Sequence record: OM386658.1
DNA length: 64,000 nt
Source of the DNA: Escherichia phage vB_EcoM_ESCO32
Reading direction: 5' to 3' (one strand)
Shown here: positions 1 through 64,000 of the stretch, piece by piece
Position numbering within the stretch: the stretch's first letter is position 1
Layout: each line of letters opens with the position of its first letter
Notes under the pieces: model-generated
Told to the model about the DNA's origin: nothing
Seen by the model: only the letters and a program-made list of their open reading frames with translations
The model's database searches: none
Made by a program: the position numbers and the translations under genes

Positions 1-450
1 GCACAGGGCGGTATCCGAAATAGTGTATTAGCAGCTATTGCTCCAAATGAGTCCAGTAGTCTTGTAAGTAATACGACTAACTCTGTGTATCCTGTACGTG
101 ATACTATAGTTTATAAACAAAGCCAAAAGGGTAATGTTCTGTTTATTGTGCCAGACTACGATAAACTAAAAGATATTTACCAATCGGCTTGGGATACACC
201 AGATAAAGATATGGCTGAAGCATATGGGCTGTTGACTAAATTCTTAGATCAAGGTGCATCATGTGATAAGTGGATTGACTATTCTAAGATGGAAGGTGGT
301 CGTTTATCCATTAAATCAGAAATGCAATATATTCTTCAGTTTGCAAAACTTGGTGGTAAATCTTTGTACTATCTAAATAGCAGAACAAAATCGGCAACCT
401 CACTCGCTCAAGAGGATGAAGAATCCGGTTGTGAGGCTTGTAAGATGTAA
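1..450 (+). CDS. nrdA: class Ia ribonucleotide reductase large subunit, C-terminal part (5' end lies outside window)
   Basis: Frame 1 is open from base 1; C-terminal tail ...EDEESGCEACKM carries the redox Cys pair typical of R1 C-termini; nrdB follows. Confidence 0.75.
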   Translation, partial: AQGGIRNSVLAAIAPNESSSLVSNTTNSVYPVRDTIVYKQSQKGNVLFIVPDYDKLKDIYQSAWDTPDKDMAEAYGLLTKFLDQGASCDKWIDYSKMEGGRLSIKSEMQYILQFAKLGGKSLYYLNSRTKSATSLAQEDEESGCEACKM

Positions 451-457
451 TGAAACT

Positions 458-480
458 AGGGGGCTTTGTCCCCCCTTTCT
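458..480 (+). terminator. rho-independent terminator-like hairpin after nrdA
   Basis: GGGGG-cttTgt-CCCCC stem-loop followed by T-rich run; approx coordinates. Confidence 0.45.
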
Positions 481-491
481 TAAGGAGGAAT

Positions 492-827
492 ATGCCTACA
501 TTAGTTGTATTACCTGGAGCAACACCACAAAGACGCTGGGGAAATTATACACTGGTAGATAGTAAAGATTTTACATTCGATTGGTGTTGTCATTATATTG
601 CAGGTTTTCAATTTTCCAGTGTTGAAATATGGGCTTCCAATGATCCCATAGCTACCTGGTATGCTTTAACCAGAGCAAGGTATGAGGGAGAGGTTACTAT
701 ACTACTCACAAAGAGTGTATGGGACGCATTAGAGAAGGCTTACCTAGATGATGGTATGGAGAGAGAACACATTGATACAATAAAAGCAATGTGTGATATT
801 GTGGAGGATTTAAATGGCAGCAATTAA
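492..827 (+). CDS. hypothetical protein
   Basis: Track ORF 450..827 trimmed to ATG 492 preceded by TAAGGAGG; overlaps nrdB start by 14 nt; no recognisable domain. Confidence 0.55.
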   Translation: MPTLVVLPGATPQRRWGNYTLVDSKDFTFDWCCHYIAGFQFSSVEIWASNDPIATWYALTRARYEGEVTILLTKSVWDALEKAYLDDGMEREHIDTIKAMCDIVEDLNGSN

Positions 828-1899
828 CTTATACAACGACACTTACAAAGAAGGTTTCTACCCTGTATTTTTGGGAGAACAGTTAGGTATTTTTGATTCT
901 ATTAATGTAACATACCCAGAAATGCATCGTCTGTACAAACTACAAAAACAGCAAGATTGGGATGAAAACGAAGTAAACTTAGATCAGACACGAAAAGATT
1001 TCGTAGCTTGTTCTAAAAGCAACTATGATGTTATGATCAAAAACCTATCTTTCCAATGGGAAAATGATTCACTTGCTAAATCAATCATCACTTTGTTTGC
1101 ACCATTTTTAAGCAACAACGAAGCATGTGCAATGATGATGAAGCAATCAGAAATGGAAGTTTTACACGCTTTGACATATTCTGAAATTATTCGTCAGTGT
1201 ATCCCTAATCCAAATGAAGTTATCGATCAGATTATGGAGAACGAAAGAATCTTCCAGAGGATGGGTATAGTTGAAGAGATAATGAGTGATCTGGCAGAGG
1301 CAGGACATAAATATGCTCTAGGTCTGATTGAGAAGGATGATAACCTTCGTCTACTGATTCTGAAAGGAATGATTGCACTTATCGGTCTGGAAGGTATTCA
1401 GTTCATCTCCTCTTTTGCTGCAACATTTGCCTTAGCAGAGCAGCAATTGTTTGTAGGTGCAGCTAAACTCATTCAAAAAATTATGTTGGATGAACTATTG
1501 CACGTTAAAATGGATTATGCTATTATTGATGCACTGCTGAAAGATCCTGTCTGGAGAAAAGTATACGAAGATAATATCGACGTTCTGACAGAAATTCTTG
1601 ACACAGTAGTTGGACAAGAGGAAGATTGGTGTGACTATCTGTTTAGTGAAGGAAGGATTATCGTTGGCGGTAACGCAGAGTTGTTCAAACTTTGGGTTTA
1701 CTTCAATGCCGCGCCTATCTATCGCAGACTGAAAATGAAACACAAATTCCGTGCACCTAAGAAAAGTCCACTGCCTTGGATGGATGTTTGGTTAAATCCA
1801 GATCAAATTCAAGCAGCAGCACAAGAGATCCAAATTACAGCTTACAAACTGAATTCAGCAAATAAAGATGTAAGTGATGACGAGGAGTTAGACTTTTAA
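814..1899 (+). CDS. nrdB: class Ia ribonucleotide reductase small subunit (R2)
   Basis: 361 aa; motif EGIQFISSFAATFALAEQQLF...DELLH matches R2 di-iron site pattern; acidic C-terminal tail DDEELDF; GGAGG SD before ATG. Confidence 0.9.
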   Translation: MAAINLYNDTYKEGFYPVFLGEQLGIFDSINVTYPEMHRLYKLQKQQDWDENEVNLDQTRKDFVACSKSNYDVMIKNLSFQWENDSLAKSIITLFAPFLSNNEACAMMMKQSEMEVLHALTYSEIIRQCIPNPNEVIDQIMENERIFQRMGIVEEIMSDLAEAGHKYALGLIEKDDNLRLLILKGMIALIGLEGIQFISSFAATFALAEQQLFVGAAKLIQKIMLDELLHVKMDYAIIDALLKDPVWRKVYEDNIDVLTEILDTVVGQEEDWCDYLFSEGRIIVGGNAELFKLWVYFNAAPIYRRLKMKHKFRAPKKSPLPWMDVWLNPDQIQAAAQEIQITAYKLNSANKDVSDDEELDF

Positions 1900-2117
1900 T
1901 GAAACTACTTTGTGTTGGATTAATTTCTGACTTCAAAGACGTTTTCGAAAAGGGAGCCTCTTACGAGGCTTCCGAATTACAGAATGGTTTCTGTGATGTT
2001 TACGGCAAACGTTTAAAAAAGAATGGTGATCATTGGCTAGGAGTTATGTCTTGCGGTCACATTATAGTTAATGGTGTAGCCAAGTTTGAAATTATCAAAG
2101 GAGAAAAAGATGATTGA
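1899..2117 (+). CDS. hypothetical protein
   Basis: Track ORF; TAATG overlap with nrdB stop. Confidence 0.5.
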   Translation: MKLLCVGLISDFKDVFEKGASYEASELQNGFCDVYGKRLKKNGDHWLGVMSCGHIIVNGVAKFEIIKGEKDD

Positions 2118-2292
2118 TTTTGTTGATGTAGATATTAATTCTGACTTAACAGAAGATGAAGGTGGCGCTTTTGTGTGTTCAGATGGAGAAAAATGTTTTA
2201 CTCTGATGGTAGAAACTTATGACGGTATCACAGAAATTCTATTAACAGAGAATGAGTTAAAACAGATGTTAGAAAAGATTGAGGAGCTTTAA
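2110..2292 (+). CDS. hypothetical acidic protein
   Basis: Track ORF 2086..2292 trimmed to ATG 2110 preceded by AAGGAG. Confidence 0.5.
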   Translation: MIDFVDVDINSDLTEDEGGAFVCSDGEKCFTLMVETYDGITEILLTENELKQMLEKIEEL

Positions 2293-2294
2293 TA

Positions 2295-2441
2295 ATGGAT
2301 GATGTAAGTATTTGTCCTATCTGCGGGGGTACTGGGAATTTTATTGTTAGTATGGAACAATTTATTCCTTGTTGGAATTGTAACGGTTTAGGTTTCGTTC
2401 ATACAGAAGAAAAAGAAGAGGAGGAAGATAGTGGGAGTTGA
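2295..2441 (+). CDS. small Cys-rich (CxxC...CxxC) zinc-ribbon-like protein, 48 aa
   Basis: ORF below track threshold: MDDVSICPICGGTGN...CWNCNG...; starts 3 nt after upstream stop. Confidence 0.4.
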   Translation: MDDVSICPICGGTGNFIVSMEQFIPCWNCNGLGFVHTEEKEEEEDSGS

Positions 2442-2757
2442 TATTGCATGGCGTATGTTACAGGGTGCACCTTTTAATAAATGGGAAGAGGCTGTAGGAG
2501 AAGATCCTAAAATTGAAGAAGAATTTGATGGAGATTTGAACTGGTTCTTACAAGAAGGTCTTGATTTAAGTCGTATCTCTCCTTTCTATGATGCTGATGA
2601 ATCTTATTGCATATATGGCATTTATTTAGAAGGTGGCGAAGGAAGTATAGCTGTAGATCTTGAGCAACTAAATAAGAATGCAAAAGAAGCCTATGCACAA
2701 CTTCTTGAAAAATATAACATTGAAACGGAAACTATTATTTCTCAACACGTTTGGTAA
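2431..2757 (+). CDS. hypothetical protein
   Basis: Track ORF with GTG start 6 nt after GAGGAGG; in-frame ATG at 2455 is an alternative start. Confidence 0.5.
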   Translation: MGVDIAWRMLQGAPFNKWEEAVGEDPKIEEEFDGDLNWFLQEGLDLSRISPFYDADESYCIYGIYLEGGEGSIAVDLEQLNKNAKEAYAQLLEKYNIETETIISQHVW

Positions 2758-2770
2758 GGAGGATAGTAGA

Positions 2771-2968
2771 ATGATGCTAGATCAACTGATCAATGCTCCT
2801 CGCGTAACAGTAAGTCCAAAAACATTTGCATCACTTTTAGAAGATGCTAAAGAGGTTTATAACTTTACTGAAGAAGAGCTTCCTGTTCCTGTTGAAAAAG
2901 GTTCCAGATGGTTGTTTTATGAAGGTATTATTTTTACTGAAGGGAATAATTGGAAGGAGACTAAATGA
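2771..2968 (+). CDS. hypothetical protein
   Basis: Track ORF 2678..2968 trimmed to ATG 2771 preceded by AAGGAGG. Confidence 0.5.
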   Translation: MMLDQLINAPRVTVSPKTFASLLEDAKEVYNFTEEELPVPVEKGSRWLFYEGIIFTEGNNWKETK

Positions 2969-3954
2969 AATACTTAGTAACAGGTGGTTTAGGCTTTATT
3001 GGAAGTGCGGTAGTTCGTTTCCTGGCTAAAAATACTAAGAACGATATTTACGTTATAGATAAATGGGGTTACGCTTCAGATCCTAGAAATTTAGCAGAAA
3101 CACCTAATGTAAAGTTTTGTCGTGTTGACTTGACAAATGCGCAGGTAACTGCTAAGATTGTGGCAGATGTTAATCCAGATTATATAATGCATCTTGCAGC
3201 AGAAAGTCACGTAGATAATTCAATAGCATCACCGAGTGTTTTTATAAATTCAAATATTGTTGGGACATTTAATCTTCTAGAAGCTGTTCGTTTAATGGGA
3301 GATAAATCAAATCTTAAAATGTTCCATCATATTTCAACAGATGAAGTGTATGGTGATCTGGAAGAAGGGGATTATCCGTTTACAGAACAGAATCCTTATA
3401 AGCCAAGTAGTCCATATGCTGCATCTAAGGCAGCAAGCGATCATTTGGTAAGAGCGTGGCATCGTACTTATGGTATTCCGACAGTTATAACAAATTGTTC
3501 AAATAATTTTGGAGCATATCATCATCCAGAAAAACTAATACCTAAAACGATAACAAATATCTTGATGCATAAACCAATCCCTGTTTATGGCAATGGTCTT
3601 CAAGTAAGAGATTGGTTATACGTTGACGATCACGCAGAAGCATTACACCTAGTAGTAACTAAAGGCAAATCTGGAGAAACATATAATATTGGGAGCAGAA
3701 ACCCTAGAACTAATATTGATGTAATCTATATGATTTGTGATTATATGGATGCGGTGTATCCATCTGAAACAGATGCTTGTAGCCTCATTGAGATGGTTAC
3801 AGATAGACCTGGACATGATTTAAGATATGAAGTGAATCCTTATAAGATTGAAAAGGAATTAGGGTGGAAAGCTAAAGGCACATTTGAAGAAAAACTTTAT
3901 TCAACCATTGATTGGTATGTAGATAACAAAGAGTGGTGGGAAAATAAAGTTTAA
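2965..3954 (+). CDS. rmlB: dTDP-glucose 4,6-dehydratase
   Basis: 329 aa; N-terminal TGGLGFIGS Rossmann motif, YxxxK ([10 protein letters not shown]) catalytic motif, overall RfbB/RmlB-like. Confidence 0.9.
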
Positions 3955-3962
3955 GGAGGAGT

Positions 3963-4832
3963 ATGAAAGGTATTATCTTAGCAGGTGGTAGTGGAACAAG
4001 ACTTTACCCAGTTACTAAAGGGGTTAGTAAACAACTATTACCAATTTATGATAAGCCTATGATTTATTATCCGCTCTCTGTCCTAATGCTTTCTGGAATT
4101 AGGGAAATACTAATAATTACAACACCAGAAGATCAAATTAATTTTGTAAATCTTCTAGGTGATGGTTCTTCTTTTGGTATTTCCCTACAGTATGCAATAC
4201 AGGATAGCCCAAAAGGTTTAGCAGAAGCGTTTATTATTGGTGAGAACTTTATTGGTGAAGATTCTGTAGCACTTGTGCTAGGTGATAATTTATTCTTTGG
4301 TCAGAGTTTTGGTAGCATTTTAGATTCTGCTAAAGAACATATTGAAAAGAATGGTGGAGCTAATATTTTTGGGTATCACGTAAATGATCCTGAAAGATTT
4401 GGTGTTGTTGAGTTTGATTCTGAAGGTACAGTGGTGAGTATTGAAGAAAAACCAAAAGCACCAAAAAGCAACTACGCAATCACAGGCTTGTACTTTTACG
4501 ATAATTCTGTTATACAGAAAGCTAAGAGCGTTAAACCTTCTGCTAGAGGGGAGTTAGAGATTACAGATATAAATGAGATGTACTGGAAAGAAAAGACTTT
4601 ACGTGTCTGTAAACTAGGAAGAGGTTTCACTTGGCTGGATACAGGAACACATGAAAGTCTTATGGAAGCATCTCAATTTGTTCATGCAATAGAAAAGCAA
4701 CAAGGTATGAAGGTTGCATGCCTGGAAGAGATTGCTTTTAAAAATGAATGGATTACTTTAGACTCTGTAAAAAGTTCTGGAGAGGTTTTAAGTAAAACAG
4801 ACTACGGTAAGTATTTACTTAAATTAAAATAA
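3963..4832 (+). CDS. rmlA: glucose-1-phosphate thymidylyltransferase
   Basis: 289 aa; N-terminus [18 protein letters not shown]...[17 protein letters not shown] is the RmlA signature. Confidence 0.9.
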
Positions 4833-4844
4833 AGGGGGAATTAA

Positions 4845-5399
4845 ATGATTCAAGCAACAAAAATCGAAGATTTGTTGATCATTCAACCTGACGTTTACGG
4901 AGATGAACGTGGCTTTTTCTTAGAAAGTTTTAATCAGGCTTTATATGATCAATACATAGGTAAACAAAACTTTGTCCAAGATAACCATTCACGTTCTATT
5001 CGAGGAGTTCTACGTGGGCTTCATTTTCAAAAGAAAAACCCACAAGGGAAGTTAGTACGTTGTGTTCGTGGTGAAGTTTATGATGTTGCTGTAGATATTA
5101 GGGTTGGTAGTCCAACATTTGGAGAATGGGTAGGTGTTCTCTTATCTGAAAAGAATAAAACACAATTTTGGATTCCTCCTGGTTTCGCTCATGGCTTTGT
5201 TGTGATTAGTGACATTGCTGATTTTGAATATAAATGTACAGAATATTACGATCCGACTTCAGAGTGTAGTCTTGCGTGGAATGATCCAGATATCAATATT
5301 GATTGGGGTTTTGATTTAATCTTTAATGATATTAATTTTAAACCTATCTTGTCACAAAAAGATCAGGAAGCCAAAACACTAAAGGAGATCATATTTTGA
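4845..5399 (+). CDS. rmlC: dTDP-4-dehydrorhamnose 3,5-epimerase
   Basis: 184 aa cupin-type; RGFFLESF and RGLHFQ motifs typical of RmlC. Confidence 0.9.
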   Translation: MIQATKIEDLLIIQPDVYGDERGFFLESFNQALYDQYIGKQNFVQDNHSRSIRGVLRGLHFQKKNPQGKLVRCVRGEVYDVAVDIRVGSPTFGEWVGVLLSEKNKTQFWIPPGFAHGFVVISDIADFEYKCTEYYDPTSECSLAWNDPDINIDWGFDLIFNDINFKPILSQKDQEAKTLKEIIF

Positions 5400-6226
5400 C
5401 AAAATTTTTAATCTTTGGTTCAAAAGGTCAATTAGGACAATCTTTGGCAAAAGTTGCACCAGAAGATGTTATTTTGATTGAAGCAAGTGATATAGACATT
5501 ACCAACTTTAAAGATGTTATGAATAGTCTTGTACAGCACGTGCCTGATGTTGTTGTGAATTGTGCGGCTTACACGGCAGTAGATAAAGCTGAAGAAGATG
5601 TTAACACCTGTATAAATGTTAATGCATACGGTGCAACAAACATTGCCAAAGCATGTAATGATTTACTGATACAGTTTGTACATATTTCAACAGACTATGT
5701 TTTTGATGGGCATGTTGCTGGCACAGAAGATAGTAAAACAAACCCCTTGAACACCTACGGTTACAGTAAACAATTAGGTGAAACTTTAGTACAAACAGTT
5801 TGTCCTACAGCACTTACTATCAGAACAGCTTCTGTTTATAGTGAATTTGGACATAACTTTTTGAAAACTATGTTGGAACGCTACAACGGTGGTCAAAAAG
5901 AATTTAATGTAGTATGTGATCATTTGTCGTGTCCTACTTATGCACCTGATCTTGCAGAAACAATTTTTAAACTTGTAAAAGATGGTGTAAATAGTAAAAT
6001 TGTACACTATGCAGGTGCAGATTATATTTCTTGGTATGATTTTGCACGAAAGATATTTCTTGTTATAGATTTATCTGTTACAGTTAATCCTGTATCTGCT
6101 TCAACCTATAATTCCAAAGCAGTCAGACCAGCAACATCTTATTTAAAAACAGATCCTACTTTAAATCCGCGAAGTGTTGATAGCGGTATTGTAAGAACTT
6201 TAACTATACTTTTAAACAAGGAGTGA
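5396..6226 (+). CDS. rmlD: dTDP-4-dehydrorhamnose reductase
   Basis: 276 aa; TTG start overlapping rmlC stop, AAGGAG upstream; FGSKGQLGQ Rossmann motif, STDYVFDG motif as in RmlD. Confidence 0.85.
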   Translation: MTKFLIFGSKGQLGQSLAKVAPEDVILIEASDIDITNFKDVMNSLVQHVPDVVVNCAAYTAVDKAEEDVNTCINVNAYGATNIAKACNDLLIQFVHISTDYVFDGHVAGTEDSKTNPLNTYGYSKQLGETLVQTVCPTALTIRTASVYSEFGHNFLKTMLERYNGGQKEFNVVCDHLSCPTYAPDLAETIFKLVKDGVNSKIVHYAGADYISWYDFARKIFLVIDLSVTVNPVSASTYNSKAVRPATSYLKTDPTLNPRSVDSGIVRTLTILLNKE

Positions 6227-6228
6227 AA

Positions 6229-6489
6229 ATGAATTTTATTATCTACGGTAAACCAAATTGTCCTTTCTGCACTAACGCTAAGATTCTACTAGAACAGCGT
6301 GAACAGGATTTTAAATACCTTACCTTAGATGAAGACTATTCTTTAGATCAGATTCAGAATCTGGTTTTAGAGAAAACAGGTGTTCTACCACGCACATTTC
6401 CTCAGATTTTTGTGGAAGATGGTGAACAGCTAACCCACGTAGGAGGTTTTTCTGAACTACGTGAATTCATGGCTCAGATTGCGGAGTAA
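6229..6489 (+). CDS. nrdC: glutaredoxin-like thioredoxin (T4 NrdC-type)
   Basis: Track ORF trimmed to ATG 6229 after AAGGAG; CPFC active site near N-terminus, about 87 aa. Confidence 0.8.
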   Translation: MNFIIYGKPNCPFCTNAKILLEQREQDFKYLTLDEDYSLDQIQNLVLEKTGVLPRTFPQIFVEDGEQLTHVGGFSELREFMAQIAE

Positions 6490-6493
6490 CAAT

Positions 6494-6637
6494 ATGAAAG
6501 GTAAACAGAAACGTAAGATCTTTTCTCGTGCTTTGGCAACAGAGCTTAAGTCCCAAACTAAAAAGACGAAGCCTAAACGTGAAATGTCTCCTGAACACCT
6601 ACTGTTTCAAGAGCTAGATCATGGGGAGGGCGACTAA
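6494..6637 (+). CDS. small basic protein, 47 aa
   Basis: ORF below track threshold with GGAG SD; fills the nrdC-e gap. Confidence 0.35.
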   Translation: MKGKQKRKIFSRALATELKSQTKKTKPKREMSPEHLLFQELDHGEGD

Positions 6638-6649
6638 TATAAGGAAAAC

Positions 6650-7150
6650 ATGGCTAAAGTAGTTGATGTGTTTGATATGTTACGTTTTGATGAAGGACTA
6701 AAGCTAACTGTATATCCTGATACCGAAGGGTATTGGACAGTTGGTATTGGACACCTTCTGACAAAACTCAAAGATAAAGCAGAAGCTATACGCATTCTTG
6801 ATAACTTAGTAGGTAGAAAAACCAATGGAGTTATTACTGAAGCGGAAGCTAGAAGAATCTTTGAAAGTGACGTAAAGAAAGCGATACAACAAATCCATTC
6901 AAGTACCATATTATCTCCTATTTACGATAAAGTAAGTCCTAATCGTAAAATGGCTATTATTAATATGGTATTTCAAATGGGGTTGAAAGGTGCAGAATCT
7001 TTCAAAAATAGCTTGACTTTAGTGAGTAATTCATATTATACTCAAGCCTCTATAAATTTACGTAAAAGTAAATGGTATCGCCAAACGCCTAATCGCGCAG
7101 AGCGTGTAATTCAGGTGCTTAAAACTGGAACATTAGACGCTTATAACTAA
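6650..7150 (+). CDS. e: T4-type lysozyme (endolysin, muramidase)
   Basis: 166 aa; near-collinear with T4 lysozyme: MLRFDEGLKLTVYPDTEGYWTVGIGHLLTK...NMVFQMG...SKWYRQTPNRAERVIQVLKTGTLDAY. Confidence 0.9.
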   Translation: MAKVVDVFDMLRFDEGLKLTVYPDTEGYWTVGIGHLLTKLKDKAEAIRILDNLVGRKTNGVITEAEARRIFESDVKKAIQQIHSSTILSPIYDKVSPNRKMAIINMVFQMGLKGAESFKNSLTLVSNSYYTQASINLRKSKWYRQTPNRAERVIQVLKTGTLDAYN

Positions 7151-7152
7151 AC

Positions 7153-7174
7153 AAAGGGGCGAAAGCCCCTTTTA
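7153..7174 (+). terminator. rho-independent terminator
   Basis: GGGGC-GAAA-GCCCC hairpin plus TTTT directly after lysozyme stop. Confidence 0.6.
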
Positions 7175-7188
7175 TAAGGAGTGCAAAC

Positions 7189-7941
7189 ATGGGAAATAAA
7201 ACCGCAAAGGCTCGTCGTCAATCAGCAGCCAATGATGACAAACGTGCCAGTCGTTATGCGGCTAAAGCAGTAGGAAATGATGATTACCGTCTTGATGAAT
7301 TTACCCCTGTTGGGAATCAAGAAGCTATTGTAAGAAGCATGGTTTGGAATGATTTAACCATTGTTAACGCCCCAGCAGGAACAGGAAAAACGACAACAGC
7401 ACTATGGAAAGCATTGCAAATGCTTAAAGCTGGTGATTTCAGAAAGTTGATTTTCCTTAAAAACCCGACAGAAGTAGGTGATGACCAGATTGGTTTCTTA
7501 TCTGGAGATAAAACTGATAAACTAGCAGCACACTACGAATCAACTAAACGAATTTTCCAACAGTTTATGACTGCAAATAAATTGGAAAACGATATTGCAA
7601 GTGGCAAAATTGAACTTAATATTCCAAACTATGCACTAGGTGCTACGTGGGATAACAGCATTATTCTTATTGATGAAGTTCAACTTATGTCACCAAACAC
7701 AGTAAAACTTCTTCTTGAGCGAGCAGGTCTTAATACACGAATTGTCATTATGGGCGATGTTAATCAAACATATGCAATTAAACGAAGAGCTAACGGGTTA
7801 GGTGATTTGTTAGATCGTGTTGTTCCTATTAACGAAGAAGGAGAAAGGGAAGCTATTGTAGATTTTATTGGTTATGTTGAAATGACAACTGCTGATAACC
7901 AACGTTCCCGTTTGTCTCAGTTCATCACGGAAGTATATTAA
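7189..7941 (+). CDS. phoH: PhoH-like ATPase
   Basis: 250 aa; Walker A GTGKTT and Walker B ILIDEVQ, overall PhoH-like. Confidence 0.85.
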   Translation: MGNKTAKARRQSAANDDKRASRYAAKAVGNDDYRLDEFTPVGNQEAIVRSMVWNDLTIVNAPAGTGKTTTALWKALQMLKAGDFRKLIFLKNPTEVGDDQIGFLSGDKTDKLAAHYESTKRIFQQFMTANKLENDIASGKIELNIPNYALGATWDNSIILIDEVQLMSPNTVKLLLERAGLNTRIVIMGDVNQTYAIKRRANGLGDLLDRVVPINEEGEREAIVDFIGYVEMTTADNQRSRLSQFITEVY

Positions 7942-7977
7942 TAATTACAAGGCAAGGATGCCTGTTATGGAGGTTAA

Positions 7978-8472
7978 ATGACGCTAATTGAGATTGATCG
8001 CAATGGTATTGATGAATGCTATCAAGCTGGCTTAGTTAAGCCGAATGAGTTTAGACAGATTTATATTGACAAGATTGAAAAAGAGATATCTCTTCGTTTA
8101 GAGAACATGACAACTTTGCAAAAAGTTCAGATGTTTTTTAGTTGGTTAAAAGGCGAGGATTGGCTAACTAAATATTACCAGGAATTATCTGATAGTCAAG
8201 AAGGCTTGTTTGAGTGTATAATAAATATAGCTGGGTCTAATTCAGAATTACTCCTGATTGATGAAGAAGATTCTAAACTTCTTTTTCTTAGCAGTATCTT
8301 TCACAAGAAATCTATGTTAGTAAGAAATTGCAGTGATTTACTAAATCATCCACTAACAAGAACTAATAAAATTCTTGTGGATAAAGAAACACTAAGAGCT
8401 ATTGATTACCTCCGTAAATATGTAAGCGGTGGTAAAGCAGTCCTTAAAACACTACAGGAGGAAGTACAATGA
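7978..8472 (+). CDS. hypothetical protein
   Basis: Track ORF; GGAGG SD. Confidence 0.6.
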   Translation: MTLIEIDRNGIDECYQAGLVKPNEFRQIYIDKIEKEISLRLENMTTLQKVQMFFSWLKGEDWLTKYYQELSDSQEGLFECIINIAGSNSELLLIDEEDSKLLFLSSIFHKKSMLVRNCSDLLNHPLTRTNKILVDKETLRAIDYLRKYVSGGKAVLKTLQEEVQ

Positions 8473-9122
8473 CAACAATTATTGCAACACATAACAAAAT
8501 TCTATCTGATGGTAAAGTAACAGTAGGTAATCGAGTAGACACTTTAAATTTCAAGAAAGTGCGTAAAATTGGGGATTACCTTGTTGGTGGTGCAGGACGT
8601 CTGTCTTCTATCCTGACTTTCTTTTCTTGGTTCGAACAAAACTTACAGTGCCAGGCAGCACAAGAGACAATCCCAGGTTTGGTGATCCAGTCAGATCCTG
8701 ATAAAGAAGATGAAGAGTTTGTGGCATTAGTTGTTCACCCAGACGGTAAAATTTATATGCACGAGGGTAACAATCCAACGCGAGCATATCCTTTAACTGA
8801 AGATTATTATGCTGTTGGTAGTGGGGCAGATTTTGCTTTAGCAGCTTTAGACGCTGGGGCAACCCCAGAAGAAGCGATGGAAGTTGCAAAACTGCGAGAT
8901 GCTTTTTCAGGCGGTGAAACTTTTATCGAAGAGATCGAAGAACAACTGGAGTTAACAGCGGAAGATATTCTGAACTTCAGCAAGGAGCAACTAATTAGTA
9001 TGCTGTTGACTGGTGATCCTGATAGTGATGAAGCTGAAAGTATTTTAGCAGAAATGAAAGAATCACAAGAAAAAGTATTGACAGTCTCTGAAAAACTTGA
9101 TAAAGTGTCCTCTGATAATTAA
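8469..9122 (+). CDS. HslV / proteasome beta-like Ntn-hydrolase peptidase with acidic C-terminal extension
   Basis: 217 aa; MTTII N-terminus (Thr directly after Met), KKVRKI, GGAGRLSSILTFFSWFEQNL and YAVGSGADFALAALDAG align with HslV TTIV...KKVRRL...GFAGGTADAFTLFELFE...IAIGSGGPYAQAAA; about 70 extra acidic C-terminal residues. Confidence 0.6.
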   Translation: MTTIIATHNKILSDGKVTVGNRVDTLNFKKVRKIGDYLVGGAGRLSSILTFFSWFEQNLQCQAAQETIPGLVIQSDPDKEDEEFVALVVHPDGKIYMHEGNNPTRAYPLTEDYYAVGSGADFALAALDAGATPEEAMEVAKLRDAFSGGETFIEEIEEQLELTAEDILNFSKEQLISMLLTGDPDSDEAESILAEMKESQEKVLTVSEKLDKVSSDN

Positions 9123-9130
9123 TCTAGTAT

Positions 9131-9152
9131 AAACCCCCGCAAGGGGGTTATT
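9131..9152 (+). terminator. rho-independent terminator
   Basis: CCCCC-GCAA-GGGGG hairpin followed by TTATT. Confidence 0.55.
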
Positions 9153-9162
9153 AGGAGGAGAT

Positions 9163-9591
9163 ATGTTACCAGTACCTGTAATCTTTGTAGAAAAAGCCTA
9201 CTACTCTTTAGAACAAAATTGTAAAAGAGCTAAAAATTTTATTGAAAGTTTAGCAGAACAGCGTTACACTGTATCTAAAAAGGGATGGTTCAGAACTTCA
9301 CAATATTTAGTCAACCCTTTCGGAGAAGTTCGTGTGTTGTATGGCAACACAGAAAATATCTTAGAAAGAATGTTAGAACTAGACAGGATCTCCTCCTGTG
9401 ATTATCAACTGTTGAAATTTTACGATGTGTCAGAAAACGTTAAAAACTTTCTTGATGACTTATGTAAACGAAAAACAGAAGAAGATACAATACCAGTATC
9501 TATGGAAGAATTAACGTTCTTAAGAGATATTATGGTTTTTGAAGAAAACCCTGAAATCACAAAAGAGGAGATTTTAAGTAGTGGCAAATAA
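9163..9591 (+). CDS. hypothetical protein
   Basis: Track ORF; AGGAGGAG SD. Confidence 0.6.
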   Translation: MLPVPVIFVEKAYYSLEQNCKRAKNFIESLAEQRYTVSKKGWFRTSQYLVNPFGEVRVLYGNTENILERMLELDRISSCDYQLLKFYDVSENVKNFLDDLCKRKTEEDTIPVSMEELTFLRDIMVFEENPEITKEEILSSGK

Positions 9592-10090
9592 GTATGATCG
9601 TCCACCAACTGATTACTATCCTACTCCACAAAAATGTATAAATGCATTATTTAGTGTAATAGATTTTAATAACCTTAAAGAAGAAGGTTTTATTTTTGCA
9701 GAACCGTGTAAAGGCGCTGCTGCTGCAATTTATCAACATTTTCCAGAAGGATCAGAATATTGTGAGTTAGAAGAAGGGAAGGATTATTTTAACCACGAAT
9801 GGCATACTAAGCCGGATATTATAATCACAAATCCACCATTCAGACTTGCACTTGAGTTCTTGCAAAAGAGCTTAAAAGAAGCAGACGTTTGCATATACTT
9901 GTTGCGTCTTGGGTTCCTAGAGTCTATTAAACGAAGGGAATTCCATAAACAGAATCCACCAACAAATTTGATTGTTCTTTCTGAACGACCATCTTTTGTT
10001 GCAGGTGGTACTGATAAGACAGCATATGCTTGGTACGTCTACGACCCAAAAAACAGGCTGGGTTTAACTCAACCTTTCTATTTTGTTTAA
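9581..10090 (+). CDS. putative DNA N6-adenine (amino-) methyltransferase
   Basis: 169 aa, GTG start; NPPF catalytic tetrapeptide (motif IV) downstream of YYPTP and AEPCKGAAAA AdoMet-like segment. Confidence 0.55.
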   Translation: MANKYDRPPTDYYPTPQKCINALFSVIDFNNLKEEGFIFAEPCKGAAAAIYQHFPEGSEYCELEEGKDYFNHEWHTKPDIIITNPPFRLALEFLQKSLKEADVCIYLLRLGFLESIKRREFHKQNPPTNLIVLSERPSFVAGGTDKTAYAWYVYDPKNRLGLTQPFYFV

Positions 10091-10103
10091 GAGGAGCATT
10101 TTT

Positions 10104-10334
10104 ATGACCGAGAAATTTATTGTTACTATGGAACTCACCTTTGATGAAGAAGATTTTGATCTTCATGTATCAACTAAAGCAGATAACATTCACACAACAC
10201 AGAGTGTTGCAATCGCTATGTTCTTTAAGCAAGCAATTGCAAAACAAGCTGAAGTGTGTGCTGGTTTAGCTGTAGAGTACGCAGAAGTTGTCAAGGTTCT
10301 TGAAAGTGCTCGCAACAACGATTGGGATGAATAA
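10104..10334 (+). CDS. hypothetical protein
   Basis: Track ORF 10083..10334 trimmed to ATG 10104 after GAGGAG. Confidence 0.5.
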   Translation: MTEKFIVTMELTFDEEDFDLHVSTKADNIHTTQSVAIAMFFKQAIAKQAEVCAGLAVEYAEVVKVLESARNNDWDE

Positions 10335-10537
10335 TGGCATACAATTACTATCTGGTATATTTTAACGAAACTAAGAAAAAAGACACAGGAACTAATGTTT
10401 ATGCGGAATCCGAAGAACACGCAAAAGCTATTGGTTCAGTGCTTCTTTCTAGAATAGCAGGTGAAGAAATTCCTGTAGAGGCTATCTTTGCAGAAGTTGA
10501 CCCTGATATTCAAGAAGATGATATTACCACTACTTAA
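10334..10537 (+). CDS. hypothetical acidic protein
   Basis: Track ORF; TAATG overlap with upstream stop. Confidence 0.45.
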   Translation: MAYNYYLVYFNETKKKDTGTNVYAESEEHAKAIGSVLLSRIAGEEIPVEAIFAEVDPDIQEDDITTT

Positions 10538-10540
10538 CTG

Positions 10541-10569
10541 TTGACTTTAACATTAAGGTAGTGCATACT
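10541..10569 (+). promoter_or_regulatory. sigma70-like promoter upstream of recombinase gene
   Basis: TTGACT - 17 nt - CATACT; approx. Confidence 0.4.
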
Positions 10570-10594
10570 TCCTGCAACAGAACAGGAGGGTATT

Positions 10595-11257
10595 ATGAAG
10601 TTTGTACTGTATCATCGACTTTCTAAGAAGAAACAACAAGGCAACCAGTATGGTATAGAATCACAGGAAGCAGATATCCAACGCTTCCTGGATTCACAAG
10701 AAAATTATACTATTGTAGGTAGCTTTGCAGAGTTTTATTCTGGTAAAGGCGATTGGAAGCAACGTAGAGAGCTTGTAAAAGCTGTTAATCTTTGCAAAGA
10801 AACAGGTGCTACACTTGTTGTTGCTAAGGTTGACCGTCTGGGACGTAACACAGCTTCTGTTGCAACCTTGTTAGAGATGATTAATGTACGGATAGCAACT
10901 ATGCCCTCCGCTGAAAATATGATAATAAATATTTTAGCAGTTCTGGCAGAAGAAGAGGCTCGTGCAATATCTGATCGTGTTAAGAAGAGCCTTAAGGTAG
11001 CAAAAGCGAAGGGAACGCTTCTTGGTGCAGCAAACCCTAAATACAAAAGAACAGATTATACGAAAACGGAAGAAGCAAAACGCTCAAGAGAGTTTGCGCT
11101 TTCTTTAAAAGATTCTTTAGTTGCATACAGAGCTTGTAAAACGCCATATATGACGATTGCAAAGCATCTGAATGAATCAGGAAAGAGAACTATTCGTGGG
11201 AGTTTGTTCGATGCCAAAGCGGTACAACGTCTTTGTGCAAAATTGAATATTAAATAA
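10595..11257 (+). CDS. serine recombinase (resolvase/invertase family)
   Basis: 220 aa; N-terminal YHRLSKKKQ with catalytic Ser, VAKVDRLGRN matches the resolvase DRLGR motif, AVLAEEEARAISDRVKKSLKVAKAKG region, C-terminal HTH-like tail. Confidence 0.8.
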   Translation: MKFVLYHRLSKKKQQGNQYGIESQEADIQRFLDSQENYTIVGSFAEFYSGKGDWKQRRELVKAVNLCKETGATLVVAKVDRLGRNTASVATLLEMINVRIATMPSAENMIINILAVLAEEEARAISDRVKKSLKVAKAKGTLLGAANPKYKRTDYTKTEEAKRSREFALSLKDSLVAYRACKTPYMTIAKHLNESGKRTIRGSLFDAKAVQRLCAKLNIK

Positions 11258-11266
11258 GGAGGAAAC

Positions 11267-11470
11267 ATGGCAGTTCAATCTTTTGAGGAGACTGTTAAAA
11301 AACAATTCCTATCGAAGCGAGCGATGGTTGAATTTTTGCATTTTCTCGAAGTAGATAGGGTACTTATTGAGACTACACCAGATGGTAACTGGCAAGTCTC
11401 GTATATTGCCACCAGGCATATCGTAGACAGTACGAAAGAAGAAAGTTCGGAAGTTACGGTTGCTAGTTAA
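11267..11470 (+). CDS. hypothetical protein
   Basis: Track ORF; AAGGAGG SD. Confidence 0.55.
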   Translation: MAVQSFEETVKKQFLSKRAMVEFLHFLEVDRVLIETTPDGNWQVSYIATRHIVDSTKEESSEVTVAS

Positions 11471-11481
11471 AGGAGTTAAAT

Positions 11482-12054
11482 ATGCGTTTAGCTTTTAACG
11501 GGAAGATAAGCACAGCAAACATATTGTCAGCAGTAGGATTATTAGGTAAAAAATTCACACCTTTCAGTTTACCAGTTTGTGTAGATTTTGATCATGTGTT
11601 TGATATTAATAATCCTTCACGTTGTATCGCCAGAAGTAATATTGATAACCCAAGTGAAAATCTGTTTTATATTACTAAACCATCCCAAGCAATTTTGAAT
11701 CAATGGGAAGCAGGTCTGATTAAACCAGGTAAATATTTTGCATTACTACCTTGTAAATCATTGGCTATAGAGGACAGTCTAAACTATGCAAACAATCTTG
11801 TTGTTACAGCATTCATTGTCTCAGAAAAAGAAGAAACTGCGGCACTTGCAAACACTGTTAAATCTTTGTATGATGCTTTGGGTGTTACTTACACTACCTT
11901 CGTTTGTGAAGATATTCCACATTGCGTTGAATTCGTGGTGAATGGTGTAACTGTATGTCGTGTAGAAACAACTCAAGACGAAGACGTTTTTATTACTGTA
12001 GCCGATGTAATATCTGAACCTGTGTTTAGTTACGCAGTTTCATTAACACATTAA
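11482..12054 (+). CDS. hypothetical protein
   Basis: Track ORF; AAAGGAG SD. Confidence 0.6.
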   Translation: MRLAFNGKISTANILSAVGLLGKKFTPFSLPVCVDFDHVFDINNPSRCIARSNIDNPSENLFYITKPSQAILNQWEAGLIKPGKYFALLPCKSLAIEDSLNYANNLVVTAFIVSEKEETAALANTVKSLYDALGVTYTTFVCEDIPHCVEFVVNGVTVCRVETTQDEDVFITVADVISEPVFSYAVSLTH

Positions 12055-12064
12055 GGAGAAGGGG

Positions 12065-12391
12065 ATGAAAATAACGACAGAACAGGCTTTAATAGACAAA
12101 GGAAGGGAAATCTTAGAAAGTCATTTGGAGGATATTCAAAGGACTCCAGGGTATCTCGGCTGGCGTATACAAGAAGCCGTCGATTTTCTACCCCGTAAAA
12201 ATAAAGAGATTGAAGTAAGATCTCTATTCCTCCTTGTTAAAGTAGATGGTGACGCTATATACAAAGATGTAGCGTCTCACATTGAACAAATAGAAGAAAA
12301 AGCCTACAAAGAATTTGCAGATCTTGTTGTAGAACATAATATAGAAGGTAAAGTTAATATCTTTATACTTATGGATTTTGAGGAGAGTTGA
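12065..12391 (+). CDS. hypothetical protein
   Basis: Track ORF; AAGGAG SD. Confidence 0.6.
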   Translation: MKITTEQALIDKGREILESHLEDIQRTPGYLGWRIQEAVDFLPRKNKEIEVRSLFLLVKVDGDAIYKDVASHIEQIEEKAYKEFADLVVEHNIEGKVNIFILMDFEES

Positions 12392-13134
12392 TGTTAGTAT
12401 ATCAAGAAATTAGTGTAAAAGATGATCAAGACCTGTTTATTATTGGTGATTTACATGGTTGCTTTGATTTGTATCAGAAGGGTGTTAATACTTTAGGTAT
12501 CCGAGATCAAGATGTTGTTGTATCTTTAGGAGATCTTACAGATCGCGGCAAGCAGAATTTTCGTTGTGTTGTTGAATTCACCAGAAAGCTAAATCGTTAT
12601 GGTATTCGTGGAAATCATGAAGATATGATGATTAAAGGGTTGCTAGAAGGTGATAGACGATATTACGAATGTTGGTTTCAGAACGGAGGCCATACAGTTC
12701 TAGACGAGTGTGGAGAAGAGGGTGCAACTGCTCTTGCTTTGATGCTAGAAGATTTACCTGTTGTACTTGTTGTCAATTATCGTAATATGAAACTAGGCTT
12801 TATTCACGGTGGGTATCCTTCAGTTTTGGAACATTTACCAGTAACAGAAGTTTTGCCATTTTGTTTGAATATGAATAAAGAGCAAGTTTCTCGATTCACA
12901 GAATCTTTAATGTGGGATCGTGATATGATAGATTGCGCACTTGAAGGGATTCTTCTTCCTAGGGTTTCAGGAGTAGATTATGTATTTCACGGGCATTCTT
13001 ATGTTCCTAAACCTGTAATTAGCAGTAATAGGGTATATATGGACACAGGATCTTGCTTCAATGGTAATTTAACCTTTGCATATTTTGATGATTCAAATAC
13101 GTTACAATTTTATTCTACTTTAGAGGAGGATTAA
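12391..13134 (+). CDS. Ser/Thr protein phosphatase (calcineurin-like metallophosphoesterase, lambda-PPase type)
   Basis: Motifs GDLHGC, GDLTDRG, GNHE in canonical order; ATG 12391 after GAGGAG. Confidence 0.8.
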   Translation: MLVYQEISVKDDQDLFIIGDLHGCFDLYQKGVNTLGIRDQDVVVSLGDLTDRGKQNFRCVVEFTRKLNRYGIRGNHEDMMIKGLLEGDRRYYECWFQNGGHTVLDECGEEGATALALMLEDLPVVLVVNYRNMKLGFIHGGYPSVLEHLPVTEVLPFCLNMNKEQVSRFTESLMWDRDMIDCALEGILLPRVSGVDYVFHGHSYVPKPVISSNRVYMDTGSCFNGNLTFAYFDDSNTLQFYSTLEED

Positions 13135-13454
13135 TGTATAAAATCACAATTAAAGAAACAGTAGGAGAACTTACGAAAGAAACTACTATTGAGACGGAAG
13201 ATGTTGAGTTAGTCCAAGAGCTTTTATTTCCAAAACCAGAAATAAAAGACAATGATGAACAGTTGGATGAAGATAATGAGACAGCAAGGGATAAATGGAA
13301 GAAACAATTAGCGGAGATTTGGAAAAAGCCTGAAGTAACTCCTCCATACGATCCTCGTAGACCTTATTATCCTTGGGAAATTGGAAGCCCTTGGTTTACG
13401 TACCCTATTACTCCAATTGTTAATCCAATTGTTACTCCCAATATTACTTGTTAA
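13134..13454 (+). CDS. hypothetical Pro-rich protein
   Basis: Track ORF; GGAGG SD. Confidence 0.5.
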   Translation: MYKITIKETVGELTKETTIETEDVELVQELLFPKPEIKDNDEQLDEDNETARDKWKKQLAEIWKKPEVTPPYDPRRPYYPWEIGSPWFTYPITPIVNPIVTPNITC

Positions 13455-13464
13455 GGAGAAAACC

Positions 13465-14043
13465 ATGAGCGATTTATTCTACACAGGTGTTGGTAGCAGA
13501 GATATTACAGACGAAGAATGGGATACTATGGTATCTGTTGCAAAATGGTTATCTACATGGTTCATTTTGCGGTCTGGTAAAGCAGAAGGTGCAGATTCCG
13601 CATTTGAATGCGGGGTATATGATAGTGGGAACAATACGAAGAAAGAAATATACATCCCTTGGCTCTCGTTTAAAGGTAATGAGATAGAGGGAGAGGTTAT
13701 TGTTCTTGACAGACCAGATAGTGTAAACTATGCTTTAACCTTACAATATGCAAAAGAATTGCATCCAGCTTGGGACAGATTATCTCAAGGTGCTAAAAAA
13801 TTACATCAAAGAAATATCCACCAAGTTCTTGGAAGAGATCTTGAGAATCCAAAACCATCTTGTTTTCTTTTAGCTTGTGCAAATACAGATAAAAATGGAG
13901 ATCCTTTAGGTGGTACAAGAACAGCTTGGATGTTGGCTAAAAAGTTTAATGTCCCTTGTTTTAATATTCGAGGTAAAAGTAAAAAACAAATTTTCGAATT
14001 TATTAAGCCTATTTTAGAGGAGAATGGTCTTGTCCAGAAATAA
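13465..14043 (+). CDS. DprA/Smf-like (SLOG Rossmann) protein
   Basis: Track ORF trimmed to ATG 13465 after AAGGAG; GVGSRDITDEE...LRSGKAEGADSAFE fits the GSR...SG.A.G.D pattern of DprA/LOG-type Rossmann domains. Confidence 0.5.
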   Translation: MSDLFYTGVGSRDITDEEWDTMVSVAKWLSTWFILRSGKAEGADSAFECGVYDSGNNTKKEIYIPWLSFKGNEIEGEVIVLDRPDSVNYALTLQYAKELHPAWDRLSQGAKKLHQRNIHQVLGRDLENPKPSCFLLACANTDKNGDPLGGTRTAWMLAKKFNVPCFNIRGKSKKQIFEFIKPILEENGLVQK

Positions 14044-14548
14044 TATAAGCGTCATTAAAGATAGTTTTATTGATGTAACAAACGATATTGTACCTACAAT
14101 ACAATATATAGTTGAGGCACAAGGTTTAAACTTTATACGTGATAAAGTTAAGATTGTTTTTCATAACACTCCAGGTTTTGTAATAGTAGATTCAACAAAA
14201 ACGATGTATCCTACAGATCTGATTACTTTAGACAAAAACTTAACACAAGAAGAAGTAGAAATTCTTAACCTCTATTGGTTAGGTTTTAAAAGATACGAGG
14301 ATACAGCTTTATCCCGAATGTCAACTATTTTAGCTAACATTCTGGTTCGGAAAATTTCTAAACTATGGGATGAAGAAAACCCAGATGAAATAGTTTTACA
14401 CTTTGCTAAACCGGAAGACGGGGCATATGATATAGACACATCTGAAATGGCTTACGGGTTTATTATTTCTGGTAATGTATTACAGATGGAATCTTTATTG
14501 TATGTTGAGACAGTAAAACACAATAACAACTACGAGGAGGTTGTATGA
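14024..14548 (+). CDS. hypothetical protein
   Basis: Track ORF; SD is very close to ATG 14024, so in-frame TTG 14030 may be the true start. Confidence 0.5.
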   Translation: MVLSRNNISVIKDSFIDVTNDIVPTIQYIVEAQGLNFIRDKVKIVFHNTPGFVIVDSTKTMYPTDLITLDKNLTQEEVEILNLYWLGFKRYEDTALSRMSTILANILVRKISKLWDEENPDEIVLHFAKPEDGAYDIDTSEMAYGFIISGNVLQMESLLYVETVKHNNNYEEVV

Positions 14549-14802
14549 AAGGTTTAGAGTTTAACTTTGTAGATGCGTGGGAAGGATGGGATGAACTAGG
14601 AGTAGGGGATTTATGTTTTTATGATGTTACCTTGAAGGAAGAATACAAACATCTAGCTCCTAGTGAAGATTGCGATGTGATTCTATCTATCCTATTAAGT
14701 CAGTCTATAGTGCAATTTGATTTTCTAAAAGGTAGTGAGTGTATTGAAAGTAAAGCATTCCGTTTAGAAGTTTCTCTTGGTGAAGAAGTTCCTGTAGAAT
14801 AA
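14545..14802 (+). CDS. hypothetical protein
   Basis: Track ORF; GAGGAGG SD. Confidence 0.55.
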   Translation: MKGLEFNFVDAWEGWDELGVGDLCFYDVTLKEEYKHLAPSEDCDVILSILLSQSIVQFDFLKGSECIESKAFRLEVSLGEEVPVE

Positions 14803-14805
14803 TAT

Positions 14806-14829
14806 AAACCCGCTTCGGCGGGTTTTTTG
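14806..14829 (+). terminator. rho-independent terminator
   Basis: CCCGC-TTCG-GCGGG hairpin plus TTTTTT. Confidence 0.65.
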
Positions 14830-14858
14830 TTGACAACACCAGTTTTTTCGAATAAACT
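14830..14858 (+). promoter_or_regulatory. sigma70-like promoter
   Basis: TTGACA - 17 nt - TAAACT directly after the terminator, about 25 nt before gene 14885. Confidence 0.45.
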
Positions 14859-14884
14859 ACAGAAAAACAGAAGAGGAGATTAGC

Positions 14885-15295
14885 ATGTATTATAGTGATT
14901 ATTTTGTAAACCCAACAAAAGAACAACTTCAATCAGCAGTGGATAAGATGCAGATTGTAGTTAAAGAATGTGAGAAAATAAGAAAACAACTACAAGAAGA
15001 GACTGTTGTTGCTAATAAATGGTTTGGTCTTAAGAAGAAAGTTGTTAGTAAACACGATATCATCCTTGAAAAAGCAAAAACGACAGGAACTAGTTACGCC
15101 TTACAAGCCTTGTTACTAAATTACATTGATATAGAACAACATTCTCTTCTGCACTGTTGGCTTAACAGCCCTGGTATTGAGGATCTCTTGTTCTGGTTAT
15201 CGTGTGAATCTGTACTTTTAAATGAGAATGAGGCTTATCGTTTAAACTTCTGCCTCAAGGCAGAATTACCAGCTAGTGTTAAGGAGAAGAAGTAA
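14885..15295 (+). CDS. hypothetical protein
   Basis: Track ORF; AGAGGAG SD. Confidence 0.6.
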   Translation: MYYSDYFVNPTKEQLQSAVDKMQIVVKECEKIRKQLQEETVVANKWFGLKKKVVSKHDIILEKAKTTGTSYALQALLLNYIDIEQHSLLHCWLNSPGIEDLLFWLSCESVLLNENEAYRLNFCLKAELPASVKEKK

Positions 15296-15297
15296 TA

Positions 15298-16287
15298 ATG
15301 AAAGTTTTAAGTCTTTTTGATGGTATGTCAGGAGGAATGCTTGCGCTAAAAAGTGCAGGTATTGAAGTAGATACATATTATGCTTCAGAATTAGACAAAT
15401 TCGCCATAGCTGAAAGCCAAGCAAATTTTCCAGATATTATTCAGTTAGGTGATGTTACAAAATGGAGAGAATGGGATATTCCGTGGGGAGAAATTGATCT
15501 TTTGTTAGGTGGTAGTCCGTGTCAAGGCTTCTCTTCTTCTGGTAAGGGTTTGAACTTTCAAGATCCGCGATCTAAGCTATTCTTCGAATATGTTGAGATT
15601 CTTGAACATATTAAAAAGTTTAACCCTAATGTTAAGTTCATGCTTGAAAACGTTAAGATGAAAGTGGAGTGGGAAAACGTGATCACAAGTTACTTAGGTG
15701 TTGATCCCGTATTCATTAACTCCGCAGATTTCACGGCACAAAATAGACAACGTTTATACTGGTGCAACTGGGAAATAAAACCTTGGGATATTACCAATGA
15801 AGTGTTGCAAGATATCATTGAAGATGATAGTATCGTAGACAGAGATAAGGCTTATTGCATAGATGCAAATTATGCCAAAGGTGGTAATATAGAACAGTAT
15901 TTTGAAAAGAGTCGCAGACAACTGGTTTTTTATCCGGCAGCAATATATGGGCGTAGAATTAATGAAAATGGTAAACGTAGTACATCTAAAACTGATCGTT
16001 TGGTACATTGTTTGGAAGTTCAGGACAGTGAAAAAACTCGTTGCCTCACGACTGTGCCTAAAGACGTACTATTAGCCTACATTCCACCTGGAAGATATCT
16101 AGATGCCTTTGAAAAATTGAGTGAAGGCGTACATTATAGAAAGTTAACGGTTAAAGAGTGTTGCCGCTTGCAAGGTGTGCCAGATGATTACTTTAAAGTG
16201 AGTAGTAACACACAAGCATATAAGATGTTAGGCAATGGTTGGACTATACCTGTCATTGCACATATTCTTAAATGTATGGAGGAATAA
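15298..16287 (+). CDS. DNA (cytosine-5)-methyltransferase
   Basis: 329 aa; motif I LSLFDGMSGG, motif IV GGSPCQGFS, motif VI ENV, C-terminal RLQGVPDDY and GNGW. Confidence 0.85.
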   Translation: MKVLSLFDGMSGGMLALKSAGIEVDTYYASELDKFAIAESQANFPDIIQLGDVTKWREWDIPWGEIDLLLGGSPCQGFSSSGKGLNFQDPRSKLFFEYVEILEHIKKFNPNVKFMLENVKMKVEWENVITSYLGVDPVFINSADFTAQNRQRLYWCNWEIKPWDITNEVLQDIIEDDSIVDRDKAYCIDANYAKGGNIEQYFEKSRRQLVFYPAAIYGRRINENGKRSTSKTDRLVHCLEVQDSEKTRCLTTVPKDVLLAYIPPGRYLDAFEKLSEGVHYRKLTVKECCRLQGVPDDYFKVSSNTQAYKMLGNGWTIPVIAHILKCMEE

Positions 16288-16409
16288 TGGAAACATTGTG
16301 GAAAGGCTGGAAGACTGCTCTGATAGCTTTTATAATTCCATTAACTTTTCTTGGTTGGTGTTTTTGGGAATTTATCTTTTGGTTAATTTCCCATATACAT
16401 TGGGGGTAA
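16287..16409 (+). CDS. small hydrophobic peptide, 40 aa
   Basis: ORF below threshold, TAATG overlap with methyltransferase stop; predicted TM helix. Confidence 0.35.
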   Translation: METLWKGWKTALIAFIIPLTFLGWCFWEFIFWLISHIHWG

Positions 16410-16410
16410 T

Positions 16411-17019
16411 ATGACTCAAAAAGTTGCATATCAAGTAGATCGTGAAGATGGTGAAGGTAGTGTTGTAGTTTTTGATACACATGGCCTTGCAGCAAGACGC
16501 AAAGGAGCTTGTCTACTGGACATTGGTGGTGAAGATGAATACTGCACTGTACGTAGAGTAAAAGAATTTGATCAATATGCTGAAAAAGGTTTTGTACCTG
16601 TGAAAGCACTATTAGAAGCTGGATGGTGGATACCTAGTGCACATGATTATGATATTTTGGAAGATACAGATGAATTCAACAGCGAGGATTTTGTTTTTTC
16701 TCTGGATGAAAAATGCGTTTGGAAAGACTGGGATGAAATGGAACGCCATGCTTATTTTATAAACGAAGCATTAGATCGTAAAACTTGGTTTGAAAATACA
16801 GTTAAAGCAGCGTATCCTCAATTTACTTTTACACAGTTTTGGGGTGGCCCACATCATATTACTCATACAGCATATTTCGAGTTCCCAGGTTCACGTTATA
16901 AAGGTACTGTTTATTGGGATTGGGACGAGGACAAAGAACCTTCTGCTCAAGACTTCCGTTGCTATGTTTGTCAAGGTGATCAAGAAGCCCTTGACAAGTA
17001 CCTTAAAAGTCTGGTATAA
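16411..17019 (+). CDS. hypothetical protein
   Basis: Track ORF. Confidence 0.6.
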   Translation: MTQKVAYQVDREDGEGSVVVFDTHGLAARRKGACLLDIGGEDEYCTVRRVKEFDQYAEKGFVPVKALLEAGWWIPSAHDYDILEDTDEFNSEDFVFSLDEKCVWKDWDEMERHAYFINEALDRKTWFENTVKAAYPQFTFTQFWGGPHHITHTAYFEFPGSRYKGTVYWDWDEDKEPSAQDFRCYVCQGDQEALDKYLKSLV

Positions 17020-17035
17020 TCCGTAAAACTTAACC

Positions 17036-17061
17036 AAAGCCCCCAGGCAGGGGCTTTATTT
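17036..17061 (+). terminator. rho-independent terminator
   Basis: GCCCC-caggca-GGGGC hairpin plus TTTATTT. Confidence 0.55.
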
Positions 17062-17074
17062 GTCTGGAGAATAT

Positions 17075-17605
17075 ATGGGTTTTGATGACATGTTATTATA
17101 TGAGGAGGCTTGTGTGAAAGAAGCTATGGCTTTACCAGTTTTATCTATTGATATTACAACAGTAGACACTTTTTCAGATTGTGAAACGTGTGGATCGTAT
17201 TCGTCTATTGTACATGAGGTTAGTGGGGATTTAGGCACTTACGAAGATGGAGATTATGCAAGTTGTTTAGGTGATAATCGAGATGGTGAAGTGGCGAATG
17301 TTGCAAACTGGATTGCTTCTAAGTTAAAAGAAAGAAATCGTCCGTTCCCTAATCTTCTTACACCAGAAGCTATGCTTAAAGCTGAACAAGAGATGTATGA
17401 TTATGGTTATAAAGTAGATTATGACTATAATGATCCTAAATATAAAAAATTGAGTGACAAGTATTGGGAACTAGCTAATGCTTATGATAAATACTACTCT
17501 ACAGAAAACATTGTTAAATTGTTTTTAGATTTTGGAGTAGAAATTAATTGGGATTTCGAAGAGGAAGAGCGTTACGACGCATCTTCTTGGGATGATGATT
17601 ACTAA
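17075..17605 (+). CDS. hypothetical acidic protein
   Basis: Track ORF 17060..17605 trimmed to first ATG. Confidence 0.55.
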   Translation: MGFDDMLLYEEACVKEAMALPVLSIDITTVDTFSDCETCGSYSSIVHEVSGDLGTYEDGDYASCLGDNRDGEVANVANWIASKLKERNRPFPNLLTPEAMLKAEQEMYDYGYKVDYDYNDPKYKKLSDKYWELANAYDKYYSTENIVKLFLDFGVEINWDFEEEERYDASSWDDDY

Positions 17606-17616
17606 GAGGATATTGA

Positions 17617-18429
17617 ATGCGAAGAGTAATTTTTGTTAGTGGCGCAGGTTTAAGTGCAGACAGTGGGATTCGAACGTTCCGAACAGACACAGATAGTGGT
17701 CGTGCCTTATGGGAAGAATATGACTTAGAAGAGGTCTGCGATATTGGAGCTTTCCAAGCAGGTTATCGTGTGAGAACATCTCCAGATCTTCCAGTGGTCG
17801 GTGGTGTAGACGAGAACGGTATGGACTTGTATGCCAAAACACACGAATTTTATAACAAAAGACGTGTTGAGCTTAAAGATGTACAACCTAATGCTGCACA
17901 TATTCAAATAGCAAGGTGGTTTAAGGAATATCCTAACCAAGTAGTAAACTTGACAACAAACGTTGATGACCTACTAGAGCGAGCAGGTGTAGACAGGGAT
18001 TCTGTTATTCACGTGCACGGATATCTTCCTGAAGTAGTTTACCGTATGCATCCTGGAGATTACAAAACACTGGTAGACATTGGTTACAATAGTATAAACA
18101 TAGATGATTATAACTGGGTGAAGCCTAATGTTGTATTTTTTGGTGAGGCTGCACCTTTGTATGCAGATATGGCTCACTTGTTTGATACTTTGACCATGCA
18201 AGATTTGGTTGTTGTAGTAGGATGTTCAAACCAAGTTATCAATTTTAATTGGGAATTATTCCCTGCACTTAATATGGGTACAAAAATGATCGTTGTTAAC
18301 CCAGGAATTAATTACGAAGAAACTCTTCTTTACGAAGATAGAGGAGTCTTTGTTTATAGAGAAAAGGCAGCAGATGCTTTTAGCAATCCTGCTTTCATAA
18401 AAATGATAGAAGATCATTTGACTAAGTAA
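17617..18429 (+). CDS. Sir2-family (sirtuin-like) NAD-binding protein
   Basis: 270 aa; N-terminal VIFVSGAGLSADSGIRTFR matches the Sir2 GAGISxxxGIPxFR motif; GGAG SD. Confidence 0.7.
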   Translation: MRRVIFVSGAGLSADSGIRTFRTDTDSGRALWEEYDLEEVCDIGAFQAGYRVRTSPDLPVVGGVDENGMDLYAKTHEFYNKRRVELKDVQPNAAHIQIARWFKEYPNQVVNLTTNVDDLLERAGVDRDSVIHVHGYLPEVVYRMHPGDYKTLVDIGYNSINIDDYNWVKPNVVFFGEAAPLYADMAHLFDTLTMQDLVVVVGCSNQVINFNWELFPALNMGTKMIVVNPGINYEETLLYEDRGVFVYREKAADAFSNPAFIKMIEDHLTK

Positions 18430-18436
18430 CTTAACC

Positions 18437-18460
18437 AAGGGGGCGAAAGCCCCTTTTCTT
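18437..18460 (+). terminator. rho-independent terminator
   Basis: GGGGC-GAAA-GCCCC hairpin plus TTTT. Confidence 0.6.
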
Positions 18461-18473
18461 ATAGGAGAATATT

Positions 18474-18731
18474 ATGACCACAGAACAAATCGTTAAAGAC
18501 CATTTTATGATGCACTACGTTTATTACTTCAATAATAATCAACAGAAAGGTGAGGGATTTTGTTATCTATCTGCACAACAAGGTTTTGGTATCCGTCAAG
18601 CAGATATTAACGGGGCAGTGGCTGGGATTACAAAAGGCTTGGTTGCAAACCTTAAAGACAATGTTGTTGTTGTCCCAACATGCATCTCTTATCTCTCAAC
18701 CTGTCCTGAAGAAGATTTTATGCATTCCTAA
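18474..18731 (+). CDS. hypothetical protein
   Basis: Track ORF; AGGAG SD. Confidence 0.55.
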   Translation: MTTEQIVKDHFMMHYVYYFNNNQQKGEGFCYLSAQQGFGIRQADINGAVAGITKGLVANLKDNVVVVPTCISYLSTCPEEDFMHS

Positions 18732-18797
18732 AACCTCCTGTAACGCATTCTAACGCACTTTTTATTTTAGTAATACGTTTCCCTACCTTATGCAAAC

Positions 18798-18833
18798 AAA
18801 AGCCCCTAGAAGCGATTCTAGGGGCTTTATTTT
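18798..18833. terminator. bidirectional terminator at convergence of plus and minus transcription units
   Basis: 10-bp stem AGCCCCTAGA/TCTAGGGGCT flanked by A-run and T-run. Confidence 0.6.
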
Positions 18834-18906
18834 AGTCTTCTGTAAAATATCCTATGACAACAATGATAAAGATGATTAACACTACGATACTCTCTAGTAA
18901 AGTCAT

Positions 18907-19128
18907 CTATAAATCTCGTTCATATAGTTCAATTATCAATTCATCCTCTGCTGTTATCGTACCAATTTGCCAAGTGTGAAGATAAACCTCTGTGTAAGAG
19001 TGTATCTTACTATCTAACAAGCACAACCACGTATTGTTGCTTACCTTTTCTTGAATATGAACCTTAACCACGAAAGGGTGAGGGTTATCTACTAAGAAAC
19101 CAATACTACCTTCTACAACTACAGACAT
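18907..19128 (-). CDS. hypothetical protein
   Basis: Track ORF; AGGAGG SD. Confidence 0.55.
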   Translation of the reverse strand: MSVVVEGSIGFLVDNPHPFVVKVHIQEKVSNNTWLCLLDSKIHSYTEVYLHTWQIGTITAEDELIIELYERDL

Positions 19129-19184
19129 AATACCTCCTATTGTTTATGCTAAAAGTGTTTATAACATATAAAGAGCATATATAC

Positions 19185-19210
19185 AAGAAAACCCGCCGAA
19201 GCGGGTTTAT
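19185..19210 (-). terminator. rho-independent terminator (minus strand)
   Basis: ACCCGC-TTCG-GCGGGT hairpin with T-run on minus strand, just downstream of gene 19214..19537. Confidence 0.55.
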
Positions 19211-19213
19211 GCG

Positions 19214-19537
19214 TTATACAATGTGTTTTGTTTTAACGTGCGAAGATTTAAAAATCTTATTATGTAATGAAATACGATTATCACGGAACACATAATAGTT
19301 AGCAACATCTGGCTTATCAACACAGAGTGTAGCCACAACTTTCATAGGTATAGATACATTCTCACGAAGAGTAACACTACCTTTCAAACGTTCAGATGAA
19401 ATGTGAATCAAACCTTCTTTTTCATCAATGACAACTTCTTTAACATTTTTGAAATTATAACAAGAGTTGTCAATATAAGATACCCTTGCCTTTGTTTGCT
19501 TCTGTTTAGGACGAGAACCAGTGTTTATTTTTTGCAT
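19214..19537 (-). CDS. hypothetical protein
   Basis: Track ORF; AAGGA SD. Confidence 0.55.
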   Translation of the reverse strand: MQKINTGSRPKQKQTKARVSYIDNSCYNFKNVKEVVIDEKEGLIHISSERLKGSVTLRENVSIPMKVVATLCVDKPDVANYYVFRDNRISLHNKIFKSSHVKTKHIV

Positions 19538-19545
19538 AGTTTTCC

Positions 19546-19833
19546 TTATTTGCTTTCACGAGCAAAATAATAATTTTCATATTCATTACGTGTAACGATT
19601 TCTGGATGATCAGGTTCACCGTAACTAAGTTTAACTTCAGGATACACTTTGGTGTTGAACAGACACGTAACACCTCTCATATAATATCCTGTAGGACTTA
19701 AAACAACATCATCTTCACTTACACTTGAGAATTTTATTTCACCATTAGTATCTTTGACGACAATAAGAGCATGTTCAGGCCAATCAAGATTTTCTTCTTT
19801 TAGTTTTTCATAAACTTCTTGTACTAGTTCCAT
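19546..19833 (-). CDS. hypothetical protein
   Basis: Track ORF; GAGGAGG SD. Confidence 0.6.
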   Translation of the reverse strand: MELVQEVYEKLKEENLDWPEHALIVVKDTNGEIKFSSVSEDDVVLSPTGYYMRGVTCLFNTKVYPEVKLSYGEPDHPEIVTRNEYENYYFARESK

Positions 19834-19842
19834 ATTGCCTCC

Positions 19843-20016
19843 TCAGATTACAAATTTTTCTTCTTCTGGTTTCTCGTAGTTGGGAGAATAAACGTGGGAT
19901 GGATTAAAACCTTTAAAGCTACCTCGCCCTTTTCGTGGACAATTGAACGTCTTAGCTTGGTGATCACCAAAAGATTTACCACAATGTACACATTTATAAT
20001 TGGTATCTTTGAACAT
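19843..20016 (-). CDS. small Cys-rich zinc-finger-like protein, 57 aa
   Basis: MFKDTNYKCVHCGKSF...FNCPRKG; strong AAGGAG SD; better supported than the overlapping track ORF 19848..20045 in another frame. Confidence 0.45.
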   Translation of the reverse strand: MFKDTNYKCVHCGKSFGDHQAKTFNCPRKGRGSFKGFNPSHVYSPNYEKPEEEKFVI

Positions 20017-20172
20017 TTTACTCTCCTTTGAAAGATAGGCTGCACAATAGTACAGCCTTTTAGAAAATTAGTGTTTAAATTTTTCGATTACTTCGTCAAC
20101 TTTAGCGATGATAACATCCTGATACTTGTGACCAAAATAACCAACAACAACACCAACAATAAACGTCATCAT

Positions 20173-20772
20173 TTACTTCTCCTTTTTAACTATAATGGCT
20201 TCTTCATTCAGAGTAAACAGCAAGGAAGATGTATCACCAACACACCTTGCACCTGGAATGAGTTCTAAAATTTTAGAGGATATAGCAATAGTAGTGTCAT
20301 CCAGTACGTATTCCCCAGGTAACAATCTTAATGTTATTGGAAAATCTACAGATGCCAGACCAGAGAACATCCCATCATTCAGAAGAATAACTTCTAAACC
20401 GCTATCTTCTTGTTGTGCATTATGCACTTTTTCAGGTAAGAAGTCAATACATTGATTTAAAATTTCTACATCTAATTCTACACCAGTCCTAGCCTTATAA
20501 ACTCTAGCCAAATCTATGATCCGAGAATCAATGCTGGCGTAAGGAGATTCCAAGTGTTTTGGGTCAATAGGAGCAACGCGTAATTTACTATCGAGAGATA
20601 CCCACGTTACAATCCACATTTCACCAACCCCAGGTTGATCTCGCGCAGTAAGGAATTCTACTAATGCTCCAGGATTAGGCATTATGTAATCTTGTGTGAT
20701 CAACATGTTCTTCACTCGCAAAAGCATTCCTGGCTTTAGTAAGCCCTTCTCACCACTCCAATATTCTTTCAT
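20173..20772 (-). CDS. hypothetical protein
   Basis: Track ORF 20173..20817 trimmed to ATG with CAGGAGTG SD. Confidence 0.55.
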   Translation of the reverse strand: MKEYWSGEKGLLKPGMLLRVKNMLITQDYIMPNPGALVEFLTARDQPGVGEMWIVTWVSLDSKLRVAPIDPKHLESPYASIDSRIIDLARVYKARTGVELDVEILNQCIDFLPEKVHNAQQEDSGLEVILLNDGMFSGLASVDFPITLRLLPGEYVLDDTTIAISSKILELIPGARCVGDTSSLLFTLNEEAIIVKKEK

Positions 20773-20785
20773 TTTCACTCCTGAT

Positions 20786-21058
20786 TTAATGTCGTAGTTC
20801 ACTAAACTTACAAACAAAGTGAACGTTAAGAAAAGTTAGTTTTCGATCTGGTGTAAACTCTGTTACTGTTTTATACACCTGTGCAATACCGAACCTGTTG
20901 ACAGCAGGTACTGACAATTGGCTTATACACTTTATAGCTGATAGTTTTGCCTCTTCTTCAGATGCAAAATAGGTAAACATACCTTCTTCGTCAACTATAA
21001 TCTCTTGTGTAACACAGTCTACAAAACAAAAGAAGACGTTAGGTAATTTTTCCGACAT
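20786..21058 (-). CDS. hypothetical protein
   Basis: Track ORF 20786..21175 trimmed to internal ATG (the 5' part overlaps next gene in another frame). Confidence 0.45.
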   Translation of the reverse strand: MSEKLPNVFFCFVDCVTQEIIVDEEGMFTYFASEEEAKLSAIKCISQLSVPAVNRFGIAQVYKTVTEFTPDRKLTFLNVHFVCKFSELRH

Positions 21059-21059
21059 A

Positions 21060-21272
21060 TTAGTTGTTCCTGTACTTAGAGAACAAAGTATTGACCAACC
21101 AATCAGCAAACAGTAGTCCAAGTGTACCAATACCGTAACCAATAAGCATAATGTAAGGCACGGCTTTATTTTCATTACCTGTCATTACTTCGGGAAAAAT
21201 CAAAAATACGATACCGTTACCAACGATAATCCAAAACATAAGAAACACAAAAACACGAAGCAACATTCCCAT
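21060..21272 (-). CDS. small membrane protein (two predicted TM helices)
   Basis: Track ORF; AGGAGG SD; hydrophobic. Confidence 0.55.
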   Translation of the reverse strand: MGMLLRVFVFLMFWIIVGNGIVFLIFPEVMTGNENKAVPYIMLIGYGIGTLGLLFADWLVNTLFSKYRNN

Positions 21273-21273
21273 A

Positions 21274-21456
21274 TTATTCTTCCTCCTTCACTTCTTCAAC
21301 TTTACGAAGCATACGTTTATCAAATGTAGCTTTCTGTAGTTGCTCATTAACATCAAACCACACTACTTCGCAAGTATCATAAGTAGATACCATTACAGTC
21401 ATTAACATTTCTTCACTGGCAAGACGTACAATATCACCTGTTTTAATATTTACCAT
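21274..21456 (-). CDS. hypothetical protein
   Basis: Track ORF; GGAGG SD. Confidence 0.5.
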   Translation of the reverse strand: MVNIKTGDIVRLASEEMLMTVMVSTYDTCEVVWFDVNEQLQKATFDKRMLRKVEEVKEEE

Positions 21457-21860
21457 AACTCCTCCAGAAGTTTACCAAGTTTAGTTTTAAATTCATTATC
21501 CCACGCTATACGAACTATGTCAAGATCACCTTGTGCATTACGTTTTGTATCTAAGTAGTAACCACCATGCTCATAGCGGTGTTTTATATGCTCGATCAGA
21601 CGTTCTTTATCACTCTTAGATAAATAATCATCAAACTCCCCATTGAAAAGATCTAAGATTGTTTGTCTATTATCTCCTAATTGAGTGATTCTAAAGCTAA
21701 TCAGACACCCCTGTAAACCTATATCTGTTTGTTTAAGAGAAAACCCATGACCAAAGCCGCCTGTAACTATAACAAGCGGTTTTCCTGTGATAGAGCTTTT
21801 AATAACATCTTGCTTAGGTTCTGCCAAAGATGTTAGAAACCCTTTTAACCATTTGAACAT
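21450..21860 (-). CDS. hypothetical protein
   Basis: Track ORF; AGGAGGG SD. Confidence 0.55.
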   Translation of the reverse strand: MFKWLKGFLTSLAEPKQDVIKSSITGKPLVIVTGGFGHGFSLKQTDIGLQGCLISFRITQLGDNRQTILDLFNGEFDDYLSKSDKERLIEHIKHRYEHGGYYLDTKRNAQGDLDIVRIAWDNEFKTKLGKLLEELW

Positions 21861-21965
21861 AAACCCTCCTGTGTGGCGTGGCTTTGCCTAAGCGCCGAAG
21901 GCGCGGATCAAATATAAGCTGAATTTATTACGCCCAGGTAGCCAGGGCGCATAAATATCAGAAAT

Positions 21966-22214
21966 TTACCATCGAATAACTATTCGAGTAAAGTTTTCAT
22001 CGTAATGAGATGTTTCTGTATCAATAAAAGTTGAAAAACCTTCAGCATCCAAGCTAACTTTTACGAAAGTTGGATAAAGCGTGTATATAGCAGCTTCTCT
22101 GTCCCCATCTTTAGCTGCTCTTTCAATATACGCGTAGATGCTTTGTAAACTCTCTTTTGCTTTGTTAAGTTCTGCGTTTTCTGCCAGTTCTCTCATTTTA
22201 TCTGCTACAGTCAT
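21966..22214 (-). CDS. hypothetical protein
   Basis: Track ORF. Confidence 0.5.
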   Translation of the reverse strand: MTVADKMRELAENAELNKAKESLQSIYAYIERAAKDGDREAAIYTLYPTFVKVSLDAEGFSTFIDTETSHYDENFTRIVIRW

Positions 22215-22483
22215 TTGTCAGTATCCTTTTCAATAAAGCCTGTGGTTTTACAAGGTACACATTCATACATTTGTCCAACATCTGCAACCACCCAACCCAT
22301 TCCATTGCAATAAGGACAGATTGTTTTGTTCTCTTTAGCATACACAGCCAGAAGTCTTTCTTCTAGCTTGTTGTAATCAGCAAGAAGAACATAGTCTCCT
22401 TCTGGATCTGGTACAATATCACATTGACCAGCAGCACCTTGGCTGTACACCTCTAAATCATATCGTGTAACCATTATTCCCAC
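22211..22483 (-). CDS. hypothetical Cys-containing protein
   Basis: Track ORF; CPYCNG...CVPCK pairs. Confidence 0.5.
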   Translation of the reverse strand: MGIMVTRYDLEVYSQGAAGQCDIVPDPEGDYVLLADYNKLEERLLAVYAKENKTICPYCNGMGWVVADVGQMYECVPCKTTGFIEKDTDK

Positions 22484-22692
22484 TCCGCAATCAGTTTTGG
22501 ATTTTCTGCACGAGAATAGAATGTTGTAATGTCACCGTAAGTGTACTCTTGTTCCGACAGTTTTACAAGAGAGATCATTTCACGATCTGGAGTACCAGGA
22601 ATCCAGTCAAATACAGCAACGCCACGTGGTGTTACATAGAAACCAGATGTATTACCCGTAAACTTATCTTTTCCTTTATATAATTTGTACAC
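22474..22692 (-). CDS. hypothetical protein
   Basis: Track ORF, GTG start after GAGGAG. Confidence 0.5.
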   Translation of the reverse strand: MYKLYKGKDKFTGNTSGFYVTPRGVAVFDWIPGTPDREMISLVKLSEQEYTYGDITTFYSRAENPKLIAEWE

Positions 22693-22751
22693 TTTCTACT
22701 CCTCATAGATAGAATCTATTAAAAACCTGCTATCAATCGGTATAAACAGTT

Positions 22752-22818
22752 TTACTTTTCGTAAAAAACATGCTACCCTAATCTTATATACCGAGCGATA
22801 GCGAGGTAGAGAATATTC
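22752..22818 (+). repeat. conserved intergenic element, copy A (promoter-like)
   Basis: 18-nt core AAAAACATGCTACCCTAA plus GAGCGA.AGCGAG.TAG shared with copy B at 51214..51280; reads as TTTACT - 17 nt - TGcTACCCT extended -10. Confidence 0.45.
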
Positions 22819-22899
22819 CATGTTATACATGGAAAGAGTATATGTAATGTTACTAACTCTATAACTAACTATATACTCTTTATACCTTACTTACTACTC

Positions 22900-23142
22900 T
22901 TATTGAAGTTCAAAGATATCCCCATCTCCATCATATCCATACTCTAACTCTCCTGTATCATATAATACAATAAAGTCTGTATCATCTTCAATAAAAGATT
23001 TAGCATAATCTACTAACTCTTCATTATCTTCATACCCTTCCAGGTACTCAATACGACCATTGATACATTTAGCTGCAACAACTCCTGGGCCATTGCTTGG
23101 AGTCCACTCACTGTATACTCGCATACCTAATTCTTTAATCAT
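22900..23142 (-). CDS. hypothetical acidic protein
   Basis: Track ORF 22900..23163 trimmed to ATG after AGGAGA. Confidence 0.5.
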   Translation of the reverse strand: MIKELGMRVYSEWTPSNGPGVVAAKCINGRIEYLEGYEDNEELVDYAKSFIEDDTDFIVLYDTGELEYGYDGDGDIFELQ

Positions 23143-23359
23143 TGTTTGTCTCCTCATAATCAATGTAGTTGTAACACTTATTCTTTAAGAAATCTTCTGC
23201 TTGTTTCTTGTGTTTTAGAATGATGCACTTCTCTTTATTCTGTTCTACATCATTATGTAGATTGTATAAGTTAGATGCACCATACAGAATACCAATTAAC
23301 AAAAGCAAAAAGATTGCGGTTGATAACAAAAATTGTTGCAACTTGTTTACAGACTTCAT
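23135..23359 (-). CDS. membrane protein, paralogue of 27853..28071
   Basis: Track ORF; N-terminal TM helix; C-terminal KEKCIILKHKKQAEDFL shared with paralogue. Confidence 0.55.
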   Translation of the reverse strand: MKSVNKLQQFLLSTAIFLLLLIGILYGASNLYNLHNDVEQNKEKCIILKHKKQAEDFLKNKCYNYIDYEETNND

Positions 23360-23412
23360 AAACCCTCCTTATCGTTAGTACACATTGATACTAACAAGAA
23401 GTTAAGATCGTG

Positions 23413-23586
23413 TCAACATCTTTGTGTTAATTTTATCCACTGTTCACATTCTTCTTTTGTGTCGTACTCTACAGGCTTTCCTGTATCATTTCCACAACCA
23501 TCTCCGAACGTAGCCCACCAGGAGAATAGAAAACAAGTTTCTCTTACTCTCCACTTATTGGCATAAGGTACAACATAATAACTCAT
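23413..23586 (-). CDS. small Cys-rich protein, 57 aa
   Basis: ORF below threshold; ATGA overlap with upstream stop; fills gap. Confidence 0.3.
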   Translation of the reverse strand: MSYYVVPYANKWRVRETCFLFSWWATFGDGCGNDTGKPVEYDTKEECEQWIKLTQRC

Positions 23587-23834
23587 AAGATTGTGATCCT
23601 TAGCTCATTTTCTAAGGTATGTCTCACACATTCTTTGAAATTGTTATCAATATAAACCACACGTACTCCATGAGGTGTTTCTTTACATTCAAACACATTA
23701 TATACAGTGTCAGATAAGACATGTTGTACGTTTACTTGTCCAATACCATCTTTAACCACAACCATTACTTTCAGTAAACTTGTATGGTTTTTAACTTCAT
23801 CTTCTACGTATGCTACAACATCTTTGATATTCAT
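23583..23834 (-). CDS. hypothetical protein
   Basis: Track ORF. Confidence 0.55.
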   Translation of the reverse strand: MNIKDVVAYVEDEVKNHTSLLKVMVVVKDGIGQVNVQHVLSDTVYNVFECKETPHGVRVVYIDNNFKECVRHTLENELRITIL

Positions 23835-24130
23835 CGTTTCTCCTGTTTAAGTACGATATAAGATTGACGAGATTTCCATCGTCCTATCTTAACAAGGCAA
23901 ATAATGCCTCTCTTTAACAGATATTTCATATCTTCGTCATAAGCTGTTTGCAATTGCCACTTACTGTTAACAGGAAGAGAACCATGTACCCTTAAATGAG
24001 CTAACAAATACTTTCTTCGCTCCTTCCCATAAGGCAGATATTGCCATTCTTTCTTTGATACAGGTTCATGTACTTTACGATGCCAGTAAGTAAGGTGTCT
24101 TCTTTTATGTAAACCCCTATTCCTTACCAT
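23831..24130 (-). CDS. hypothetical basic protein
   Basis: Track ORF. Confidence 0.5.
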   Translation of the reverse strand: MVRNRGLHKRRHLTYWHRKVHEPVSKKEWQYLPYGKERRKYLLAHLRVHGSLPVNSKWQLQTAYDEDMKYLLKRGIICLVKIGRWKSRQSYIVLKQEKR

Positions 24131-24369
24131 TATACCTCTACCTCCGTTACCCCAGGATCTCTAGTCCAGGTGTAGTAGAGCATACCATCTTCTTTCAGTG
24201 CAATGCGATCACTTTCGTCTCGAAGATATAGGTCACATACTACGCGCAGTTGCGGATCTGATCCGAGTAGTTCTGAAACAATAAGGTCATCACCGCTCAT
24301 ACGAGCAACAATCACTGCATATTGACCAGTATCTGCATCAAAAATTGGTTGTCCGATGTTTAATTGCAT
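24130..24369 (-). CDS. hypothetical protein
   Basis: Track ORF. Confidence 0.5.
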   Translation of the reverse strand: MQLNIGQPIFDADTGQYAVIVARMSGDDLIVSELLGSDPQLRVVCDLYLRDESDRIALKEDGMLYYTWTRDPGVTEVEV

Positions 24370-24554
24370 TGTGTTGTCTCCTTATTCAGTACGTTGTTTT
24401 GTGCTGCGCACCAGCACTCATAAAAACCTTGGGTTAATGGCATAGTGTAATTTCCAGAAGGATCTCTTTCGAGATCCCCATCTGCATAACAACCACTACC
24501 TAAGAACCATTTTTCAAAATCGGATAAATCATACCAATCTACACTATTTTTCAT
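24360..24554 (-). CDS. hypothetical protein
   Basis: Track ORF 24360..24641 trimmed to ATG adjacent to upstream stop. Confidence 0.4.
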   Translation of the reverse strand: MKNSVDWYDLSDFEKWFLGSGCYADGDLERDPSGNYTMPLTQGFYECWCAAQNNVLNKETTQCN

Positions 24555-24555
24555 A

Positions 24556-25014
24556 TTATACTGTCTTATACCCGACAATGGCAACCTGATTCGTAGGCTT
24601 CCAACGACCAATAATCTCACCAGAAATCTCTGTGCTACCATTTATGTATTGGTAATGGGTATCATCATGATTAACCCACGCCATAACGTCAAGAGTAGGG
24701 GTTTTGACGTGTACCAGTAGTGTAGCCCATTCTGGGGCTTCTTTAATATCTACAGAATCTTGCCAATCTTCTTCGATGTGCCAAGTAGGTTCACCATCAA
24801 CATCTGTAATGAAGAAACGAGCTTTCATACGTTTAAAGAACATTGGTGTATACCCGTGATCGCACTCTGGGATAAAATCATCCATTGTCTCGTCATAGGT
24901 GAAATATTGTCCATCTTTGTAATGAAAAGATGCACAAAATAGTTCATTACGAGCAGGAACATGCCATACAGCTACAAAACTACGACCATGTGGATAATGT
25001 TTAACCTCTTGCAT
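24556..25014 (-). CDS. hypothetical protein
   Basis: Track ORF trimmed to ATG after AAGGAG. Confidence 0.55.
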   Translation of the reverse strand: MQEVKHYPHGRSFVAVWHVPARNELFCASFHYKDGQYFTYDETMDDFIPECDHGYTPMFFKRMKARFFITDVDGEPTWHIEEDWQDSVDIKEAPEWATLLVHVKTPTLDVMAWVNHDDTHYQYINGSTEISGEIIGRWKPTNQVAIVGYKTV

Positions 25015-25030
25015 AGTTTTCTCCTTATTT

Positions 25031-25375
25031 TTATTCAAAAGAATCAATTCGATTTTGTTCTATGTCAATTGCAGCATCTAAGATAAGTTTTAATGCTTCA
25101 AATTGCAAGTGTTCTTCTAAAGAGAAGACGTATAAAACAACGGATTCCAAGTAAGACAGCACCCCAAGACTAAGAGTTGCAATTTCTACTCCTGCATCGG
25201 AGAAGCCTGTTTGCAAAACTTCTTTGAAGAAACGTTGTTTATCAACAATAGCAGATAAAATAAGCGTTTTACACTCGTCTGCTGATCGTACTGTGCAGTA
25301 TATGTTGCTAAAAGAATCTAGCCACATTTTGATCATACCCTGTCGGTACATAAGGATTTCAATATCAGCCAACAT
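25031..25375 (-). CDS. hypothetical protein
   Basis: Track ORF 25031..25474 trimmed to ATG after GAGGAG. Confidence 0.5.
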   Translation of the reverse strand: MLADIEILMYRQGMIKMWLDSFSNIYCTVRSADECKTLILSAIVDKQRFFKEVLQTGFSDAGVEIATLSLGVLSYLESVVLYVFSLEEHLQFEALKLILDAAIDIEQNRIDSFE

Positions 25376-25376
25376 A

Positions 25377-25544
25377 TTATTTCTCCTCTGGAGAGAGATT
25401 AGGATTGATTTGATAGTAAAAATCAAAATCCTTGTGTTGATCGCACCATTCTTGAGCTTCTTTAAATGACGCAAATTGCATAGTGAATGTTGCCATCCAC
25501 GTGTTCATACTTTTATTGAACTTGTCGATAAAAAATGTTTGCAT
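25377..25544 (-). CDS. hypothetical protein
   Basis: Track ORF 25377..25565 trimmed to ATG after GGGAGG. Confidence 0.45.
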   Translation of the reverse strand: MQTFFIDKFNKSMNTWMATFTMQFASFKEAQEWCDQHKDFDFYYQINPNLSPEEK

Positions 25545-25762
25545 TATTCCTCCCATTTTATCCAAAGGCAGTATTCTGGAACATAAACCTCCTTCCCTTT
25601 GTTATTTACAAAGGTGTACTCCACAAATTCTGCTTTATATGTTTTGTTATATTCCTCTGCTGCTGGCACAGGACATTTTGTAATGCGCGTTTCAGTCCAA
25701 CGGCGGTGTATAACCGCCTTGTTCTTTGGATCAAATGGATGTATAAAGTGCGTTTTACTCAT
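25544..25762 (-). CDS. hypothetical protein
   Basis: Track ORF. Confidence 0.5.
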   Translation of the reverse strand: MSKTHFIHPFDPKNKAVIHRRWTETRITKCPVPAAEEYNKTYKAEFVEYTFVNNKGKEVYVPEYCLWIKWEE

Positions 25763-26159
25763 GCGCCATTTCCACCAGATTTTTAATCATAGTCTCTCGA
25801 CAGAGATTCCACATATCTGAAGCAACCATAGAGGCATATTCATCGGGGTTGGATTCTGGTAAAATCTCTTTAACGGCTTCTGGTGTCGGGTTGCACATAG
25901 CGGGTAGTGCTTTAAGTGCATCTTCAATAGAGAGCTTCTTACCTTCACTGTAAATAACTTCGTAATCATAGTCATTTACATCTTCTGGAATATCTCGATC
26001 CAGGAAACGTACAGTAGAGTTATGCATTTTGTTCATAGCTTCACTAACACCAGCGCCACAAAGCTGTGCAACTTCTTTAGAGATACAGTCACAAATAACA
26101 ACTTCGTAAGGCTTTCCACCATAATACTGCGCATTATATTTGATTTTAACAGACCACAT
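25755..26159 (-). CDS. hypothetical protein
   Basis: Track ORF; AAGGAG SD. Confidence 0.55.
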   Translation of the reverse strand: MWSVKIKYNAQYYGGKPYEVVICDCISKEVAQLCGAGVSEAMNKMHNSTVRFLDRDIPEDVNDYDYEVIYSEGKKLSIEDALKALPAMCNPTPEAVKEILPESNPDEYASMVASDMWNLCRETMIKNLVEMAHE

Positions 26160-26169
26160 ATTACTCTCC

Positions 26170-26856
26170 TTATTTAACGTGTTTTAGCAATTCAATGTTG
26201 GCAGAATAGTTTTCACCACAATTAGTAACGCTCAACAGTGACCATTTACAAGAGAATACACCTTTTAGATGATCTGGAACACACATCAGCGGAACATAAA
26301 CTGTTTCTGAATCTTCTGTTTGCTCTGTTTTGTTAACATTGCAACAAAATGGCAATACATCATCATGAATCATTTTACATTCACTCAAATTATCTAACAT
26401 ATGTGAAACTTGTTCTGAAGTTTCAAACATTTGTGCTTCACAAGCCAGCGCACCAACCACTTGATAAGCCTCTCCACACAAATCTTCTAGTTCTAAAATA
26501 CGTTCAGACATAGCTTCGATGATTGCTGATCGTGCTTCCACCTTAGTTTCTGCTTCTTTAATTTTCTTCTCAAGTTCTGCAATGTACTTCAGTAGCGCAC
26601 TAACAACATCTTGAGTATTTTCTTGGTCATCTTGGGAAATTTTTACCAAAGAAGAAGCTGCTTTGCAACGTACTTTAGGTTCTACATAACCAAAAGTCAT
26701 ATTTTCCGAAGAAGATTGTTGTGAAAACCAGTGTTTGTTCGAAGAAAACACAGGTTCATCTTCAAACCAGAACACATCTCCAGTGATATCACGAGCCATG
26801 AAATTTGCATTGTCTGGAACTTCGTAACGATGCCCTTCAAACATAATCTCTTTCAT
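26170..26856 (-). CDS. hypothetical protein with central coiled-coil-like segment
   Basis: Track ORF; GGAGG SD. Confidence 0.55.
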   Translation of the reverse strand: MKEIMFEGHRYEVPDNANFMARDITGDVFWFEDEPVFSSNKHWFSQQSSSENMTFGYVEPKVRCKAASSLVKISQDDQENTQDVVSALLKYIAELEKKIKEAETKVEARSAIIEAMSERILELEDLCGEAYQVVGALACEAQMFETSEQVSHMLDNLSECKMIHDDVLPFCCNVNKTEQTEDSETVYVPLMCVPDHLKGVFSCKWSLLSVTNCGENYSANIELLKHVK

Positions 26857-27440
26857 TACACATCCTCCATTTGGAACATCTCTTTGTGGTTAGAATAGAT
26901 CTGTTTGAAAATCTTGTCAAGGCGTTCATATGATTCTTTATGCTCTTGTTTCCATCCATGATTTCGGATTTTATCTGCCAAATCATAAGCCTCGCATAAA
27001 ACTTTGGCAAAGTTGGTATTATCTATAGCACAAGCCTCAAAACCTTGAACTAAACCCTCTACATCATACCATGTATAGTCAGAGTCACTAGGAGTCTTTC
27101 CTGCATCGGCTAAACGTTGCCTCACCCATTCGATACGTTTTTCATTCAAATGGCACTTACCTTCTCTACACTCTTGTTCTAATTCTTCTTTAGATTCATT
27201 GAATGGGTGAAGGACAGGTAGCTCTGCTTTTTGCAATTGCTCCAGATATTCTCCTACAATGCGCATAGCTTCACTGTGTGTACACTTTCTACCTGTGTGC
27301 CAGTAACGGAAGATACTTTCTGTTAAACAGATGTTTTTACTAAACATCGCATTATCTTTAACATTCGATCTATTAACCCAGTCTATATAATATACATAAA
27401 ACTGCAATAATTCATAACTGCTTGGTATAATTTTACTCAT
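26856..27440 (-). CDS. member of 4-gene paralogue family (LxFY...PFN...H.N..R..WV..R)
   Basis: Track ORF; AAGGAG SD; shares motifs with 28064..28432, 30356..30724, 30714..31091. Confidence 0.6.
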   Translation of the reverse strand: MSKIIPSSYELLQFYVYYIDWVNRSNVKDNAMFSKNICLTESIFRYWHTGRKCTHSEAMRIVGEYLEQLQKAELPVLHPFNESKEELEQECREGKCHLNEKRIEWVRQRLADAGKTPSDSDYTWYDVEGLVQGFEACAIDNTNFAKVLCEAYDLADKIRNHGWKQEHKESYERLDKIFKQIYSNHKEMFQMEDV

Positions 27441-27449
27441 AACCTCTCC

Positions 27450-27617
27450 TTAATTGTGAAAAATGTTATCGATCAGTATGACTAGTAGTACGAGGACAGA
27501 AGGGAGCAGGAATAGAAATCTTAACATTATGTGATGCGTGTGAGAAGCGGCTTTAGCGCCAGCCGCCAATAAGCCTACTAATCCTACAATAAAGAGCAGT
27601 TGTTCAGGGACACCCAT
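27450..27617 (-). CDS. small membrane protein, about 55 aa
   Basis: ORF below threshold; hydrophobic; approx coordinates. Confidence 0.3.
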   Translation of the reverse strand: MGVPEQLLFIVGLVGLLAAGAKAASHTHHIMLRFLFLLPSVLVLLVILIDNIFHN

Positions 27618-27618
27618 A

Positions 27619-27843
27619 TTATGGAACACTTGGATACTCCGTAAGTTTGGCTAATAGTTGGATATGTGGACACGTAAACTGTTGTCCTGGATAGCGTGAG
27701 CTAATGTCATCCAGTAAAGCAATCACAGCATTGTGCAATGCTTCGTAATCCTCATAATACACCATCTCTCCATTAGGATCTTCAACAATATCACAGTGAC
27801 AAGCGTGAGCAGTACACGCATCCCATTCCAGACGTTTTACCAT
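27619..27843 (-). CDS. hypothetical Cys/His-rich protein
   Basis: Track ORF; AAGGAGGG SD. Confidence 0.55.
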   Translation of the reverse strand: MVKRLEWDACTAHACHCDIVEDPNGEMVYYEDYEALHNAVIALLDDISSRYPGQQFTCPHIQLLAKLTEYPSVP

Positions 27844-27852
27844 AAACCCTCC

Positions 27853-28071
27853 TTACTCATACATTTGATAAGATACATAACGATTGCAATCAAGTGCGAG
27901 AAACTTTTCAGCATCTCTTTGATGCTTGAACACAATACACTGTTCTTTTTTAGCTGCACTTTCACGAGCTTCTCTTGCCATATACTCACCTAAACGAATG
28001 ATACTAGAGAATAACACGTATGCAAGAATAAGACAAATAGTGATTGCACAGAAAGTTTTAAACTTAACCAT
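27853..28071 (-). CDS. membrane protein, paralogue of 23135..23359
   Basis: Track ORF 27853..28101 trimmed to ATG after GGAGG; KEQCIVFKHQRDAEKFL shared with paralogue. Confidence 0.5.
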   Translation of the reverse strand: MVKFKTFCAITICLILAYVLFSSIIRLGEYMAREARESAAKKEQCIVFKHQRDAEKFLALDCNRYVSYQMYE

Positions 28072-28432
28072 TGTATTCCTCCATATCACGAATACGATCA
28101 ATCACCCATTGTACACGTTCTTTATTAAGGTGTGCAATGCCTAACTCTGTTTCCGTAAAGTAATGTGAGAAATCTGTATTAAATGGGTGTAAATGGTTCA
28201 AACCCGCTTTCTTAAACTGTTCCTTCATTTCCTCTCGTACAGAGGACTGGAGGTTTGCTACATTCTCAACATCTTTTATCCAAGCAATATTGTACAAGAA
28301 GTCTACAAGACACGTGCAAAGACCATAATGCTTTTTGCTAAAGTTTGTATCTTCTTGTTCTAACCACCACTCATAAAATTGTAGCAAATAGGGGCTGCTT
28401 TTCATGTTACACACTTTATTATTTTCTTGCAT
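28064..28432 (-). CDS. paralogue family member
   Basis: Track ORF; AAGGAG SD; LLQFYEWW...GLCTCL...HPFN...HLNKERVQWVIDRI. Confidence 0.6.
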   Translation of the reverse strand: MQENNKVCNMKSSPYLLQFYEWWLEQEDTNFSKKHYGLCTCLVDFLYNIAWIKDVENVANLQSSVREEMKEQFKKAGLNHLHPFNTDFSHYFTETELGIAHLNKERVQWVIDRIRDMEEYNG

Positions 28433-28441
28433 GGCTTCTCC

Positions 28442-28741
28442 TTAATGCCAATCTACGATCACTGAATCTACAAAACCCTCTTTGGTGTTTAAAGCATACA
28501 CCTTACTAAGCCCACGCTCTCGTAGTGCTTCCATAGCAAGATCAATCAAATCAACTTGGCGTTTCCTTGCTTGTTCATTTGTCGGATAGTCATCCAAACC
28601 GAAAACAGATGGTTTAAATGCTTTGGAGTATTTACCAGTTTTAGCCTGATCATAACAGTCCTGAATAACTTCATCAATAGGAAACCATAAACCTTCCCCG
28701 CTTTGCTTTGCAATACAGCGCAGTTTTTCTGTAACAGTCAT
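28442..28741 (-). CDS. hypothetical protein
   Basis: Track ORF; AAAGGAGAGG SD. Confidence 0.55.
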   Translation of the reverse strand: MTVTEKLRCIAKQSGEGLWFPIDEVIQDCYDQAKTGKYSKAFKPSVFGLDDYPTNEQARKRQVDLIDLAMEALRERGLSKVYALNTKEGFVDSVIVDWH

Positions 28742-28950
28742 TCTTCCTCTCCTTTCAATTTATACTCAAAGATACCATTCTTAATGTTATCTGTCAAATA
28801 AAGGTTATCTTCTATCTCTTCTTTTGTATACACATAAGCCTCCTTTTCCACGTCTGTCAGACCTTGCATCGGAGCTAGTAGCCACCAGCCCCGCCAGTCA
28901 AACATAGGAGACTTATCAGATACACGAAGAATGTATCTGGCATTACACAT
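28738..28950 (-). CDS. hypothetical protein
   Basis: Track ORF; start uncertain. Confidence 0.45.
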   Translation of the reverse strand: MCNARYILRVSDKSPMFDWRGWWLLAPMQGLTDVEKEAYVYTKEEIEDNLYLTDNIKNGIFEYKLKGEEE

Positions 28951-28953
28951 ATA

Positions 28954-29406
28954 TTATACGATGTTCACACTAATATCTGCAACACCAACAAGAGAATAGA
29001 CTTCAACTACACTCTGTGTACGATCCAGCTTGTAACGTTTCGCCTCTTTTTCAACTTCCTCACGGGAGATGGTTTCCATGATCGGAACTCCATCCACTAC
29101 AAGCAGGTATTTCTCTTCGTGTTTACTTTTTGGTGCTTCCTCTAAGACTTCTACAAAATACTCAAACTCACTTTTTGCAAGCAACGTGTAACACTGAAGA
29201 AAGTCTCCTTCATTTTGAGCGATAATTTCTTGTTCTCCTGCTAAGGATTGCAAAGCAGTGACACCATACCAATCATCCACATCTAATACACGAAAATAGG
29301 AATCACCTAAAAAAGAAGCAATCCTGCTATTACACTCAGACATGTTAGCAAACTTACGGATATAAGATGGGTTTTTAAAACGATACACTTTACCAATTTC
29401 AAACAT
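28954..29406 (-). CDS. hypothetical protein
   Basis: Track ORF; AAGGA SD. Confidence 0.55.
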   Translation of the reverse strand: MFEIGKVYRFKNPSYIRKFANMSECNSRIASFLGDSYFRVLDVDDWYGVTALQSLAGEQEIIAQNEGDFLQCYTLLAKSEFEYFVEVLEEAPKSKHEEKYLLVVDGVPIMETISREEVEKEAKRYKLDRTQSVVEVYSLVGVADISVNIV

Positions 29407-29417
29407 TACACAAATCC

Positions 29418-29594
29418 TTATTGTTCAAGAGTAAAAGGAATGATTTCACTATAGCTGTATTGCATGGCATTCACTTCTGCTTCTGCACGTTGTGCTAGTT
29501 CTAATGTTGCACAGATCTTGTAAGGTACAGTGCTGCATTGGCTCCAGCCTGGGGTATTCTTTGTTACTAAGTACACAGTAGTTTGTTTATCCAT
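29418..29594 (-). CDS. small protein, 58 aa
   Basis: ORF below threshold; GAGAGGAAAAG SD; fills gap. Confidence 0.35.
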   Translation of the reverse strand: MDKQTTVYLVTKNTPGWSQCSTVPYKICATLELAQRAEAEVNAMQYSYSEIIPFTLEQ

Positions 29595-29609
29595 CTTCTT
29601 TTCCTCTCT

Positions 29610-29825
29610 TTAAACAGTATATTCGTGTGGAAGGAAAACATAATCTTCTCCTTCAACAACATCAACTACTTCCCACTTCCAGCCAGGTACTTGGCTCATT
29701 GTCTTGAATGACACATAAGCAACTCCGCTGTAAGCGATATCGGCATCTAATATAAGAGGGAAAGCAACGTGTGTCAACCCCAGATAACCACAATTATTTT
29801 CAATACACACCTGAATGCTTTTCAT
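29610..29825 (-). CDS. hypothetical protein
   Basis: Track ORF 29610..29870 trimmed to ATG overlapping upstream stop. Confidence 0.45.
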   Translation of the reverse strand: MKSIQVCIENNCGYLGLTHVAFPLILDADIAYSGVAYVSFKTMSQVPGWKWEVVDVVEGEDYVFLPHEYTV

Positions 29826-29826
29826 G

Positions 29827-30285
29827 TTATGCTCCATTAAAGACGGGGCGTGTAGCATTACGTTCATCATTCACTGTAATAAGGTTTTTCATAACCATAA
29901 CACCCTGAATATAGCCTAGCCAACGATGGCGTTTGGTTTCAGACATACCATTACTCCCATCCTGAATTTCACTCAACATCCACAGTAAGTGGGGAACACC
30001 TGTTTCACTGGTATCTGGATCTTCTACAGAACTAAGAATCGTTTCATAGCGTTCACAAATTTCTGGGTAGAATTCATAATCCTGTTGTACATCTCGCATT
30101 TCTCGAATGAAGTGACGAGCAATAGGCTTCCCACGAAAATATTCATTGATGAAATCAATAACACACATCTCGCTGCCTGTCACCACGGAAGGCGTTCCTA
30201 TGTTAAATTGAACACTCACACCGCATTCTTTTACAAGATTATGTACACGCTCCGTGTTAGCAAGATACAAAGATACAGTTTTCAT
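29827..30285 (-). CDS. hypothetical protein
   Basis: Track ORF; GAGAGGTG SD. Confidence 0.55.
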   Translation of the reverse strand: MKTVSLYLANTERVHNLVKECGVSVQFNIGTPSVVTGSEMCVIDFINEYFRGKPIARHFIREMRDVQQDYEFYPEICERYETILSSVEDPDTSETGVPHLLWMLSEIQDGSNGMSETKRHRWLGYIQGVMVMKNLITVNDERNATRPVFNGA

Positions 30286-30355
30286 TTACACCTCTCATTA
30301 GTAGTTTGTTATGCGCGATATTGCATATTTTATGGAACACAGTGTACAGGCATTT

Positions 30356-30724
30356 CTATTCAATGCAAGCATTATTTGCATCTTCGATTCTGTCTTTCAC
30401 CCATTGAAGACGTAACGTGTTGGTATGACACGCCAAGTCTATACACTCTGAAAGGTAATCCATGCAATCTGCATTGAACGGAAGATTGTAGTCCAGTCCT
30501 GCACATGTAAATTGTTTCCTCATTTCGTATTTCAAACTATCCAACAAACGATCACGCCATCTTTTATCTTCTTCTCTAGTTACCTCACCAACAAAATCAT
30601 CTACATAATCTACCAGACAACCACATAAGCCACTCGTTGTGCGATTCATTGCAGGATGGTTGGCAATCCATGCTTTATAGAATCGTATTAAAGCTGCACT
30701 ACTCAACGGAATATTACTTTTCAT
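30356..30724 (-). CDS. paralogue family member
   Basis: Track ORF; LIRFYKAW...GLCGCL...LPFN...HTNTLRLQWVKDRI. Confidence 0.6.
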   Translation of the reverse strand: MKSNIPLSSAALIRFYKAWIANHPAMNRTTSGLCGCLVDYVDDFVGEVTREEDKRWRDRLLDSLKYEMRKQFTCAGLDYNLPFNADCMDYLSECIDLACHTNTLRLQWVKDRIEDANNACIE

Positions 30725-31091
30725 TATTACCCCCTAACACCAAACATGAATCGGCAATACGATCTTTCACCCACTGCAATCTCCCTGGGTTAGTATGGCA
30801 AGAATGTTTCTTACCTTCATCTTCATAACACAGAAGGTCATCATTAAAGGGCAGGAAGGAGGATAGCCCAGCACACGTGAATTGCAATTTCATCTCTTCT
30901 AGCGTTTTACTACGAACCATCTTGAAATGTTCTATATCTTCTTGCGTAGGTTTTTTCTTTGACATAGTGGTTGCCAGATAATCCATAAGGCAAATACACA
31001 AACCAACATTCTCACGATGCATTGAGGAATGATCTTCCATCCATGCTTTGTAAAATTCTAACAGCAGTGGACTGCTAAGAGGAACACACAT
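30714..31091 (-). CDS. paralogue family member
   Basis: Track ORF 30714..31148 trimmed to ATG after AAGGAG (matches paralogue N-termini); LLEFYKAW...GLCICL...LPFN...HTNPGRLQWVKDRI. Confidence 0.55.
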   Translation of the reverse strand: MCVPLSSPLLLEFYKAWMEDHSSMHRENVGLCICLMDYLATTMSKKKPTQEDIEHFKMVRSKTLEEMKLQFTCAGLSSFLPFNDDLLCYEDEGKKHSCHTNPGRLQWVKDRIADSCLVLGGNNEK

Positions 31092-31461
31092 ATCAGACTC
31101 CTTTATAAATTTACGTTTCATGCCACACATCATACAGCATCTTTTCATCTATTACAAGAACAGCAACATAGAAACATCATTAATGGAGGGCTTAGTATAG
31201 GAATTAGTATAGGTATTCCCTATCAATTATTCTATATATACCTATTATTTTTAACACACCCCTTTGTACATAATATAGACAAATAAATATCTATGCCACA
31301 AAAATTTTCCGGTATACCCGATTTATTTCGACACACCCTTTTTCATAAGCGTAAAGTCAATAATATCAATAACTTGCCGCAAAATACTGCTCGCTTGCGA
31401 GAGGTGCTTAACGCGATTTTCAGCGCCCCCCGATTTCTGCCGACCGTCCCCCTCAAATATC

Positions 31462-31480
31462 AATGAGAATAATTATCATT
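31462..31480. promoter_or_regulatory. Fur-box-like palindrome
   Basis: AATGAGAATAATTATCATT, followed by TTGCAT; approx. Confidence 0.4.
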
Positions 31481-31658
31481 TGCATTATCATTCAATGACT
31501 TATAAGACTTTTGATTATTTTCTGAGCAAGAAAGGTACTACTCACAACAAAACAGATAAATTCTAAGTAAATCAATGGCTTGGCAAGTCTAAACATCTAT
31601 ATACACCTTGCCAAATGAAATGATCTGGCGTGAAATAGTGCCACCCGTGGAAGATAAC

Positions 31659-31675
31659 TGATAATGATTATCATT
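31659..31675. promoter_or_regulatory. Fur-box-like palindrome (best copy)
   Basis: ctGATAATGATTATCATTtgc matches 16 of 19 positions of Fur consensus GATAATGATAATCATTATC; preceded by GATAAC hexamer. Confidence 0.45.
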
Positions 31676-32542
31676 TGCATACTTTCTGTACTATAAAACC
31701 GACTAAAAATCAAGATAATTCTGATTTATTGCGCTTTTAAGAAAGTAGGCTCAACAAATAGGGGAATACATTGCAACAAATGAGGTATGTTATAGGGGCA
31801 ATAGTATGAAAAATCATCTATTCAGATAAAATAATTTTGCGCAATAGTGGCAATATTTTTCTTGACAAGAAAGATTTCTTTGTGTTCACATAGCGCCCCC
31901 TGGAGGGTGGCGCATTATGATCATCAGTGTCATTATTCATTTCAGTGTTATTATTCACCATGTTTATTATATGCAGCTTATATTATAGCCAATGTTCTAA
32001 ACATTAGCTAATAATAACGCACCGCAACAATGTAAGGGAATACAATATACTCGTATATTGTTGCGCTTGCAATTGTTGCAAGCTACATAAGCACAAATAA
32101 TAACTATCGGTGATGGTTATTATGTGGGGTGTGTAGTTGCGTTATTATTAGCCGCCTATGTGTCCGGCATAGGCTGCTAATGATACGCTTGCGAATTATA
32201 TTTCTTGTTATAGTTATTGTATGAAATGATTACTACATGAAATGGTTATTTAGGTAATAGATAGGGAGGTAAAGATTAGATCATAAATAGATAGGATATT
32301 AATTATTTAGCAATGTTACTAACAATTTAATAGTTACTTTGTGCAACAATTCGATAGATTATAGTTATAGTTTTAAGGGTTAGATAGATTATAGTTAGCT
32401 TAGTAATGATTTACATTGATTATTGTTGTTTAATATAAGGTTATCAATAAGATAGTAACAGTATGTTATAAATAAAAGTAAGATAATTAGCTTTAATTTA
32501 GTTAGATAACTTATTATTTTATAAGTTAGATGGTCTTAAGTT

Positions 32543-32561
32543 AAGAATGATTATCATTATT
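32543..32561. promoter_or_regulatory. Fur-box-like palindrome
   Basis: AAGAATGATTATCATTATT. Confidence 0.4.
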
Positions 32562-32597
32562 GCATTATGCAGTTTATTGCATAAATAATCAGCTATA

Positions 32598-32618
32598 AAT
32601 GAAAATGATTATCACTTA
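32598..32618. promoter_or_regulatory. Fur-box-like palindrome
   Basis: AAATGAAAATGATTATCACTT; the segment AATGATTATCACTTA recurs at about 44268. Confidence 0.4.
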
Positions 32619-32821
32619 AGAGGAAAGACAAGAAAAAGGCTGTTTTTGCCAGATAGTTACATTGAGAAATTAAAAATAAGCGGTCTAAAACACGTTGTAA
32701 GCGCCTTATGATCTTCATGGTATGGTTGTTCATCTGCTCCTTGATTAGCTCGATACCGCGATCTATTCACTTTTTTCGGTGAACGTTTTTGATAGGTAAA
32801 AGCTATCATCTTTATTTAGGT

Positions 32822-32850
32822 AAAAAGAAAGGGCGCTTTGTGCGCCCTGG
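32822..32850 (-). terminator. rho-independent terminator (minus strand)
   Basis: GGGCGC-TTTGT-GCGCCC hairpin with T-run on minus strand after gene 32864..33247; same hairpin family at 34304 and 38518. Confidence 0.6.
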
Positions 32851-32863
32851 TGTGAAATGTTAT

Positions 32864-33247
32864 TTACTTATAAGCCGGATCGTTTGTTATATCAATCCAA
32901 TGAGCTAAATTAATTTTATTTTTTGCTTTCATTTTCTCGATCAAACGTTCGGCTAATGTCTCGGAACGAATATAAACATGCTCGCTAAAATCTTGCCCGG
33001 TTTCTTCGTCGATCATCTCGCGATATTCAATTTTCCCGATAAACGCATGATTCAGCGCATAAGTTTTACCCGTGTACCAGTTATGTAAATGGATCTCGCA
33101 TTTATAATCATCGCTATACCCTTCGGTTGTTCTAACTTCAACCAGATCGCCTTTAAACACTGATAAGCACCACATAGGATCACGATCTACAGCGCCGTTA
33201 AAATCTTTACCGTTTACAGTAGCCGCCAGGTTGATGATATTGCTCAT
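32864..33247 (-). CDS. hypothetical protein
   Basis: Track ORF; GAGGA SD. Confidence 0.6.
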   Translation of the reverse strand: MSNIINLAATVNGKDFNGAVDRDPMWCLSVFKGDLVEVRTTEGYSDDYKCEIHLHNWYTGKTYALNHAFIGKIEYREMIDEETGQDFSEHVYIRSETLAERLIEKMKAKNKINLAHWIDITNDPAYK

Positions 33248-33322
33248 GGTGATTCCTCGTTTACCGTTTAAAATTGCTTGCCCTACACGATAACTATAAG
33301 TTAACAGAGGCTATAAAGCAAG

Positions 33323-33553
33323 TTATTTTTCAAAAAATTTTTCTGCTGTGATATTCTTCCCAGTGGGGTTAGCTACTTTCAAAATTTTATCATGTACTGG
33401 ACGCCCGAAAGAATAAGATCCGTATACAGTAAACCAATAATCGCCGTCAGGCTGTACTATTACCGCCGCATAGGGTACGCCTTTTTCGTTATTGCTGACA
33501 AAATAGATCACATTGCCGTTAATAGCCTCAGCGCGTTTAATTTGTTCGATCAT
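33323..33553 (-). CDS. hypothetical protein
   Basis: Track ORF; preceded by PeSL-like cassette. Confidence 0.55.
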   Translation of the reverse strand: MIEQIKRAEAINGNVIYFVSNNEKGVPYAAVIVQPDGDYWFTVYGSYSFGRPVHDKILKVANPTGKNITAEKFFEK

Positions 33554-33571
33554 GATATGATTCCTATATTG

Positions 33572-33632
33572 GGCGGGAAACCATTTCCCGCCTTACGTGA
33601 TACATCTTAGTATAAGGGCGATCCGGTGTCAA
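33572..33632 (-). promoter_or_regulatory. PeSL-like cassette (early promoter + 5' stem-loop)
   Basis: Minus strand TTGACA - 17 nt - TAAGAT, then perfect 9-bp hairpin GGCGGGAAA-cca-TTTCCCGCC, then SD and ATG. Confidence 0.55.
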
Positions 33633-33645
33633 TAGATAAAGTTAA

Positions 33646-33882
33646 TTATTTTGCATAATCAATAACAGCGCATATTTTATCATTTACATCTTGTAAATCA
33701 AAGGCATAGGCGATCTTGCCTTGTAATTTTCCACGGGTGAAACAGATACGATAAACGCCGTTTTTACTGTCATCTTCTGATTTTAGTATTTTTGCAACTG
33801 TTGCAATTAACAGATCATCAGAGTAAGCGATAAAACCGCCACGTAAAATAGGTGATTTTTTGAGGATCATGACTTCTTTCAT
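33646..33882 (-). CDS. hypothetical protein
   Basis: Track ORF 33646..33930 trimmed to ATG after AGGAAAAG. Confidence 0.5.
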   Translation of the reverse strand: MKEVMILKKSPILRGGFIAYSDDLLIATVAKILKSEDDSKNGVYRICFTRGKLQGKIAYAFDLQDVNDKICAVIDYAK

Positions 33883-34303
33883 TTTCTTTTCCTGTTTTCG
33901 TTTTGGGTATGTTCTACCCTCTAAAAACAATATTAAACTGTTGTGATTTATCGGTCAATAGATGAGATTGTAAAGATTTGATAGTTTATTCCTTTGATGT
34001 TTTGTTATTTAATAGATATTAGCTATCAATATATAGCGGGATCTTCCGGTGATTATCTTCCCCTGTCCCCAGGTGCCGCCCGTTCCATAATAATAATCAA
34101 AAGCAGGATAAAAGGCAAGATAAAAGGCAAATTATTCCCTATGTGCTTTAAACGCTCTAAACAGCTTTCTAACAGCTTTTTCATCCTGGCAAGGTGATTA
34201 GTCATTGTTACCTTGTTTAAGCGGTTATAATCGGTTTTAGGCTGTTTTACGCCACCTTTTACGTTTATTCTTTACGTGTTACTTCCATCGTGAAAAAAGA
34301 ATA

Positions 34304-34335
34304 CAAAAAAGGGCGCTTAGTGCGCCCCTTTCTTT
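34304..34335 (-). terminator. rho-independent terminator
   Basis: GGGCGC-TTAGT-GCGCCC hairpin flanked by A and T runs. Confidence 0.6.
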
Positions 34336-34344
34336 TACCGTGTA

Positions 34345-34734
34345 TTAATATTCGTTATAATACATCGCTAACTTTTCATCAAAAGCCGATTGACGATCTG
34401 CATACTCCCAAAACATTTCTTGATCCTGTTGTTCGTCATCATCCATCATGTTGAATTGCGCAACCTCCTGGTAAGTGATCGCCATATTATAACGATAGGT
34501 GATCTCTTCTGCGATGTTTTCCGGTAAAGATGATTCTACACTGTCTAACAGCATATTTAACATCATTTCAGCCGCTTTTTCATCATTATCAAAGCAGTAA
34601 GCAGACCATGCCGCATGATGTTTATTTTTCATCTTTGCAATCAAGCCGTTGACTAAAAAAGGCGCTACGTTGTTAACGATACCCTGTAAAGATTGGAATT
34701 TTTCAACGTTAGAAACAGAAACCAGGTTGCGCAT
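34345..34734 (-). CDS. hypothetical acidic protein
   Basis: Track ORF 34345..34770 trimmed to ATG (longer form would run through the hairpin). Confidence 0.5.
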   Translation of the reverse strand: MRNLVSVSNVEKFQSLQGIVNNVAPFLVNGLIAKMKNKHHAAWSAYCFDNDEKAAEMMLNMLLDSVESSLPENIAEEITYRYNMAITYQEVAQFNMMDDDEQQDQEMFWEYADRQSAFDEKLAMYYNEY

Positions 34735-34757
34735 AGTATTTACCTTTTTGATTACCT

Positions 34758-34816
34758 GGCGGGAAACCATTTCCCGCCTACGTGGTAAATAATACCATAT
34801 TGGGGATCGGTGTCAA
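34758..34816 (-). promoter_or_regulatory. PeSL-like cassette
   Basis: TTGACA - 16 nt - TATTAT then GGCGGGAAA-cca-TTTCCCGCC hairpin. Confidence 0.55.
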
Positions 34817-34822
34817 TACTTT

Positions 34823-35209
34823 TTATTCAATATAAATCAAATTATCTTCACCAATGTAAGCATGCACCGATGGCATTAATTTAGCTGCATTTGTTAGGCG
34901 GTTGGCGGTGTTAGTAGTGTATATTTCAGGGCGATCCCAAAAGCCTACGCCGTGACCGTTACGGGTGAAATGTAAGTCATTCCCGATCTGGTTTGCTGTT
35001 GCGCCGTCGCTCATTGCCTCAGAGATAGCAGCATCATTGGCATCACAATAAGCCGCTACGTCATGAATGATCCGCTGATGGGCTTGATCTGAAAAATCAT
35101 AATCGTCTAAGTTATCAATAAAATAGCCTTCATGATCCCTGGCGGATTCAGCAAAAATAAAGGCTTCTTTATAACCGTTGATGATTTCAATAATGATTTC
35201 AGTTTTCAT
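34823..35209 (-). CDS. hypothetical protein
   Basis: Track ORF. Confidence 0.55.
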   Translation of the reverse strand: MKTEIIIEIINGYKEAFIFAESARDHEGYFIDNLDDYDFSDQAHQRIIHDVAAYCDANDAAISEAMSDGATANQIGNDLHFTRNGHGVGFWDRPEIYTTNTANRLTNAAKLMPSVHAYIGEDNLIYIE

Positions 35210-35421
35210 GCTGTACGCTCGACAATAATAATGGTTTGCGGTATCTCGTTTTCTACTACTAACAAGGCTTTTTTCTGTGTGATAGATATTTTAACACGTT
35301 GTAAAGTAGCGGTAAAATCTTTCATTTCATTATGCGCGGATTTAGTGCAATGCCATATTTCAGGTTTACCAATTTGCAAGCCGCGTAAAAATTCTGTTTT
35401 ACCTGTCTTATTCGTGATCAT
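35206..35421 (-). CDS. hypothetical protein
   Basis: Track ORF 35206..35439 trimmed to ATG after AAGGTG. Confidence 0.5.
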   Translation of the reverse strand: MITNKTGKTEFLRGLQIGKPEIWHCTKSAHNEMKDFTATLQRVKISITQKKALLVVENEIPQTIIIVERTA

Positions 35422-35431
35422 TTGATTCACC

Positions 35432-35536
35432 TTATCCAATACCGTGGGAAGATAGGATCATGTTAGCCATAGTTGCAACCAATCCAACCGATAACACCAG
35501 GCCAACTACTACAACCGTGAAAATTTTCTCTAACAT
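35432..35536 (-). CDS. small hydrophobic peptide, 34 aa
   Basis: MLEKIFTVVVVGLVLSVGLVATMANMILSSHGIG; GAGGGTAG SD; sits behind a PeSL-like cassette. Confidence 0.35.
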   Translation of the reverse strand: MLEKIFTVVVVGLVLSVGLVATMANMILSSHGIG

Positions 35537-35554
35537 GATTCTACCCTCATTAAT

Positions 35555-35616
35555 GGGCGTTGCCTTATTGCCCCGCCCTATGTCGTACACTTTACCAGAT
35601 AACTGAATATTGTCAA
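35555..35616 (-). promoter_or_regulatory. PeSL-like cassette (variant hairpin)
   Basis: TTGACA - 16 nt - TAAAGT then GGGCG...CGCCC hairpin; approx. Confidence 0.45.
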
Positions 35617-35617
35617 A

Positions 35618-35812
35618 CTATTTTTTACAAGGGATCAGTAAACTTCTTGCTACCGCTTCACGTAAACCTTTACTTTTTATTAAATCTATTGTTGCAGGGT
35701 GGCAAGTAAAAGCCTTTGACCATTTTTGATCACCTGGTTTACGGGCGAAAATGTAAACTTCTCCGTCGATTTCATCCCAACGAGTATTGCTTGTTAGTTT
35801 TTTAAGCGCCAT
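35618..35812 (-). CDS. hypothetical protein
   Basis: Track ORF 35618..35842 trimmed to ATG downstream of hairpin. Confidence 0.5.
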   Translation of the reverse strand: MALKKLTSNTRWDEIDGEVYIFARKPGDQKWSKAFTCHPATIDLIKSKGLREAVARSLLIPCKK

Positions 35813-35835
35813 GCTGATTTCTCTTTTAGTTATGA

Positions 35836-35891
35836 GCGGCACTATTGCCGCCCTACGAAATACATTCTACCCGATTTATAATTGTTGTCAA
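35836..35891 (-). promoter_or_regulatory. PeSL-like cassette
   Basis: TTGACA - 16 nt - TAGAAT then GCGGCA-ctat-TGCCGC hairpin. Confidence 0.5.
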
Positions 35892-35892
35892 A

Positions 35893-36162
35893 CTATTTTT
35901 TCAAGCTCGACCAGTCAAAACACGGGGCGATCTCGTTAAAACTTGTGCCCTGTAAAGCACATAATTTTTTAGCAATAGCCGCCGTGACCTGGCGCTGTAC
36001 GCGCGGATCTGCTACTGATTGGAGAAAGTAGGCGGCTTTATATGTGATCATGCTTTCGCCTGTTTCCTTGTTAACGTGGTGCACGGTTTTAGCCTTATCA
36101 TCTTTTACCAGGGTGTAACCGGATTCGATGGCCTTGATTGCAACGTCCAATGATATTTTCAT
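35893..36162 (-). CDS. hypothetical protein
   Basis: Track ORF. Confidence 0.55.
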   Translation of the reverse strand: MKISLDVAIKAIESGYTLVKDDKAKTVHHVNKETGESMITYKAAYFLQSVADPRVQRQVTAAIAKKLCALQGTSFNEIAPCFDWSSLKK

Positions 36163-36181
36163 GATTTATCTCTTTATTGAT

Positions 36182-36203
36182 GGCGGGGAATACTCCCCCC
36201 GCC
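36182..36203 (-). promoter_or_regulatory. leader stem-loop (PeSL-type hairpin without adjacent -35/-10)
   Basis: GGCGGGGAA-tact-CCCCCCGCC, about 20 nt upstream of gene 35893..36162 start. Confidence 0.4.
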
Positions 36204-36210
36204 TTATTAA

Positions 36211-36381
36211 TTACTCTTCATCGTCGCCGTTGTAGTATTCAATGCCGTTTTCATCGGTTACGGTAATATTAACGCCACCGATAGCAACACGATCACGGGC
36301 AAACGTCATGGCTTCATTTAAATCTTCAGACCAAAAAATATTGTGACCTTTGCGCGATACATAAAACATAGTCGGGATCAT
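36211..36381 (-). CDS. small protein, 56 aa
   Basis: ORF below threshold; AGAAGAGAAAC SD; behind a PeSL-like cassette. Confidence 0.4.
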   Translation of the reverse strand: MIPTMFYVSRKGHNIFWSEDLNEAMTFARDRVAIGGVNITVTDENGIEYYNGDDEE

Positions 36382-36404
36382 GATTTGTTTCTCTTCTGTT
36401 GTGA

Positions 36405-36464
36405 GCGGGAAACCACTTCCCGCCCTATGTGATAAACTTTACTACGTTGTTTTTCTGCTGTCAA
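36405..36464 (-). promoter_or_regulatory. PeSL-like cassette
   Basis: TTGACA - 17 nt - TAAAGT then GCGGGAA-accac-TTCCCGC hairpin. Confidence 0.5.
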
Positions 36465-36465
36465 A

Positions 36466-36750
36466 TTATTTTTTAATGTTTTGCCCTACAAAATTGATCA
36501 CTTCCTTAAGCTGTTTCTCAGTCATGATCGTGCCTGGTAATTCTTCTTTGATTTCTTCCGGTAAATAGATATTACCGCGCCAAGTTAATAAACAACAGTT
36601 TTGATCTTCGCAGATGGAATAAGAGAAGATCCACTCATTATCATTCTCAAGCTCCCAAAAGCACAAAAAATCTTCTTTCCCTAAGTTTTCAACGGTTAAG
36701 CATAATCCGCGACGTGCTGCATAGTTGGAAAGTGCTTTTGTGATCTTCAT
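36466..36750 (-). CDS. hypothetical Cys-rich protein
   Basis: Track ORF. Confidence 0.55.
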   Translation of the reverse strand: MKITKALSNYAARRGLCLTVENLGKEDFLCFWELENDNEWIFSYSICEDQNCCLLTWRGNIYLPEEIKEELPGTIMTEKQLKEVINFVGQNIKK

Positions 36751-36769
36751 AGCTTATCTCTTCTTTTAA

Positions 36770-36832
36770 GGCGGGGAAACCATTTCCCCGCTCTATGAGA
36801 TACAATATACTACCCGTTCGGTGTGCTGTCAA
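36770..36832 (-). promoter_or_regulatory. PeSL-like cassette
   Basis: TTGACA - 17 nt - TATATT then GCGGGGAAA-cca-TTTCCCCGC hairpin. Confidence 0.55.
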
Positions 36833-37156
36833 TCAATAATCTTCAATATTTTCTACATTGACAAAAGCATGTTTATTTTCTAAGTTTTCGCCGTACCATT
36901 GCCCCATGTTGATTTCTGCGGTGCGCAACCAGGACATGCCGCGTTGTATCTTTTTACTTGCAATCTCGATCCGGCTTTTGCATAGTGCTTTCGCTTGCAA
37001 TGTAAAAACACTATTGCCCTGTAATGCTTCCAGGTCATCATGTGCAAGGCGATACTCTTTAAAGCCTGATTCTATCATTTCAATAGCATCAAGTAAACGC
37101 GCGCGATGATAGAAAAAATCAGAGTTATCCAAATAAACACCGATCACAGATTTCAT
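36833..37156 (-). CDS. hypothetical protein
   Basis: Track ORF 36833..37216 trimmed to ATG after AAAAGGG. Confidence 0.5.
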   Translation of the reverse strand: MKSVIGVYLDNSDFFYHRARLLDAIEMIESGFKEYRLAHDDLEALQGNSVFTLQAKALCKSRIEIASKKIQRGMSWLRTAEINMGQWYGENLENKHAFVNVENIEDY

Positions 37157-37256
37157 AATTTTACCCTTTTGTTTGCGGCCTTTGCCGTTTTCAAGATATA
37201 TTTTAAAGCATAACAAAAAATTGTCAAACCTTTAAAGCGTACAACTATAAAACCTA

Positions 37257-37376
37257 TTAAAACACAATATATAACAACATGGCTATAGTAGCAATATAAC
37301 ATAAAACCATGCTTGTTTTCCTTCCTTCCTCATATGCTGGATTTATTACGCTATACTGTACGGGAATAACTTTCAT
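37257..37376 (-). CDS. small protein with hydrophobic C-terminus, 39 aa
   Basis: ORF below threshold; AAGGAAAC SD; approx. Confidence 0.3.
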   Translation of the reverse strand: MKVIPVQYSVINPAYEEGRKTSMVLCYIATIAMLLYIVF

Positions 37377-37385
37377 GTTGTTTCC

Positions 37386-37481
37386 TTAATGTCTTAAAAC
37401 GTGGTTTACAATAGAAACAAGTATACAGAAGAAAAAAGATCCTGACAATAAGATCCCGAAAAATAAATGTAAATAGGGCAT
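37386..37481 (-). CDS. small hydrophobic peptide, 31 aa
   Basis: MPYLHLFFGILLSGSFFFCILVSIVNHVLRH; strong TAAGGAG SD. Confidence 0.35.
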   Translation of the reverse strand: MPYLHLFFGILLSGSFFFCILVSIVNHVLRH

Positions 37482-37485
37482 GGTT

Positions 37486-37788
37486 TTACTCCTTAAAAAA
37501 ATCATTGACAATTAAACTGATAACGCCCAGCACCAGATCACCAGGTAGCGCCGCGCTTTCGTTGTTGCTTATTTGCACTTCCTCACTAGTACCAGCATGA
37601 TAAATCGCATGGTAAGCAATAGTATAATAACCTTTCGTTATTTCTTTAAGATTAATGATTAGCACGTTATTTGTTTCATCTTGAAACAATTTAGCGGTGA
37701 TAGTATTGTTTTCTTTTACACTATCGACTTTTATTGATGGATCAGTTACACCAGAAAAAAGAAAAAACGTTTTAGCTATGCCGTTCAT
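37486..37788 (-). CDS. hypothetical protein
   Basis: Track ORF; AAAGGAG SD. Confidence 0.6.
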   Translation of the reverse strand: MNGIAKTFFLFSGVTDPSIKVDSVKENNTITAKLFQDETNNVLIINLKEITKGYYTIAYHAIYHAGTSEEVQISNNESAALPGDLVLGVISLIVNDFFKE

Positions 37789-37835
37789 GTAGTTCTCCTT
37801 TGTTGTGTGTATCTTATAACGTGCTTTCTATGTTG

Positions 37836-38237
37836 TCAATCTTTTATCTCGGTGCATTTTGCTAGGGTATACGTTGCAAGTGCTGACACTAGTTTTTCAT
37901 TGCTACGATCTGCGGCTGTACTGTGTACTTTTTGAATACTTTTTAGCCACGGCGTAAAGTTTTGAGTAGTAAGCACACTAGTAATAATTTCACATGGCAC
38001 GTTTTCATTTAAACCGTTAGCTATAGATTTATCTATTTTTGCCGTTAGTTGTGTAACAGCACCATAAGCGATCATGTGTGAATCCTCCATGATTTCATCG
38101 GGGATCGCATTATTAATGATCATCACGTTTTCCATTGCATCAACGGCGCTTAATTCTGCTACTGTGGAGGATATTGCCGCGTGAGATGTTCCAACCATGC
38201 CAAAAGAGATTAAACCAGCGATCAATAATTTTTTCAT
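37836..38237 (-). CDS. predicted secreted/periplasmic protein (signal peptide)
   Basis: Track ORF trimmed to MKKLLIAGLISFGMVGTSHA-AISS: n/h/c regions with AxA-type cleavage site. Confidence 0.55.
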   Translation of the reverse strand: MKKLLIAGLISFGMVGTSHAAISSTVAELSAVDAMENVMIINNAIPDEIMEDSHMIAYGAVTQLTAKIDKSIANGLNENVPCEIITSVLTTQNFTPWLKSIQKVHSTAADRSNEKLVSALATYTLAKCTEIKD

Positions 38238-38245
38238 TTCTTGCC

Positions 38246-38428
38246 TCATATATGTTTTATTGAGATTATATTGTCACTATATACAACGTTTTTCAACGTG
38301 TCAATAAAAATCTTATTGCCTTCAATCCCCAGGATCACGCCGCTAGTTATGAAGCCATATTGATCACGGTATCGGGCGCATAACCTTTGCCCCTGGGCTA
38401 GTGCCTTGCTTATTTCTTCTAATCTCAT
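38246..38428 (-). CDS. hypothetical protein
   Basis: Track ORF; AGGAG SD. Confidence 0.55.
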   Translation of the reverse strand: MRLEEISKALAQGQRLCARYRDQYGFITSGVILGIEGNKIFIDTLKNVVYSDNIISIKHI

Positions 38429-38517
38429 TTTAAAGCTCCTGTAAAGCCGTCTAACGTTGATTTATAGGCTTGCCCTGGCGTTACCATTGCCTATGGGTAA
38501 CAAGCCTCTATATAAGC

Positions 38518-38546
38518 TAAAAGGGCGCTTATTGCGCCCTTTTTTG
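38518..38546 (-). terminator. rho-independent terminator
   Basis: GGGCGC-TTATT-GCGCCC hairpin plus T-run. Confidence 0.6.
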
Positions 38547-38684
38547 TTATTCGTTCCAGTATCTTTTTGTGCTGCGATCTCTTTTTGTTTTGTTCCGCTT
38601 ATCGCCTTTCTTGGTGATCTCTTCGTTCCAATTTTTACGCGCCTTGCTGCGGTTGAATTTTTCGATCTGCTGTGATGCGTTCAT
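38547..38684 (-). CDS. small basic protein, 45 aa
   Basis: ORF below threshold; AGAGGAAAAAAC SD and own terminator. Confidence 0.4.
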   Translation of the reverse strand: MNASQQIEKFNRSKARKNWNEEITKKGDKRNKTKRDRSTKRYWNE

Positions 38685-38699
38685 GTTTTTTCCTCTTAA

Positions 38700-39059
38700 T
38701 TACGCCACGTTATGCTGTTTTGCCAGGATTACGATCATGCTTGCAATATATAACCAATAATTTTCCCGCTCACGGGTAACGGTTGTTTCTTTGCTTGTTT
38801 CTTTTATGTACTTCCATTCAATTAACAAGTGATCGATCTCGTTATAATCAAAAGCAATATTGACTTCTGACGGTAAACCTTGTAACCATGAGGCTATTGC
38901 CTTGATCACGTTATAATTGTAACGTTTTTGATTATCGGGATACCAGTATTCAGAGTTAAAACGGCGCATCAGTTCGGTGATCTTTTCTTTTTCGGTTGTA
39001 GTACCATCAAAAGAAATAGCCGACACAATGTAAGTTTTAATTGCTTTTACTGATTTCAT
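38700..39059 (-). CDS. hypothetical protein
   Basis: Track ORF; behind PeSL-like cassette. Confidence 0.6.
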   Translation of the reverse strand: MKSVKAIKTYIVSAISFDGTTTEKEKITELMRRFNSEYWYPDNQKRYNYNVIKAIASWLQGLPSEVNIAFDYNEIDHLLIEWKYIKETSKETTVTRERENYWLYIASMIVILAKQHNVA

Positions 39060-39079
39060 AATCTTATCTCTTTATTGAT

Positions 39080-39139
39080 GGCGGGAAACCATTTCCCGCC
39101 GTTGTTGTTACTTTACTTATAAATGATGCTACTGTCAAA
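39080..39139 (-). promoter_or_regulatory. PeSL-like cassette
   Basis: TTGACA - 17 nt - TAAAGT then GGCGGGAAA-cca-TTTCCCGCC hairpin then conserved leader ATCAATAAAGAGATAA. Confidence 0.55.
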
Positions 39140-39145
39140 CGGATA

Positions 39146-39316
39146 TTATTTGTTTTTTAACGTTAATGTTCCCAGCTTATCAGCGTGACGCAGACCAGGA
39201 AAGATCCATTTTCCTGATTCATCTTTTACCGGGGCTTTAAGCGTAGCGCCCAGATTGGCGGCATTAACTTTACGTGCAACGTTGCGAGCGGCTTCACGGG
39301 TGGCGAAAGTGATCAT
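39146..39316 (-). CDS. small protein, 56 aa
   Basis: ORF below threshold; AGAGGAAAACACC SD; behind PeSL-like cassette. Confidence 0.4.
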   Translation of the reverse strand: MITFATREAARNVARKVNAANLGATLKAPVKDESGKWIFPGLRHADKLGTLTLKNK

Positions 39317-39340
39317 GGTGTTTTCCTCTTCTCTTTGTTA

Positions 39341-39401
39341 GGCGGTGGGCTATTCCACCGCCTTGATGAATATAGTTTACTTTATTTTGTTAAGATTGCA
39401 A
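39341..39401 (-). promoter_or_regulatory. PeSL-like cassette (variant)
   Basis: TTGCAA - 16 nt - TAAACT then GGCGGTGG-gctatt-CCACCGCC hairpin. Confidence 0.45.
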
Positions 39402-39407
39402 GCGGTT

Positions 39408-39623
39408 TTATGAAATAATTGTCAAAGTAAAATCATAATCTTTTGACAGTTTATATTGTACCTTGTTCCCGTAATAGTCACCTTTACGTAAAGATCCGCG
39501 AATACCTATTACATCCTTTACATCTTTAAGATTTTTCACGCCTGTAATGTCTTTATTGAAATGATCGTGATCAGAAAATAAAACCTGCTTTGCATTTTTT
39601 AACAATGTGCGGATATTAGCCAT
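39408..39623 (-). CDS. hypothetical protein
   Basis: Track ORF. Confidence 0.55.
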   Translation of the reverse strand: MANIRTLLKNAKQVLFSDHDHFNKDITGVKNLKDVKDVIGIRGSLRKGDYYGNKVQYKLSKDYDFTLTIIS

Positions 39624-39645
39624 TTGATAATCTCTCTCACTATGA

Positions 39646-39701
39646 GCGGCACTATTGCCGCCCTATGAATTACATTTTACTAATTTTAGTTATCTTGTCA
39701 A
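39646..39701 (-). promoter_or_regulatory. PeSL-like cassette
   Basis: TTGACA - 16 nt - TAAAAT then GCGGCA-ctat-TGCCGC hairpin. Confidence 0.5.
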
Positions 39702-39709
39702 TATTATTT

Positions 39710-39937
39710 TTAGTTTAATGCATCCAGGCACAACAAGCGATCAACATTTAGATCGGTTAGGCTAATCGTTGGCACCTGGTAGGATTCGATATATTCGACG
39801 CTCGACCACTGACCAAAATTAGCGACCGCCCAGCTATTCAAGGAAGAGTGAAGATCATCCCCTTTCTTCTCTGTGATGACTGCTACTACCTGGGAGCTTC
39901 CAACCGTACCGGATACGCGAACAATAACGATAGCCAT
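39710..39937 (-). CDS. hypothetical protein
   Basis: Track ORF. Confidence 0.55.
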   Translation of the reverse strand: MAIVIVRVSGTVGSSQVVAVITEKKGDDLHSSLNSWAVANFGQWSSVEYIESYQVPTISLTDLNVDRLLCLDALN

Positions 39938-39959
39938 AATTATAACCTTTCTTTGATTT

Positions 39960-40019
39960 GGCGGGAAACCATTTCCCGCCCTATGTGATAAACTATACCA
40001 GAATATAAAACGTTGTCAA
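39960..40019 (-). promoter_or_regulatory. PeSL-like cassette
   Basis: TTGACA - 16 nt - TATAGT then GGCGGGAAA-cca-TTTCCCGCC hairpin. Confidence 0.55.
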
Positions 40020-40028
40020 CTGTTTTTA

Positions 40029-40268
40029 TTACATTCCAACCATAGCGGCACGGATTGCAGTTTTACTATACTTGAATCCGTCCGGTGTTTTATCTTGTCC
40101 AGTTTGCTCCAGGAATAACATCATATCACGCGCGGCATCATTCTTATTTGTATTAGCTGCGATAAATTCACGCGCAAGATTATAAAAACCTTCATCGTTG
40201 TTGATCCAAAGGCTTACATTCCAATGAGTTTTGTTTTTGTGACCGTTGTACATTTTAGATTTAGCCAT
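40029..40268 (-). CDS. hypothetical protein
   Basis: Track ORF 40029..40325 trimmed to ATG downstream of hairpin. Confidence 0.5.
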   Translation of the reverse strand: MAKSKMYNGHKNKTHWNVSLWINNDEGFYNLAREFIAANTNKNDAARDMMLFLEQTGQDKTPDGFKYSKTAIRAAMVGM

Positions 40269-40292
40269 GATGTTAATCTCTTTTTCAGTGAG

Positions 40293-40351
40293 GCGGGAAC
40301 TATTCCCGCTCTCTATGCAAAACATTATACGCCTTTAAACCTAGTTTGCAA
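40293..40351 (-). promoter_or_regulatory. PeSL-like cassette
   Basis: TTGCAA - 16 nt - TATAAT then GCGGGAA-ctat-TCCCGC hairpin. Confidence 0.5.
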
Positions 40352-40370
40352 GTGCTTTTTAAAAATATGC

Positions 40371-40601
40371 TTAGATTGCAATCGCGTCTAGGCTATAATA
40401 ATAATAAGTGCCGTATTGGTGTACTTTATTACCTTTTATTTCAGTGCTGAATGAATCCGAACGATTAGCATATGATGTTAATTTATAATACTTTGCTTTA
40501 CTAATACGTTGCCATACACCGCAGATCCGCTGTAAGTAAGTAGTTTTATTAGTAGTAGTATCTTTTACGGTTTTAACTTCGGTCATATACATATTAGCCA
40601 T
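40371..40601 (-). CDS. hypothetical protein
   Basis: Track ORF 40371..40634 trimmed to ATG downstream of hairpin. Confidence 0.5.
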   Translation of the reverse strand: MANMYMTEVKTVKDTTTNKTTYLQRICGVWQRISKAKYYKLTSYANRSDSFSTEIKGNKVHQYGTYYYYSLDAIAI

Positions 40602-40621
40602 TTTATTATACCTAGTTATAG

Positions 40622-40683
40622 GCGGGGGAACCATTCCCCCGTCCTGATATGAAACATTTTACGCTTTTTATTCGTGCTGTCAA
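40622..40683 (-). promoter_or_regulatory. PeSL-like cassette
   Basis: TTGACA - 16 nt - TAAAAT then GCGGGGGAA-cca-TTCCCCCG hairpin. Confidence 0.5.
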
Positions 40684-40689
40684 TGCTTT

Positions 40690-41055
40690 TTATAAATCTT
40701 TTTTACGTTTAACATCGCTTGCATGACTGTATACAGCGATCCCATTGTCACGGCAAAAACGGGAAAGGTAAGCATAATTTGAAAAGTCTTTGCCTTCCAG
40801 GTTGATGACCTTGCTAAACTCTTCCAGGGCAACGGTATCAAAATGATCCCCGTAACCATAGTGAAACGGAACGTTAACGACTTCAATCAGTTTACCGCCG
40901 ATCTCAACGTCAACCATCAAAGAGAAATAAGTATTACCATAAGACTTTTGAAACCAGCGACGGGCGCTAATATGTACCGCTTCAATGCTGGATAGTTCAA
41001 TTTTAGCAGTGTTAGCCAGGGTAGCATAAGCAGAAACATTGATATTTTTAGCCAT
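40690..41055 (-). CDS. hypothetical protein
   Basis: Track ORF. Confidence 0.55.
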   Translation of the reverse strand: MAKNINVSAYATLANTAKIELSSIEAVHISARRWFQKSYGNTYFSLMVDVEIGGKLIEVVNVPFHYGYGDHFDTVALEEFSKVINLEGKDFSNYAYLSRFCRDNGIAVYSHASDVKRKKDL

Positions 41056-41150
41056 AGTCTTTAATCTCTTTTGATTAGTTAGGAGTATTCCCGATAAAAG
41101 TTATTATGCTTGTACTATCGTTCGTTGTCAATAGCACAAGACTAAAACTT

Positions 41151-41330
41151 TTAACGATAATCATCATATGCTTTATTGACCTGGCGAATATAGCATTCAA
41201 AAGCTAGATCAATAGATTTATATTCACGGATATAATTACCATAGGAAACCACATACATTTCTATAGCTTCCTCATATGCCAGGAGGATAGAATCTAAACC
41301 TACGATCTCAGTCTTCGCAATAATAGCCAT
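41151..41330 (-). CDS. hypothetical protein, 59 aa
   Basis: ORF just below track threshold; TAAGGAATAAAAGC SD; own TTGACA-16-TATAAT promoter. Confidence 0.45.
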   Translation of the reverse strand: MAIIAKTEIVGLDSILLAYEEAIEMYVVSYGNYIREYKSIDLAFECYIRQVNKAYDDYR

Positions 41331-41389
41331 GCTTTTATTCCTTAGTAATGTTTCAATCTATATAAGCATTATAGCTTACTGATTTTAGG

Positions 41390-41472
41390 TGTCAACTGAT
41401 TTTTTATTTCACCTTTGAGAAGTTGCCCCGCTCTATGTGGTACATATTACGGGGCTTGTTTGCATATGTCAA
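41390..41472 (-). promoter_or_regulatory. tandem sigma70-like promoters with variant leader hairpin
   Basis: Two TTGACA boxes about 77 nt apart with TATAAT / TAATAT -10 elements and GCCCCG...CGGGGC hairpin between them; approx. Confidence 0.4.
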
Positions 41473-41475
41473 CCC

Positions 41476-42030
41476 TTACACAATGCAATTTTCATAATTT
41501 TTTAAGGCTTGTATTTTTTCCTCTTCTGTCGGCGTGTATGGCTGGATCTCTTCCTCTTCCATGTTAGGCATGATTTCTTCCTCTTCCTCCTGGTCGTCCT
41601 GGTCTTCCTCTTGCGCTATGGTAACAAGTTTATTGATCTTCTCCTGGGCTTTAATCAATTTTGCATCTAGCACCATTTTAGCGGTGTTGTATACAGTCCA
41701 TGCCATGCGCTTTTCTTCGTATGCCTTATCTAGTGCGGCTAATTTAGCGGGATACTCTTCTAACACCTTAAAAGCCGGATCAATGCTATATAAGGGATTA
41801 TTTTTAGCGTCATCGCTTGGATCTGCGGCGCTTGCAATGTCAGCGTTACCGTTTGCCAGCCAACCAGGGCGAACGGATCGCGTCTTTGTGTGACCGTTGC
41901 TCTTTGCCGCTCGATTCCCTATCTGCTCCCCGCTGTACCCTACCATGTGATCGATCATGTCATCTGGTATTATGCGCGGATCATTAGCGTCATGCTTTAC
42001 CCATGACTGGATCACATATTCACGCCCCAT
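41476..42030 (-). CDS. hypothetical protein with acidic coiled-coil C-terminus
   Basis: Track ORF. Confidence 0.6.
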   Translation of the reverse strand: MGREYVIQSWVKHDANDPRIIPDDMIDHMVGYSGEQIGNRAAKSNGHTKTRSVRPGWLANGNADIASAADPSDDAKNNPLYSIDPAFKVLEEYPAKLAALDKAYEEKRMAWTVYNTAKMVLDAKLIKAQEKINKLVTIAQEEDQDDQEEEEEIMPNMEEEEIQPYTPTEEEKIQALKNYENCIV

Positions 42031-42292
42031 GTTCGTTCGCCTCTTCTGTTAGTAGTTTACACACCTTAAACATGCTTGCCGCGTCTTTTGACGGTAGCCA
42101 GCCTATGCGATACACTCCAGGATCTGGATTCGTTATATCCGTTAGTTGGGCATTACGATGATTAAAAATAGTGTAACCGCCGCCAGCACGGGGATAAACA
42201 TTATCTTTAAACCTGATAGCGTATCTCGCCAGGTTGAACGTCGTAGCATGTTCAAAAGCGATCACATTATCAAAAACTTTTAGAAAAAACAA
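42020..42292 (-). CDS. hypothetical protein
   Basis: Track ORF, TTG start 7 nt after GGAGGA. Confidence 0.5.
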   Translation of the reverse strand: MFFLKVFDNVIAFEHATTFNLARYAIRFKDNVYPRAGGGYTIFNHRNAQLTDITNPDPGVYRIGWLPSKDAASMFKVCKLLTEEANEHGA

Positions 42293-42294
42293 GA

Positions 42295-42441
42295 TTATCC
42301 TCCCCAGCGTTTAAAGCCCGTTGCACGGTTATTTTTTAACTCTCGTTTTAGTCTCTTGCAACGGTTTACAAGTGCAAACCGTGCCGGAGTGGTAACAGTA
42401 GCGCCGTTTTTGGTGTGAATACTCATTACATATTGTTTCAT
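42295..42441 (-). CDS. small basic protein, 48 aa
   Basis: ORF below threshold; AGGATAAAA SD; behind PeSL-like cassette. Confidence 0.35.
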   Translation of the reverse strand: MKQYVMSIHTKNGATVTTPARFALVNRCKRLKRELKNNRATGFKRWGG

Positions 42442-42460
42442 AAAGTTTTATCCTATGTAA

Positions 42461-42513
42461 GCGGGAACTATTCCCGCTTTAAGATAGCTTATCAGGTTTT
42501 AGTGCAATGTCAA
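42461..42513 (-). promoter_or_regulatory. PeSL-like cassette
   Basis: TTGACA - 16 nt - TAAGCT then GCGGGAA-ctat-TCCCGC hairpin. Confidence 0.5.
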
Positions 42514-42519
42514 CCGTTT

Positions 42520-42882
42520 TTATTCGTAAATTTTACCGCTTTCCACCCATACCATAACACGGCGCATGTTATCCCATGCATCTTGTCGCAGATTTAAGGC
42601 ATGCAATTCTTCCGTGGTGCTCATACCTGGAACGGGCTTATTATACGTTACAAAGAGATCGCCAGCATATTCATAAGCCAGGGTAAGATCACATTGAATC
42701 ATCTTTTTAATCATAGCATCAAGCATCATATTAGCGGCATGTTGATCACGTTTTAACGGTAATGTCGCGATCTGTGTGCGATAGCTTTCGATCCGTGCAT
42801 CCACTGCATCACGCGAAAGATTTTTCACGTCATCGCGGAAAGATACCAGGTTTAACATGATAGTATTGATTTGCTTGCTCAT
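42520..42882 (-). CDS. hypothetical protein
   Basis: Track ORF. Confidence 0.6.
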   Translation of the reverse strand: MSKQINTIMLNLVSFRDDVKNLSRDAVDARIESYRTQIATLPLKRDQHAANMMLDAMIKKMIQCDLTLAYEYAGDLFVTYNKPVPGMSTTEELHALNLRQDAWDNMRRVMVWVESGKIYE

Positions 42883-42904
42883 TGTGTTACCCTTTCTTTG
42901 ATTT

Positions 42905-42964
42905 GGCGGGAAACCATTTCCCGCCCTATGTGGTATATATTACTAAATTATTTTTCAGTGTCAA
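42905..42964 (-). promoter_or_regulatory. PeSL-like cassette
   Basis: TTGACA - 16 nt - TAATAT then GGCGGGAAA-cca-TTTCCCGCC hairpin. Confidence 0.55.
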
Positions 42965-42967
42965 GCC

Positions 42968-43240
42968 TTAAAGCAAAAATGCTACATCTTGCGCTTTTAG
43001 TGTAGTGTCGATCATTTTCGGGCTTTTATAATCAACAAAGCGCGCGGTTTTTTCAATAGCGAAACCTAAATAATCTTGCTTATTGAAATTACATTCTTTT
43101 TTAAATGTTTCCCGTGCCACGGTGATCGCTGCATCCAGGGATAAACGCCCATCAATATTAATATTAGCGAAAGATCCGCCACCGCGCATAGGTTTACCAG
43201 TGATACCCATTACGATCATTGATGCGCTATATGATGCCAT
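42968..43240 (-). CDS. hypothetical protein
   Basis: Track ORF. Confidence 0.55.
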   Translation of the reverse strand: MASYSASMIVMGITGKPMRGGGSFANINIDGRLSLDAAITVARETFKKECNFNKQDYLGFAIEKTARFVDYKSPKMIDTTLKAQDVAFLL

Positions 43241-43254
43241 GATTATTTCTCTCT

Positions 43255-43310
43255 TCTGTTATGAGCGGCACTATTGCCGCCCTATGTGATACATCTTATC
43301 AGATTAAAAA
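43255..43310 (-). promoter_or_regulatory. PeSL-like cassette
   Basis: TTGATA - 16 nt - TAAGAT then GCGGCA-ctat-TGCCGC hairpin. Confidence 0.5.
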
Positions 43311-43328
43311 ACGTTATCAAGAATATTT

Positions 43329-43424
43329 TTAAAAAATAATAACCGCTACTACAACCCAAAATGGAACGGCGAGAATGATAGCGTTAATCGTTCCAACCGC
43401 CAAGCTGTTTTCTTTCTTGATCAT
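43329..43424 (-). CDS. small hydrophobic peptide, 31 aa
   Basis: MIKKENSLAVGTINAIILAVPFWVVVAVIIF; weak SD; approx. Confidence 0.3.
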   Translation of the reverse strand: MIKKENSLAVGTINAIILAVPFWVVVAVIIF

Positions 43425-43692
43425 CGTTATCAACCTTTTATAAGTAATGTTATTGTGACGGTGGATTGTGGAGATCCTCACCTTTGCCCGTCCTGCATTG
43501 CGCCCTCCTTTTGTTTATTGTCGTTGTGCCTCGCCCCCCTCGACAAGATGAATAATACGCTACCAGGTGAGGAACGTCAACCCCTTTTTTAATCTTTTTT
43601 TCATTTCTTTTTTGCTTGCTATCTATAAAGGAAAGGGGCTATTATCTTTCTACCGCGCCAACCAGGGCGCACATCAAAGAAAGGGCGATACC

Positions 43693-43959
43693 ATGACAAA
43701 TACTACTTTACACCTCATGCACTCATTAGGCTGGCAAGGCGGCACGGTGCACCAGGTAGCAAGCGCAACGGGCTTAAAGGTTGAAACCGTTCTCAACCTG
43801 GGCGATCATAAGGTGGAAGAAATAGATCATTTTGATACGTTCGCAAATGGTTATCTATGGGCTTGCAGTGGCGGCGGGGAAAGCAAGATCCCACCAGGGG
43901 CGCGGGGTGATATGTATTTTTGGTTAGGTGTCCTATCCTGGCAAGAAAACAAAAAATAA
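43693..43959 (+). CDS. hypothetical protein (lone plus-strand gene at edge of minus-strand block)
   Basis: Track ORF 43567..43959 trimmed to ATG 43693; upstream TTGCTA-18-TATTAT and small hairpin. Confidence 0.45.
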   Translation: MTNTTLHLMHSLGWQGGTVHQVASATGLKVETVLNLGDHKVEEIDHFDTFANGYLWACSGGGESKIPPGARGDMYFWLGVLSWQENKK

Positions 43960-43961
43960 TA

Positions 43962-43990
43962 TTGACAAGCCCAGGGATCGGGCTTATACT
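43962..43990 (+). promoter_or_regulatory. near-consensus sigma70 promoter with no ORF downstream
   Basis: TTGACA - 17 nt - TATACT; downstream about 200 nt are GC-rich with inverted repeats and no SD-ATG ORF. Confidence 0.5.
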
Positions 43991-44221
43991 GTCTTACATA
44001 CAGAAGAGGAAGCGCCACCCCCACGGCGTAAAGGCGGGGCTAACATACCAGGGCACTACTGGTTGGAAGGTTGATCGCCGGTAGCTCGTCTAAAATAAAT
44101 TTGTAAAGAAATGTAAAGATAAAAATAATTGCTTGCTTTTGTTGTTGGTTATGCTATTCTTATTGTATGGCGAGGGGACACGGGAGCGCGAGACAAACAC
44201 CGCCCCTGCGCGTTATTCTCT

Positions 44222-44332
44222 AAATGAGAAAATTCTCATTTGCTAATGATTCTCATTCTCTTACTGAGAATGATTATCACTTACATAGTTAAATGATAAT
44301 GATTCTCATTTACAAATGAGAATCATTATCAT
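44222..44332. promoter_or_regulatory. cluster of five Fur-box-like palindromes
   Basis: AAATGAGAAAATTCTCATTT; TAATGATTCTCATT; GAGAATGATTATCACTT; GATAATGATTCTCATTTAC (15 of 19 to Fur consensus); AATGAGAATCATTATCAT. Confidence 0.45.
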
Positions 44333-44354
44333 ACGCACACCTATAAAAACACGA

Positions 44355-44557
44355 AATTGAACTTTTCATTTTTGATTTTTCTACGGAAAAAGGCAAAAAA
44401 ACTTTAAATAAACTGGGGAATTTTTAAAAAATTGAAGTTTTCATTTTCTAAACCTGGATAGAAATACGTACAAAAACTTTAAATAATTTTGACCAAACTT
44501 GAACTTTTCATTTTCTAAATTTGTACCCAAAAATCTGTAAAAACTTTAAATAATTTT
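44355..44557. repeat. three tandem direct repeats of a 66-76 bp unit
   Basis: Each unit has TTGAA(C/G)TTTTCATTTT and AAAAACTTTAAATAA boxes separated by about 22 variable nt; approx. Confidence 0.55.
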
Positions 44558-44772
44558 GTCCTTTTTATAAAAATGATTTTACTGTTCTGTTATAAATAGT
44601 AGCTAAGAGATAATGTGTCTTTTAAAAACCAAATAGCATAGTCCAACAAACAAATTAAATAATTTATTAACAGAGTACAAAATAATACTTACTCTGGATA
44701 TATTATTCAGAGGGTGAATTTCCGTACATGAAACCCACACCCCTTTTTATAAAAATAAAAATTTTCAAAATA

Positions 44773-45324
44773 TCAGGAAATATCAGATTGTGCTTTTAGA
44801 TAAACAGCAAGGTCTGTATGCCATTTTCCTAAAAGATTTTGTCCTTTCCAACAGTCCTTATTTTCCACATCACGATCCCACATCCCCATTTTGATACCAT
44901 AAATAGAATCATAAGGGCTTGCCTCTACGAACTCCTTATCGGCGTAAGCAATAAGTTTATTTTTGAGATCTTCATTTTGTGTGTATTTAAGATACAAACC
45001 ACGCTTGACAATCTTCTCTCGTAAAGAAGTCCAGGTATCTTCATCATAATCTTTAACTAATCTGCCTAGTCGCTTATAATATGCTTGTTCTTTTTCTCCT
45101 GTATATCTTAGACCTCCGGTTAAAATAGAAGATGCAATGTTGTAATCATAAAATAAACATGCTTTTCTCCACATCATATATTGTTCCACACAAGTAAATT
45201 CAACAGAACTTGTAATAGAATTATTATACTTGGGAGCTAAAGGTTCAATAAAAGATGATAGATACCAGTTGCTAAATTCATCTTTTGCCGAGAAGAAGAA
45301 CACATACTTATCAGTAATCCGCAT
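44773..45324 (-). CDS. NADAR-domain protein (YbiA/DUF1768-like)
   Basis: 183 aa; FSNWY...VEQYMMWRKACLF...GQNLLGKWHTDL resemble YbiA/NADAR motifs FSNF...SEHYFQAQKF...N.LG; AAGGAGG SD. Confidence 0.55.
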   Translation of the reverse strand: MRITDKYVFFFSAKDEFSNWYLSSFIEPLAPKYNNSITSSVEFTCVEQYMMWRKACLFYDYNIASSILTGGLRYTGEKEQAYYKRLGRLVKDYDEDTWTSLREKIVKRGLYLKYTQNEDLKNKLIAYADKEFVEASPYDSIYGIKMGMWDRDVENKDCWKGQNLLGKWHTDLAVYLKAQSDIS

Positions 45325-46503
45325 TTACACCTCCTTACTGTATACTAACTTGCCACCATGTTGTGTAATAATTTTTTGAAGATTTTCCAAATCAGAAGCA
45401 CTTACTGTTTCTGTATGACCATCTTTCAACTCTCTTGCTGTTAAAATACCAGTTTTTAGTTTTTTCTTTATAGCTCTTTCAGCAGCCTTACACTGTTTCA
45501 CTGTACTAAAATCATATAAACAAATACGCTCCATAAAAAACATATTATGCCTATTTTGATTGTTTAATCGCCTGTCACTATCTTTAGCTATGCCAAACTT
45601 AAGAGCAACTATAATATCATTATCTTTAACAATATTAATATATAATTGCTGTTGACTATGACCTGCACATTGTGGACAACCTTGACCGTGGCTTAATAAG
45701 TTATTAACACGCCCTATCTGCTCCCCATGCACAAGACAAAGATATTTAAACTTACCTGTAGAAGATGGTTTGGTAATCCAATCTACCCAGACATACCCTT
45801 TCCCTTCTACTTCCTTTTTTACCCTATAGGTGATCTGGTCTTCTGTATACTGATAGTTCCCACAACGACACGGAATGTACCCTTGTTTAAGGCGATTTCC
45901 TTTAGAGTAAAATTTACCATCACAAACACCTGCTTGAACATATTCATCATGAGAGCAAACAGGACATTCAACCATCCAGGTAATATGCCTACATCCTTTA
46001 CCCCGTGTTCCTGTGTTAGTGAAGATAGTGCCTTCCTTAAATTTCCCTGTAGAAAAGAAACCTGCAATATGTTGATCGTCGGACATTGTTTGTTTCTCCC
46101 TCCTACATTGTGGACAACCTCGACCGACTTTAAATTGATCAATTGCTGTACTTTGCCATCTATTCCCACAATGGCACAACAAATCAAGTTTTGTGTAACA
46201 CCCTTTCCATTCTCCAACGTACCCTAATACTTGATACTCCTTCTTCTGTGCTATCTCTTCCAAGATCGGTAATTCTGCTTCCCATGTTAACGGCTTATTC
46301 CTTGCACATGTCGGACAACCACGTCCATTCTTAAAATCATTAATGCTCGTGGTGTTCCATTCTCCATGATCAGAGCAAGATAGCTTAAGTTTAGTCTTGT
46401 TCCCTTTCCATTCTCCCGTCCATCCTAAGATTTGGATTTGCTTACTCTCTGCTATTGGTTGACACTCTTCTTTATATTGTTCCCATGATTTTGGTGCTAC
46501 CAT
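45325..46503 (-). CDS. putative nuclease: triplicated Zn-ribbon repeats plus C-terminal GIY-YIG-like (T5orf172-type) domain
   Basis: 392 aa; three repeats of G(W/Y)xGEWKG..TKLxLxC...GRGCPxC; C-terminal LYINIVKDNDIIVALKFGIAKDSDRRL resembles the T5orf172 pattern. Confidence 0.5.
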   Translation of the reverse strand: MVAPKSWEQYKEECQPIAESKQIQILGWTGEWKGNKTKLKLSCSDHGEWNTTSINDFKNGRGCPTCARNKPLTWEAELPILEEIAQKKEYQVLGYVGEWKGCYTKLDLLCHCGNRWQSTAIDQFKVGRGCPQCRREKQTMSDDQHIAGFFSTGKFKEGTIFTNTGTRGKGCRHITWMVECPVCSHDEYVQAGVCDGKFYSKGNRLKQGYIPCRCGNYQYTEDQITYRVKKEVEGKGYVWVDWITKPSSTGKFKYLCLVHGEQIGRVNNLLSHGQGCPQCAGHSQQQLYINIVKDNDIIVALKFGIAKDSDRRLNNQNRHNMFFMERICLYDFSTVKQCKAAERAIKKKLKTGILTARELKDGHTETVSASDLENLQKIITQHGGKLVYSKEV

Positions 46504-46540
46504 CTACTACTCCTTTTATTAAATCTGGCATCAATACAAG

Positions 46541-46566
46541 AAAACCCGCCGGAGCGGGTTTTTATT
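46541..46566. terminator. bidirectional rho-independent terminator
   Basis: AACCCGC-cgga-GCGGGTT hairpin flanked by A and T runs, downstream of gene 46578..47705. Confidence 0.6.
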
Positions 46567-46577
46567 TGCTGGCTTAC

Positions 46578-47705
46578 TTAAAACACGCTTGCCAAAGTTG
46601 CACCATTGGTGATAGTTGGTTCCAGAACAATACGGAAAGAATCTTCTGGATCATCACTAAACACAACGATTTTACCACCTGTAATAAGATCTGCTTTCAT
46701 TTTTGTCGCATTCAATGGAATTCGAGCATCGCCTTCATCATCAAAAACCACGTAAGAGCTATTAGCAAGGGCTTCTTTAGAGTCTGCATCACTTGGAGAT
46801 GACAAGTACACGTCTAGTGTGCACGAGCCACCTAAAAAGATTGCAGGTGTAAAGTTATGCCAACTAGATACCCAGCTAACTTTCTGAAGTTTTCCATTAA
46901 TAACAACGCTACTGATATCCCATTTATTACCCCCACCCAAAGAAACGCCCATCATAGAGATACATTCTTTAAAGGATAAATCAGGGTAGAAATTAAGTTC
47001 TTCTACTATACCTTGGATCACATCAAAGGACAACTCTAAACTTACATCCCAAAGTCTTTGGAAATTATCAAAGTGTGCTTTGTTATCCAGGTTTTTATCT
47101 AAATAGTCAATCATAGTTTCTAGTGAGATTTTATCATAATTAAAATTATAAAACACACGACTAGGACGATTTAAAAAGAATTCAGAGATAAAACCACTGT
47201 TTTTAGTCAGAATAAACAGTTTATTACCACTGCCAGTACCATCTAACAAAGTGAGAAGTGCTTCTTGATCTTGTTTCTTCTCATACACTTTATCAAACTC
47301 GTCAAAAATAATCACTGCTTTGTCGGTGATCTTGCTAATAAGTTCAATGAAATTAGCATCACTGTAGGCTTGAGTAACCATAATAGTAGGAATACCTTCT
47401 TCTACAAGGTCACGACTAATGAGTTTGGCTAACATAGTTTTACCACTACCCTTAGTTCCTGTCAGAAGCAATCCTGTATTTTTACCTTGTGCACTCCGGC
47501 GATGGAATGTACGGATAACGTGATTTGCTCGTTTTTCTGTTTCACCATACAGAACATCCGGTACACCTGTCAGATTACCACGGCTTAAAAAATAATTGCC
47601 AAGGGGATCACGACTAACAGTATAGAATCCAGGTGGAAGATAGTTAGATTCCACGCCCATATCTTTATTTACACTTACAATATCACCATAAATCGTGTAT
47701 TTCAT
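46578..47705 (-). CDS. P-loop (AAA-like) ATPase, paralogue of 62467..63627
   Basis: 375 aa; Walker A GTKGSGKT, Walker B IIFDEFD; collinear similarity to the 62467..63627 product. Confidence 0.65.
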   Translation of the reverse strand: MKYTIYGDIVSVNKDMGVESNYLPPGFYTVSRDPLGNYFLSRGNLTGVPDVLYGETEKRANHVIRTFHRRSAQGKNTGLLLTGTKGSGKTMLAKLISRDLVEEGIPTIMVTQAYSDANFIELISKITDKAVIIFDEFDKVYEKKQDQEALLTLLDGTGSGNKLFILTKNSGFISEFFLNRPSRVFYNFNYDKISLETMIDYLDKNLDNKAHFDNFQRLWDVSLELSFDVIQGIVEELNFYPDLSFKECISMMGVSLGGGNKWDISSVVINGKLQKVSWVSSWHNFTPAIFLGGSCTLDVYLSSPSDADSKEALANSSYVVFDDEGDARIPLNATKMKADLITGGKIVVFSDDPEDSFRIVLEPTITNGATLASVF

Positions 47706-47716
47706 TTTAACCCCTT

Positions 47717-48154
47717 TTATTTTTGTTGAGATGAACGAATTAAATCAGCAGCAAATTCAATCAGATACACTTTTGGTGCAATAATGATTTTTAGCCAATC
47801 AAAATTCGAAAAGAAAATAACAAATCCTAAAAAGAAAAAGAAAGCACAGACAACAAGGCCAACAATAGGTAAAGCAGATACTTCACCATAGCGATCTCGT
47901 GACCACAGGCATTCTTTATCTTTAATTGCTTTTACGAGGTTCCGCACAGCAATAAAAGTAATAAACATAAAGCAAATACTAAAAAGTTGCCATAAACCTG
48001 CGGATACTGCTTTCCACACTAATAGTTGATGGATTACTTCTGGAATTTGTTGTTTTCCAAACTCTACAACATCACTCATTGTTTGAATAGTGACGTTAAC
48101 CATGTTCAGAAGTACATCCGTTGCTTTATCTGCGATTGCGTTTGTTTTACTCAT
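47717..48154 (-). CDS. membrane protein (multiple TM helices)
   Basis: Track ORF; hydrophobic segments. Confidence 0.55.
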   Translation of the reverse strand: MSKTNAIADKATDVLLNMVNVTIQTMSDVVEFGKQQIPEVIHQLLVWKAVSAGLWQLFSICFMFITFIAVRNLVKAIKDKECLWSRDRYGEVSALPIVGLVVCAFFFFLGFVIFFSNFDWLKIIIAPKVYLIEFAADLIRSSQQK

Positions 48155-48168
48155 TCTTTATTCCTCAC

Positions 48169-48342
48169 TTACCTTTTAAGGAAACCAATCATAATGAAGA
48201 ACCACATCCAGGCAGGAGAGATAATAAAGCCAAAGAAACCGCAAATAACCGCTTTCTTAATCTCTTCCAGACAACCCACCAGGAAAAGAACGAGTGAGAC
48301 TACAATCCAAATAGCCATAAATACTGTAACAAAGAAACTCAT
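48169..48342 (-). CDS. small membrane protein, 57 aa
   Basis: ORF below threshold; GGAGAAAGG SD; two hydrophobic segments. Confidence 0.4.
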   Translation of the reverse strand: MSFFVTVFMAIWIVVSLVLFLVGCLEEIKKAVICGFFGFIISPAWMWFFIMIGFLKR

Positions 48343-48362
48343 ACCTTTCTCCCGTCTGTATT

Positions 48363-48614
48363 TTAAAATTCAACCACCACTTTATCGAGGTGCTCTGCTT
48401 CAACTTGATCTAATGTTAACACCTCAACTAAACCCTTGTCAATACCTAATTTAATAACATCAACATATTGTCCAAACAGATCCTGGATAGATATCTTGTG
48501 TTCGACAACAACAACCACTTCATTCCCTTTTGTGAATTCTCTCCATACACGTCCACATTTGAAAATAAAGTCTGCTTCATCTGCTGTTATCATTTTAGGT
48601 TTGATACTTAACAT
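48363..48614 (-). CDS. hypothetical protein
   Basis: Track ORF. Confidence 0.55.
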   Translation of the reverse strand: MLSIKPKMITADEADFIFKCGRVWREFTKGNEVVVVVEHKISIQDLFGQYVDVIKLGIDKGLVEVLTLDQVEAEHLDKVVVEF

Positions 48615-48952
48615 TATAAAACTCCGTACTCTGGTTCAATATTATGCTTACGACAAATGGCATCCCAACGCTCATTACCAAAACTTCTTCCATGTAGTGC
48701 ATCGTATGCGAAATGTTCTGCCAACCACATTACTACACCATCTGGTTCAGTGTCAAGCGGAATTCGAAACTCTCGATCATAACGCATACGGAGAACAAAC
48801 TCATTACCGTCTTCCAGCAGGTGCATATGACTTTTAGCTCGTGATGCCAAATCGAAGAAAGGAGGTTCATCGTTCCAAACGTGACGCTCAACTTCAACAC
48901 CATGATCAACTACCAAAGTGGCAATTACTTCTCTCATTTCTTTACTAAACAT
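48614..48952 (-). CDS. hypothetical protein
   Basis: Track ORF; AGGAGGG SD. Confidence 0.55.
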   Translation of the reverse strand: MFSKEMREVIATLVVDHGVEVERHVWNDEPPFFDLASRAKSHMHLLEDGNEFVLRMRYDREFRIPLDTEPDGVVMWLAEHFAYDALHGRSFGNERWDAICRKHNIEPEYGVL

Positions 48953-49050
48953 ATTAAAGCCCTCCTAATTTAATAGTCCACTCAACACCTGTTAGATAAC
49001 TTCTTTACACAAGTATACTAAGAACATATAAGTGATTTTACCAGATATGT

Positions 49051-49404
49051 TTAGCTCCACAAATTATGGAAATACTTAGCAAACAAAATACGACCTTCTA
49101 AACGCTTTTGCCGTTGTTTTTCATTAACTTCTTCAGGTGGAGTTGAATCCTTAAAAGAGGACTCCATTTTTTCAAGAATTTCTAACCAGTGTTCTGCTGC
49201 TCGTTCTTCCATATAAGGTAGATAGTCACCTTTAGCGTGTGGGTACATCCGACGAAGTAACCCGCTAGGAATTTTAACATTGTTTGTGGCTATCACTTTT
49301 GCACGATATGCAGAAAGTGCGTTGTAGATCAGTTTACTTAGTGTCACATCCAGATCAAGAAGATCACTCTCTTCAAATTGAATTTTATCGTGTACAATTT
49401 TCAT
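49051..49404 (-). CDS. hypothetical protein
   Basis: Track ORF; AAGGAG SD. Confidence 0.55.
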   Translation of the reverse strand: MKIVHDKIQFEESDLLDLDVTLSKLIYNALSAYRAKVIATNNVKIPSGLLRRMYPHAKGDYLPYMEERAAEHWLEILEKMESSFKDSTPPEEVNEKQRQKRLEGRILFAKYFHNLWS

Positions 49405-49415
49405 ATCACTCTCCT

Positions 49416-49706
49416 TTATAGTAAAACACGTTTTGCACTGCTTGGTGCATTGTCGAACATGTTTATCACTTTGTCAAGTTTGTGTATTAACTCGTTCGTA
49501 ATGTTCCACTCTTTGTATGATCTCCATTGTTTCTTATTCTCACCTACCTGGTGTAAAACTTTGATTGGTGCATTCAAACGTACATTGCGTTCTTTGTCCT
49601 CTTCAAAAGAGGCTAACCATTTTTCGTTATGCCCATGAACAGCAATAATAATGCCAAAACCATCAAAAGTTTCTGTAATATTCTTAGTTGCTAGTGTGAT
49701 GTTCAT
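49416..49706 (-). CDS. hypothetical protein
   Basis: Track ORF; AGAGG SD. Confidence 0.55.
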   Translation of the reverse strand: MNITLATKNITETFDGFGIIIAVHGHNEKWLASFEEDKERNVRLNAPIKVLHQVGENKKQWRSYKEWNITNELIHKLDKVINMFDNAPSSAKRVLL

Positions 49707-49765
49707 ATCTAACCTCTTTTGTTACGATACCCACAGAGTACCAGAAACTAATTTCAAATCAAGTA

Positions 49766-49793
49766 TTGACATACATTTTTATTTTGTTAAGAT
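49766..49793 (+). promoter_or_regulatory. sigma70-like promoter at strand switch
   Basis: TTGACA - 16 nt - TAAGAT, about 30 nt before gene 49825. Confidence 0.45.
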
Positions 49794-49824
49794 TAGCGCA
49801 TACCAAATGAAAGGAGAAAAACAA

Positions 49825-50004
49825 ATGCAAAACATCGAACTAACTTCTATCGAAGCTAAAGAAGCAATGAAGGAAGATAGACGTGTTGAACATAACCGTT
49901 TTTGCGGTGGTGAGTGGTTTGAGATGGAATTCAGATCGGAAGTTTGGCAAGGGAGTGATGGGGCTGTAATCAAAAAGGAAAGAAGAAATGATCTACAAAA
50001 ATAA
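49825..50004 (+). CDS. hypothetical protein, 59 aa
   Basis: Track ORF 49651..50004 trimmed to ATG after AAAGGAG. Confidence 0.5.
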   Translation: MQNIELTSIEAKEAMKEDRRVEHNRFCGGEWFEMEFRSEVWQGSDGAVIKKERRNDLQK

Positions 50005-50140
50005 GTTCACTGGCTGTCTGCGTAAATTTATTGACAAAAAAGGGTATGTTTCTGTTGACAATGGTGTTACGTGGGTGCAAAATGGCACTTCAGAACAACT
50101 GGTCAAGGCTTTACCTTACTACGAGGAGTTTACAAAATGA
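49988..50140 (+). CDS. small protein, 50 aa
   Basis: ORF below threshold; AAAGGAAAG SD; ATGA overlap with next gene. Confidence 0.35.
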   Translation: MIYKNKFTGCLRKFIDKKGYVSVDNGVTWVQNGTSEQLVKALPYYEEFTK

Positions 50141-50337
50141 CAGAATGGGTAAAAGTAGAAGATCCATACGATATCCCACTAGGTGAGTATGTGGTGGTAA
50201 TGGAAGATGGTGAAAAAGGGTATTGTGAAGTGCATAAAAGTATGTCTGGTAAGATTATTGTGGTGAACCATCATTTTCACTTTGATTACCCTCCTATTGT
50301 GGCATATATGCCTTTACCTAAATATGAAGGGGATTAA
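50137..50337 (+). CDS. hypothetical protein
   Basis: Track ORF 50071..50337 trimmed to ATG 50137 after GAGGAG. Confidence 0.5.
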   Translation: MTEWVKVEDPYDIPLGEYVVVMEDGEKGYCEVHKSMSGKIIVVNHHFHFDYPPIVAYMPLPKYEGD

Positions 50338-50484
50338 ATGTTATTCTTTAAACTTAATATTGCTTTTTGTTTGTTTGCAAACATTGCATTCTGGGTACTA
50401 GGTAGTGTAAAATTAGGCTACTTCTTTACTGTACTACAAGCTATTTGTTTAGCTGGTCAAATAATCACTAAGGGGCGAGTATGA
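50338..50484 (+). CDS. small membrane peptide, 48 aa
   Basis: ORF below threshold; hydrophobic; ATGA overlap with next gene. Confidence 0.3.
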   Translation: MLFFKLNIAFCLFANIAFWVLGSVKLGYFFTVLQAICLAGQIITKGRV

Positions 50485-50909
50485 CACAACAAATTCAAGA
50501 CAAATTTAATGAACTCTATCCAGCAAGTGAAAGCGGCACTCATAACGTGCGTAAATCGCTCTATAACGTCTTTAAAGCAGGATGGGAGGCTTGCCTTCAG
50601 GCTCAAGAAAAACCAGCGTCAGAGACGCGTAACGGCTTTTATATCCCGATTGTTGAAAGTGAGGAAGGATGGGGTAGCAAACATGATGGTTATATGGTAG
50701 GATTCACCATAGAAGATCTTGAAGAACGCCGTAAAGTCTTTGAGGCAGCTAATACAGAAAAGTATGGCTACTATTATGAACGACCTGTTCGTTACATTCC
50801 TGTTGTGCTTAGTCCTAAAGCTGTTGAAACAATGTCTGCAACAGAAAAAGAAAGGACGCGCCATTGTGTATGGTTTGATGATATTGACGACTTTCGATTT
50901 GGAGAATAA
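50481..50909 (+). CDS. hypothetical protein
   Basis: Track ORF. Confidence 0.55.
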   Translation: MTQQIQDKFNELYPASESGTHNVRKSLYNVFKAGWEACLQAQEKPASETRNGFYIPIVESEEGWGSKHDGYMVGFTIEDLEERRKVFEAANTEKYGYYYERPVRYIPVVLSPKAVETMSATEKERTRHCVWFDDIDDFRFGE

Positions 50910-50912
50910 TTT

Positions 50913-51185
50913 ATGAAAAATAAACACCCTTACTATCAACTATTGCATGTACTGCGCCGATTGCGCAATAAGCAGATTGAAGATTTCCGTCACTTCAAGC
51001 GTGATCGTGTGAATCGTCAATGGATGGATCATCGTTTCTTCTCTTTAACTGTACGTAAGTTCCGTGAAGAGATTAAGAAGACAGACCAGGTAATTGCAGG
51101 TGCTAAACGTGCAATCTCTATGTCAAAAATCACAGGTGTAAATCATATGTACGACTTCAAAACAGACTCTGTTGTACCTATGTAA
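50913..51185 (+). CDS. hypothetical basic protein
   Basis: Track ORF. Confidence 0.55.
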   Translation: MKNKHPYYQLLHVLRRLRNKQIEDFRHFKRDRVNRQWMDHRFFSLTVRKFREEIKKTDQVIAGAKRAISMSKITGVNHMYDFKTDSVVPM

Positions 51186-51213
51186 AGTATTTTGTAAAGT
51201 TTTGTGGAGAGTA

Positions 51214-51280
51214 TTGACTTTTTCAGAAAAACATGCTACCCTAAACCTGAAAGGTGACGAGCGAAGCGAGTTAGTATTCT
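51214..51280 (+). repeat. conserved intergenic element, copy B (promoter-like)
   Basis: TTGACT - 17 nt - TGcTACCCT with the same 18-nt core AAAAACATGCTACCCTAA and GAGCGAAGCGAGTTAG as copy A; followed by hairpin GTTCCTG...CAGGAAC and gene 51349. Confidence 0.5.
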
Positions 51281-51348
51281 CTATAGATATTGTTCCTGTC
51301 ACTCATGGAGGGGCAGGAACAGAGTATATTACTGTATAGGAGAATGCT

Positions 51349-51555
51349 ATGGATATTACTACACTAAAGTTTATACTTCTCTTCTTACTTATAGTTATAG
51401 GATTAATTGTTATACCCTATCTATATGTCTACATGTTATCTCGTAAGTATGGTTATGAGCGTATACCATTTTACTATTTAATACCTGTCTTAGTTATCTA
51501 TCTATTTCTCTTTTGTAGATATTGTCCTGAACTAGTCCTGAACATTGGAAGTTAG
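51349..51555 (+). CDS. small membrane protein
   Basis: Track ORF; AGGAGAA SD; two hydrophobic helices. Confidence 0.55.
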   Translation: MDITTLKFILLFLLIVIGLIVIPYLYVYMLSRKYGYERIPFYYLIPVLVIYLFLFCRYCPELVLNIGS

Positions 51556-51674
51556 AACCTGTTGAAGTTTACCATCGTGTATGGAAGACAAAATACAGAT
51601 CTAACAGTAATTAGTTATTGACTCTATCTACTAAATAATCTAGACTCTATGTAAAGTTTACTAAGGAGATTACT

Positions 51675-51839
51675 ATGCAAAACATTTCTATCACTAAAAC
51701 AAAAAGATCTGTACCTAAACTTACTCACTCTACCTACCCTGTTATCATCCGAAAAGGAAAAGAATGGATTAAAGATGATCATGGTGGTTATGTAGAAGTG
51801 TCAAAGCTGAAAGAAGCAGAAGTTAACTTTGTACGCTAA
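51675..51839 (+). CDS. small protein, 54 aa
   Basis: ORF below threshold; AAGGAG SD; N-terminus MQNI like gene 49825. Confidence 0.4.
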   Translation: MQNISITKTKRSVPKLTHSTYPVIIRKGKEWIKDDHGGYVEVSKLKEAEVNFVR

Positions 51840-51849
51840 GGAGTAGATT

Positions 51850-52131
51850 ATGACTGAAGAGTTTAAGCAATGGTTTGATAAAAACTTTCTACCCCATCTG
51901 TGGCCTAATGAAGAAGAACGTCAAGAGATGATGATCTACACTTGGCTTGCCTGGCGGGATGGCATCCGTAGCAAAGAAGCACAGGAAGAGGAACCTATTG
52001 CTTACATCTTTAAACATCCGGCAGGTAAGTTGTTTTGGGCTTTAACAGACGAAAGTAATAAAGATCACCATGATGTTATTCCTGTGTATGCCAAGAACAA
52101 TGTGAAGGATCAATCAGATGACAATGTATAG
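51850..52131 (+). CDS. hypothetical protein
   Basis: Track ORF; AAGGAG SD. Confidence 0.55.
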   Translation: MTEEFKQWFDKNFLPHLWPNEEERQEMMIYTWLAWRDGIRSKEAQEEEPIAYIFKHPAGKLFWALTDESNKDHHDVIPVYAKNNVKDQSDDNV

Positions 52132-52600
52132 CATATGGGGTAGAATGGGTGAAGACCATGACTACTATTGCTTGAAAAGTAACGTTGAACAGGCAGATGT
52201 TGATCAAATTATAAAGCACTACCTGAAAACATGGCGTGAGGTGGAGTTTAGAGAGTTCGCTATCCTCCATAGTCAAGAAGGAGAAAAGGAGATAGACATG
52301 AGTACACTAACTAAAGCAGTACAAACGCATAAGGAATACGAGGAAGCAGTTAAAGACGAAGTGAACCCTACTTCACTGACGTTCGAAAACCTTACTCCTT
52401 TATTTTGGTCATATGATGGTAATGAAATTTTTACACATGATACACCAGAGGCTGTTAAAAATTGGGAAGGCTGTTGTAATTCCTATGAGGTATTATATGT
52501 CGTAGAAGAAGATGATACGTACATTATGTTCCGCATAGATAACGGTTGTGGTGATCAGTGGGATATTGTTCTTTCTAAACATTTGCAATTGGGTGGTTAA
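52118..52600 (+). CDS. hypothetical protein
   Basis: Track ORF. Confidence 0.55.
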   Translation: MTMYSIWGRMGEDHDYYCLKSNVEQADVDQIIKHYLKTWREVEFREFAILHSQEGEKEIDMSTLTKAVQTHKEYEEAVKDEVNPTSLTFENLTPLFWSYDGNEIFTHDTPEAVKNWEGCCNSYEVLYVVEEDDTYIMFRIDNGCGDQWDIVLSKHLQLGG

Positions 52601-52601
52601 A

Positions 52602-52964
52602 ATGCTAAAGTACCTGATGATCACTTGGTTATGTTTACTTTCATTTGCGGGACATGCAACAGAGGGTTTTAAACTTGGTGCTGACGGTACTAAATTCTTT
52701 ACATATTGGGGTGGGAAAGCCTTATACCAAGAAGAAAAGAATAGCATAGAGTGTACGGTTAGTAAGAAGATTAAATCAGTAGATCAATATGGGGATGCCT
52801 ATACTGGTGTAGGTTTTAACTGTGGAAAAGATTTATTTCTATTTGTTAAGAAGTATTTAGATGTTAACCTTGTATTGCTTATTGTTGTAGATCCTGCTAA
52901 GTTTGAAGAGCGTAAAGCATATCGTGCAGATATGTTCCTAGAATATGATGATAAGGAGAAATAA
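52602..52964 (+). CDS. predicted secreted protein (signal peptide)
   Basis: Track ORF 52548..52964 trimmed to ATG 52602; MLKYLMITWLCLLSFAGHA-TEG signal-peptide-like N-terminus. Confidence 0.5.
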   Translation: MLKYLMITWLCLLSFAGHATEGFKLGADGTKFFTYWGGKALYQEEKNSIECTVSKKIKSVDQYGDAYTGVGFNCGKDLFLFVKKYLDVNLVLLIVVDPAKFEERKAYRADMFLEYDDKEK

Positions 52965-53315
52965 ATGCTTGATGTAATTATTAATGGTGTTAAATATATT
53001 CCTTATGTAGAGAAAAGCAATCCTGATGCCTTGGATGTTATGTTTGAGGATTCAGATCTTGGTACTGTCACTGTACGGGAATATTTCCGACAACTACTCT
53101 CTACGTTATGGAGAGAAGAAGAGTGTTTTAATGGTAAACGTCCATTTGGTAACTCATGCTGGCAATTTGATATGATCCGCGCCTTAATTGAGGCAGGGTA
53201 TATTGAAGGTACAGTTGTGTACGATGAAGATGGATATCCAGAAGAGACTGACTACGACAGCAAAGAAGCTAATAAATTTATACAGGGCTTGATTGCACAG
53301 ATGTGTTTGGGTTAA
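52965..53315 (+). CDS. hypothetical protein
   Basis: Track ORF; AAGGAG SD. Confidence 0.55.
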   Translation: MLDVIINGVKYIPYVEKSNPDALDVMFEDSDLGTVTVREYFRQLLSTLWREEECFNGKRPFGNSCWQFDMIRALIEAGYIEGTVVYDEDGYPEETDYDSKEANKFIQGLIAQMCLG

Positions 53316-53316
53316 T

Positions 53317-53703
53317 ATGAAAGTATTAAATTTTTACCACTTAGGTAAAGTAATACCTGAAGGTGCAGTTTACATTGGCAGAGCTATGCCTCATATGGGG
53401 TTAAAAGCCTCAAAGTTTGCAAATCCTTTTAAGTTAAAGGATGATGAACCACGAGGGTCAACTATACAAAGATATAAAGAGTGGTTGTGGGAACAAATTC
53501 GTTGTGGTAAAATCACTCTTGAGGATTTGTTAGAATTAGAAGGGAAAGACTTAGTTTGCTTCTGCGCACCTCAACCTTGTCATGGTGATGTGTTGGTAGC
53601 AGCGGTTGCTTGGGCTAGAACAGAGTGGGATAAAAGGCATCCTACTTACACAGATGATTATTGGATTTGGGAGGATATTTATGAAGACTACACAAGAAAT
53701 TAA
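53317..53703 (+). CDS. DUF4326-like protein
   Basis: Track ORF trimmed to ATG 53317; YIGRAMP...FANPF...CFCAPQPCHGDVL motif pattern recalled for DUF4326. Confidence 0.45.
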   Translation: MKVLNFYHLGKVIPEGAVYIGRAMPHMGLKASKFANPFKLKDDEPRGSTIQRYKEWLWEQIRCGKITLEDLLELEGKDLVCFCAPQPCHGDVLVAAVAWARTEWDKRHPTYTDDYWIWEDIYEDYTRN

Positions 53704-54046
53704 GGTATTTGATCTGTCAGGCTTAGATATGGAAAAAGCAACCCTGTATCATCACGATAAAGATAATATTACGTACATCTACATCGGAGCAGATAAATAT
53801 AACATTCCTGAAAACTCCCTAGCGGTAATGAAGGAAGGGGATATGCCTTTGCAAGAGAAGATGATTGGTTTTTCCTTTCGTCAAGATGTTAAGATGGATG
53901 GTGTTATTGCTATCTTCCAGGTAGACGAGTTTTATATGGTTACTTTTGTCACACCAAATTTCACCAATATCAATGGGGAAGAGGCAGCAAACGATGTTAT
54001 TGTTCTAACGTTGGGTAATGCCTTAAAAGATTTAGAAAACGTTTAA
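53681..54046 (+). CDS. hypothetical protein
   Basis: Track ORF 53606..54046 trimmed to ATG 53681. Confidence 0.5.
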   Translation: MKTTQEIKVFDLSGLDMEKATLYHHDKDNITYIYIGADKYNIPENSLAVMKEGDMPLQEKMIGFSFRQDVKMDGVIAIFQVDEFYMVTFVTPNFTNINGEEAANDVIVLTLGNALKDLENV

Positions 54047-54067
54047 CAAACCAATAAGGAAAATATA

Positions 54068-54583
54068 ATGTTTTTTGATGCTCAATCTCCACTTGTTGAC
54101 TCTGTAAGCAGGGCGGTAATATATCCAGACTTTGATGAAAGAGAAATATGGCTTAAGGAACACCACTATGATCCAGAAAATGTCAACTGGTGCAATCTGG
54201 ATGTTGGTAAGTATCCGCGAGATAAGGGCATCTTGAAATATTATGCTTGCTATACGGTGGATAACATCTATGAATACTACGTGTTTCGTAGTTTGATTAT
54301 CCATTTAAATAAATTGGGTGCTCTAACAGGGGATTCTCAATTCACTCTAGGCCACTATAAACCATTTAAGAAAGGTGGAGAGCACTTTCCAAGCAATTGG
54401 ATTATACAAACATTAAAAGATAATTCTCGTGCTAGTGATGTTATCCCAGACAAAAAAGAAAAGTGGACATGGCATGAGCAAATGGAGTATATTATACAAC
54501 ATATGCCACAACGTGTATTGTATGAGGAAAAGTTGGTCAACCGTTGTGCCGAGTTAATACAGATTGTTAAAGGGTTTTACTAG
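54068..54583 (+). CDS. hypothetical protein
   Basis: Track ORF; AAGGAAAA SD. Confidence 0.55.
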   Translation: MFFDAQSPLVDSVSRAVIYPDFDEREIWLKEHHYDPENVNWCNLDVGKYPRDKGILKYYACYTVDNIYEYYVFRSLIIHLNKLGALTGDSQFTLGHYKPFKKGGEHFPSNWIIQTLKDNSRASDVIPDKKEKWTWHEQMEYIIQHMPQRVLYEEKLVNRCAELIQIVKGFY

Positions 54584-54591
54584 GGGGAAAT

Positions 54592-55068
54592 ATGTCTAAA
54601 CGTTTTGGTCGTAATCAAAAAAGAAAGTTAAGTGCTCAACTAGCAGCTTTGCAAAAAGAGGTTAACACTTTACAAAAAAGTGTTTGTGAACTTAAGGAAC
54701 AAAACCAACTTGAAAAAGAGTGTATCCAGCTTACACAGGAAGTTATTGGTGAGTATTTTCCTTCACTAGTTCCTAAGAAGGTGGCTCTTAGGGAAAATCT
54801 ACCTTTTACCTTGTCCTTAATGCAAGCAAATGATAGATTCCAAACTGAAACTGATGATTTGATGTTTGCAATGCATCAATTACATGGTTTAGAATATACA
54901 GCACAAGTGGATAAACTTCGTAACATGTTATATGTGCGGGTAGAAACACCTAAAGGTGAGACAGTAGCTTTTAATTATAATTTCCAACAGCTACCTGATC
55001 ATATTATTGAACAAATTTTAAAACGAGATTTTGTTCCTATGCTTGTTAAACAAATTAAGAGAGGTTGA
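54592..55068 (+). CDS. hypothetical protein
   Basis: Track ORF; AGGGGGAAA SD. Confidence 0.55.
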   Translation: MSKRFGRNQKRKLSAQLAALQKEVNTLQKSVCELKEQNQLEKECIQLTQEVIGEYFPSLVPKKVALRENLPFTLSLMQANDRFQTETDDLMFAMHQLHGLEYTAQVDKLRNMLYVRVETPKGETVAFNYNFQQLPDHIIEQILKRDFVPMLVKQIKRG

Positions 55069-55069
55069 A

Positions 55070-57844
55070 ATGGCTAAGAAAGAGTTGAGCTTCACTCCGA
55101 CAGAAGAGCAAACAGCTATTAAGGAGGCTTTTCCAGACCATCGCTTTTTAACTATCCAAGCTAAATCTGGGTCAGGCAAAACGTCAACACTTTATTTGCT
55201 GGCTAACAGTACAGAAGATCGCATTCTTTACTTAGCTTTCAATAAAAGCATGGCAGAAGAAGCACGACGTAAGATGCCACTAAATGTAGAATGCCGTACA
55301 TTGCATTCTATTTGCTATCAATTCCTGGATCATCGTTTACGTGCAAAACTGTCACGACCAGAAGGACAGTATGTTAACGTTGCAGGTACAGGTAGTGAGA
55401 TAGCAAAGAAATTTAAGATTAATAATCTTATTGATAAACGAGGGAAAACACTTTTAACTCGTGCTATGATCGGTTTAATGATCAAGCAAACCGTAGGTAA
55501 GTTTGAATTTTCGGATGATCCTTTTATCAGCCGTAAACATTTTCCTAGTGTACATCTTGCAGATATTAAAAGAAAAGGTATTAACGAACACAAACTAATT
55601 ACAGAAGTAGTTAAGTATGCAAAACAATTGTGGCGAGAGCGCATCGATCCTAACACAGACACTTTGATGACGCATGACACCTATGTAAAATTGTTTGAAT
55701 TATCTGGTGCTGATCTTGGTTATGATATTATTTTTGGTGATGAATTCCAGGATGTTAACCCTGCATTCTTATCTATTCTGCGAAATGCTAAATCTGCAAA
55801 ACAAATTGTGGTAGTGGGCGATGAATTCCAATGTGTGTCGGAAAACACGGTACTTAATACCGAGAATGGTCAGGTTACAATGAAAGACCTGCAAATCGGT
55901 GATAAGGTAGAGTCTTATTCTAATGGTAAAGTTACATTTAGAAAAGTAACAAATAAGACTTTATCTACACGTACAAAAGGTAGGAATATTATTACTGCCA
56001 CAGGTAAAACTTTAGATATGACACATAACCATCGTATTTGGGCTTCATCCTATGTTCTGAAAGATGATCAGATGGTGGTATACCTAATGTGGAGGAAAGA
56101 TTTAGGTTTCCGAGTAGGGATCACTAACAAATTCGATGATAAAGAAGGTTTTTCTAAACTGGGGCAACGTACACGTTCTGAAAAAGCACAGAAATTGTGG
56201 GTGTTGGATATTGTTGAAAACCGTGAAGCTGCTATGGAAAAAGAAATGGCATACAGTTTACAATATGGCATTCCTACTTGTGTATTTGAAGCAAGTTCAC
56301 GCGGCATTAATCAAGAAAGGATCAATAACATTTTTGAACAATTCGGACAAAACGGTTTTAAACTTTTAGAGGATAAAGATTATCATTTTGCTTATCCACA
56401 TTGGCACAGCATCAATTGTGCAGTAGATGAAAGAAAAATGTTAACAGTGACTTTGCGAGCACAAGGTTGTAAAGGAACACAAGTTAGTTTTGAGTGGACA
56501 GAAAGTGAAATGTCAATCTATGCTTCACTCATTGAAGCAGGTGTAAGCGTAAGTGTTGCTAAGTTGGAAGGTCGTTACCGTGTACGTAAATATTTCAATT
56601 CTTATCGTGAAGCATTGAGTTTTGCACAAAAGATCCTTGAAATAGTGCCGTTTGCATCTTTAAAAGAATGCATGTCCTCTGTGAACACCGCCAAATATAC
56701 TTTAATTCCGGCGGCGGGTTTGTTTAAAGGCATGTCTGTGTTGGTAAAAGATGGTGATACTGTAACGGCAGAAGAAATTGTGGACATTGTAGATAGTGAA
56801 GGTATCTATTATGATATTGAAGTAGAGGATACTGCTAACTTCTTTGGCAATGAAATTCTTAGCCACAACTGCATTTATCAATTTAGAGGTAGCTCTAATA
56901 TGATGATTGAAACAGCTAAGTATGGGGCAGAGCTTCCATTAACTGCTTGCTTCCGTTTTGGCCCCAAAGTGGCAAACATTGCCAATATGATTTTAAGCGA
57001 TAAAGAACCTTTGCGTCATCCTTTGGTTGGTAAAGGCTTTGATACTGTAGTAGGTAGCTACAAATCAGATGTTGTAGACTATACAAAACCTTACACTATC
57101 ATCTTTCGCAAGAATTTAACCTTGCTTATGGAGGCAATGGATCGTATTGCAGATGGGGAAGAAATTATTATTAACGTAGACACCAGGGATTTTATCTCTA
57201 TGGTAGATAGTGTTAATGCTCTTCGGAGAGGAGATATTGAGAAAGTAAAACATGAAACTGTATTACCTTACGCAGACTGGGATGAATTTGTTGAGTGTGC
57301 AGAGGCTGATCCAGATGCTAAACGCTTGTTAAACATTGTAGTTTCTGGTAAGGCAAACACTATAGCACATACACTTAGAACGCATAGAAATTCTCCTACA
57401 GCAAAAGTCACACTGACTACAGCACATAAGTCTAAAGGTTTGGAGTGGGATCAGGTTATTGTTGCTAATGATTTTCCTTCCAATTATGATAAAAAGACTG
57501 GTGAGTGGGTAGGACTAGAAGAGGCAGAGCGAAACCTACTGTATGTAGCGCATACCCGTTGTGTTAAATGCTTACAATGGAACACAACCGTACAGGAGAT
57601 TATAGATATCAACCGTGTTGCAACAGAGAAAGTACCAACAAGCACCACTTTACCGATCAATGGTATTAAACTTGGTGTATTTGGCGCTGGCACATCTCGA
57701 AAAGCTGTAGAAAAATTTGTTGCAGATTCTTTTGATGGTAACTATAATCATGCACAAGCATATGAGAGTTGGCTAGAGGAAGGTGAAGGTGATTTTTTAG
57801 GTGAAATAAATCTTTTACCAGACATAAATAAACTGGTAAACTAA
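55070..57844 (+). CDS. UvrD/PcrA-like superfamily 1 helicase containing an intein
   Basis: Track ORF trimmed to ATG 55070; Walker A AKSGSGKTST, motif II IIFGDEFQD; motif III is split (VVVGDEFQ / CIYQFRGSS) by a 346-aa insertion. Confidence 0.8.
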   Translation: MAKKELSFTPTEEQTAIKEAFPDHRFLTIQAKSGSGKTSTLYLLANSTEDRILYLAFNKSMAEEARRKMPLNVECRTLHSICYQFLDHRLRAKLSRPEGQYVNVAGTGSEIAKKFKINNLIDKRGKTLLTRAMIGLMIKQTVGKFEFSDDPFISRKHFPSVHLADIKRKGINEHKLITEVVKYAKQLWRERIDPNTDTLMTHDTYVKLFELSGADLGYDIIFGDEFQDVNPAFLSILRNAKSAKQIVVVGDEFQCVSENTVLNTENGQVTMKDLQIGDKVESYSNGKVTFRKVTNKTLSTRTKGRNIITATGKTLDMTHNHRIWASSYVLKDDQMVVYLMWRKDLGFRVGITNKFDDKEGFSKLGQRTRSEKAQKLWVLDIVENREAAMEKEMAYSLQYGIPTCVFEASSRGINQERINNIFEQFGQNGFKLLEDKDYHFAYPHWHSINCAVDERKMLTVTLRAQGCKGTQVSFEWTESEMSIYASLIEAGVSVSVAKLEGRYRVRKYFNSYREALSFAQKILEIVPFASLKECMSSVNTAKYTLIPAAGLFKGMSVLVKDGDTVTAEEIVDIVDSEGIYYDIEVEDTANFFGNEILSHNCIYQFRGSSNMMIETAKYGAELPLTACFRFGPKVANIANMILSDKEPLRHPLVGKGFDTVVGSYKSDVVDYTKPYTIIFRKNLTLLMEAMDRIADGEEIIINVDTRDFISMVDSVNALRRGDIEKVKHETVLPYADWDEFVECAEADPDAKRLLNIVVSGKANTIAHTLRTHRNSPTAKVTLTTAHKSKGLEWDQVIVANDFPSNYDKKTGEWVGLEEAERNLLYVAHTRCVKCLQWNTTVQEIIDINRVATEKVPTSTTLPINGIKLGVFGAGTSRKAVEKFVADSFDGNYNHAQAYESWLEEGEGDFLGEINLLPDINKLVN
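55832..56869 (+). mobile_element. intein (346 aa) inserted in helicase motif III
   Basis: Starts with Cys (CVSENTVLN, block A), block B LDMTHNHRIW, C-terminal blocks YYDIEVEDTANFFGNEILSHN ending His-Asn, followed by +1 Cys; size implies an internal endonuclease-like domain. Confidence 0.75.
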
Positions 57845-57854
57845 GGGGGTTAAA

Positions 57855-58106
57855 GTGGCAGGGTATCATTTGAAGGAGATTAGCAAAGAGGAATATGGTT
57901 CTGTTGCTAAGATTCAAGAAGAGCTTTATGAACTTCAAGATGCTATTGATCAAGATTGCAAGCTGATGCAACTTATTGAGTTATCAGATATTGTAGGCGC
58001 TGTTGAAGGTGTTCTTGAACAGCATTTTCCTGGTATGACGCTTCAAGATTTGATCACTATGTCAAACATTACTAAACGTGCATTCCGCAATGGAGGTCGA
58101 TCATGA
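57855..58106 (+). CDS. possible MazG-like nucleotide pyrophosphohydrolase
   Basis: 83 aa, GTG start after AAGGGGG; EExxEL...ELSDIVGAVEGVLE pattern weakly like MazG-family helices. Confidence 0.35.
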   Translation: MAGYHLKEISKEEYGSVAKIQEELYELQDAIDQDCKLMQLIELSDIVGAVEGVLEQHFPGMTLQDLITMSNITKRAFRNGGRS

Positions 58107-58675
58107 ATGTTGCAGTAATAGCTCAAGCTATTGATTACTATGGTCGATTTGCACAAATGTTAGAAGTTCCATATCTCGTGGATGCTGATATACTGGCGTA
58201 TACACTACCAGAAAATAAAGAGGATCGCCCATTAGGGCATCCTAACGGTAAATACTATGTAGCTAGTGCAGAACAATCTTTCCTGCAAATGGAGAAGGAT
58301 GGTTTTGAATTTGCAGTAGGTAATCCGTATATGGCACTAACACCATGTTACCGCACAGAAGAAAATTTAGATGATACCCATTTTAATATTTTCTTGAAAT
58401 TGGAGTTGATTGAGTTCTACCCTGATGCTACAATTGAAGAGTATGCTAACTCTATACGCTGTTTCTTCTCTACTTATTATGGAGTTAAAACATATTTAGT
58501 ACCCACTAATATTGGGGTTGACGTAGAGGATGAATATGGTTTAGAATTAGGTTCATTCGGTATGAGGGAGTCTCCAAGAGGTCATCCTTATATCTATGCA
58601 ACAGGTATTGCGGAGCCTAGGGCTTCACTGGCAATAAACCGTGTTGTAAATAACATTCAAAGCATTAGCAAATAA
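58103..58675 (+). CDS. hypothetical protein
   Basis: Track ORF. Confidence 0.55.
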   Translation: MNVAVIAQAIDYYGRFAQMLEVPYLVDADILAYTLPENKEDRPLGHPNGKYYVASAEQSFLQMEKDGFEFAVGNPYMALTPCYRTEENLDDTHFNIFLKLELIEFYPDATIEEYANSIRCFFSTYYGVKTYLVPTNIGVDVEDEYGLELGSFGMRESPRGHPYIYATGIAEPRASLAINRVVNNIQSISK

Positions 58676-58687
58676 AAGGAGAATAGA

Positions 58688-59122
58688 ATGTCTATTGTGA
58701 CACAAATGAAAGCAGATCGTATCTTAGCACGTACAACCGATAAGGGTGCTTTTGCTTTGTTAACTAATATTATTGGTGAGTTTGACCTTGCTCGTACTCA
58801 AAAGGCAAATCTAAACAAATCAGAAGACGATATTATGATTAACATTGTTAAGATTGGTATTGCACACGCTAAAGAGGAACTAGACTCACTTAAGAAAGTT
58901 AATGCCTCCATTAGCAAATGTGAGCGAGCTATGCGTGATATCACCACTCTGGAAAAATATTTGCCAGAAATGCTATCTGAAGATGATCTTCGAGCTATTG
59001 CTGAAGAATTTGCCTTGACAGGCAAGAAAATGCCAGATATGATGAAACACCTTAAAGCAGAGTATCCGAATCAATATGATGGAAAACTTGCTTCTACCAT
59101 TGCAAAAGAAATTTTAAACTAA
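58688..59122 (+). CDS. GatB/YqeY-domain protein
   Basis: 144 aa; EKYLPEMLSEDDLRAIAEEF matches the YqeY motif EEYLPEQLSEEEL; AAAGGAG SD. Confidence 0.6.
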   Translation: MSIVTQMKADRILARTTDKGAFALLTNIIGEFDLARTQKANLNKSEDDIMINIVKIGIAHAKEELDSLKKVNASISKCERAMRDITTLEKYLPEMLSEDDLRAIAEEFALTGKKMPDMMKHLKAEYPNQYDGKLASTIAKEILN

Positions 59123-59139
59123 TTTAGAAGGAGAACATA

Positions 59140-60090
59140 ATGATTGCATTTTACGCTAATAAACTGGAAGTTAAAAAAGCAGCAGAAGAGATGGGTATCC
59201 TGCATATTCTTAACGAAGCAATTCACAAGAGTTTTGGTTACACAACTGAAGCAGAAATCAATGATCTGATTCACAGTGTTAATGATTTGTTCTTCTACCC
59301 TAACTTTCTACAGCAGTTAGATGGTTGTGGATTTGAATATATGGAGCTTCATCCTGAATATACATTTATGGAAGTAACACCTGAAGGTTTTCTGGAGATT
59401 ATTCGTACTGAATATCTTGCTAAAGAGGATAAAGAAAAAGATATGGCTGAAAAAGTACAACTGACTGTGCATAATACGTGTTTCCTGGATACTGAGGCCA
59501 CGGAAGAAAATATTAATTATCTGCTTTCCGTTTGTAATCCTCGTTGTCCACAACCACATTGGAAAAATGCAGATCATTATCTAATGTATTCAACTGAAGA
59601 AAACATTACTTTCTTCGATGAAAACAGTGGTATTAATGGTGCACATAAGAATTCTCCATATAGGAAAGATCGGTTTGTAGTTGATGTAAAAACATTTACT
59701 AAACTGTTTGATGAGTATTATTCAAAAAATGAAAGTAAGACTGAATCTTCACCAAAACCACGTTTTCGCCGACCGCGTAAACCTGTGCCTACTCGTTCTG
59801 TAAGTTATGTTCGTATCATTTACACTACACAGCAGGTATATACTCTTAAGAACGTAAGTGCTCTTACTGTACAAGAAGATGCAATTAATATTGTGCGCAA
59901 TAATGTTATTACAGAGGGTATTGAGGAAAAGATTATGTCTGTTATCGATCCTAAACTTGTTATGGCAATCATTATTAATGAACCAAAAGGTGTAACAACA
60001 TTGTTCCGAAATATTCACGGTACTTGGGAAACTCAAGTTGACGGTTTGACTTCTGACGGTTGTACACGTATTACCAAAAACCTTGACTAA
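59140..60090 (+). CDS. hypothetical protein
   Basis: Track ORF; GAAGGAG SD. Confidence 0.6.
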   Translation: MIAFYANKLEVKKAAEEMGILHILNEAIHKSFGYTTEAEINDLIHSVNDLFFYPNFLQQLDGCGFEYMELHPEYTFMEVTPEGFLEIIRTEYLAKEDKEKDMAEKVQLTVHNTCFLDTEATEENINYLLSVCNPRCPQPHWKNADHYLMYSTEENITFFDENSGINGAHKNSPYRKDRFVVDVKTFTKLFDEYYSKNESKTESSPKPRFRRPRKPVPTRSVSYVRIIYTTQQVYTLKNVSALTVQEDAINIVRNNVITEGIEEKIMSVIDPKLVMAIIINEPKGVTTLFRNIHGTWETQVDGLTSDGCTRITKNLD

Positions 60091-60137
60091 GATCAAGGAC
60101 AATCTTACGAAAAAGATTTAAAATAAAGATCCACCCT

Positions 60138-60166
60138 AAAGCCAGCTTAATGCTGGCTTTTATTTT
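60138..60166 (+). terminator. rho-independent terminator
   Basis: GCCAGC-ttaat-GCTGGC hairpin plus TTTTATTTT. Confidence 0.55.
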
Positions 60167-60179
60167 CCACGGAGGATTA

Positions 60180-61979
60180 ATGACCCAAAAACTATATGAG
60201 GATGTAATCGGATTCCTCGAACAAACATCCGAAGAATTTACTCGTGAAAATGCAAACAAACCTGCAATGATTGTTAATACTCACCGAGACTTACTAGCAG
60301 GTATCCTAAGCAAGCACATGGCAATGACCCATATTTTACCGGAAGATCTGGCAGAATGGCATAAGAGTGGGTATGGTCACATTCACGATTTAGATTATTT
60401 ACTCTCACCTCTAACTAATTGTTGCCTGGTAAATTACCAAGATATGCTTGAGAACGGTTTCCGTATTGGTAATGCGCATATTGAAAAACCAAAATCTATT
60501 GGCGTAGCAACTACTGTCCTAACTCAAATTATTCAAGCAGTAGCTTCTAGCCAATATGGTGGACAAACTTGTGCACATGTTGATACTGGGCTTAGTCAAT
60601 ACGTTAAAGCAAGTTTTAATAAAATATATGCCGATGTTGGCGATTATGATATTGCTATGCGTATGGTAGATAAACAGGTCTATGATGCAATGCAAACTTT
60701 AATCTACCAGGTGAACACTCTAATGAGTGTAAATGGTCAGTCACCTTTTATAACAATTAGTTTAGGTTTGGATACCTCTGCTTTTGGTAGAATGATCACT
60801 AAAAACTACCTAATGGTGCACAAACAAGGATTGGGAAAAGATAGGGTAACTCCTGTGTTTCCTAAAGTTATCTTCTTCTTGGAAGATGGTGTTAACATGA
60901 AAGCTGGCGATCCAAATTATGATTTGAAGCAACTGGCAATGGAGTGTTGTGCTGAACGCATTTATCCTGATTTTATCTCTGTACCTTTAAACAAAGAAGT
61001 TACAGGATCTTCAGATGGTCGCGTTACAAGCATGGGTTGCCGTAGCTTCTTGTCATACTATGCAACAGAGCAAGGTGAAAAATATGATGGTCGTTTCAAC
61101 TTAGGCGTAGTTTCTTTAAACTTACCTATCATTGCAGCAGAGTCCCGTGAAAAGGGCATCTTATTTACTGAACTGTTGGAACAACATATGGAGATGGCGT
61201 ATAAGGCACATATGCTACGTGTTAACCGTATTAGACATACCAAAGCATCTCAAAACCCTACATTGTTTATGGAAGGGGCTTTAGCTCGACTAGAAGCTAA
61301 TGAAGAGATTGGTAAACTATTCGAAGGTGGTTATGCCTCTATTAGTATCGGTTATGTAGGTTTAGCAGAAGCTATGGAGATTTTATACCCAGGTAACACC
61401 AATCCAAAAGCAATGGGTAAAAACATCCTTCAATATATGAAGGATATCTGTGGCACATTTAAAGAACGTTCTGGTTTAGCTTTTAGTTTGTATGGAACAC
61501 CAGCAGAATCCTTGTGCTATAAATTTGCCAAAGCATTAAATGATCGCTATCCTGGTTCTATTGATCGTGACTACTTGACAAACTCTTTCCATCAACCTGT
61601 GTGGATGCACACTACCCCGTTCCAAAAGTGGGATTATGAGGAAGGTTTTGCACAAATCAGTAATGGTGGGAACATAGGTTATGTAGAAACACCAAACCTT
61701 AAAAATAACTTGCAAGCACTGGAAACTCTTGTAGATTATGCCTACAACAAAATTCCTTATTTTGGCGTGAACCAACCTGTAGATCAGTGTTTCAAATGTG
61801 GTTTTCATGGTGAATTTAAGGCAACAGCTAAAGGCTTCGAGTGTCCAAGTTGTGGCAATCATGAGGAAGAATCTATATCTGTAATCAGAAGAGTGTCAGG
61901 ATATCTTTCTGCCCCTAACTCTCGCCCTTATAATAAAGGTAAAATGCAAGAGGTATTAGAAAGGGAGAAACATTTTTGA
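60180..61979 (+). CDS. nrdD: anaerobic ribonucleoside-triphosphate reductase (class III)
   Basis: Track ORF trimmed to ATG 60180 after GGAGG; about 599 aa; C-terminal Cys cluster CFKCGFHG...CPSCG and glycyl-radical-type RRVSGYL motif. Confidence 0.85.
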   Translation: MTQKLYEDVIGFLEQTSEEFTRENANKPAMIVNTHRDLLAGILSKHMAMTHILPEDLAEWHKSGYGHIHDLDYLLSPLTNCCLVNYQDMLENGFRIGNAHIEKPKSIGVATTVLTQIIQAVASSQYGGQTCAHVDTGLSQYVKASFNKIYADVGDYDIAMRMVDKQVYDAMQTLIYQVNTLMSVNGQSPFITISLGLDTSAFGRMITKNYLMVHKQGLGKDRVTPVFPKVIFFLEDGVNMKAGDPNYDLKQLAMECCAERIYPDFISVPLNKEVTGSSDGRVTSMGCRSFLSYYATEQGEKYDGRFNLGVVSLNLPIIAAESREKGILFTELLEQHMEMAYKAHMLRVNRIRHTKASQNPTLFMEGALARLEANEEIGKLFEGGYASISIGYVGLAEAMEILYPGNTNPKAMGKNILQYMKDICGTFKERSGLAFSLYGTPAESLCYKFAKALNDRYPGSIDRDYLTNSFHQPVWMHTTPFQKWDYEEGFAQISNGGNIGYVETPNLKNNLQALETLVDYAYNKIPYFGVNQPVDQCFKCGFHGEFKATAKGFECPSCGNHEEESISVIRRVSGYLSAPNSRPYNKGKMQEVLEREKHF

Positions 61980-62446
61980 ATTACGCCGGATATGAACCTG
62001 TTGACATGCTCAACGGTGACGGTGTAAGATGCTCTTTGTGGGTGAGCGGTTGTAGCCACGGTTGCCGTGGCTGCTTTAACCAGAAAGCCTGGTCGTATAA
62101 CTACGGACAAGAGTTCACTACTGAAACATTAGATCTTATCTTGAAAGATTTATCTCGACCTTTCATTAAAGGATTAACAGTTTTAGGTGGTGAACCTCTT
62201 GACAAAGAGAACATTGACACTGTAGCGTATGTTCTTGAGAAGGTAAGAGATTGTTTTGGAAACAAAAAAGATATTGTCTTATACACAGGATATCTTTTTG
62301 AAGAAATTCCAGAGAAAATTAAAAAACTGGTTGACATAGTGATAGATGGTAAGTATGATATGAATCAACCAACAACGAAACGTTATAGAGGCTCAGATAA
62401 TCAACGAATGTGGGTTAAGAAAGACAACATTTGGGAATCTGACTAA
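61976..62446 (+). CDS. nrdG: anaerobic RNR activating protein (radical SAM)
   Basis: 156 aa; TTG start overlapping nrdD stop; N-terminus NYAGYEPVDMLNGDGVRCSLWVSGCSHGCRGC parallels T4 NrdG MNYHQYYPVDIVNGPGTRCTLFVSGC...C..C. Confidence 0.85.
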   Translation: MNYAGYEPVDMLNGDGVRCSLWVSGCSHGCRGCFNQKAWSYNYGQEFTTETLDLILKDLSRPFIKGLTVLGGEPLDKENIDTVAYVLEKVRDCFGNKKDIVLYTGYLFEEIPEKIKKLVDIVIDGKYDMNQPTTKRYRGSDNQRMWVKKDNIWESD

Positions 62447-62466
62447 ATTAAATAGAGGAGAAAACT

Positions 62467-63627
62467 ATGTTTACAGTATTCGGCAATCAAATCTTCCTGC
62501 GTCAGAAATCTGGTACAGATATTGAAGAAATTCCAGCAGGAACTTTTGGTGTAGGTGTTACTCAAAGTGGTGAGTTCTTCCTGTATCCTAAAAACGATAT
62601 GGAAGTGCCTTCAGTAACATACGGTGATACTGATGATAAATCAGAACGTATTATCAAAACGTTCCTTAGCCGCAAAGGTAAAAACACAGGTGTTCTCCTT
62701 GAGGGTACGAAAGGTAGCGGTAAAACTTTGCAAGCTAAAATGCTGTCTTCTGCTCTTCGTGAAATGGGTATTCCTACTATTTCTATCGGCAGTGCTTTTA
62801 ATGGCGAAGGTTTTATCAATTTTATGTCTAAAATCACACAACCTGTGATGATTATGATCGATGAATTTGATAAACTGTATGCTGAAAAAGATGCACAAGA
62901 TGGTTTGCTTACCCTGTTGGATGGTGTTGGTGGCTACGACAAACTGTTTGTATTGACTAAAAATGATGGTTATGTATCAGAATTTTTGCGTAATCGTCCT
63001 AGCCGTATTTTCTACAGTTTTAGCTATAAGAAACTACCTAAAGCTACTATGGATGATTATCTGGCTAAAAATCTGGAGAACAAAGCCTTCTTACCAGATT
63101 TTGAAACGCTTTATAATCTCTCCGTGGATTTGAACTTTGATATTGTTCAGTCATTAGTAGAAGAACTTAACCGTTACCCTAATGACAAATTCTCTGATGC
63201 ACTTGCATTGATGGGTATCAGTATTACTGAACACCGCTATGCTGCAAAAGAGGTTAAACTTCTGAAAGTTAACGGTGTAGATCGTACAGGAGATGTTTCG
63301 TCAGATACCGATATTGACGGTATGACAGCACAAGGTTTGTTTAGCGGTAATCGTTATGTTGTAGCTGTAGACCATAAACTAGGTGAAGAGCATCTTCCTG
63401 AAATGGAAGGGATTGTTACCGTAGAAGATAAAGATGAAGAAGGTGACTACTACTGGGGTGTAGACCGTATCTTGCTAACGTATGATGAAAAACACATTCG
63501 TACAATGGGTGGTGACGGTTATCACTTTATGTTCACCGATGATAAAGGTAACAACATTGAAGTTGTTATTAAAAACAAAGAACGTAAAAACTACACAGAG
63601 TATGTGTTTGGTGGTCGTTCTTACTAA
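62467..63627 (+). CDS. P-loop (AAA-like) ATPase, paralogue of 46578..47705
   Basis: 386 aa; Walker A GTKGSGKT, Walker B IMIDEFD; AGGAG SD. Confidence 0.7.
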   Translation: MFTVFGNQIFLRQKSGTDIEEIPAGTFGVGVTQSGEFFLYPKNDMEVPSVTYGDTDDKSERIIKTFLSRKGKNTGVLLEGTKGSGKTLQAKMLSSALREMGIPTISIGSAFNGEGFINFMSKITQPVMIMIDEFDKLYAEKDAQDGLLTLLDGVGGYDKLFVLTKNDGYVSEFLRNRPSRIFYSFSYKKLPKATMDDYLAKNLENKAFLPDFETLYNLSVDLNFDIVQSLVEELNRYPNDKFSDALALMGISITEHRYAAKEVKLLKVNGVDRTGDVSSDTDIDGMTAQGLFSGNRYVVAVDHKLGEEHLPEMEGIVTVEDKDEEGDYYWGVDRILLTYDEKHIRTMGGDGYHFMFTDDKGNNIEVVIKNKERKNYTEYVFGGRSY

Positions 63628-63633
63628 GTGATA

Positions 63634-63660
63634 AAAGGAGGCGAAAGCCTCCTTTATTTA
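63634..63660 (+). terminator. rho-independent terminator
   Basis: GGAGGC-GAAA-GCCTCC hairpin plus TTTATTT. Confidence 0.6.
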
Positions 63661-63673
63661 TATGGAGGGTATT

Positions 63674-63865
63674 ATGGATCATTATTTTGTTTTTAAAGAT
63701 AAAGTTGATACCGCAGGTGGTCACGTTGCTAAAAATGATCGTGACATTAAAGAAGTATTAGGAGATCTGATTAACATTTTAGAACAAAAAGAGTTGCTTT
63801 TAGATAAGGATATTGCTAGACTTCTGGGTGTGGGGATAAGTGACATACAAAGATTACCATTCTAA
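63674..63865 (+). CDS. hypothetical protein
   Basis: Track ORF 63662..63865 trimmed to ATG after GGAGGG. Confidence 0.5.
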   Translation: MDHYFVFKDKVDTAGGHVAKNDRDIKEVLGDLINILEQKELLLDKDIARLLGVGISDIQRLPF

Positions 63866-63876
63866 AGGGGAAGAAA

Positions 63877-64000
63877 ATGCTTACAGATGATGAATATAAA
63901 GCTATCCAGGAAAAACTAACGGAGCTTGAAATTCTTGCTGTCAATATTAAAGATCAATCACATGCTGGAAAGTTACTACAGCAAGAGATCAATAAAATTA
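63877..64000 (+). CDS. hypothetical protein, N-terminal part (3' end outside window)
   Basis: ATG after AAGGGGAAGAAA; open to end of window. Confidence 0.4.
   Translation, partial: MLTDDEYKAIQEKLTELEILAVNIKDQSHAGKLLQQEINKI

Follow-up and report, generated by a model that had tools for sequence, protein, structure and literature searches.

For what purpose does a strictly lytic phage carry its own genes for a sugar-nucleotide pathway? This question is raised by four genes, rmlB-rmlA-rmlC-rmlD, of Escherichia phage vB_EcoM_ESCO32 (OM386658.1), which are located in the 64,000-nucleotide stretch of DNA analysed here (the window). The window comes from a phi92-like Justusliebigvirus with 99% identity to phage arall, and its rml locus is 98.6-99.1% identical at the nucleotide level to those of arall, ESCO9, phi92 and others. 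The operon is not new, because it has been annotated and discussed before: in phi92 (Schwarzer 2012, GenBank annotation), whose gp067-gp064 bear the same four rml annotations, by Olsen et al. 2020, who termed the block "peculiar" and put forward a DNA hypermodification hypothesis, and by Maffei et al. 2021 (PMC8594841), who described it as a "putative dTDP glycosylation machinery". The rmlBACD block is annotated already in more than 100 GenBank records. The phi92 genome was annotated in 2012, and the question of what the rml genes are for dates at least from then. The window represents another isolate of a known genus and, taken by itself, its operon is an ordinary finding, the genes being correctly recognised but already annotated. 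What is new in the present comparisons is the lineage-specific insertion of the block, its co-occurrence with a set of phage glycosyltransferases (GTs) and the contexts of this GT cassette in unrelated phages.

The rml genes and their flanks

All the genes of the locus lie on the + strand. Gene rmlB (2965..3954) encodes a predicted dTDP-glucose 4,6-dehydratase of 329 aa, rmlA (3963..4832) a glucose-1-phosphate thymidylyltransferase of 289 aa, rmlC (4845..5399) a dTDP-4-dehydrorhamnose 3,5-epimerase of 184 aa, and rmlD (5396..6226), with a TTG start, a dTDP-4-dehydrorhamnose reductase of 276 aa. The curated cut-offs of NCBIfam were applied to each ORF as an equivalog test. RmlB scores 442.4 bits against TIGR01181 (cut-off 365.1), RmlA 472.4 bits against TIGR01207 (360.65), RmlC 259.8 bits against TIGR01221 (155.75) and RmlD, with the smallest margin among the four, 249.8 bits against TIGR01214 (224.05). 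The Pfam assignments concur. With all four ORFs above their equivalog cut-offs, the complete set in a lytic phage, as reported in the preliminary description, is confirmed.

The translations carry the expected signatures. RmlB contains the SDR motif GxxGxxG, TDE and YxxxK, the latter as YAASK, and RmlA shows the nucleotide-binding signature G-G-x-G-T-R-L as LAGGSGTRL. RmlC aligns with the Salmonella enzyme (PDB 1dzr; E=6.5e-64) with conservation of RGLHFQ, QGKLVRC and the YK motif, and we take the catalytic His, Lys and Tyr to be among these conserved residues. RmlD aligns with its B. anthracis counterpart (PDB 3sc6; E=1.9e-43), ISTDYVF and YGxSK being conserved, and its translation contains GSKGQLG, STDYVF and YGYSK, that is, GxxGxxG and the T...YxxxK triad. 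The phage RmlABCD pathway is very probably functional.

Upstream of the operon, nrdB (814..1899) encodes the small subunit of a class Ia ribonucleotide reductase (Pfam Ribonuc_red_sm, NCBIfam NF006576), and downstream grx (6229..6489, with a possible GTG start at 6223) encodes an NrdC-like glutaredoxin (Pfam Glutaredoxin, E=9.4e-12), whose relatives are annotated as thioredoxin-domain or glutaredoxin proteins. The rml genes had been placed between nrdB and nrdC; grx does follow rmlD directly, but five small ORFs with no assigned function (1899..2968) separate nrdB from rmlB. These ORFs, located at 1899-2117, 2086-2292, about 2300-2440, 2431-2757 and 2678-2968, have no Pfam matches. The third is the equivalent of phi92 gp070, below the 50-aa threshold of the ORF list and positioned by inference from phi92, and the last one matches phrog_27883, a family of no known function. 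Equivalents of the small ORFs also occur in phi92, ESCO13 and 05F01. A Shine-Dalgarno-like motif precedes each rml gene. Overlaps of 4 nt join the upstream ORF to rmlB and rmlC to rmlD, and gaps of 8 nt and 12 nt separate rmlB from rmlA and rmlA from rmlC, respectively; rmlD and grx overlap by 4 nt only if the GTG at 6223 is used, the gap being 2 nt with the ATG at 6229. Within the rml block no terminator-like sites were found on the + strand, and promoter-like sites are no more frequent than expected by chance.

Ancestry of the rml block

The order nrdA-nrdB-small ORFs-rmlBACD-grx-lysozyme-phoH is common to Justusliebigvirus, Phapecoctavirus ESCO13 and the divergent Klebsiella phage 05F01, and the window shows no substantive difference from the operons of phi92 and other Justusliebigvirus and Phapecoctavirus members at the same locus. 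Amino acid identity of the rml products with those of ESCO13 is 54-71%, comparable to the 56-85% spanned by the products of the flanking genes. In the rV5-like Vequintavirus FFH2 nrdB is followed directly by grx, and the small ORFs together with the rml genes form a stretch of roughly 4.3 kb that is missing from rV5-like phages. By this comparison of gene orders, the rml genes were inserted between nrdB and grx in one lineage, in the ancestor of the Stephanstirmvirinae, and have been inherited vertically since then. Compared with phi92, rmlB has 17 synonymous and 2 non-synonymous differences, rmlA 7 and 1, rmlC 6 and 0, and rmlD 5 and 5. The four genes are under purifying selection, synonymous differences amounting to 35 in total against 8 non-synonymous ones.

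The bacterial pathway of the E. coli and Salmonella O-antigen clusters (rfbBDAC/rmlBDAC) is composed of the same four families, and the same chemistry is expected. However, the phage order is B-A-C-D instead of B-D-A-C, the closest copies among 5426 complete E. coli genomes reach only about 65-68% nucleotide identity, and the phage genes lie between nrdB and grx of a lytic phage with no wzx or wzy alongside. While rmlB- and rmlA-like genes are found in all these E. coli genomes, rfbC is detectable in only 2125 of the 5426. This patchy distribution of rfbC in the host provides a rationale for a phage carrying its own pathway.

It is hardly credible that the block lacks a dedicated function and is a recent capture of host rfb genes, a chimera produced in assembly or a passenger undergoing decay. 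In favour of this view, the rml genes have a slightly lower GC content at third codon positions (0.19-0.23) than their neighbours (0.24-0.34), and host rfb clusters are AT-rich as well. Against it, the position of the block is identical throughout 131 phage records that were sequenced independently and across three divergent lineages, the E. coli copies are as distant and differently ordered as described above, and each of the four frames is intact and retains its catalytic motifs, with a low dN/dS. Position, divergence, intact frames and low dN/dS effectively refute this explanation. Contamination, a chimera or recent host capture, which the preliminary description had left as a reservation, are excluded on the same grounds of position, identity and gene order.

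Glycosyltransferases encoded by the phage

In the absence of any obvious GT nearby, the preliminary description had recommended a search of the rest of the genome. A tblastn search with the four phage GTs described below indeed finds none within the window, but the genome does encode four soluble GTs, whose genes adjoin one another at a distance of about 69 kb from the operon and about 11 kb beyond the right end of the window. GT_D and GT_C have a GT-A fold, and GT_B and GT_A are paralogous GT-B/GT4-like proteins; transmembrane-like segments were found in none of the four. In all the relatives examined the cluster lies upstream of the primase/helicase gene and is also adjoined by the DNA polymerase gene. 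Fold searches return generic GT2-like and GT4-like neighbours with acceptors of every kind.

RmlC is found in 54 records at an identity of at least 95% and in 77 more at 60-80%; the corresponding counts are 54 and 77 for GT_D, 53 and 74 for GT_A, and 55 and 71 for GT_C. Because each protein gives about 126-131 records with matching organism tallies, rml genes and GTs evidently occur in the same set, which by these matching hit counts corresponds to about 131 Stephanstirmvirinae, arall among them. NrdB homologs, for comparison, occur in 782 records, including rV5-like phages without any rml or GT genes. Co-occurrence inside one clade is a single evolutionary event. Two metagenomic relatives (L011 and L025) encode an RmlB-like SDR nucleotide-sugar enzyme within the GT cluster, and in Streptomyces phage Zuko a GT_A/B homolog is paired with a nucleotide-sugar enzyme. 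These associations suggest that the rml pathway probably feeds the phage GTs.

The GT_D-GT_C-GT_B core of the cassette is found again in unrelated phages, either next to head modules or within them, and sometimes adjoins a nucleotide-sugar enzyme. In prophage homologs (34-50% identity) it is located between the major capsid gene and connector genes (Pseudomonas prophage L017) or directly upstream of TerS-TerL-capsid (Serratia prophage L016). In a further locus (L026) GT_B-GT_C lies directly upstream of TerL-portal-protease-capsid, and Cellulophaga phage phi18:2 has a GT_D-like domain inside its head module; the Zuko locus, too, lies in or beside a head module. Two Burkholderiaceae genomes carry a lone GT_B homolog after an inverse-autotransporter adhesin, a location that hints at a protein acceptor. 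Sites adjoining head genes are common moron insertion sites too, and in the Stephanstirmvirinae themselves the cassette adjoins replication genes, not structural genes.

Proposed role and its alternatives

We agree with the preliminary description that the role of the operon is not decidable from the window sequence. Among the roles it listed, the glycosylation of virion proteins is the best supported, by genomic context only, and DNA modification the least. We tentatively propose that the rhamnose is supplied for glycosylating virion proteins, and for this reading, with a virion protein as the acceptor, we estimate a probability of about 0.4. RmlA would join glucose-1-phosphate and dTTP, RmlB would dehydrate the product, and RmlC and RmlD would epimerise and reduce it, respectively, to dTDP-L-rhamnose, so that the phage would not have to rely on its host for this donor. 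The donor would then be used by GT_D, GT_C, GT_B and GT_A on one or more virion proteins, coating the particle with glycans that contain rhamnose, as is the case for glycosylated mycobacteriophages. In this mechanism we infer the enzymatic activity, the use of dTDP-rhamnose by the GTs and the acceptor alike. A consistent Ser/Thr-rich acceptor tail was found in neither the phi92-type capsid nor the sheath: the C-terminus of the capsid is of the cassette-free rV5 type, and the Ser-rich tail of the sheath is absent from Phapecoctavirus.

The same enzymes might instead transfer rhamnose onto a modified base of the phage DNA in order to evade DNA-targeting defences, in parallel to the glucose and arabinose of T-even phages. 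Phages with unusual DNA sugars, such as the arabinosyl-hmC phages, encode donor synthesis; here the operon is surrounded by genes of nucleotide metabolism, and primase/helicase and DNA polymerase genes adjoin the GT cluster. Structure searches with GT_B return T4 AGT and BGT among other neighbours, GT_C is weakly matched by phrog_842 (beta-glucosyl-HMC-alpha-glucosyltransferase), and 11 of the 18 members of the GT_C family weakly match Pfam TAGT (best E=1.5e-4). However, all 11 matches fall below the gathering score (22.1 bits for GT_C against 27.5) and span only the region around the DxD motif; six of the 18 members also match GT2 and four Glyco_transf_7C. No enzyme able to make a hydroxymethyl-pyrimidine was found: the sole thymidylate-synthase-like gene is of the ThyX type (Thy1, E=1.9e-9) and is also present in the rml-free FFH2, and no TET/JBP or ThyA-type enzyme came up when the 20 largest proteins without annotation in the relative VEcB were compared with Pfam, a scan that smaller or very divergent enzymes could escape. 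The location next to nrd is accounted for by the insertion event seen in the comparison with FFH2, the GT cassette occurs in temperate-phage head modules without base-modification genes nearby, and three of the four GTs are acidic, a crude kind of evidence. According to a preprint on DNA GTs, the roughly 65% of homologs without neighbouring 5mYOX or ThyS are unlikely DNA modifiers. Against six RM systems, phi92-like phages were 'exceptionally susceptible', and this 'despite a putative dTDP glycosylation machinery' (Maffei et al. 2021, PMC8594841). The literature searched contained no nucleoside analysis of the DNA of these phages. With neither a hydroxymethylase nor a TET enzyme found, and with the reported restriction sensitivity, DNA glycosylation is disfavoured, and we consider it improbable.

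Rhamnose is also a typical sugar of O-antigen and LPS, and the host homologs of the operon are rfb genes, so that the GTs might act on lipid-linked or LPS, ECA or capsule intermediates of the infected cell; such a remodelling could mask receptors, exclude superinfection or keep progeny from sticking to debris. Consistent with it, the closest structural neighbours of GT_B include the lipid-linked or membrane-acceptor enzymes PglA, PimA/PimB, WaaG and WaaB, those of GT_C include TarP, TarS and Listeria RmlT, whose acceptors are polymers of the cell wall, and many tail fibres of these phages recognise surface glycans (Maffei 2021, PMC8594841; Humolli 2025). We nevertheless find this unlikely, since no membrane partner, be it a flippase, a polymerase, a Gtr-type protein or another, is annotated in the genome of VEcB, the four GTs have no transmembrane-like segments, the phage is strictly lytic, and the location of the cassette within late head/tail operons in unrelated phages is easier to reconcile with a role in the virion than with lysogenic conversion. 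Furthermore, the window and the VEcB annotation contain no O-unit GTs, wzx, wzy or ABC transporter of the rfb type. The solubility of the cassette proteins would also suit an acceptor that is a non-structural protein of host or phage, by analogy with EarP and EF-P or with glycosylating toxins, or else a small molecule, for instance a signal derived from a nucleotide. GT_B has both small-molecule GTs (BshA, SenB, sucrose-phosphate synthase, TreT) and protein O-GTs (GtfA, SdgB) among its neighbours, and the genome is rich in counter-defence-like genes (Sir2, NADAR, NAMPT with PRPP synthetase, a Ter-like cluster). No specific pointer to such a target was found, though, four GTs suggest an oligosaccharide over a single regulatory sugar, and the recurrent adjacency to head genes in other phages would be left unexplained; we regard an acceptor of this kind, and with it a purpose in host takeover or counter-defence, as quite improbable.

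Comparison with known glycosylation systems

A close parallel to the proposed virion glycosylation is that of mycobacteriophages Che8 (gp108-110), Corndog and Myrna (Freeman et al. 2023, as cited in PMC11256854 and PMC12363180), with which the phage shares a multi-GT cassette. BLASTP gave no similarity to Che8 gp108-110, the GTs shown to be required in that system (E at least 0.19 for GT_C/gp109, GT_C/gp110, GT_D/gp110 and GT_A/gp108), while GT_C resembles, at 26-30% identity, the N-terminal domain of uncharacterised GTs from right-end cassettes of other cluster-F-type mycobacteriophages. Unlike these phages, the phi92-like phage also encodes the whole donor pathway. The systems for sugar hypermodification of DNA (T-even glucosyl-hmC, arabinosyl-hmC and the TET/5mYOX-associated GTs) have in common with it GT-A and GT-B enzymes beside replication genes, and GT_C weakly resembles the TAGT/JGT clade at the motif level, below the Pfam threshold; they differ in the hydroxymethylase or dioxygenase, not found here, and in the restriction sensitivity reported for the present phages. 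Giant viruses (chlorovirus, mimivirus) possess their own nucleotide-sugar pathways, including UDP-L-rhamnose, together with GTs that glycosylate the capsid. Donor synthesis and transferases are both virus-encoded, as here, and structure searches with GT_C return PBCV-1 A64R as well as R699 and R655 of mimivirus, with homology going no further than the generic GT-A fold; their route is of the eukaryote-type UDP-rhamnose kind and serves eukaryotic hosts, whereas the phage pathway leads to dTDP-rhamnose.

Conclusions

Taking the virion reading one step further, and with greater reserve, the Stephanstirmvirinae, which comprise the phi92-like and phAPEC8-like coliphages, may possess a self-sufficient system in which their own dTDP-L-rhamnose and a mobile GT_D-GT_C-GT_B(-GT_A) cassette place rhamnose-containing glycans on virion proteins. 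We know of no glycosylated virion among phages of Gram-negative bacteria, nor of any bacteriophage that produces the sugar donor for its coat as well as the transferases, and these coliphages would be the first in both respects. The host ranges of phi92-like and phAPEC8-like phages are among the broadest of all coliphages, and cocktails for therapy and biocontrol make use of them. Attachment of the sugar to DNA or to the envelope of the host would amount to a rhamnose-based modification of a new kind. A glycan coat, if true, would have consequences for recognition by antibodies, for clearance, for binding to mucus and for the stability of the particle, and would extend phage virion glycosylation beyond actinobacteriophages, with the cassette marking it in many unrelated temperate phages.

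The rml block and the phage that carries it

The preliminary description claimed a complete dTDP-L-rhamnose pathway, and the four genes are present at rmlB 2965-3954, rmlA 3963-4832, rmlC 4845-5399 and rmlD 5396-6226, all on the plus strand and all scoring above their NCBIfam equivalog cut-offs (442.4 bits against 365.1 for RmlB, 472.4 against 360.65 for RmlA, 259.8 against 155.75 for RmlC and 249.8 against 224.05 for RmlD). The Pfam assignments are concordant, RmlC and RmlD align with the Salmonella (PDB 1dzr, E=6.5e-64) and B. anthracis (PDB 3sc6, E=1.9e-43) enzymes, respectively, and every translation retains its cofactor and catalytic motifs. The genes are tightly packed: 4-nt overlaps join the upstream ORF to rmlB, rmlC to rmlD and rmlD to the glutaredoxin gene grx (the last only with an upstream GTG start at 6223), the remaining junctions are gaps of 8 and 12 nt, and a Shine-Dalgarno-like motif lies 5' of each gene of the block. 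A terminator scan found no terminator-like site on the plus strand within the block and promoter-like sites were not more frequent there than in shuffled sequence; both scans were dropped as evidence, being no better than shuffled sequence. The proposed location between nrdB and nrdC holds on the 3' side, where a glutaredoxin gene follows rmlD, but five small ORFs stand between nrdB (814-1899) and rmlB.

The observation and the annotation are correct, but both are already present in databases and literature. The GenBank record of phi92 names gp067-gp064 as four putative Rml enzymes, Olsen et al. (2020) termed the presence of the block in a DNA-metabolism region "peculiar" and proposed rhamnosylation of hydroxymethylated nucleotides, and Maffei et al. 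(2021; PMC8594841) also remarked on the block of phi92-like phages. In the literature searched we found no paper with a functional test of the phage rml block; in the cryo-EM preprint of Jabs, glycosyltransferase is named only in connection with the receptor on the host, which has no bearing on the question.

A megablast search of 50,697 phage records with window positions 2500-6700 matched 131 records, the best being arall, ESCO9, ESCO8, PATM, VEcB and phi92 with 98.6-99.1% identity over the full query. On the basis of these matches the window is assigned to a phi92-like myovirus of the subfamily Stephanstirmvirinae, genus Justusliebigvirus; by synteny, its equivalent in the annotated relative VEcB is approximately 115.8-147.7 kb plus 1-29.5 kb. 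Five of the records matched by positions 2500-6700 carry the label "Campylobacter phage" (MG065639, MG065645, MG065656, MG065689 and MG065650); they share 98.8% identity with phi92-like phages of E. coli (one of them with the Phapecoctavirus type), and their host labels are therefore doubtful. Serratia, Salmonella, Pseudomonas and Acinetobacter phage labels are also found on near-identical phages.

Ancestry and maintenance of the block

The order nrdA, nrdB, small ORFs, rmlB-A-C-D, grx, lysozyme, phoH is common to phi92, the Phapecoctavirus ESCO13 and the divergent Klebsiella phage 05F01. Since the amino-acid identity of the Rml proteins to those of ESCO13 (54-71%) is comparable to that of the flanking proteins (56-85%), the block fits vertical descent from the subfamily ancestor. 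In FFH2, a Vequintavirus of the sister subfamily, the glutaredoxin gene directly follows nrdB, and because the two genes are adjacent there, we read the small ORFs together with rmlBACD as a lineage-specific insertion of about 4.3 kb. The four genes differ from those of phi92 by 35 synonymous and 8 non-synonymous changes, with dN/dS of 0.03-0.04 for rmlB and rmlA, 0 for rmlC and 0.28 for rmlD. Among 5426 complete E. coli genomes none carries a closer match to the block than about 65-68% nucleotide identity, and the host order is rfbB-D-A-C, unlike the phage order rmlB-A-C-D. The scenario of bacterial contamination or an assembly chimera, raised as what might overturn the preliminary description, is not borne out, and it is excluded together with recent host capture by the conserved gene order in divergent phages, the purifying selection and the limited identity to host copies. 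Base composition was discarded as a sign of foreign origin, the GC content of the block (34-35%) being unremarkable for the window.

A possible reason for carrying the whole pathway is found in the hosts. Sequences like rmlB or rmlA occur in all 5426 genomes, the ECA genes rffG and rffH being among them; rfbC was detectable in only 2125 of them (39%, a lower bound at the search sensitivity used). The phi92-like phages have a broad host range (Humolli 2025), and from the limited distribution of rfbC we infer that a broad-host-range phage needing dTDP-L-rhamnose cannot depend on the host for its supply.

Glycosyltransferase genes and their probable link to rml

The absence of a nearby glycosyltransferase, as first described, is true of the window itself; in relatives, however, four such genes lie about 11.4 kb past its right end. 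They are seen in the annotated genome of VEcB, where GT_D (187 aa), GT_C (228 aa), GT_B (324 aa) and GT_A (314 aa) are adjacent at 101,234-104,410 and adjoin primase/helicase and DNA polymerase genes; a location beside replication genes is general in Stephanstirmvirinae. GT_A and GT_B are paralogs with 41% identity, and the genes are present too in arall, the closest relative of the window. Between the end of the window and the cassette lies a Ter-like cluster (TerC, TelA, TerD, vWA-TerF, a ComF-like PRTase and a phosphatase; 6416-15108 of the VEcB stretch L004, or VEcB 106.4-115.1 kb), which is kept in metagenomic relatives (L012, L013, L024 and L025).

In tblastn searches of all phage records the distributions were nearly the same: the numbers of records with at least 95% and with 60-80% identity were 54 and 77 for RmlC, 54 and 77 for GT_D, 53 and 74 for GT_A, and 55 and 71 for GT_C. 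NrdB homologs occur in 782 records, among them rV5-like phages without any rml or glycosyltransferase genes, and Klebsiella phage 05F01 has both modules at the same two positions. Taken alone this co-occurrence is weak evidence for a link, because it equals a single evolutionary event. Independent support for a connection between nucleotide-sugar synthesis and the cassette comes from the metagenomic relatives L011 and L025, in which an RmlB-like SDR enzyme is encoded between the GT_D and GT_C homologs (27-30% identity to the phage RmlB; 171 bits with TIGR01181, below the cut-off). Streptomyces phage Zuko, with a nucleotide-sugar enzyme 5' of a GT_A/B homolog, adds further support. No rml genes were found close to the cassette in the temperate Pseudomonas (L017) and Serratia (L016) phages.

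Other features of the window

The 3' end of nrdA and the nrdB gene are separated by a 125-aa ORF without Pfam match (450-827, plus strand), at a position where phi92 and VEcB have an HNH endonuclease gene; the site looks like a variable homing-endonuclease slot. The nrdD gene (60150-61979, plus strand; 609 aa) is intact, whereas the annotations of VEcB and FFH2 split it into fragments that flank an inserted ORF or HNH gene. Approximately residues 267-613 of a 937-aa UvrD-type helicase (55031-57844, plus strand) form an intein-like insertion, with Intein_splicing and Hint matches slightly under the Pfam thresholds. Three adjacent minus-strand genes at 44773-47705, encoding a NADAR-domain protein (44773-45324, scanned as its VEcB ortholog), a CapR and T5orf172 protein (45325-46503) and an AAA/STAND-like ATPase (46578-47705), may form a defence or counter-defence cluster.

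The probable acceptor

As the most likely mechanism we propose that a phage-autonomous supply of dTDP-L-rhamnose would serve the phage glycosyltransferase cassette, with the virion as the probable target, and we give this reading a probability of about 0.4. The GT_D-GT_C-GT_B cassette recurs in unrelated phages with 34-50% identity. In the Pseudomonas alliivorans prophage L017 it has the major capsid gene on one side and the connector and tail genes on the other, and in the Serratia prophage L016 it stands immediately 5' of HNH-TerS-TerL-capsid. GT_B-GT_C stands immediately 5' of TerL-portal-protease-capsid in contig L026, and Cellulophaga phage phi18:2 encodes, within its head module, a glycosyltransferase with a GT_D-like C-terminal half. 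Lone chromosomal GT_B homologs with 42-43% identity occur in Trinickia symbiotica (L018, 10001-11026) and Burkholderia dolosa (L019, 7205-8440). Each follows genes for an inverse-autotransporter adhesin of the intimin/invasin type and for a 555-571-aa protein without known function, an arrangement that may serve adhesin glycosylation. Judged by gene neighbourhood, the head-module and adhesin contexts favour a virion-protein acceptor, without proving one.

The same sugar could instead be attached to DNA, a reading suggested by the position of both the rml and the glycosyltransferase clusters amid nucleotide-metabolism and replication genes and by the weak likeness of GT_C to DNA glycosyltransferase families. 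Of the 18 members of the GT_C family, 11 match Pfam TAGT, though no match reaches the gathering score; GT_C also matches phrog_842 over 40 residues (E=4.5e-5) and has R...DDD...ED motifs resembling those reported in GT-A enzymes that modify DNA. However, the nrdB-grx location results from insertion, the cassette also resides in head modules of phages without base-modification genes, and phi92-like phages are reported to be restriction-sensitive (Maffei et al. 2021, PMC8594841). Neither a TET/JBP nor a ThyA-type enzyme was found among the 20 largest unannotated proteins of VEcB, the only candidate for an acceptor-base enzyme being encoded by a ThyX-like gene that rml-free phages have too, and a preprint on DNA glycosyltransferases regards DNA modification as less likely for homologs that have no 5mYOX or ThyS neighbour. 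DNA modification with phage-made rhamnose is accordingly a doubtful explanation. Remodelling of the host envelope is somewhat easier to accept although still improbable; none of the four glycosyltransferases has transmembrane-like segments. Acceptors of any other kind seem slightly less probable even than DNA. The net charge of the enzymes (three acidic, GT_B mildly basic) is too crude a proxy of DNA binding to be weighed.

Structural comparison did not discriminate between acceptors. A sequence search of the PDB with the glycosyltransferases gave nothing useful, and fold searches with high-confidence models of a GT_C ortholog (pLDDT 90.7) and GT_B (pLDDT 92.7) retrieved only generic GT2-like and GT4-like neighbours, whose acceptors include lipids, polymers, proteins, small molecules and DNA, so that assignment from the predicted fold was rejected. 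GT_C resembles the N-terminal domain of uncharacterised glycosyltransferases in the right-end cassettes of some mycobacteriophages. In mycobacteriophage Che8, gp110 is described as essential for capsid glycosylation in a paper citing Freeman et al. (2023); BLASTP detected no similarity between Che8 gp108-110 and the phi92-type enzymes in four comparisons (GT_C with gp109 and with gp110, GT_D with gp110, GT_A with gp108; E of 0.19 or higher), and a direct link was therefore rejected.

Ser/Thr-rich C-termini are found in two proteins encoded by the Pseudomonas prophage, the major capsid protein (L017 7863-8819, ending in LTSSSTT) and the major tail protein (13299-13961, ending in TTSEPTT), and in the capsid of the Serratia prophage (L016 10608-12548, ending in ANPTT), and these ends may be glycosylation tags. 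The last 11 residues of the Justusliebigvirus tail sheath (VEcB stretch L003, 15399-16805), SQNSNSSTVSS, form a Ser/Asn-rich tail, which is missing from the sheath of the Phapecoctavirus ESCO5 and unlike the rV5 sheath end. Because this tail is absent in Phapecoctavirus and the phi92-type capsid C-terminus is that of the cassette-free phages rV5 and KpS8, leaving no consistent acceptor motif in capsid or sheath, the tag was not used as evidence for this phage.

Were coliphages confirmed to have a self-sufficient system of virion glycosylation, this would be of considerably greater interest than the annotation itself.

What the first reader, a model, noticed from the sequence alone, without database searches (positions are those of the whole stretch)
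8469..9122. Phage-encoded HslV / proteasome-beta-like peptidase with long acidic tail
The product keeps the N-terminal Thr right after Met, the KKVRK lysine region and the GSG loop of HslV-type Ntn hydrolases, but has a shortened core and an about 70-residue acidic C-terminal extension. No HslU-like ATPase is adjacent. A stand-alone HslV-like protease in a T4-type phage could reprogram host proteolysis or process phage proteins.
Basis: partly seen in the sequence, partly recalled or inferred. Interest (0 to 1): 0.6.

Follow-up and report, generated by a model that had tools for sequence, protein, structure and literature searches.

The report
Phage HslV-like threonine peptidase, already annotated
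The gene really does encode a compact, probably active relative of the bacterial HslV/proteasome protease with an acidic tail, but it lies in a phi92-like (not T4-like) phage, public records already label it as such, and nobody has tested what it does.

Summary
The ORF at 8469-9122 (+), 217 aa, is real and belongs to the proteasome-beta/HslV Ntn-hydrolase superfamily: PHROG 1040 'peptidase HslV family' E 2.4e-62, Pfam Proteasome just above its cut-off, PDB HslV E 2e-7 (5.6e-12 with a family profile), and an AlphaFold model (pLDDT 83) whose best Foldseek match is HslV. Thr2, Asp14, Lys30, Gly43 and Gly117-Ser118-Gly119 align with HslV Thr1/Asp17/Lys33/Gly48/GSG and are nearly invariant in 227 relatives. 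It is not a true HslV: 34.5 bits against a 137-bit NCBIfam cut-off, the second apical helix (H2) is missing, and no HslU occurs in the window or in at least 102 of the 106 Escherichia phage records with the gene. The compact core matches the 'PPH' group of Fuchs et al. 2021, plus a 62-residue tail (27% Asp/Glu, no Arg) made of a semi-conserved helix motif and a free-evolving acidic end. The window is a phi92-like Justusliebigvirus, not T4-type; the gene is phi92 gp058, annotated 'putative 20S proteasome' or 'peptidase HslV family'. Phage VEcB carries a natural deletion of its catalytic N-terminus, so it is dispensable. Function is untested. Verdict: correct but already known; modest interest.

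The parts
8469..9122 (+). CDS of the 217-aa HslV-like (PPH-type) N-terminal-threonine peptidase, equivalent to phi92 gp058
   Evidence: ORF; PHROG 1040 E 2.4e-62; Pfam PF00227 24.4 bits against a 22.4-bit cut-off; PDB HslV E 2.3e-7; annotated 'peptidase HslV family / putative 20S proteasome' in NC_023693
8456..8461 (+). AGGAGG ribosome-binding site, 7 nt upstream of the ATG. The ATG overlaps the TGA of the upstream ORF (ATGA), which suggests translational coupling.
   Evidence: read directly from the sequence; the phi92 record annotates an RBS at the same place
8469..8933 (+). Catalytic core, residues 1-155: beta-sandwich with H1 (45-67), H3 (120-128) and H4 (133-143); last core strand 151-155
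   Evidence: AlphaFold2 model, pLDDT 83; Foldseek top hits are HslV, E 2e-10, target TM 0.64-0.68; profile aligns positions 2-155 to T. maritima HslV 1-170
8472..8474 (+). Codon of Thr2, the predicted N-terminal nucleophile once Met1 is removed (aligns with HslV Thr1)
   Evidence: alignment with E. coli HslV; Thr in 215 of 217 non-gapped relatives
8508..8510 (+). Codon of Asp14 (aligns with HslV/proteasome Asp17)
   Evidence: Asp in 219 of 221 relatives
8556..8558 (+). Codon of Lys30 (aligns with HslV/proteasome Lys33), inside FKKVRKIG
   Evidence: Lys in 222 of 223 relatives
8586..8597 (+). GGAG loop, residues 40-43; Gly43 aligns with HslV Gly48 (oxyanion-hole region)
   Evidence: Gly43 in all 224 non-gapped relatives
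8670..8720 (+). Residues 68-84: an acidic loop where HslV has the second apical helix H2; HslV residues 82-97 have no counterpart
   Evidence: no helix in the model between 67 and 85; alignment gaps; Fuchs et al. give loss of H2 as the hallmark of PPH/RPC
8817..8825 (+). Gly117-Ser118-Gly119 loop (aligns with HslV Gly123-Ser124-Gly125)
   Evidence: G 227/227, S or T 225/227, G 226/227
8934..9023 (+). Proximal tail, residues 156-185: acidic linker plus a semi-conserved amphipathic helix motif (ELTxE....SKEQLISMLLTG)
   Evidence: model helices 164-168 and 172-181, pLDDT 69-79; the motif is in 115 of 149 relatives with tails of 20 aa or more, including Vibrio and Aeromonas phage proteins; mean identity 37% against 68% for the core
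9024..9119 (+). Distal tail, residues 186-217: acidic, no Arg, low-confidence helix, sequence not conserved
   Evidence: pLDDT 52-75; mean identity 11% among relatives; composition
7978..8472 (+). Upstream, translationally coupled ORF (phi92 gp059, 164 aa, PHROG 14834, unknown function). It is a candidate partner; there is no evidence of interaction.
   Evidence: homologs at 30-38% identity lie directly upstream, or one small ORF away, of the HslV-like gene in three divergent metagenomic relatives; all-alpha model, pLDDT 93, no informative fold match
7189..7941 (+). PhoH-like P-loop NTPase, a syntenic neighbour in every relative examined. It is context only and is not an HslU/AAA+ unfoldase.
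   Evidence: Pfam PhoH E 1.4e-35; synteny in phAPEC8-like, Vibrio and Aeromonas phages and metagenomic contigs

Best explanation
The gene encodes a phage-specific, stand-alone member of the proteasome/HslV Ntn-hydrolase superfamily. Its core is the compact 'PPH-type' described by Fuchs et al. 2021 (no helix H2), and it carries a C-terminal extension.

Shown here: it is co-oriented and translationally coupled with gp059, in a block of early or auxiliary genes (Nrd, glutaredoxin, lysozyme, PhoH, DNA methylase). It has no propeptide. All catalytic positions are conserved.

Inferred: host methionine aminopeptidase removes Met1, as it does for E. coli HslV, which has the same Met/Val-Thr-Thr start. 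This exposes Thr2 as the nucleophile, supported by Lys30, Asp14, the Gly43 oxyanion loop and the GSG loop, so the protein works as a threonine peptidase. By analogy with its relatives it probably forms rings with the tails pointing outward. It probably acts without the canonical HslU unfoldase, because the phage encodes none and one of the two HslU-facing apical helices is gone.

Speculative: the semi-conserved proximal tail helix is a docking element for a partner or substrate. The free-evolving acidic distal tail is a flexible linker; longer relatives use the equivalent stretch to carry an extra, variable C-terminal domain. The physiological substrates (host or phage proteins) are unknown, and the gene is an accessory gene, not an essential one.
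For: Homology and fold: PHROG 1040 E 2.4e-62; Pfam PF00227 above its gathering score; PDB HslV E 2.3e-7 with the single sequence and 5.6e-12 with the profile over the full core; AlphaFold pLDDT 83 with HslV as the top Foldseek hits, E 2e-10.

Catalytic residues: they align with E. coli HslV T1/D17/K33/G48/G123-S124-G125 and are nearly invariant in 227 relatives. That argues for selection on catalysis.

PPH-type core: there is no helix between residues 67 and 85, and HslV 82-97 is deleted. Relatives of 138-156 aa share the same core and end right after it. Fuchs et al. define PPH as about 140 aa, lacking H2 and phage-borne.

No HslU: none in the window. HslU-like sequences occur in only 4 Escherichia phage records, against 106 that carry this gene.

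Not a true HslV: 34.5 bits against a 137-bit cut-off, while the E. coli control scores 302.

Tail anatomy.

Accessory status: phage VEcB carries an in-frame 1122-bp deletion that removes residues 1-62.

Phage restriction: only one hit, on a 425-bp contig, in one genome each of 185,579 bacterial and archaeal species.
Against: No activity, oligomeric state or substrate has been measured for any member; no experimental paper was found. Pfam support is marginal (24.4 against 22.4 bits), and some family members fall below the cut-off. E. coli HslV alone is a poor peptidase and needs HslU for allosteric activation (PMC6429459), so a partner-less homolog may be weakly active or may need an unidentified activator. 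Loss of H2 could prevent ring assembly; Fuchs et al. themselves note that some homologs may not form rings. Membership in PPH was judged only from the published description, not against the reference sequence.
Confidence: 0.6

Rival explanations
1. HslU hijack or decoy. The phage protein docks onto the host's HslU hexamer. It then either forms a hybrid ATP-dependent protease with altered specificity, or it titrates HslU away from host HslV.
For: The closest solved relatives are HslV proteins. Two H1-helix positions that line the HslU C-tail pocket stay hydrophobic: HslV F54 aligns with L49 and F57 with F52, mostly L and F across the family. The named hosts are gamma-proteobacteria (E. coli, Klebsiella, Vibrio, Aeromonas, Shewanella), which as a group encode HslUV (general knowledge). 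The phage has no unfoldase of its own.
Against: H2, one of the two apical helices on the HslU-facing side, is missing, and HslV 82-97 has no counterpart. HslV pocket residue Q114 falls next to an 11-residue insertion. HslV Lys28, which as I recall anchors the HslU C-terminal carboxylate, aligns with a variable position in this family (Ser, Gln, Asp, Thr, Asn or a gap). The protein scores far below the HslV equivalog cut-off.
Confidence: 0.15
2. The same fold but different chemistry. The protein would be a specific amidase, transpeptidase or ligase acting on one defined target, as connectase is within the same superfamily, and not a general peptidase.
For: Fuchs et al. stress that divergent proteasome homologs can have non-degradative functions, with connectase as the example, and may adopt non-ring quaternary structures. 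The core is strongly remodelled. The tail and the variable C-terminal domains of relatives look like targeting modules.
Against: The full Thr/Asp/Lys/Gly/GSG set typical of the proteolytic members is retained. There is no positive evidence for any alternative substrate.
Confidence: 0.12
3. A catalytically irrelevant scaffold or pseudo-enzyme, whose acidic tail is the functional part, for example as a DNA mimic or a binder of basic host proteins.
For: The tail is strongly acidic with no Arg. The gene is dispensable in VEcB. In VEcB the tail and the C-terminal core are kept, fused in frame to the PhoH N-terminus.
Against: The catalytic residues are nearly invariant across 227 relatives, while the distal tail is the least conserved part (11% identity), and 64 relatives have no tail at all.
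Confidence: 0.06
4. A morphogenetic (prohead or virion-maturation) protease.
For: It is a phage-encoded protease; there is no other specific evidence.
Against: The gene lies among nucleotide-metabolism and auxiliary genes, not among structural genes. VEcB lacks its catalytic N-terminus and is still a propagated isolate. A 2026 structural study of the whole phi92 virion contains none of the words protease, proteasome, gp58 or gp058.
Confidence: 0.03

Closest known systems
HslV (ClpQ), the peptidase of the bacterial HslUV ATP-dependent protease
   Same: It is the best-scoring solved relative by both sequence and fold. It shares the Met-Thr-Thr start without a propeptide, and the Thr1/Asp17/Lys33/Gly48/GSG positions.
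   Different: The protein reaches only 34.5 bits against the 137-bit NCBIfam equivalog cut-off and about 29% identity. It lacks helix H2, has a shorter N-terminal hairpin and H3-H4 loop, an 11-residue insertion and a 62-residue tail. It has no cognate HslU.
[quoted passage not shown]
   Same: It is phage-borne, belongs to group I (HslV/BPH-like), has a compact core without H2 and keeps the catalytic triad. Relatives of 138-156 aa with the same core are found at E 1e-19 to 1e-27.
   Different: PPH is described as about 140 residues without extensions, whereas this protein has 217 with a tail. Clustering with the PPH reference sequence (WP_042125023.1) could not be tested here.
[quoted passage not shown]
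   Same: A PPH-like core lacking H2, plus a C-terminal extension of unknown structure.
   Different: RPC is listed only for Proteobacteria, not for phages. This subfamily is essentially absent from bacterial genomes.
BPH and Anbu, bacterial proteasome homologs with no known ATPase partner
   Same: They are stand-alone Ntn-threonine proteasome homologs with unknown physiological substrates. BPH appears among the Foldseek hits (5ovs/5ovt, E 5e-9).
   Different: They are more distant in sequence: neither is among the 60 best of 74 profile hits. Both are larger subunits that keep H2, and both are bacterial rather than viral.
20S proteasome beta subunits
   Same: The same fold and catalytic residues, with profile hits to beta5 at E 2e-6.
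   Different: They have propeptides, work together with alpha rings and carry C-terminal S12/H5 elements. They are much more distant.

Membership tests
Proteasome/HslV superfamily (Pfam PF00227, Ntn-hydrolase T1 peptidases) | Significant profile match above the curated threshold | tested here: met
   PF00227 24.4 bits against a gathering score of 22.4, E 2.5e-5, which is marginal; it is reinforced by PHROG 1040 E 2.4e-62 and by the profile against PDB HslV, E 5.6e-12
Proteasome/HslV superfamily (Pfam PF00227, Ntn-hydrolase T1 peptidases) | N-terminal Thr nucleophile plus Asp17 and Lys33, the oxyanion Gly and the GSG loop | tested here: met
   T2, D14, K30, G43 and G117-S118-G119 align with the HslV residues and are 97-100% conserved in 227 relatives
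Proteasome/HslV superfamily (Pfam PF00227, Ntn-hydrolase T1 peptidases) | Alpha-beta-beta-alpha sandwich fold | tested here: met
   AlphaFold pLDDT 83; 924 PDB matches at E<=0.001, led by HslV, BPH and proteasome beta. The triad geometry was not measurable because no coordinates are accessible.
Bona fide HslV (partner of HslU) | Score above the NCBIfam HslV equivalog cut-off | tested here: not met
   NF003964 34.5 bits against 137; TIGR03692 32.2 against 157.75; the E. coli HslV control scores 302 and 288
Bona fide HslV (partner of HslU) | A cognate hslU gene, normally in the same operon | tested here: not met
   No HslU-like sequence in the window at E<=10. Only 4 Escherichia phage records have any HslU-like hit, against 106 with this gene. 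The neighbours are PhoH-like and unknown ORFs.
Bona fide HslV (partner of HslU) | Both apical helices (H1 and H2) and the inter-subunit pocket for the HslU C-terminus | tested here: not met
   H2 is absent. The pocket is only partly kept: F54 aligns with L49 and F57 with F52, while HslV 82-97 is deleted and Q114 lies next to an insertion.
Bona fide HslV (partner of HslU) | Dodecamer of two hexameric rings | not testable with these tools
   No multimer prediction or experiment is available
PPH (Fuchs et al. 2021) | Group I core lacking helix H2 | tested here: met
PPH (Fuchs et al. 2021) | Encoded by tailed phages (Caudovirales) or by prophage regions | tested here: met
   166 phage records; essentially absent from bacterial genomes
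PPH (Fuchs et al. 2021) | About 140 residues with no extension | tested here: not met
   217 aa: a core of about 155 plus a 62-aa tail
PPH (Fuchs et al. 2021) | Clusters with the PPH reference set (for example WP_042125023.1) | not testable with these tools
   The reference sequence cannot be fetched; the paper's supplement held nothing relevant; the compact relatives found here are unnamed metagenome singletons
RPC (Fuchs et al. 2021) | PPH-like core with a C-terminal extension or domain | tested here: met
RPC (Fuchs et al. 2021) | Found in proteobacterial genomes (not listed for phages) | tested here: not met
   Only one hit, on a 425-bp contig, among 185,579 species genomes; all long contigs examined are phage-like

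The most novel reading that the evidence does not exclude
The PPH-type core, the tail and the translationally coupled all-alpha protein gp059 (perhaps also the neighbouring PhoH-like NTPase) together form a previously unrecognised, HslU-independent phage proteolytic module. The variable tails or C-terminal domains would recruit specific host targets, for example basic DNA-binding or defence proteins, for degradation. That would make it the first functional 'viral proteasome' of bacteria.
Probability: 0.1. Interest if true: 0.7.

Novelty: already known. Interest (0 to 1): 0.28.

Why it matters
No proteasome homolog encoded by a virus of bacteria has a demonstrated activity, assembly state or substrate. 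If this protein is an active, unfoldase-independent threonine peptidase, it would show how the smallest proteasome-like core works without helix H2. It might also reveal a phage strategy for removing particular host proteins. The natural VEcB deletion and the many near-identical E. coli phages (the BASEL collection includes PaulScherrer) make this an easy system for experiments. As a sequence finding it adds nothing to existing annotation.

Tried and rejected

2. Are the Vibrio and Aeromonas upstream ORFs remote homologs of gp059? This is not supported: BLASTP finds nothing and the profile gives E 5.7 or worse.

3. Is PhoH a functional ATPase partner? Only synteny within one broad phage lineage supports it. 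PhoH is a helicase-like P-loop NTPase, not an AAA+ unfoldase. The idea remains speculation.

4. Identity of the extra C-terminal domains in longer relatives: Pfam finds nothing.

5. Linking the compact relatives to the named PPH set: the cluster look-up returned unnamed metagenome singletons and the supplement search found nothing.

6. Defence or anti-defence models: PADLOC gives no hit for the peptidase, gp059 or gp057.

7. The genome scan with the diverse alignment A4 failed because it had no conserved stretch to search with. The scan with A1 gave a single trivial hit.

8. The afdb50 fold library was unavailable.

9. Literature searches for experimental work on phage HslV-like proteins found only annotation mentions.
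Full report
**1.
An ORF runs from ATG 8469 to stop 9122 on the + strand and encodes 217 aa starting MTTIIATHNKILSDGK. An AGGAGG site lies 7 nt upstream of the ATG. The ATG overlaps the TGA of the preceding 164-aa ORF (ATGA), which suggests translational coupling.

The similarity is not chance:
- PHROG 1040 'peptidase HslV family', E 2.4e-62 over residues 1-212.
- Pfam Proteasome PF00227, 24.4 bits against a cut-off of 22.4.
- phmmer against PDB sequences gives 13 HslV entries at E 2.3e-7 to 3e-3, followed by proteasome beta5.
- A 27-sequence family profile raises the best HslV hit to 5.6e-12, aligned over the whole core (positions 2-155 against T. maritima HslV 1-170).

**2. Where the window comes from.**
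The region is 99% identical to Escherichia phage outra and 98.8% identical to phage phi92. These belong to the genus Justusliebigvirus, subfamily Stephanstirmvirinae, so this is not a T4-type phage.

The gene is phi92 gp058. Other records call it 'HslV family peptidase', 'putative proteasome component' or 'ATP-dependent protease'. tblastn finds it in 166 phage records: phi92-like at 95% identity or more, phAPEC8-like and Klebsiella phages at 70-79%, and Vibrio, Aeromonas and Shewanella phages at 32-40%.

**3. Fold and active site.**
An AlphaFold2 model built on the family alignment has mean pLDDT 83. It shows the N-terminal strands, a long helix H1 (45-67), a loop at 68-84, further strands, helices 120-128 and 133-143, and a last strand at 151-155. 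Foldseek against the PDB is led by HslV: S. aureus 6kui at E 2.2e-10, with target TM scores of 0.64-0.68 for several HslVs. BPH and 20S beta subunits follow.

In a MAFFT alignment with E. coli HslV (sequence), the catalytic residues pair as follows:

| E. coli HslV | This protein |
|---|---|
| T1 | T2 |
| D17 | D14 |
| K33 | K30 |
| G45, G48 | G40, G43 |
| G123-S124-G125 | G117-S118-G119 |

Across 227 relatives these positions are almost invariant:
- Thr2: 215 of 217
- Asp14: 219 of 221
- Lys30: 222 of 223
- Gly43: 224 of 224
- Gly117: 227 of 227
- Ser or Thr118: 225 of 227
- Gly119: 226 of 227

That level of conservation argues for selection on catalysis.

**4. It is not a true HslV.**
- Against NCBI's HslV equivalog models the protein scores 34.5 and 32.2 bits, where the cut-offs are 137 and 157.75. 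E. coli HslV scores 302 and 288 as a control.
- HslV residues 9-12, 82-97 and 139-147 have no counterpart. There is an 11-residue insertion at 99-109. The model has no second helix after H1.
- H2 is one of the two helices on the HslU-facing side. Of the pocket residues cited in PMC6429459 (F54, F57, Q114, A79/K80), only the two H1 positions are clearly kept, as L49 and F52.
- tblastn with E. coli HslU finds nothing in the window even at E<=10. Against all phage records, HslU-like sequences occur mainly in jumbo Erwinia and Salmonella phages and in contaminated records. Only 4 Escherichia records have one, whereas 106 Escherichia records carry this gene.

**5. The closest described kind.**
Fuchs, Alva and Lupas (2021, PMC8665760) surveyed proteasome homologs. 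[quoted passage not shown] It has about 140 residues, occurs in tailed phages and lacks helix H2. [quoted passage not shown]

An exhaustive profile search of 1.84 billion representative proteins gave 8016 hits at E<=1e-3, of which 57 are at E<=1e-30. Many proteins of 138-156 aa appear at 1e-19 to 1e-27. These compact proteins share exactly the core deletions seen here and stop right after the last core strand.

The window protein is therefore best described as a PPH-type core with an extension. I could not compare it with the paper's reference sequences, so formal assignment to PPH or RPC remains open. A scan of one genome for each of 185,579 bacterial and archaeal species found a single hit, on a 425-bp contig. 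This tailed subfamily therefore seems confined to virulent phages.

**6. The tail.**
Residues 156-217 number 62 (not about 70). They contain 17 Asp/Glu, 5 Lys and no Arg, for a net charge of -12. The tail has two parts.
- The proximal part (156-185) has model helices at 164-168 and 172-181 (pLDDT 69-79) and the motif ELTxE....SKEQLISMLLTG. That motif recurs in 115 of the 149 relatives with tails of 20 aa or more, including the Vibrio and Aeromonas phage proteins.
- The distal part (186-217) has low confidence and is essentially unconserved.

Mean identity to relatives is 68% for the core, 37% for the proximal tail and 11% for the distal tail. Of the 227 relatives, 64 have no tail. Another 45 have tails of 100 aa or more that carry further domains Pfam does not recognise. 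The general layout is a protease core, an acidic linker with a short conserved helix, and an optional variable domain. That suggests, but does not show, a recruiting or docking role. Fuchs et al. likewise note that C-termini should point away from the rings and could be interaction sites.

**7. Genomic context.**
The order Nrd, glutaredoxin, lysozyme, PhoH-like, small ORF(s), HslV-like gene is kept in several places:
- a phAPEC8-like phage (ESCO13);
- Vibrio phage qdvp001;
- Aeromonas phage 2L372D;
- three metagenomic contigs whose peptidase is only 43-53% identical to this one.

This is an early or auxiliary gene block, not a structural one. gp059 (7978-8472) has homologs at 30-38% identity just upstream of the peptidase gene (directly, or one small ORF away) in those three contigs. 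No homolog is detectable in the Vibrio or Aeromonas phages. Its model is confident (pLDDT 93) and all-alpha, with no informative structural match. It is the most plausible partner, but nothing more can be said. The PhoH-like protein is a helicase-like P-loop NTPase, not an AAA+ unfoldase. PADLOC has no model matching the peptidase or its small neighbours.

**8. Dispensability.**
Phage VEcB (MT932211) lacks window positions 7533-8654. This is an in-frame 1122-bp deletion with 8 bp shared at the junction. It fuses PhoH residues 1-114 to peptidase residues 63-217, and so removes half of PhoH, all of gp059, and Thr2, Asp14 and Lys30 of the peptidase. If the deposited assembly is correct, the block is not needed for plaque formation. 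That rules out an essential morphogenetic protease and fits an accessory role in interaction with the host.

**9. Mechanism and verdict.**
The best-supported account is a threonine peptidase that matures by simple Met removal and acts without the canonical HslU. Maturation by Met removal is an inference from methionine aminopeptidase specificity and from HslV's identical start. The tail would serve partner or substrate contact.

The rivals are use of host HslU, a different Ntn chemistry, a non-catalytic scaffold and a morphogenetic protease, in decreasing order of likelihood.

No experimental study of any phage member was found. However, the gene is already annotated and its kind has already been described, so novelty is low. 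Its remaining interest is as an untested but experimentally tractable system.

Noticed in passing
window 7533-8654 (compared with locus L006, phage VEcB MT932211): Phage VEcB has an in-frame 1122-bp deletion with 8 bp shared at the junction. It fuses the PhoH N-terminus (aa 1-114) to residues 63-217 of the HslV-like protein and removes gp059 entirely. This is a natural triple knock-out of the PhoH, gp059 and peptidase block.
   Followed up: yes
[not shown]
   Followed up: yes
L004 3432-3983 and 4001-4885 (Aeromonas phage 2L372D): Two different HslV-family genes lie side by side: a 183-aa form starting Met-Thr-Cys and a 294-aa tailed form. This raises the possibility of hetero-oligomeric phage proteasome-like particles in some phages. 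The window has only one such gene.
   Followed up: partly
proteins P0061, P0069, P0073, P0081, P0082, P0085, P0098, P0124; L003 4001-4831: Longer relatives (246-379 aa) carry extra C-terminal domains that Pfam does not recognise. Some are Cys-rich. Many end in a helix-loop-helix-like motif (L..L...c..lgI.......k.tL..kI...I) that resembles SAP/HeH-type motifs by eye; this was not tested.
   Followed up: partly
window 9134-9147: A GC-rich stem-loop (CCCCC-GCAA-GGGGG) lies in the 40-nt gap between the peptidase gene and the next ORF (gp057). The scan scored it as terminator-like only on the minus strand. Its role (terminator, RNA-stability or processing element) is unknown.
   Followed up: no
L010 (JAPMLR010000072.1, 425 bp, Lysobacteraceae bacterium JHOS43 assembly): This is the only hit in 185,579 species genomes. 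It is a 425-bp contig encoding residues 68-188 at 75% identity, most likely phage carry-over in a draft assembly and not a bacterial gene.
   Followed up: no
window 7189-7941 (+): The PhoH-like NTPase stays within one to six small ORFs upstream of the HslV-like gene in every relative examined, always preceded by a lysozyme gene. Whether this reflects function or only conserved genome order is unknown.
   Followed up: partly
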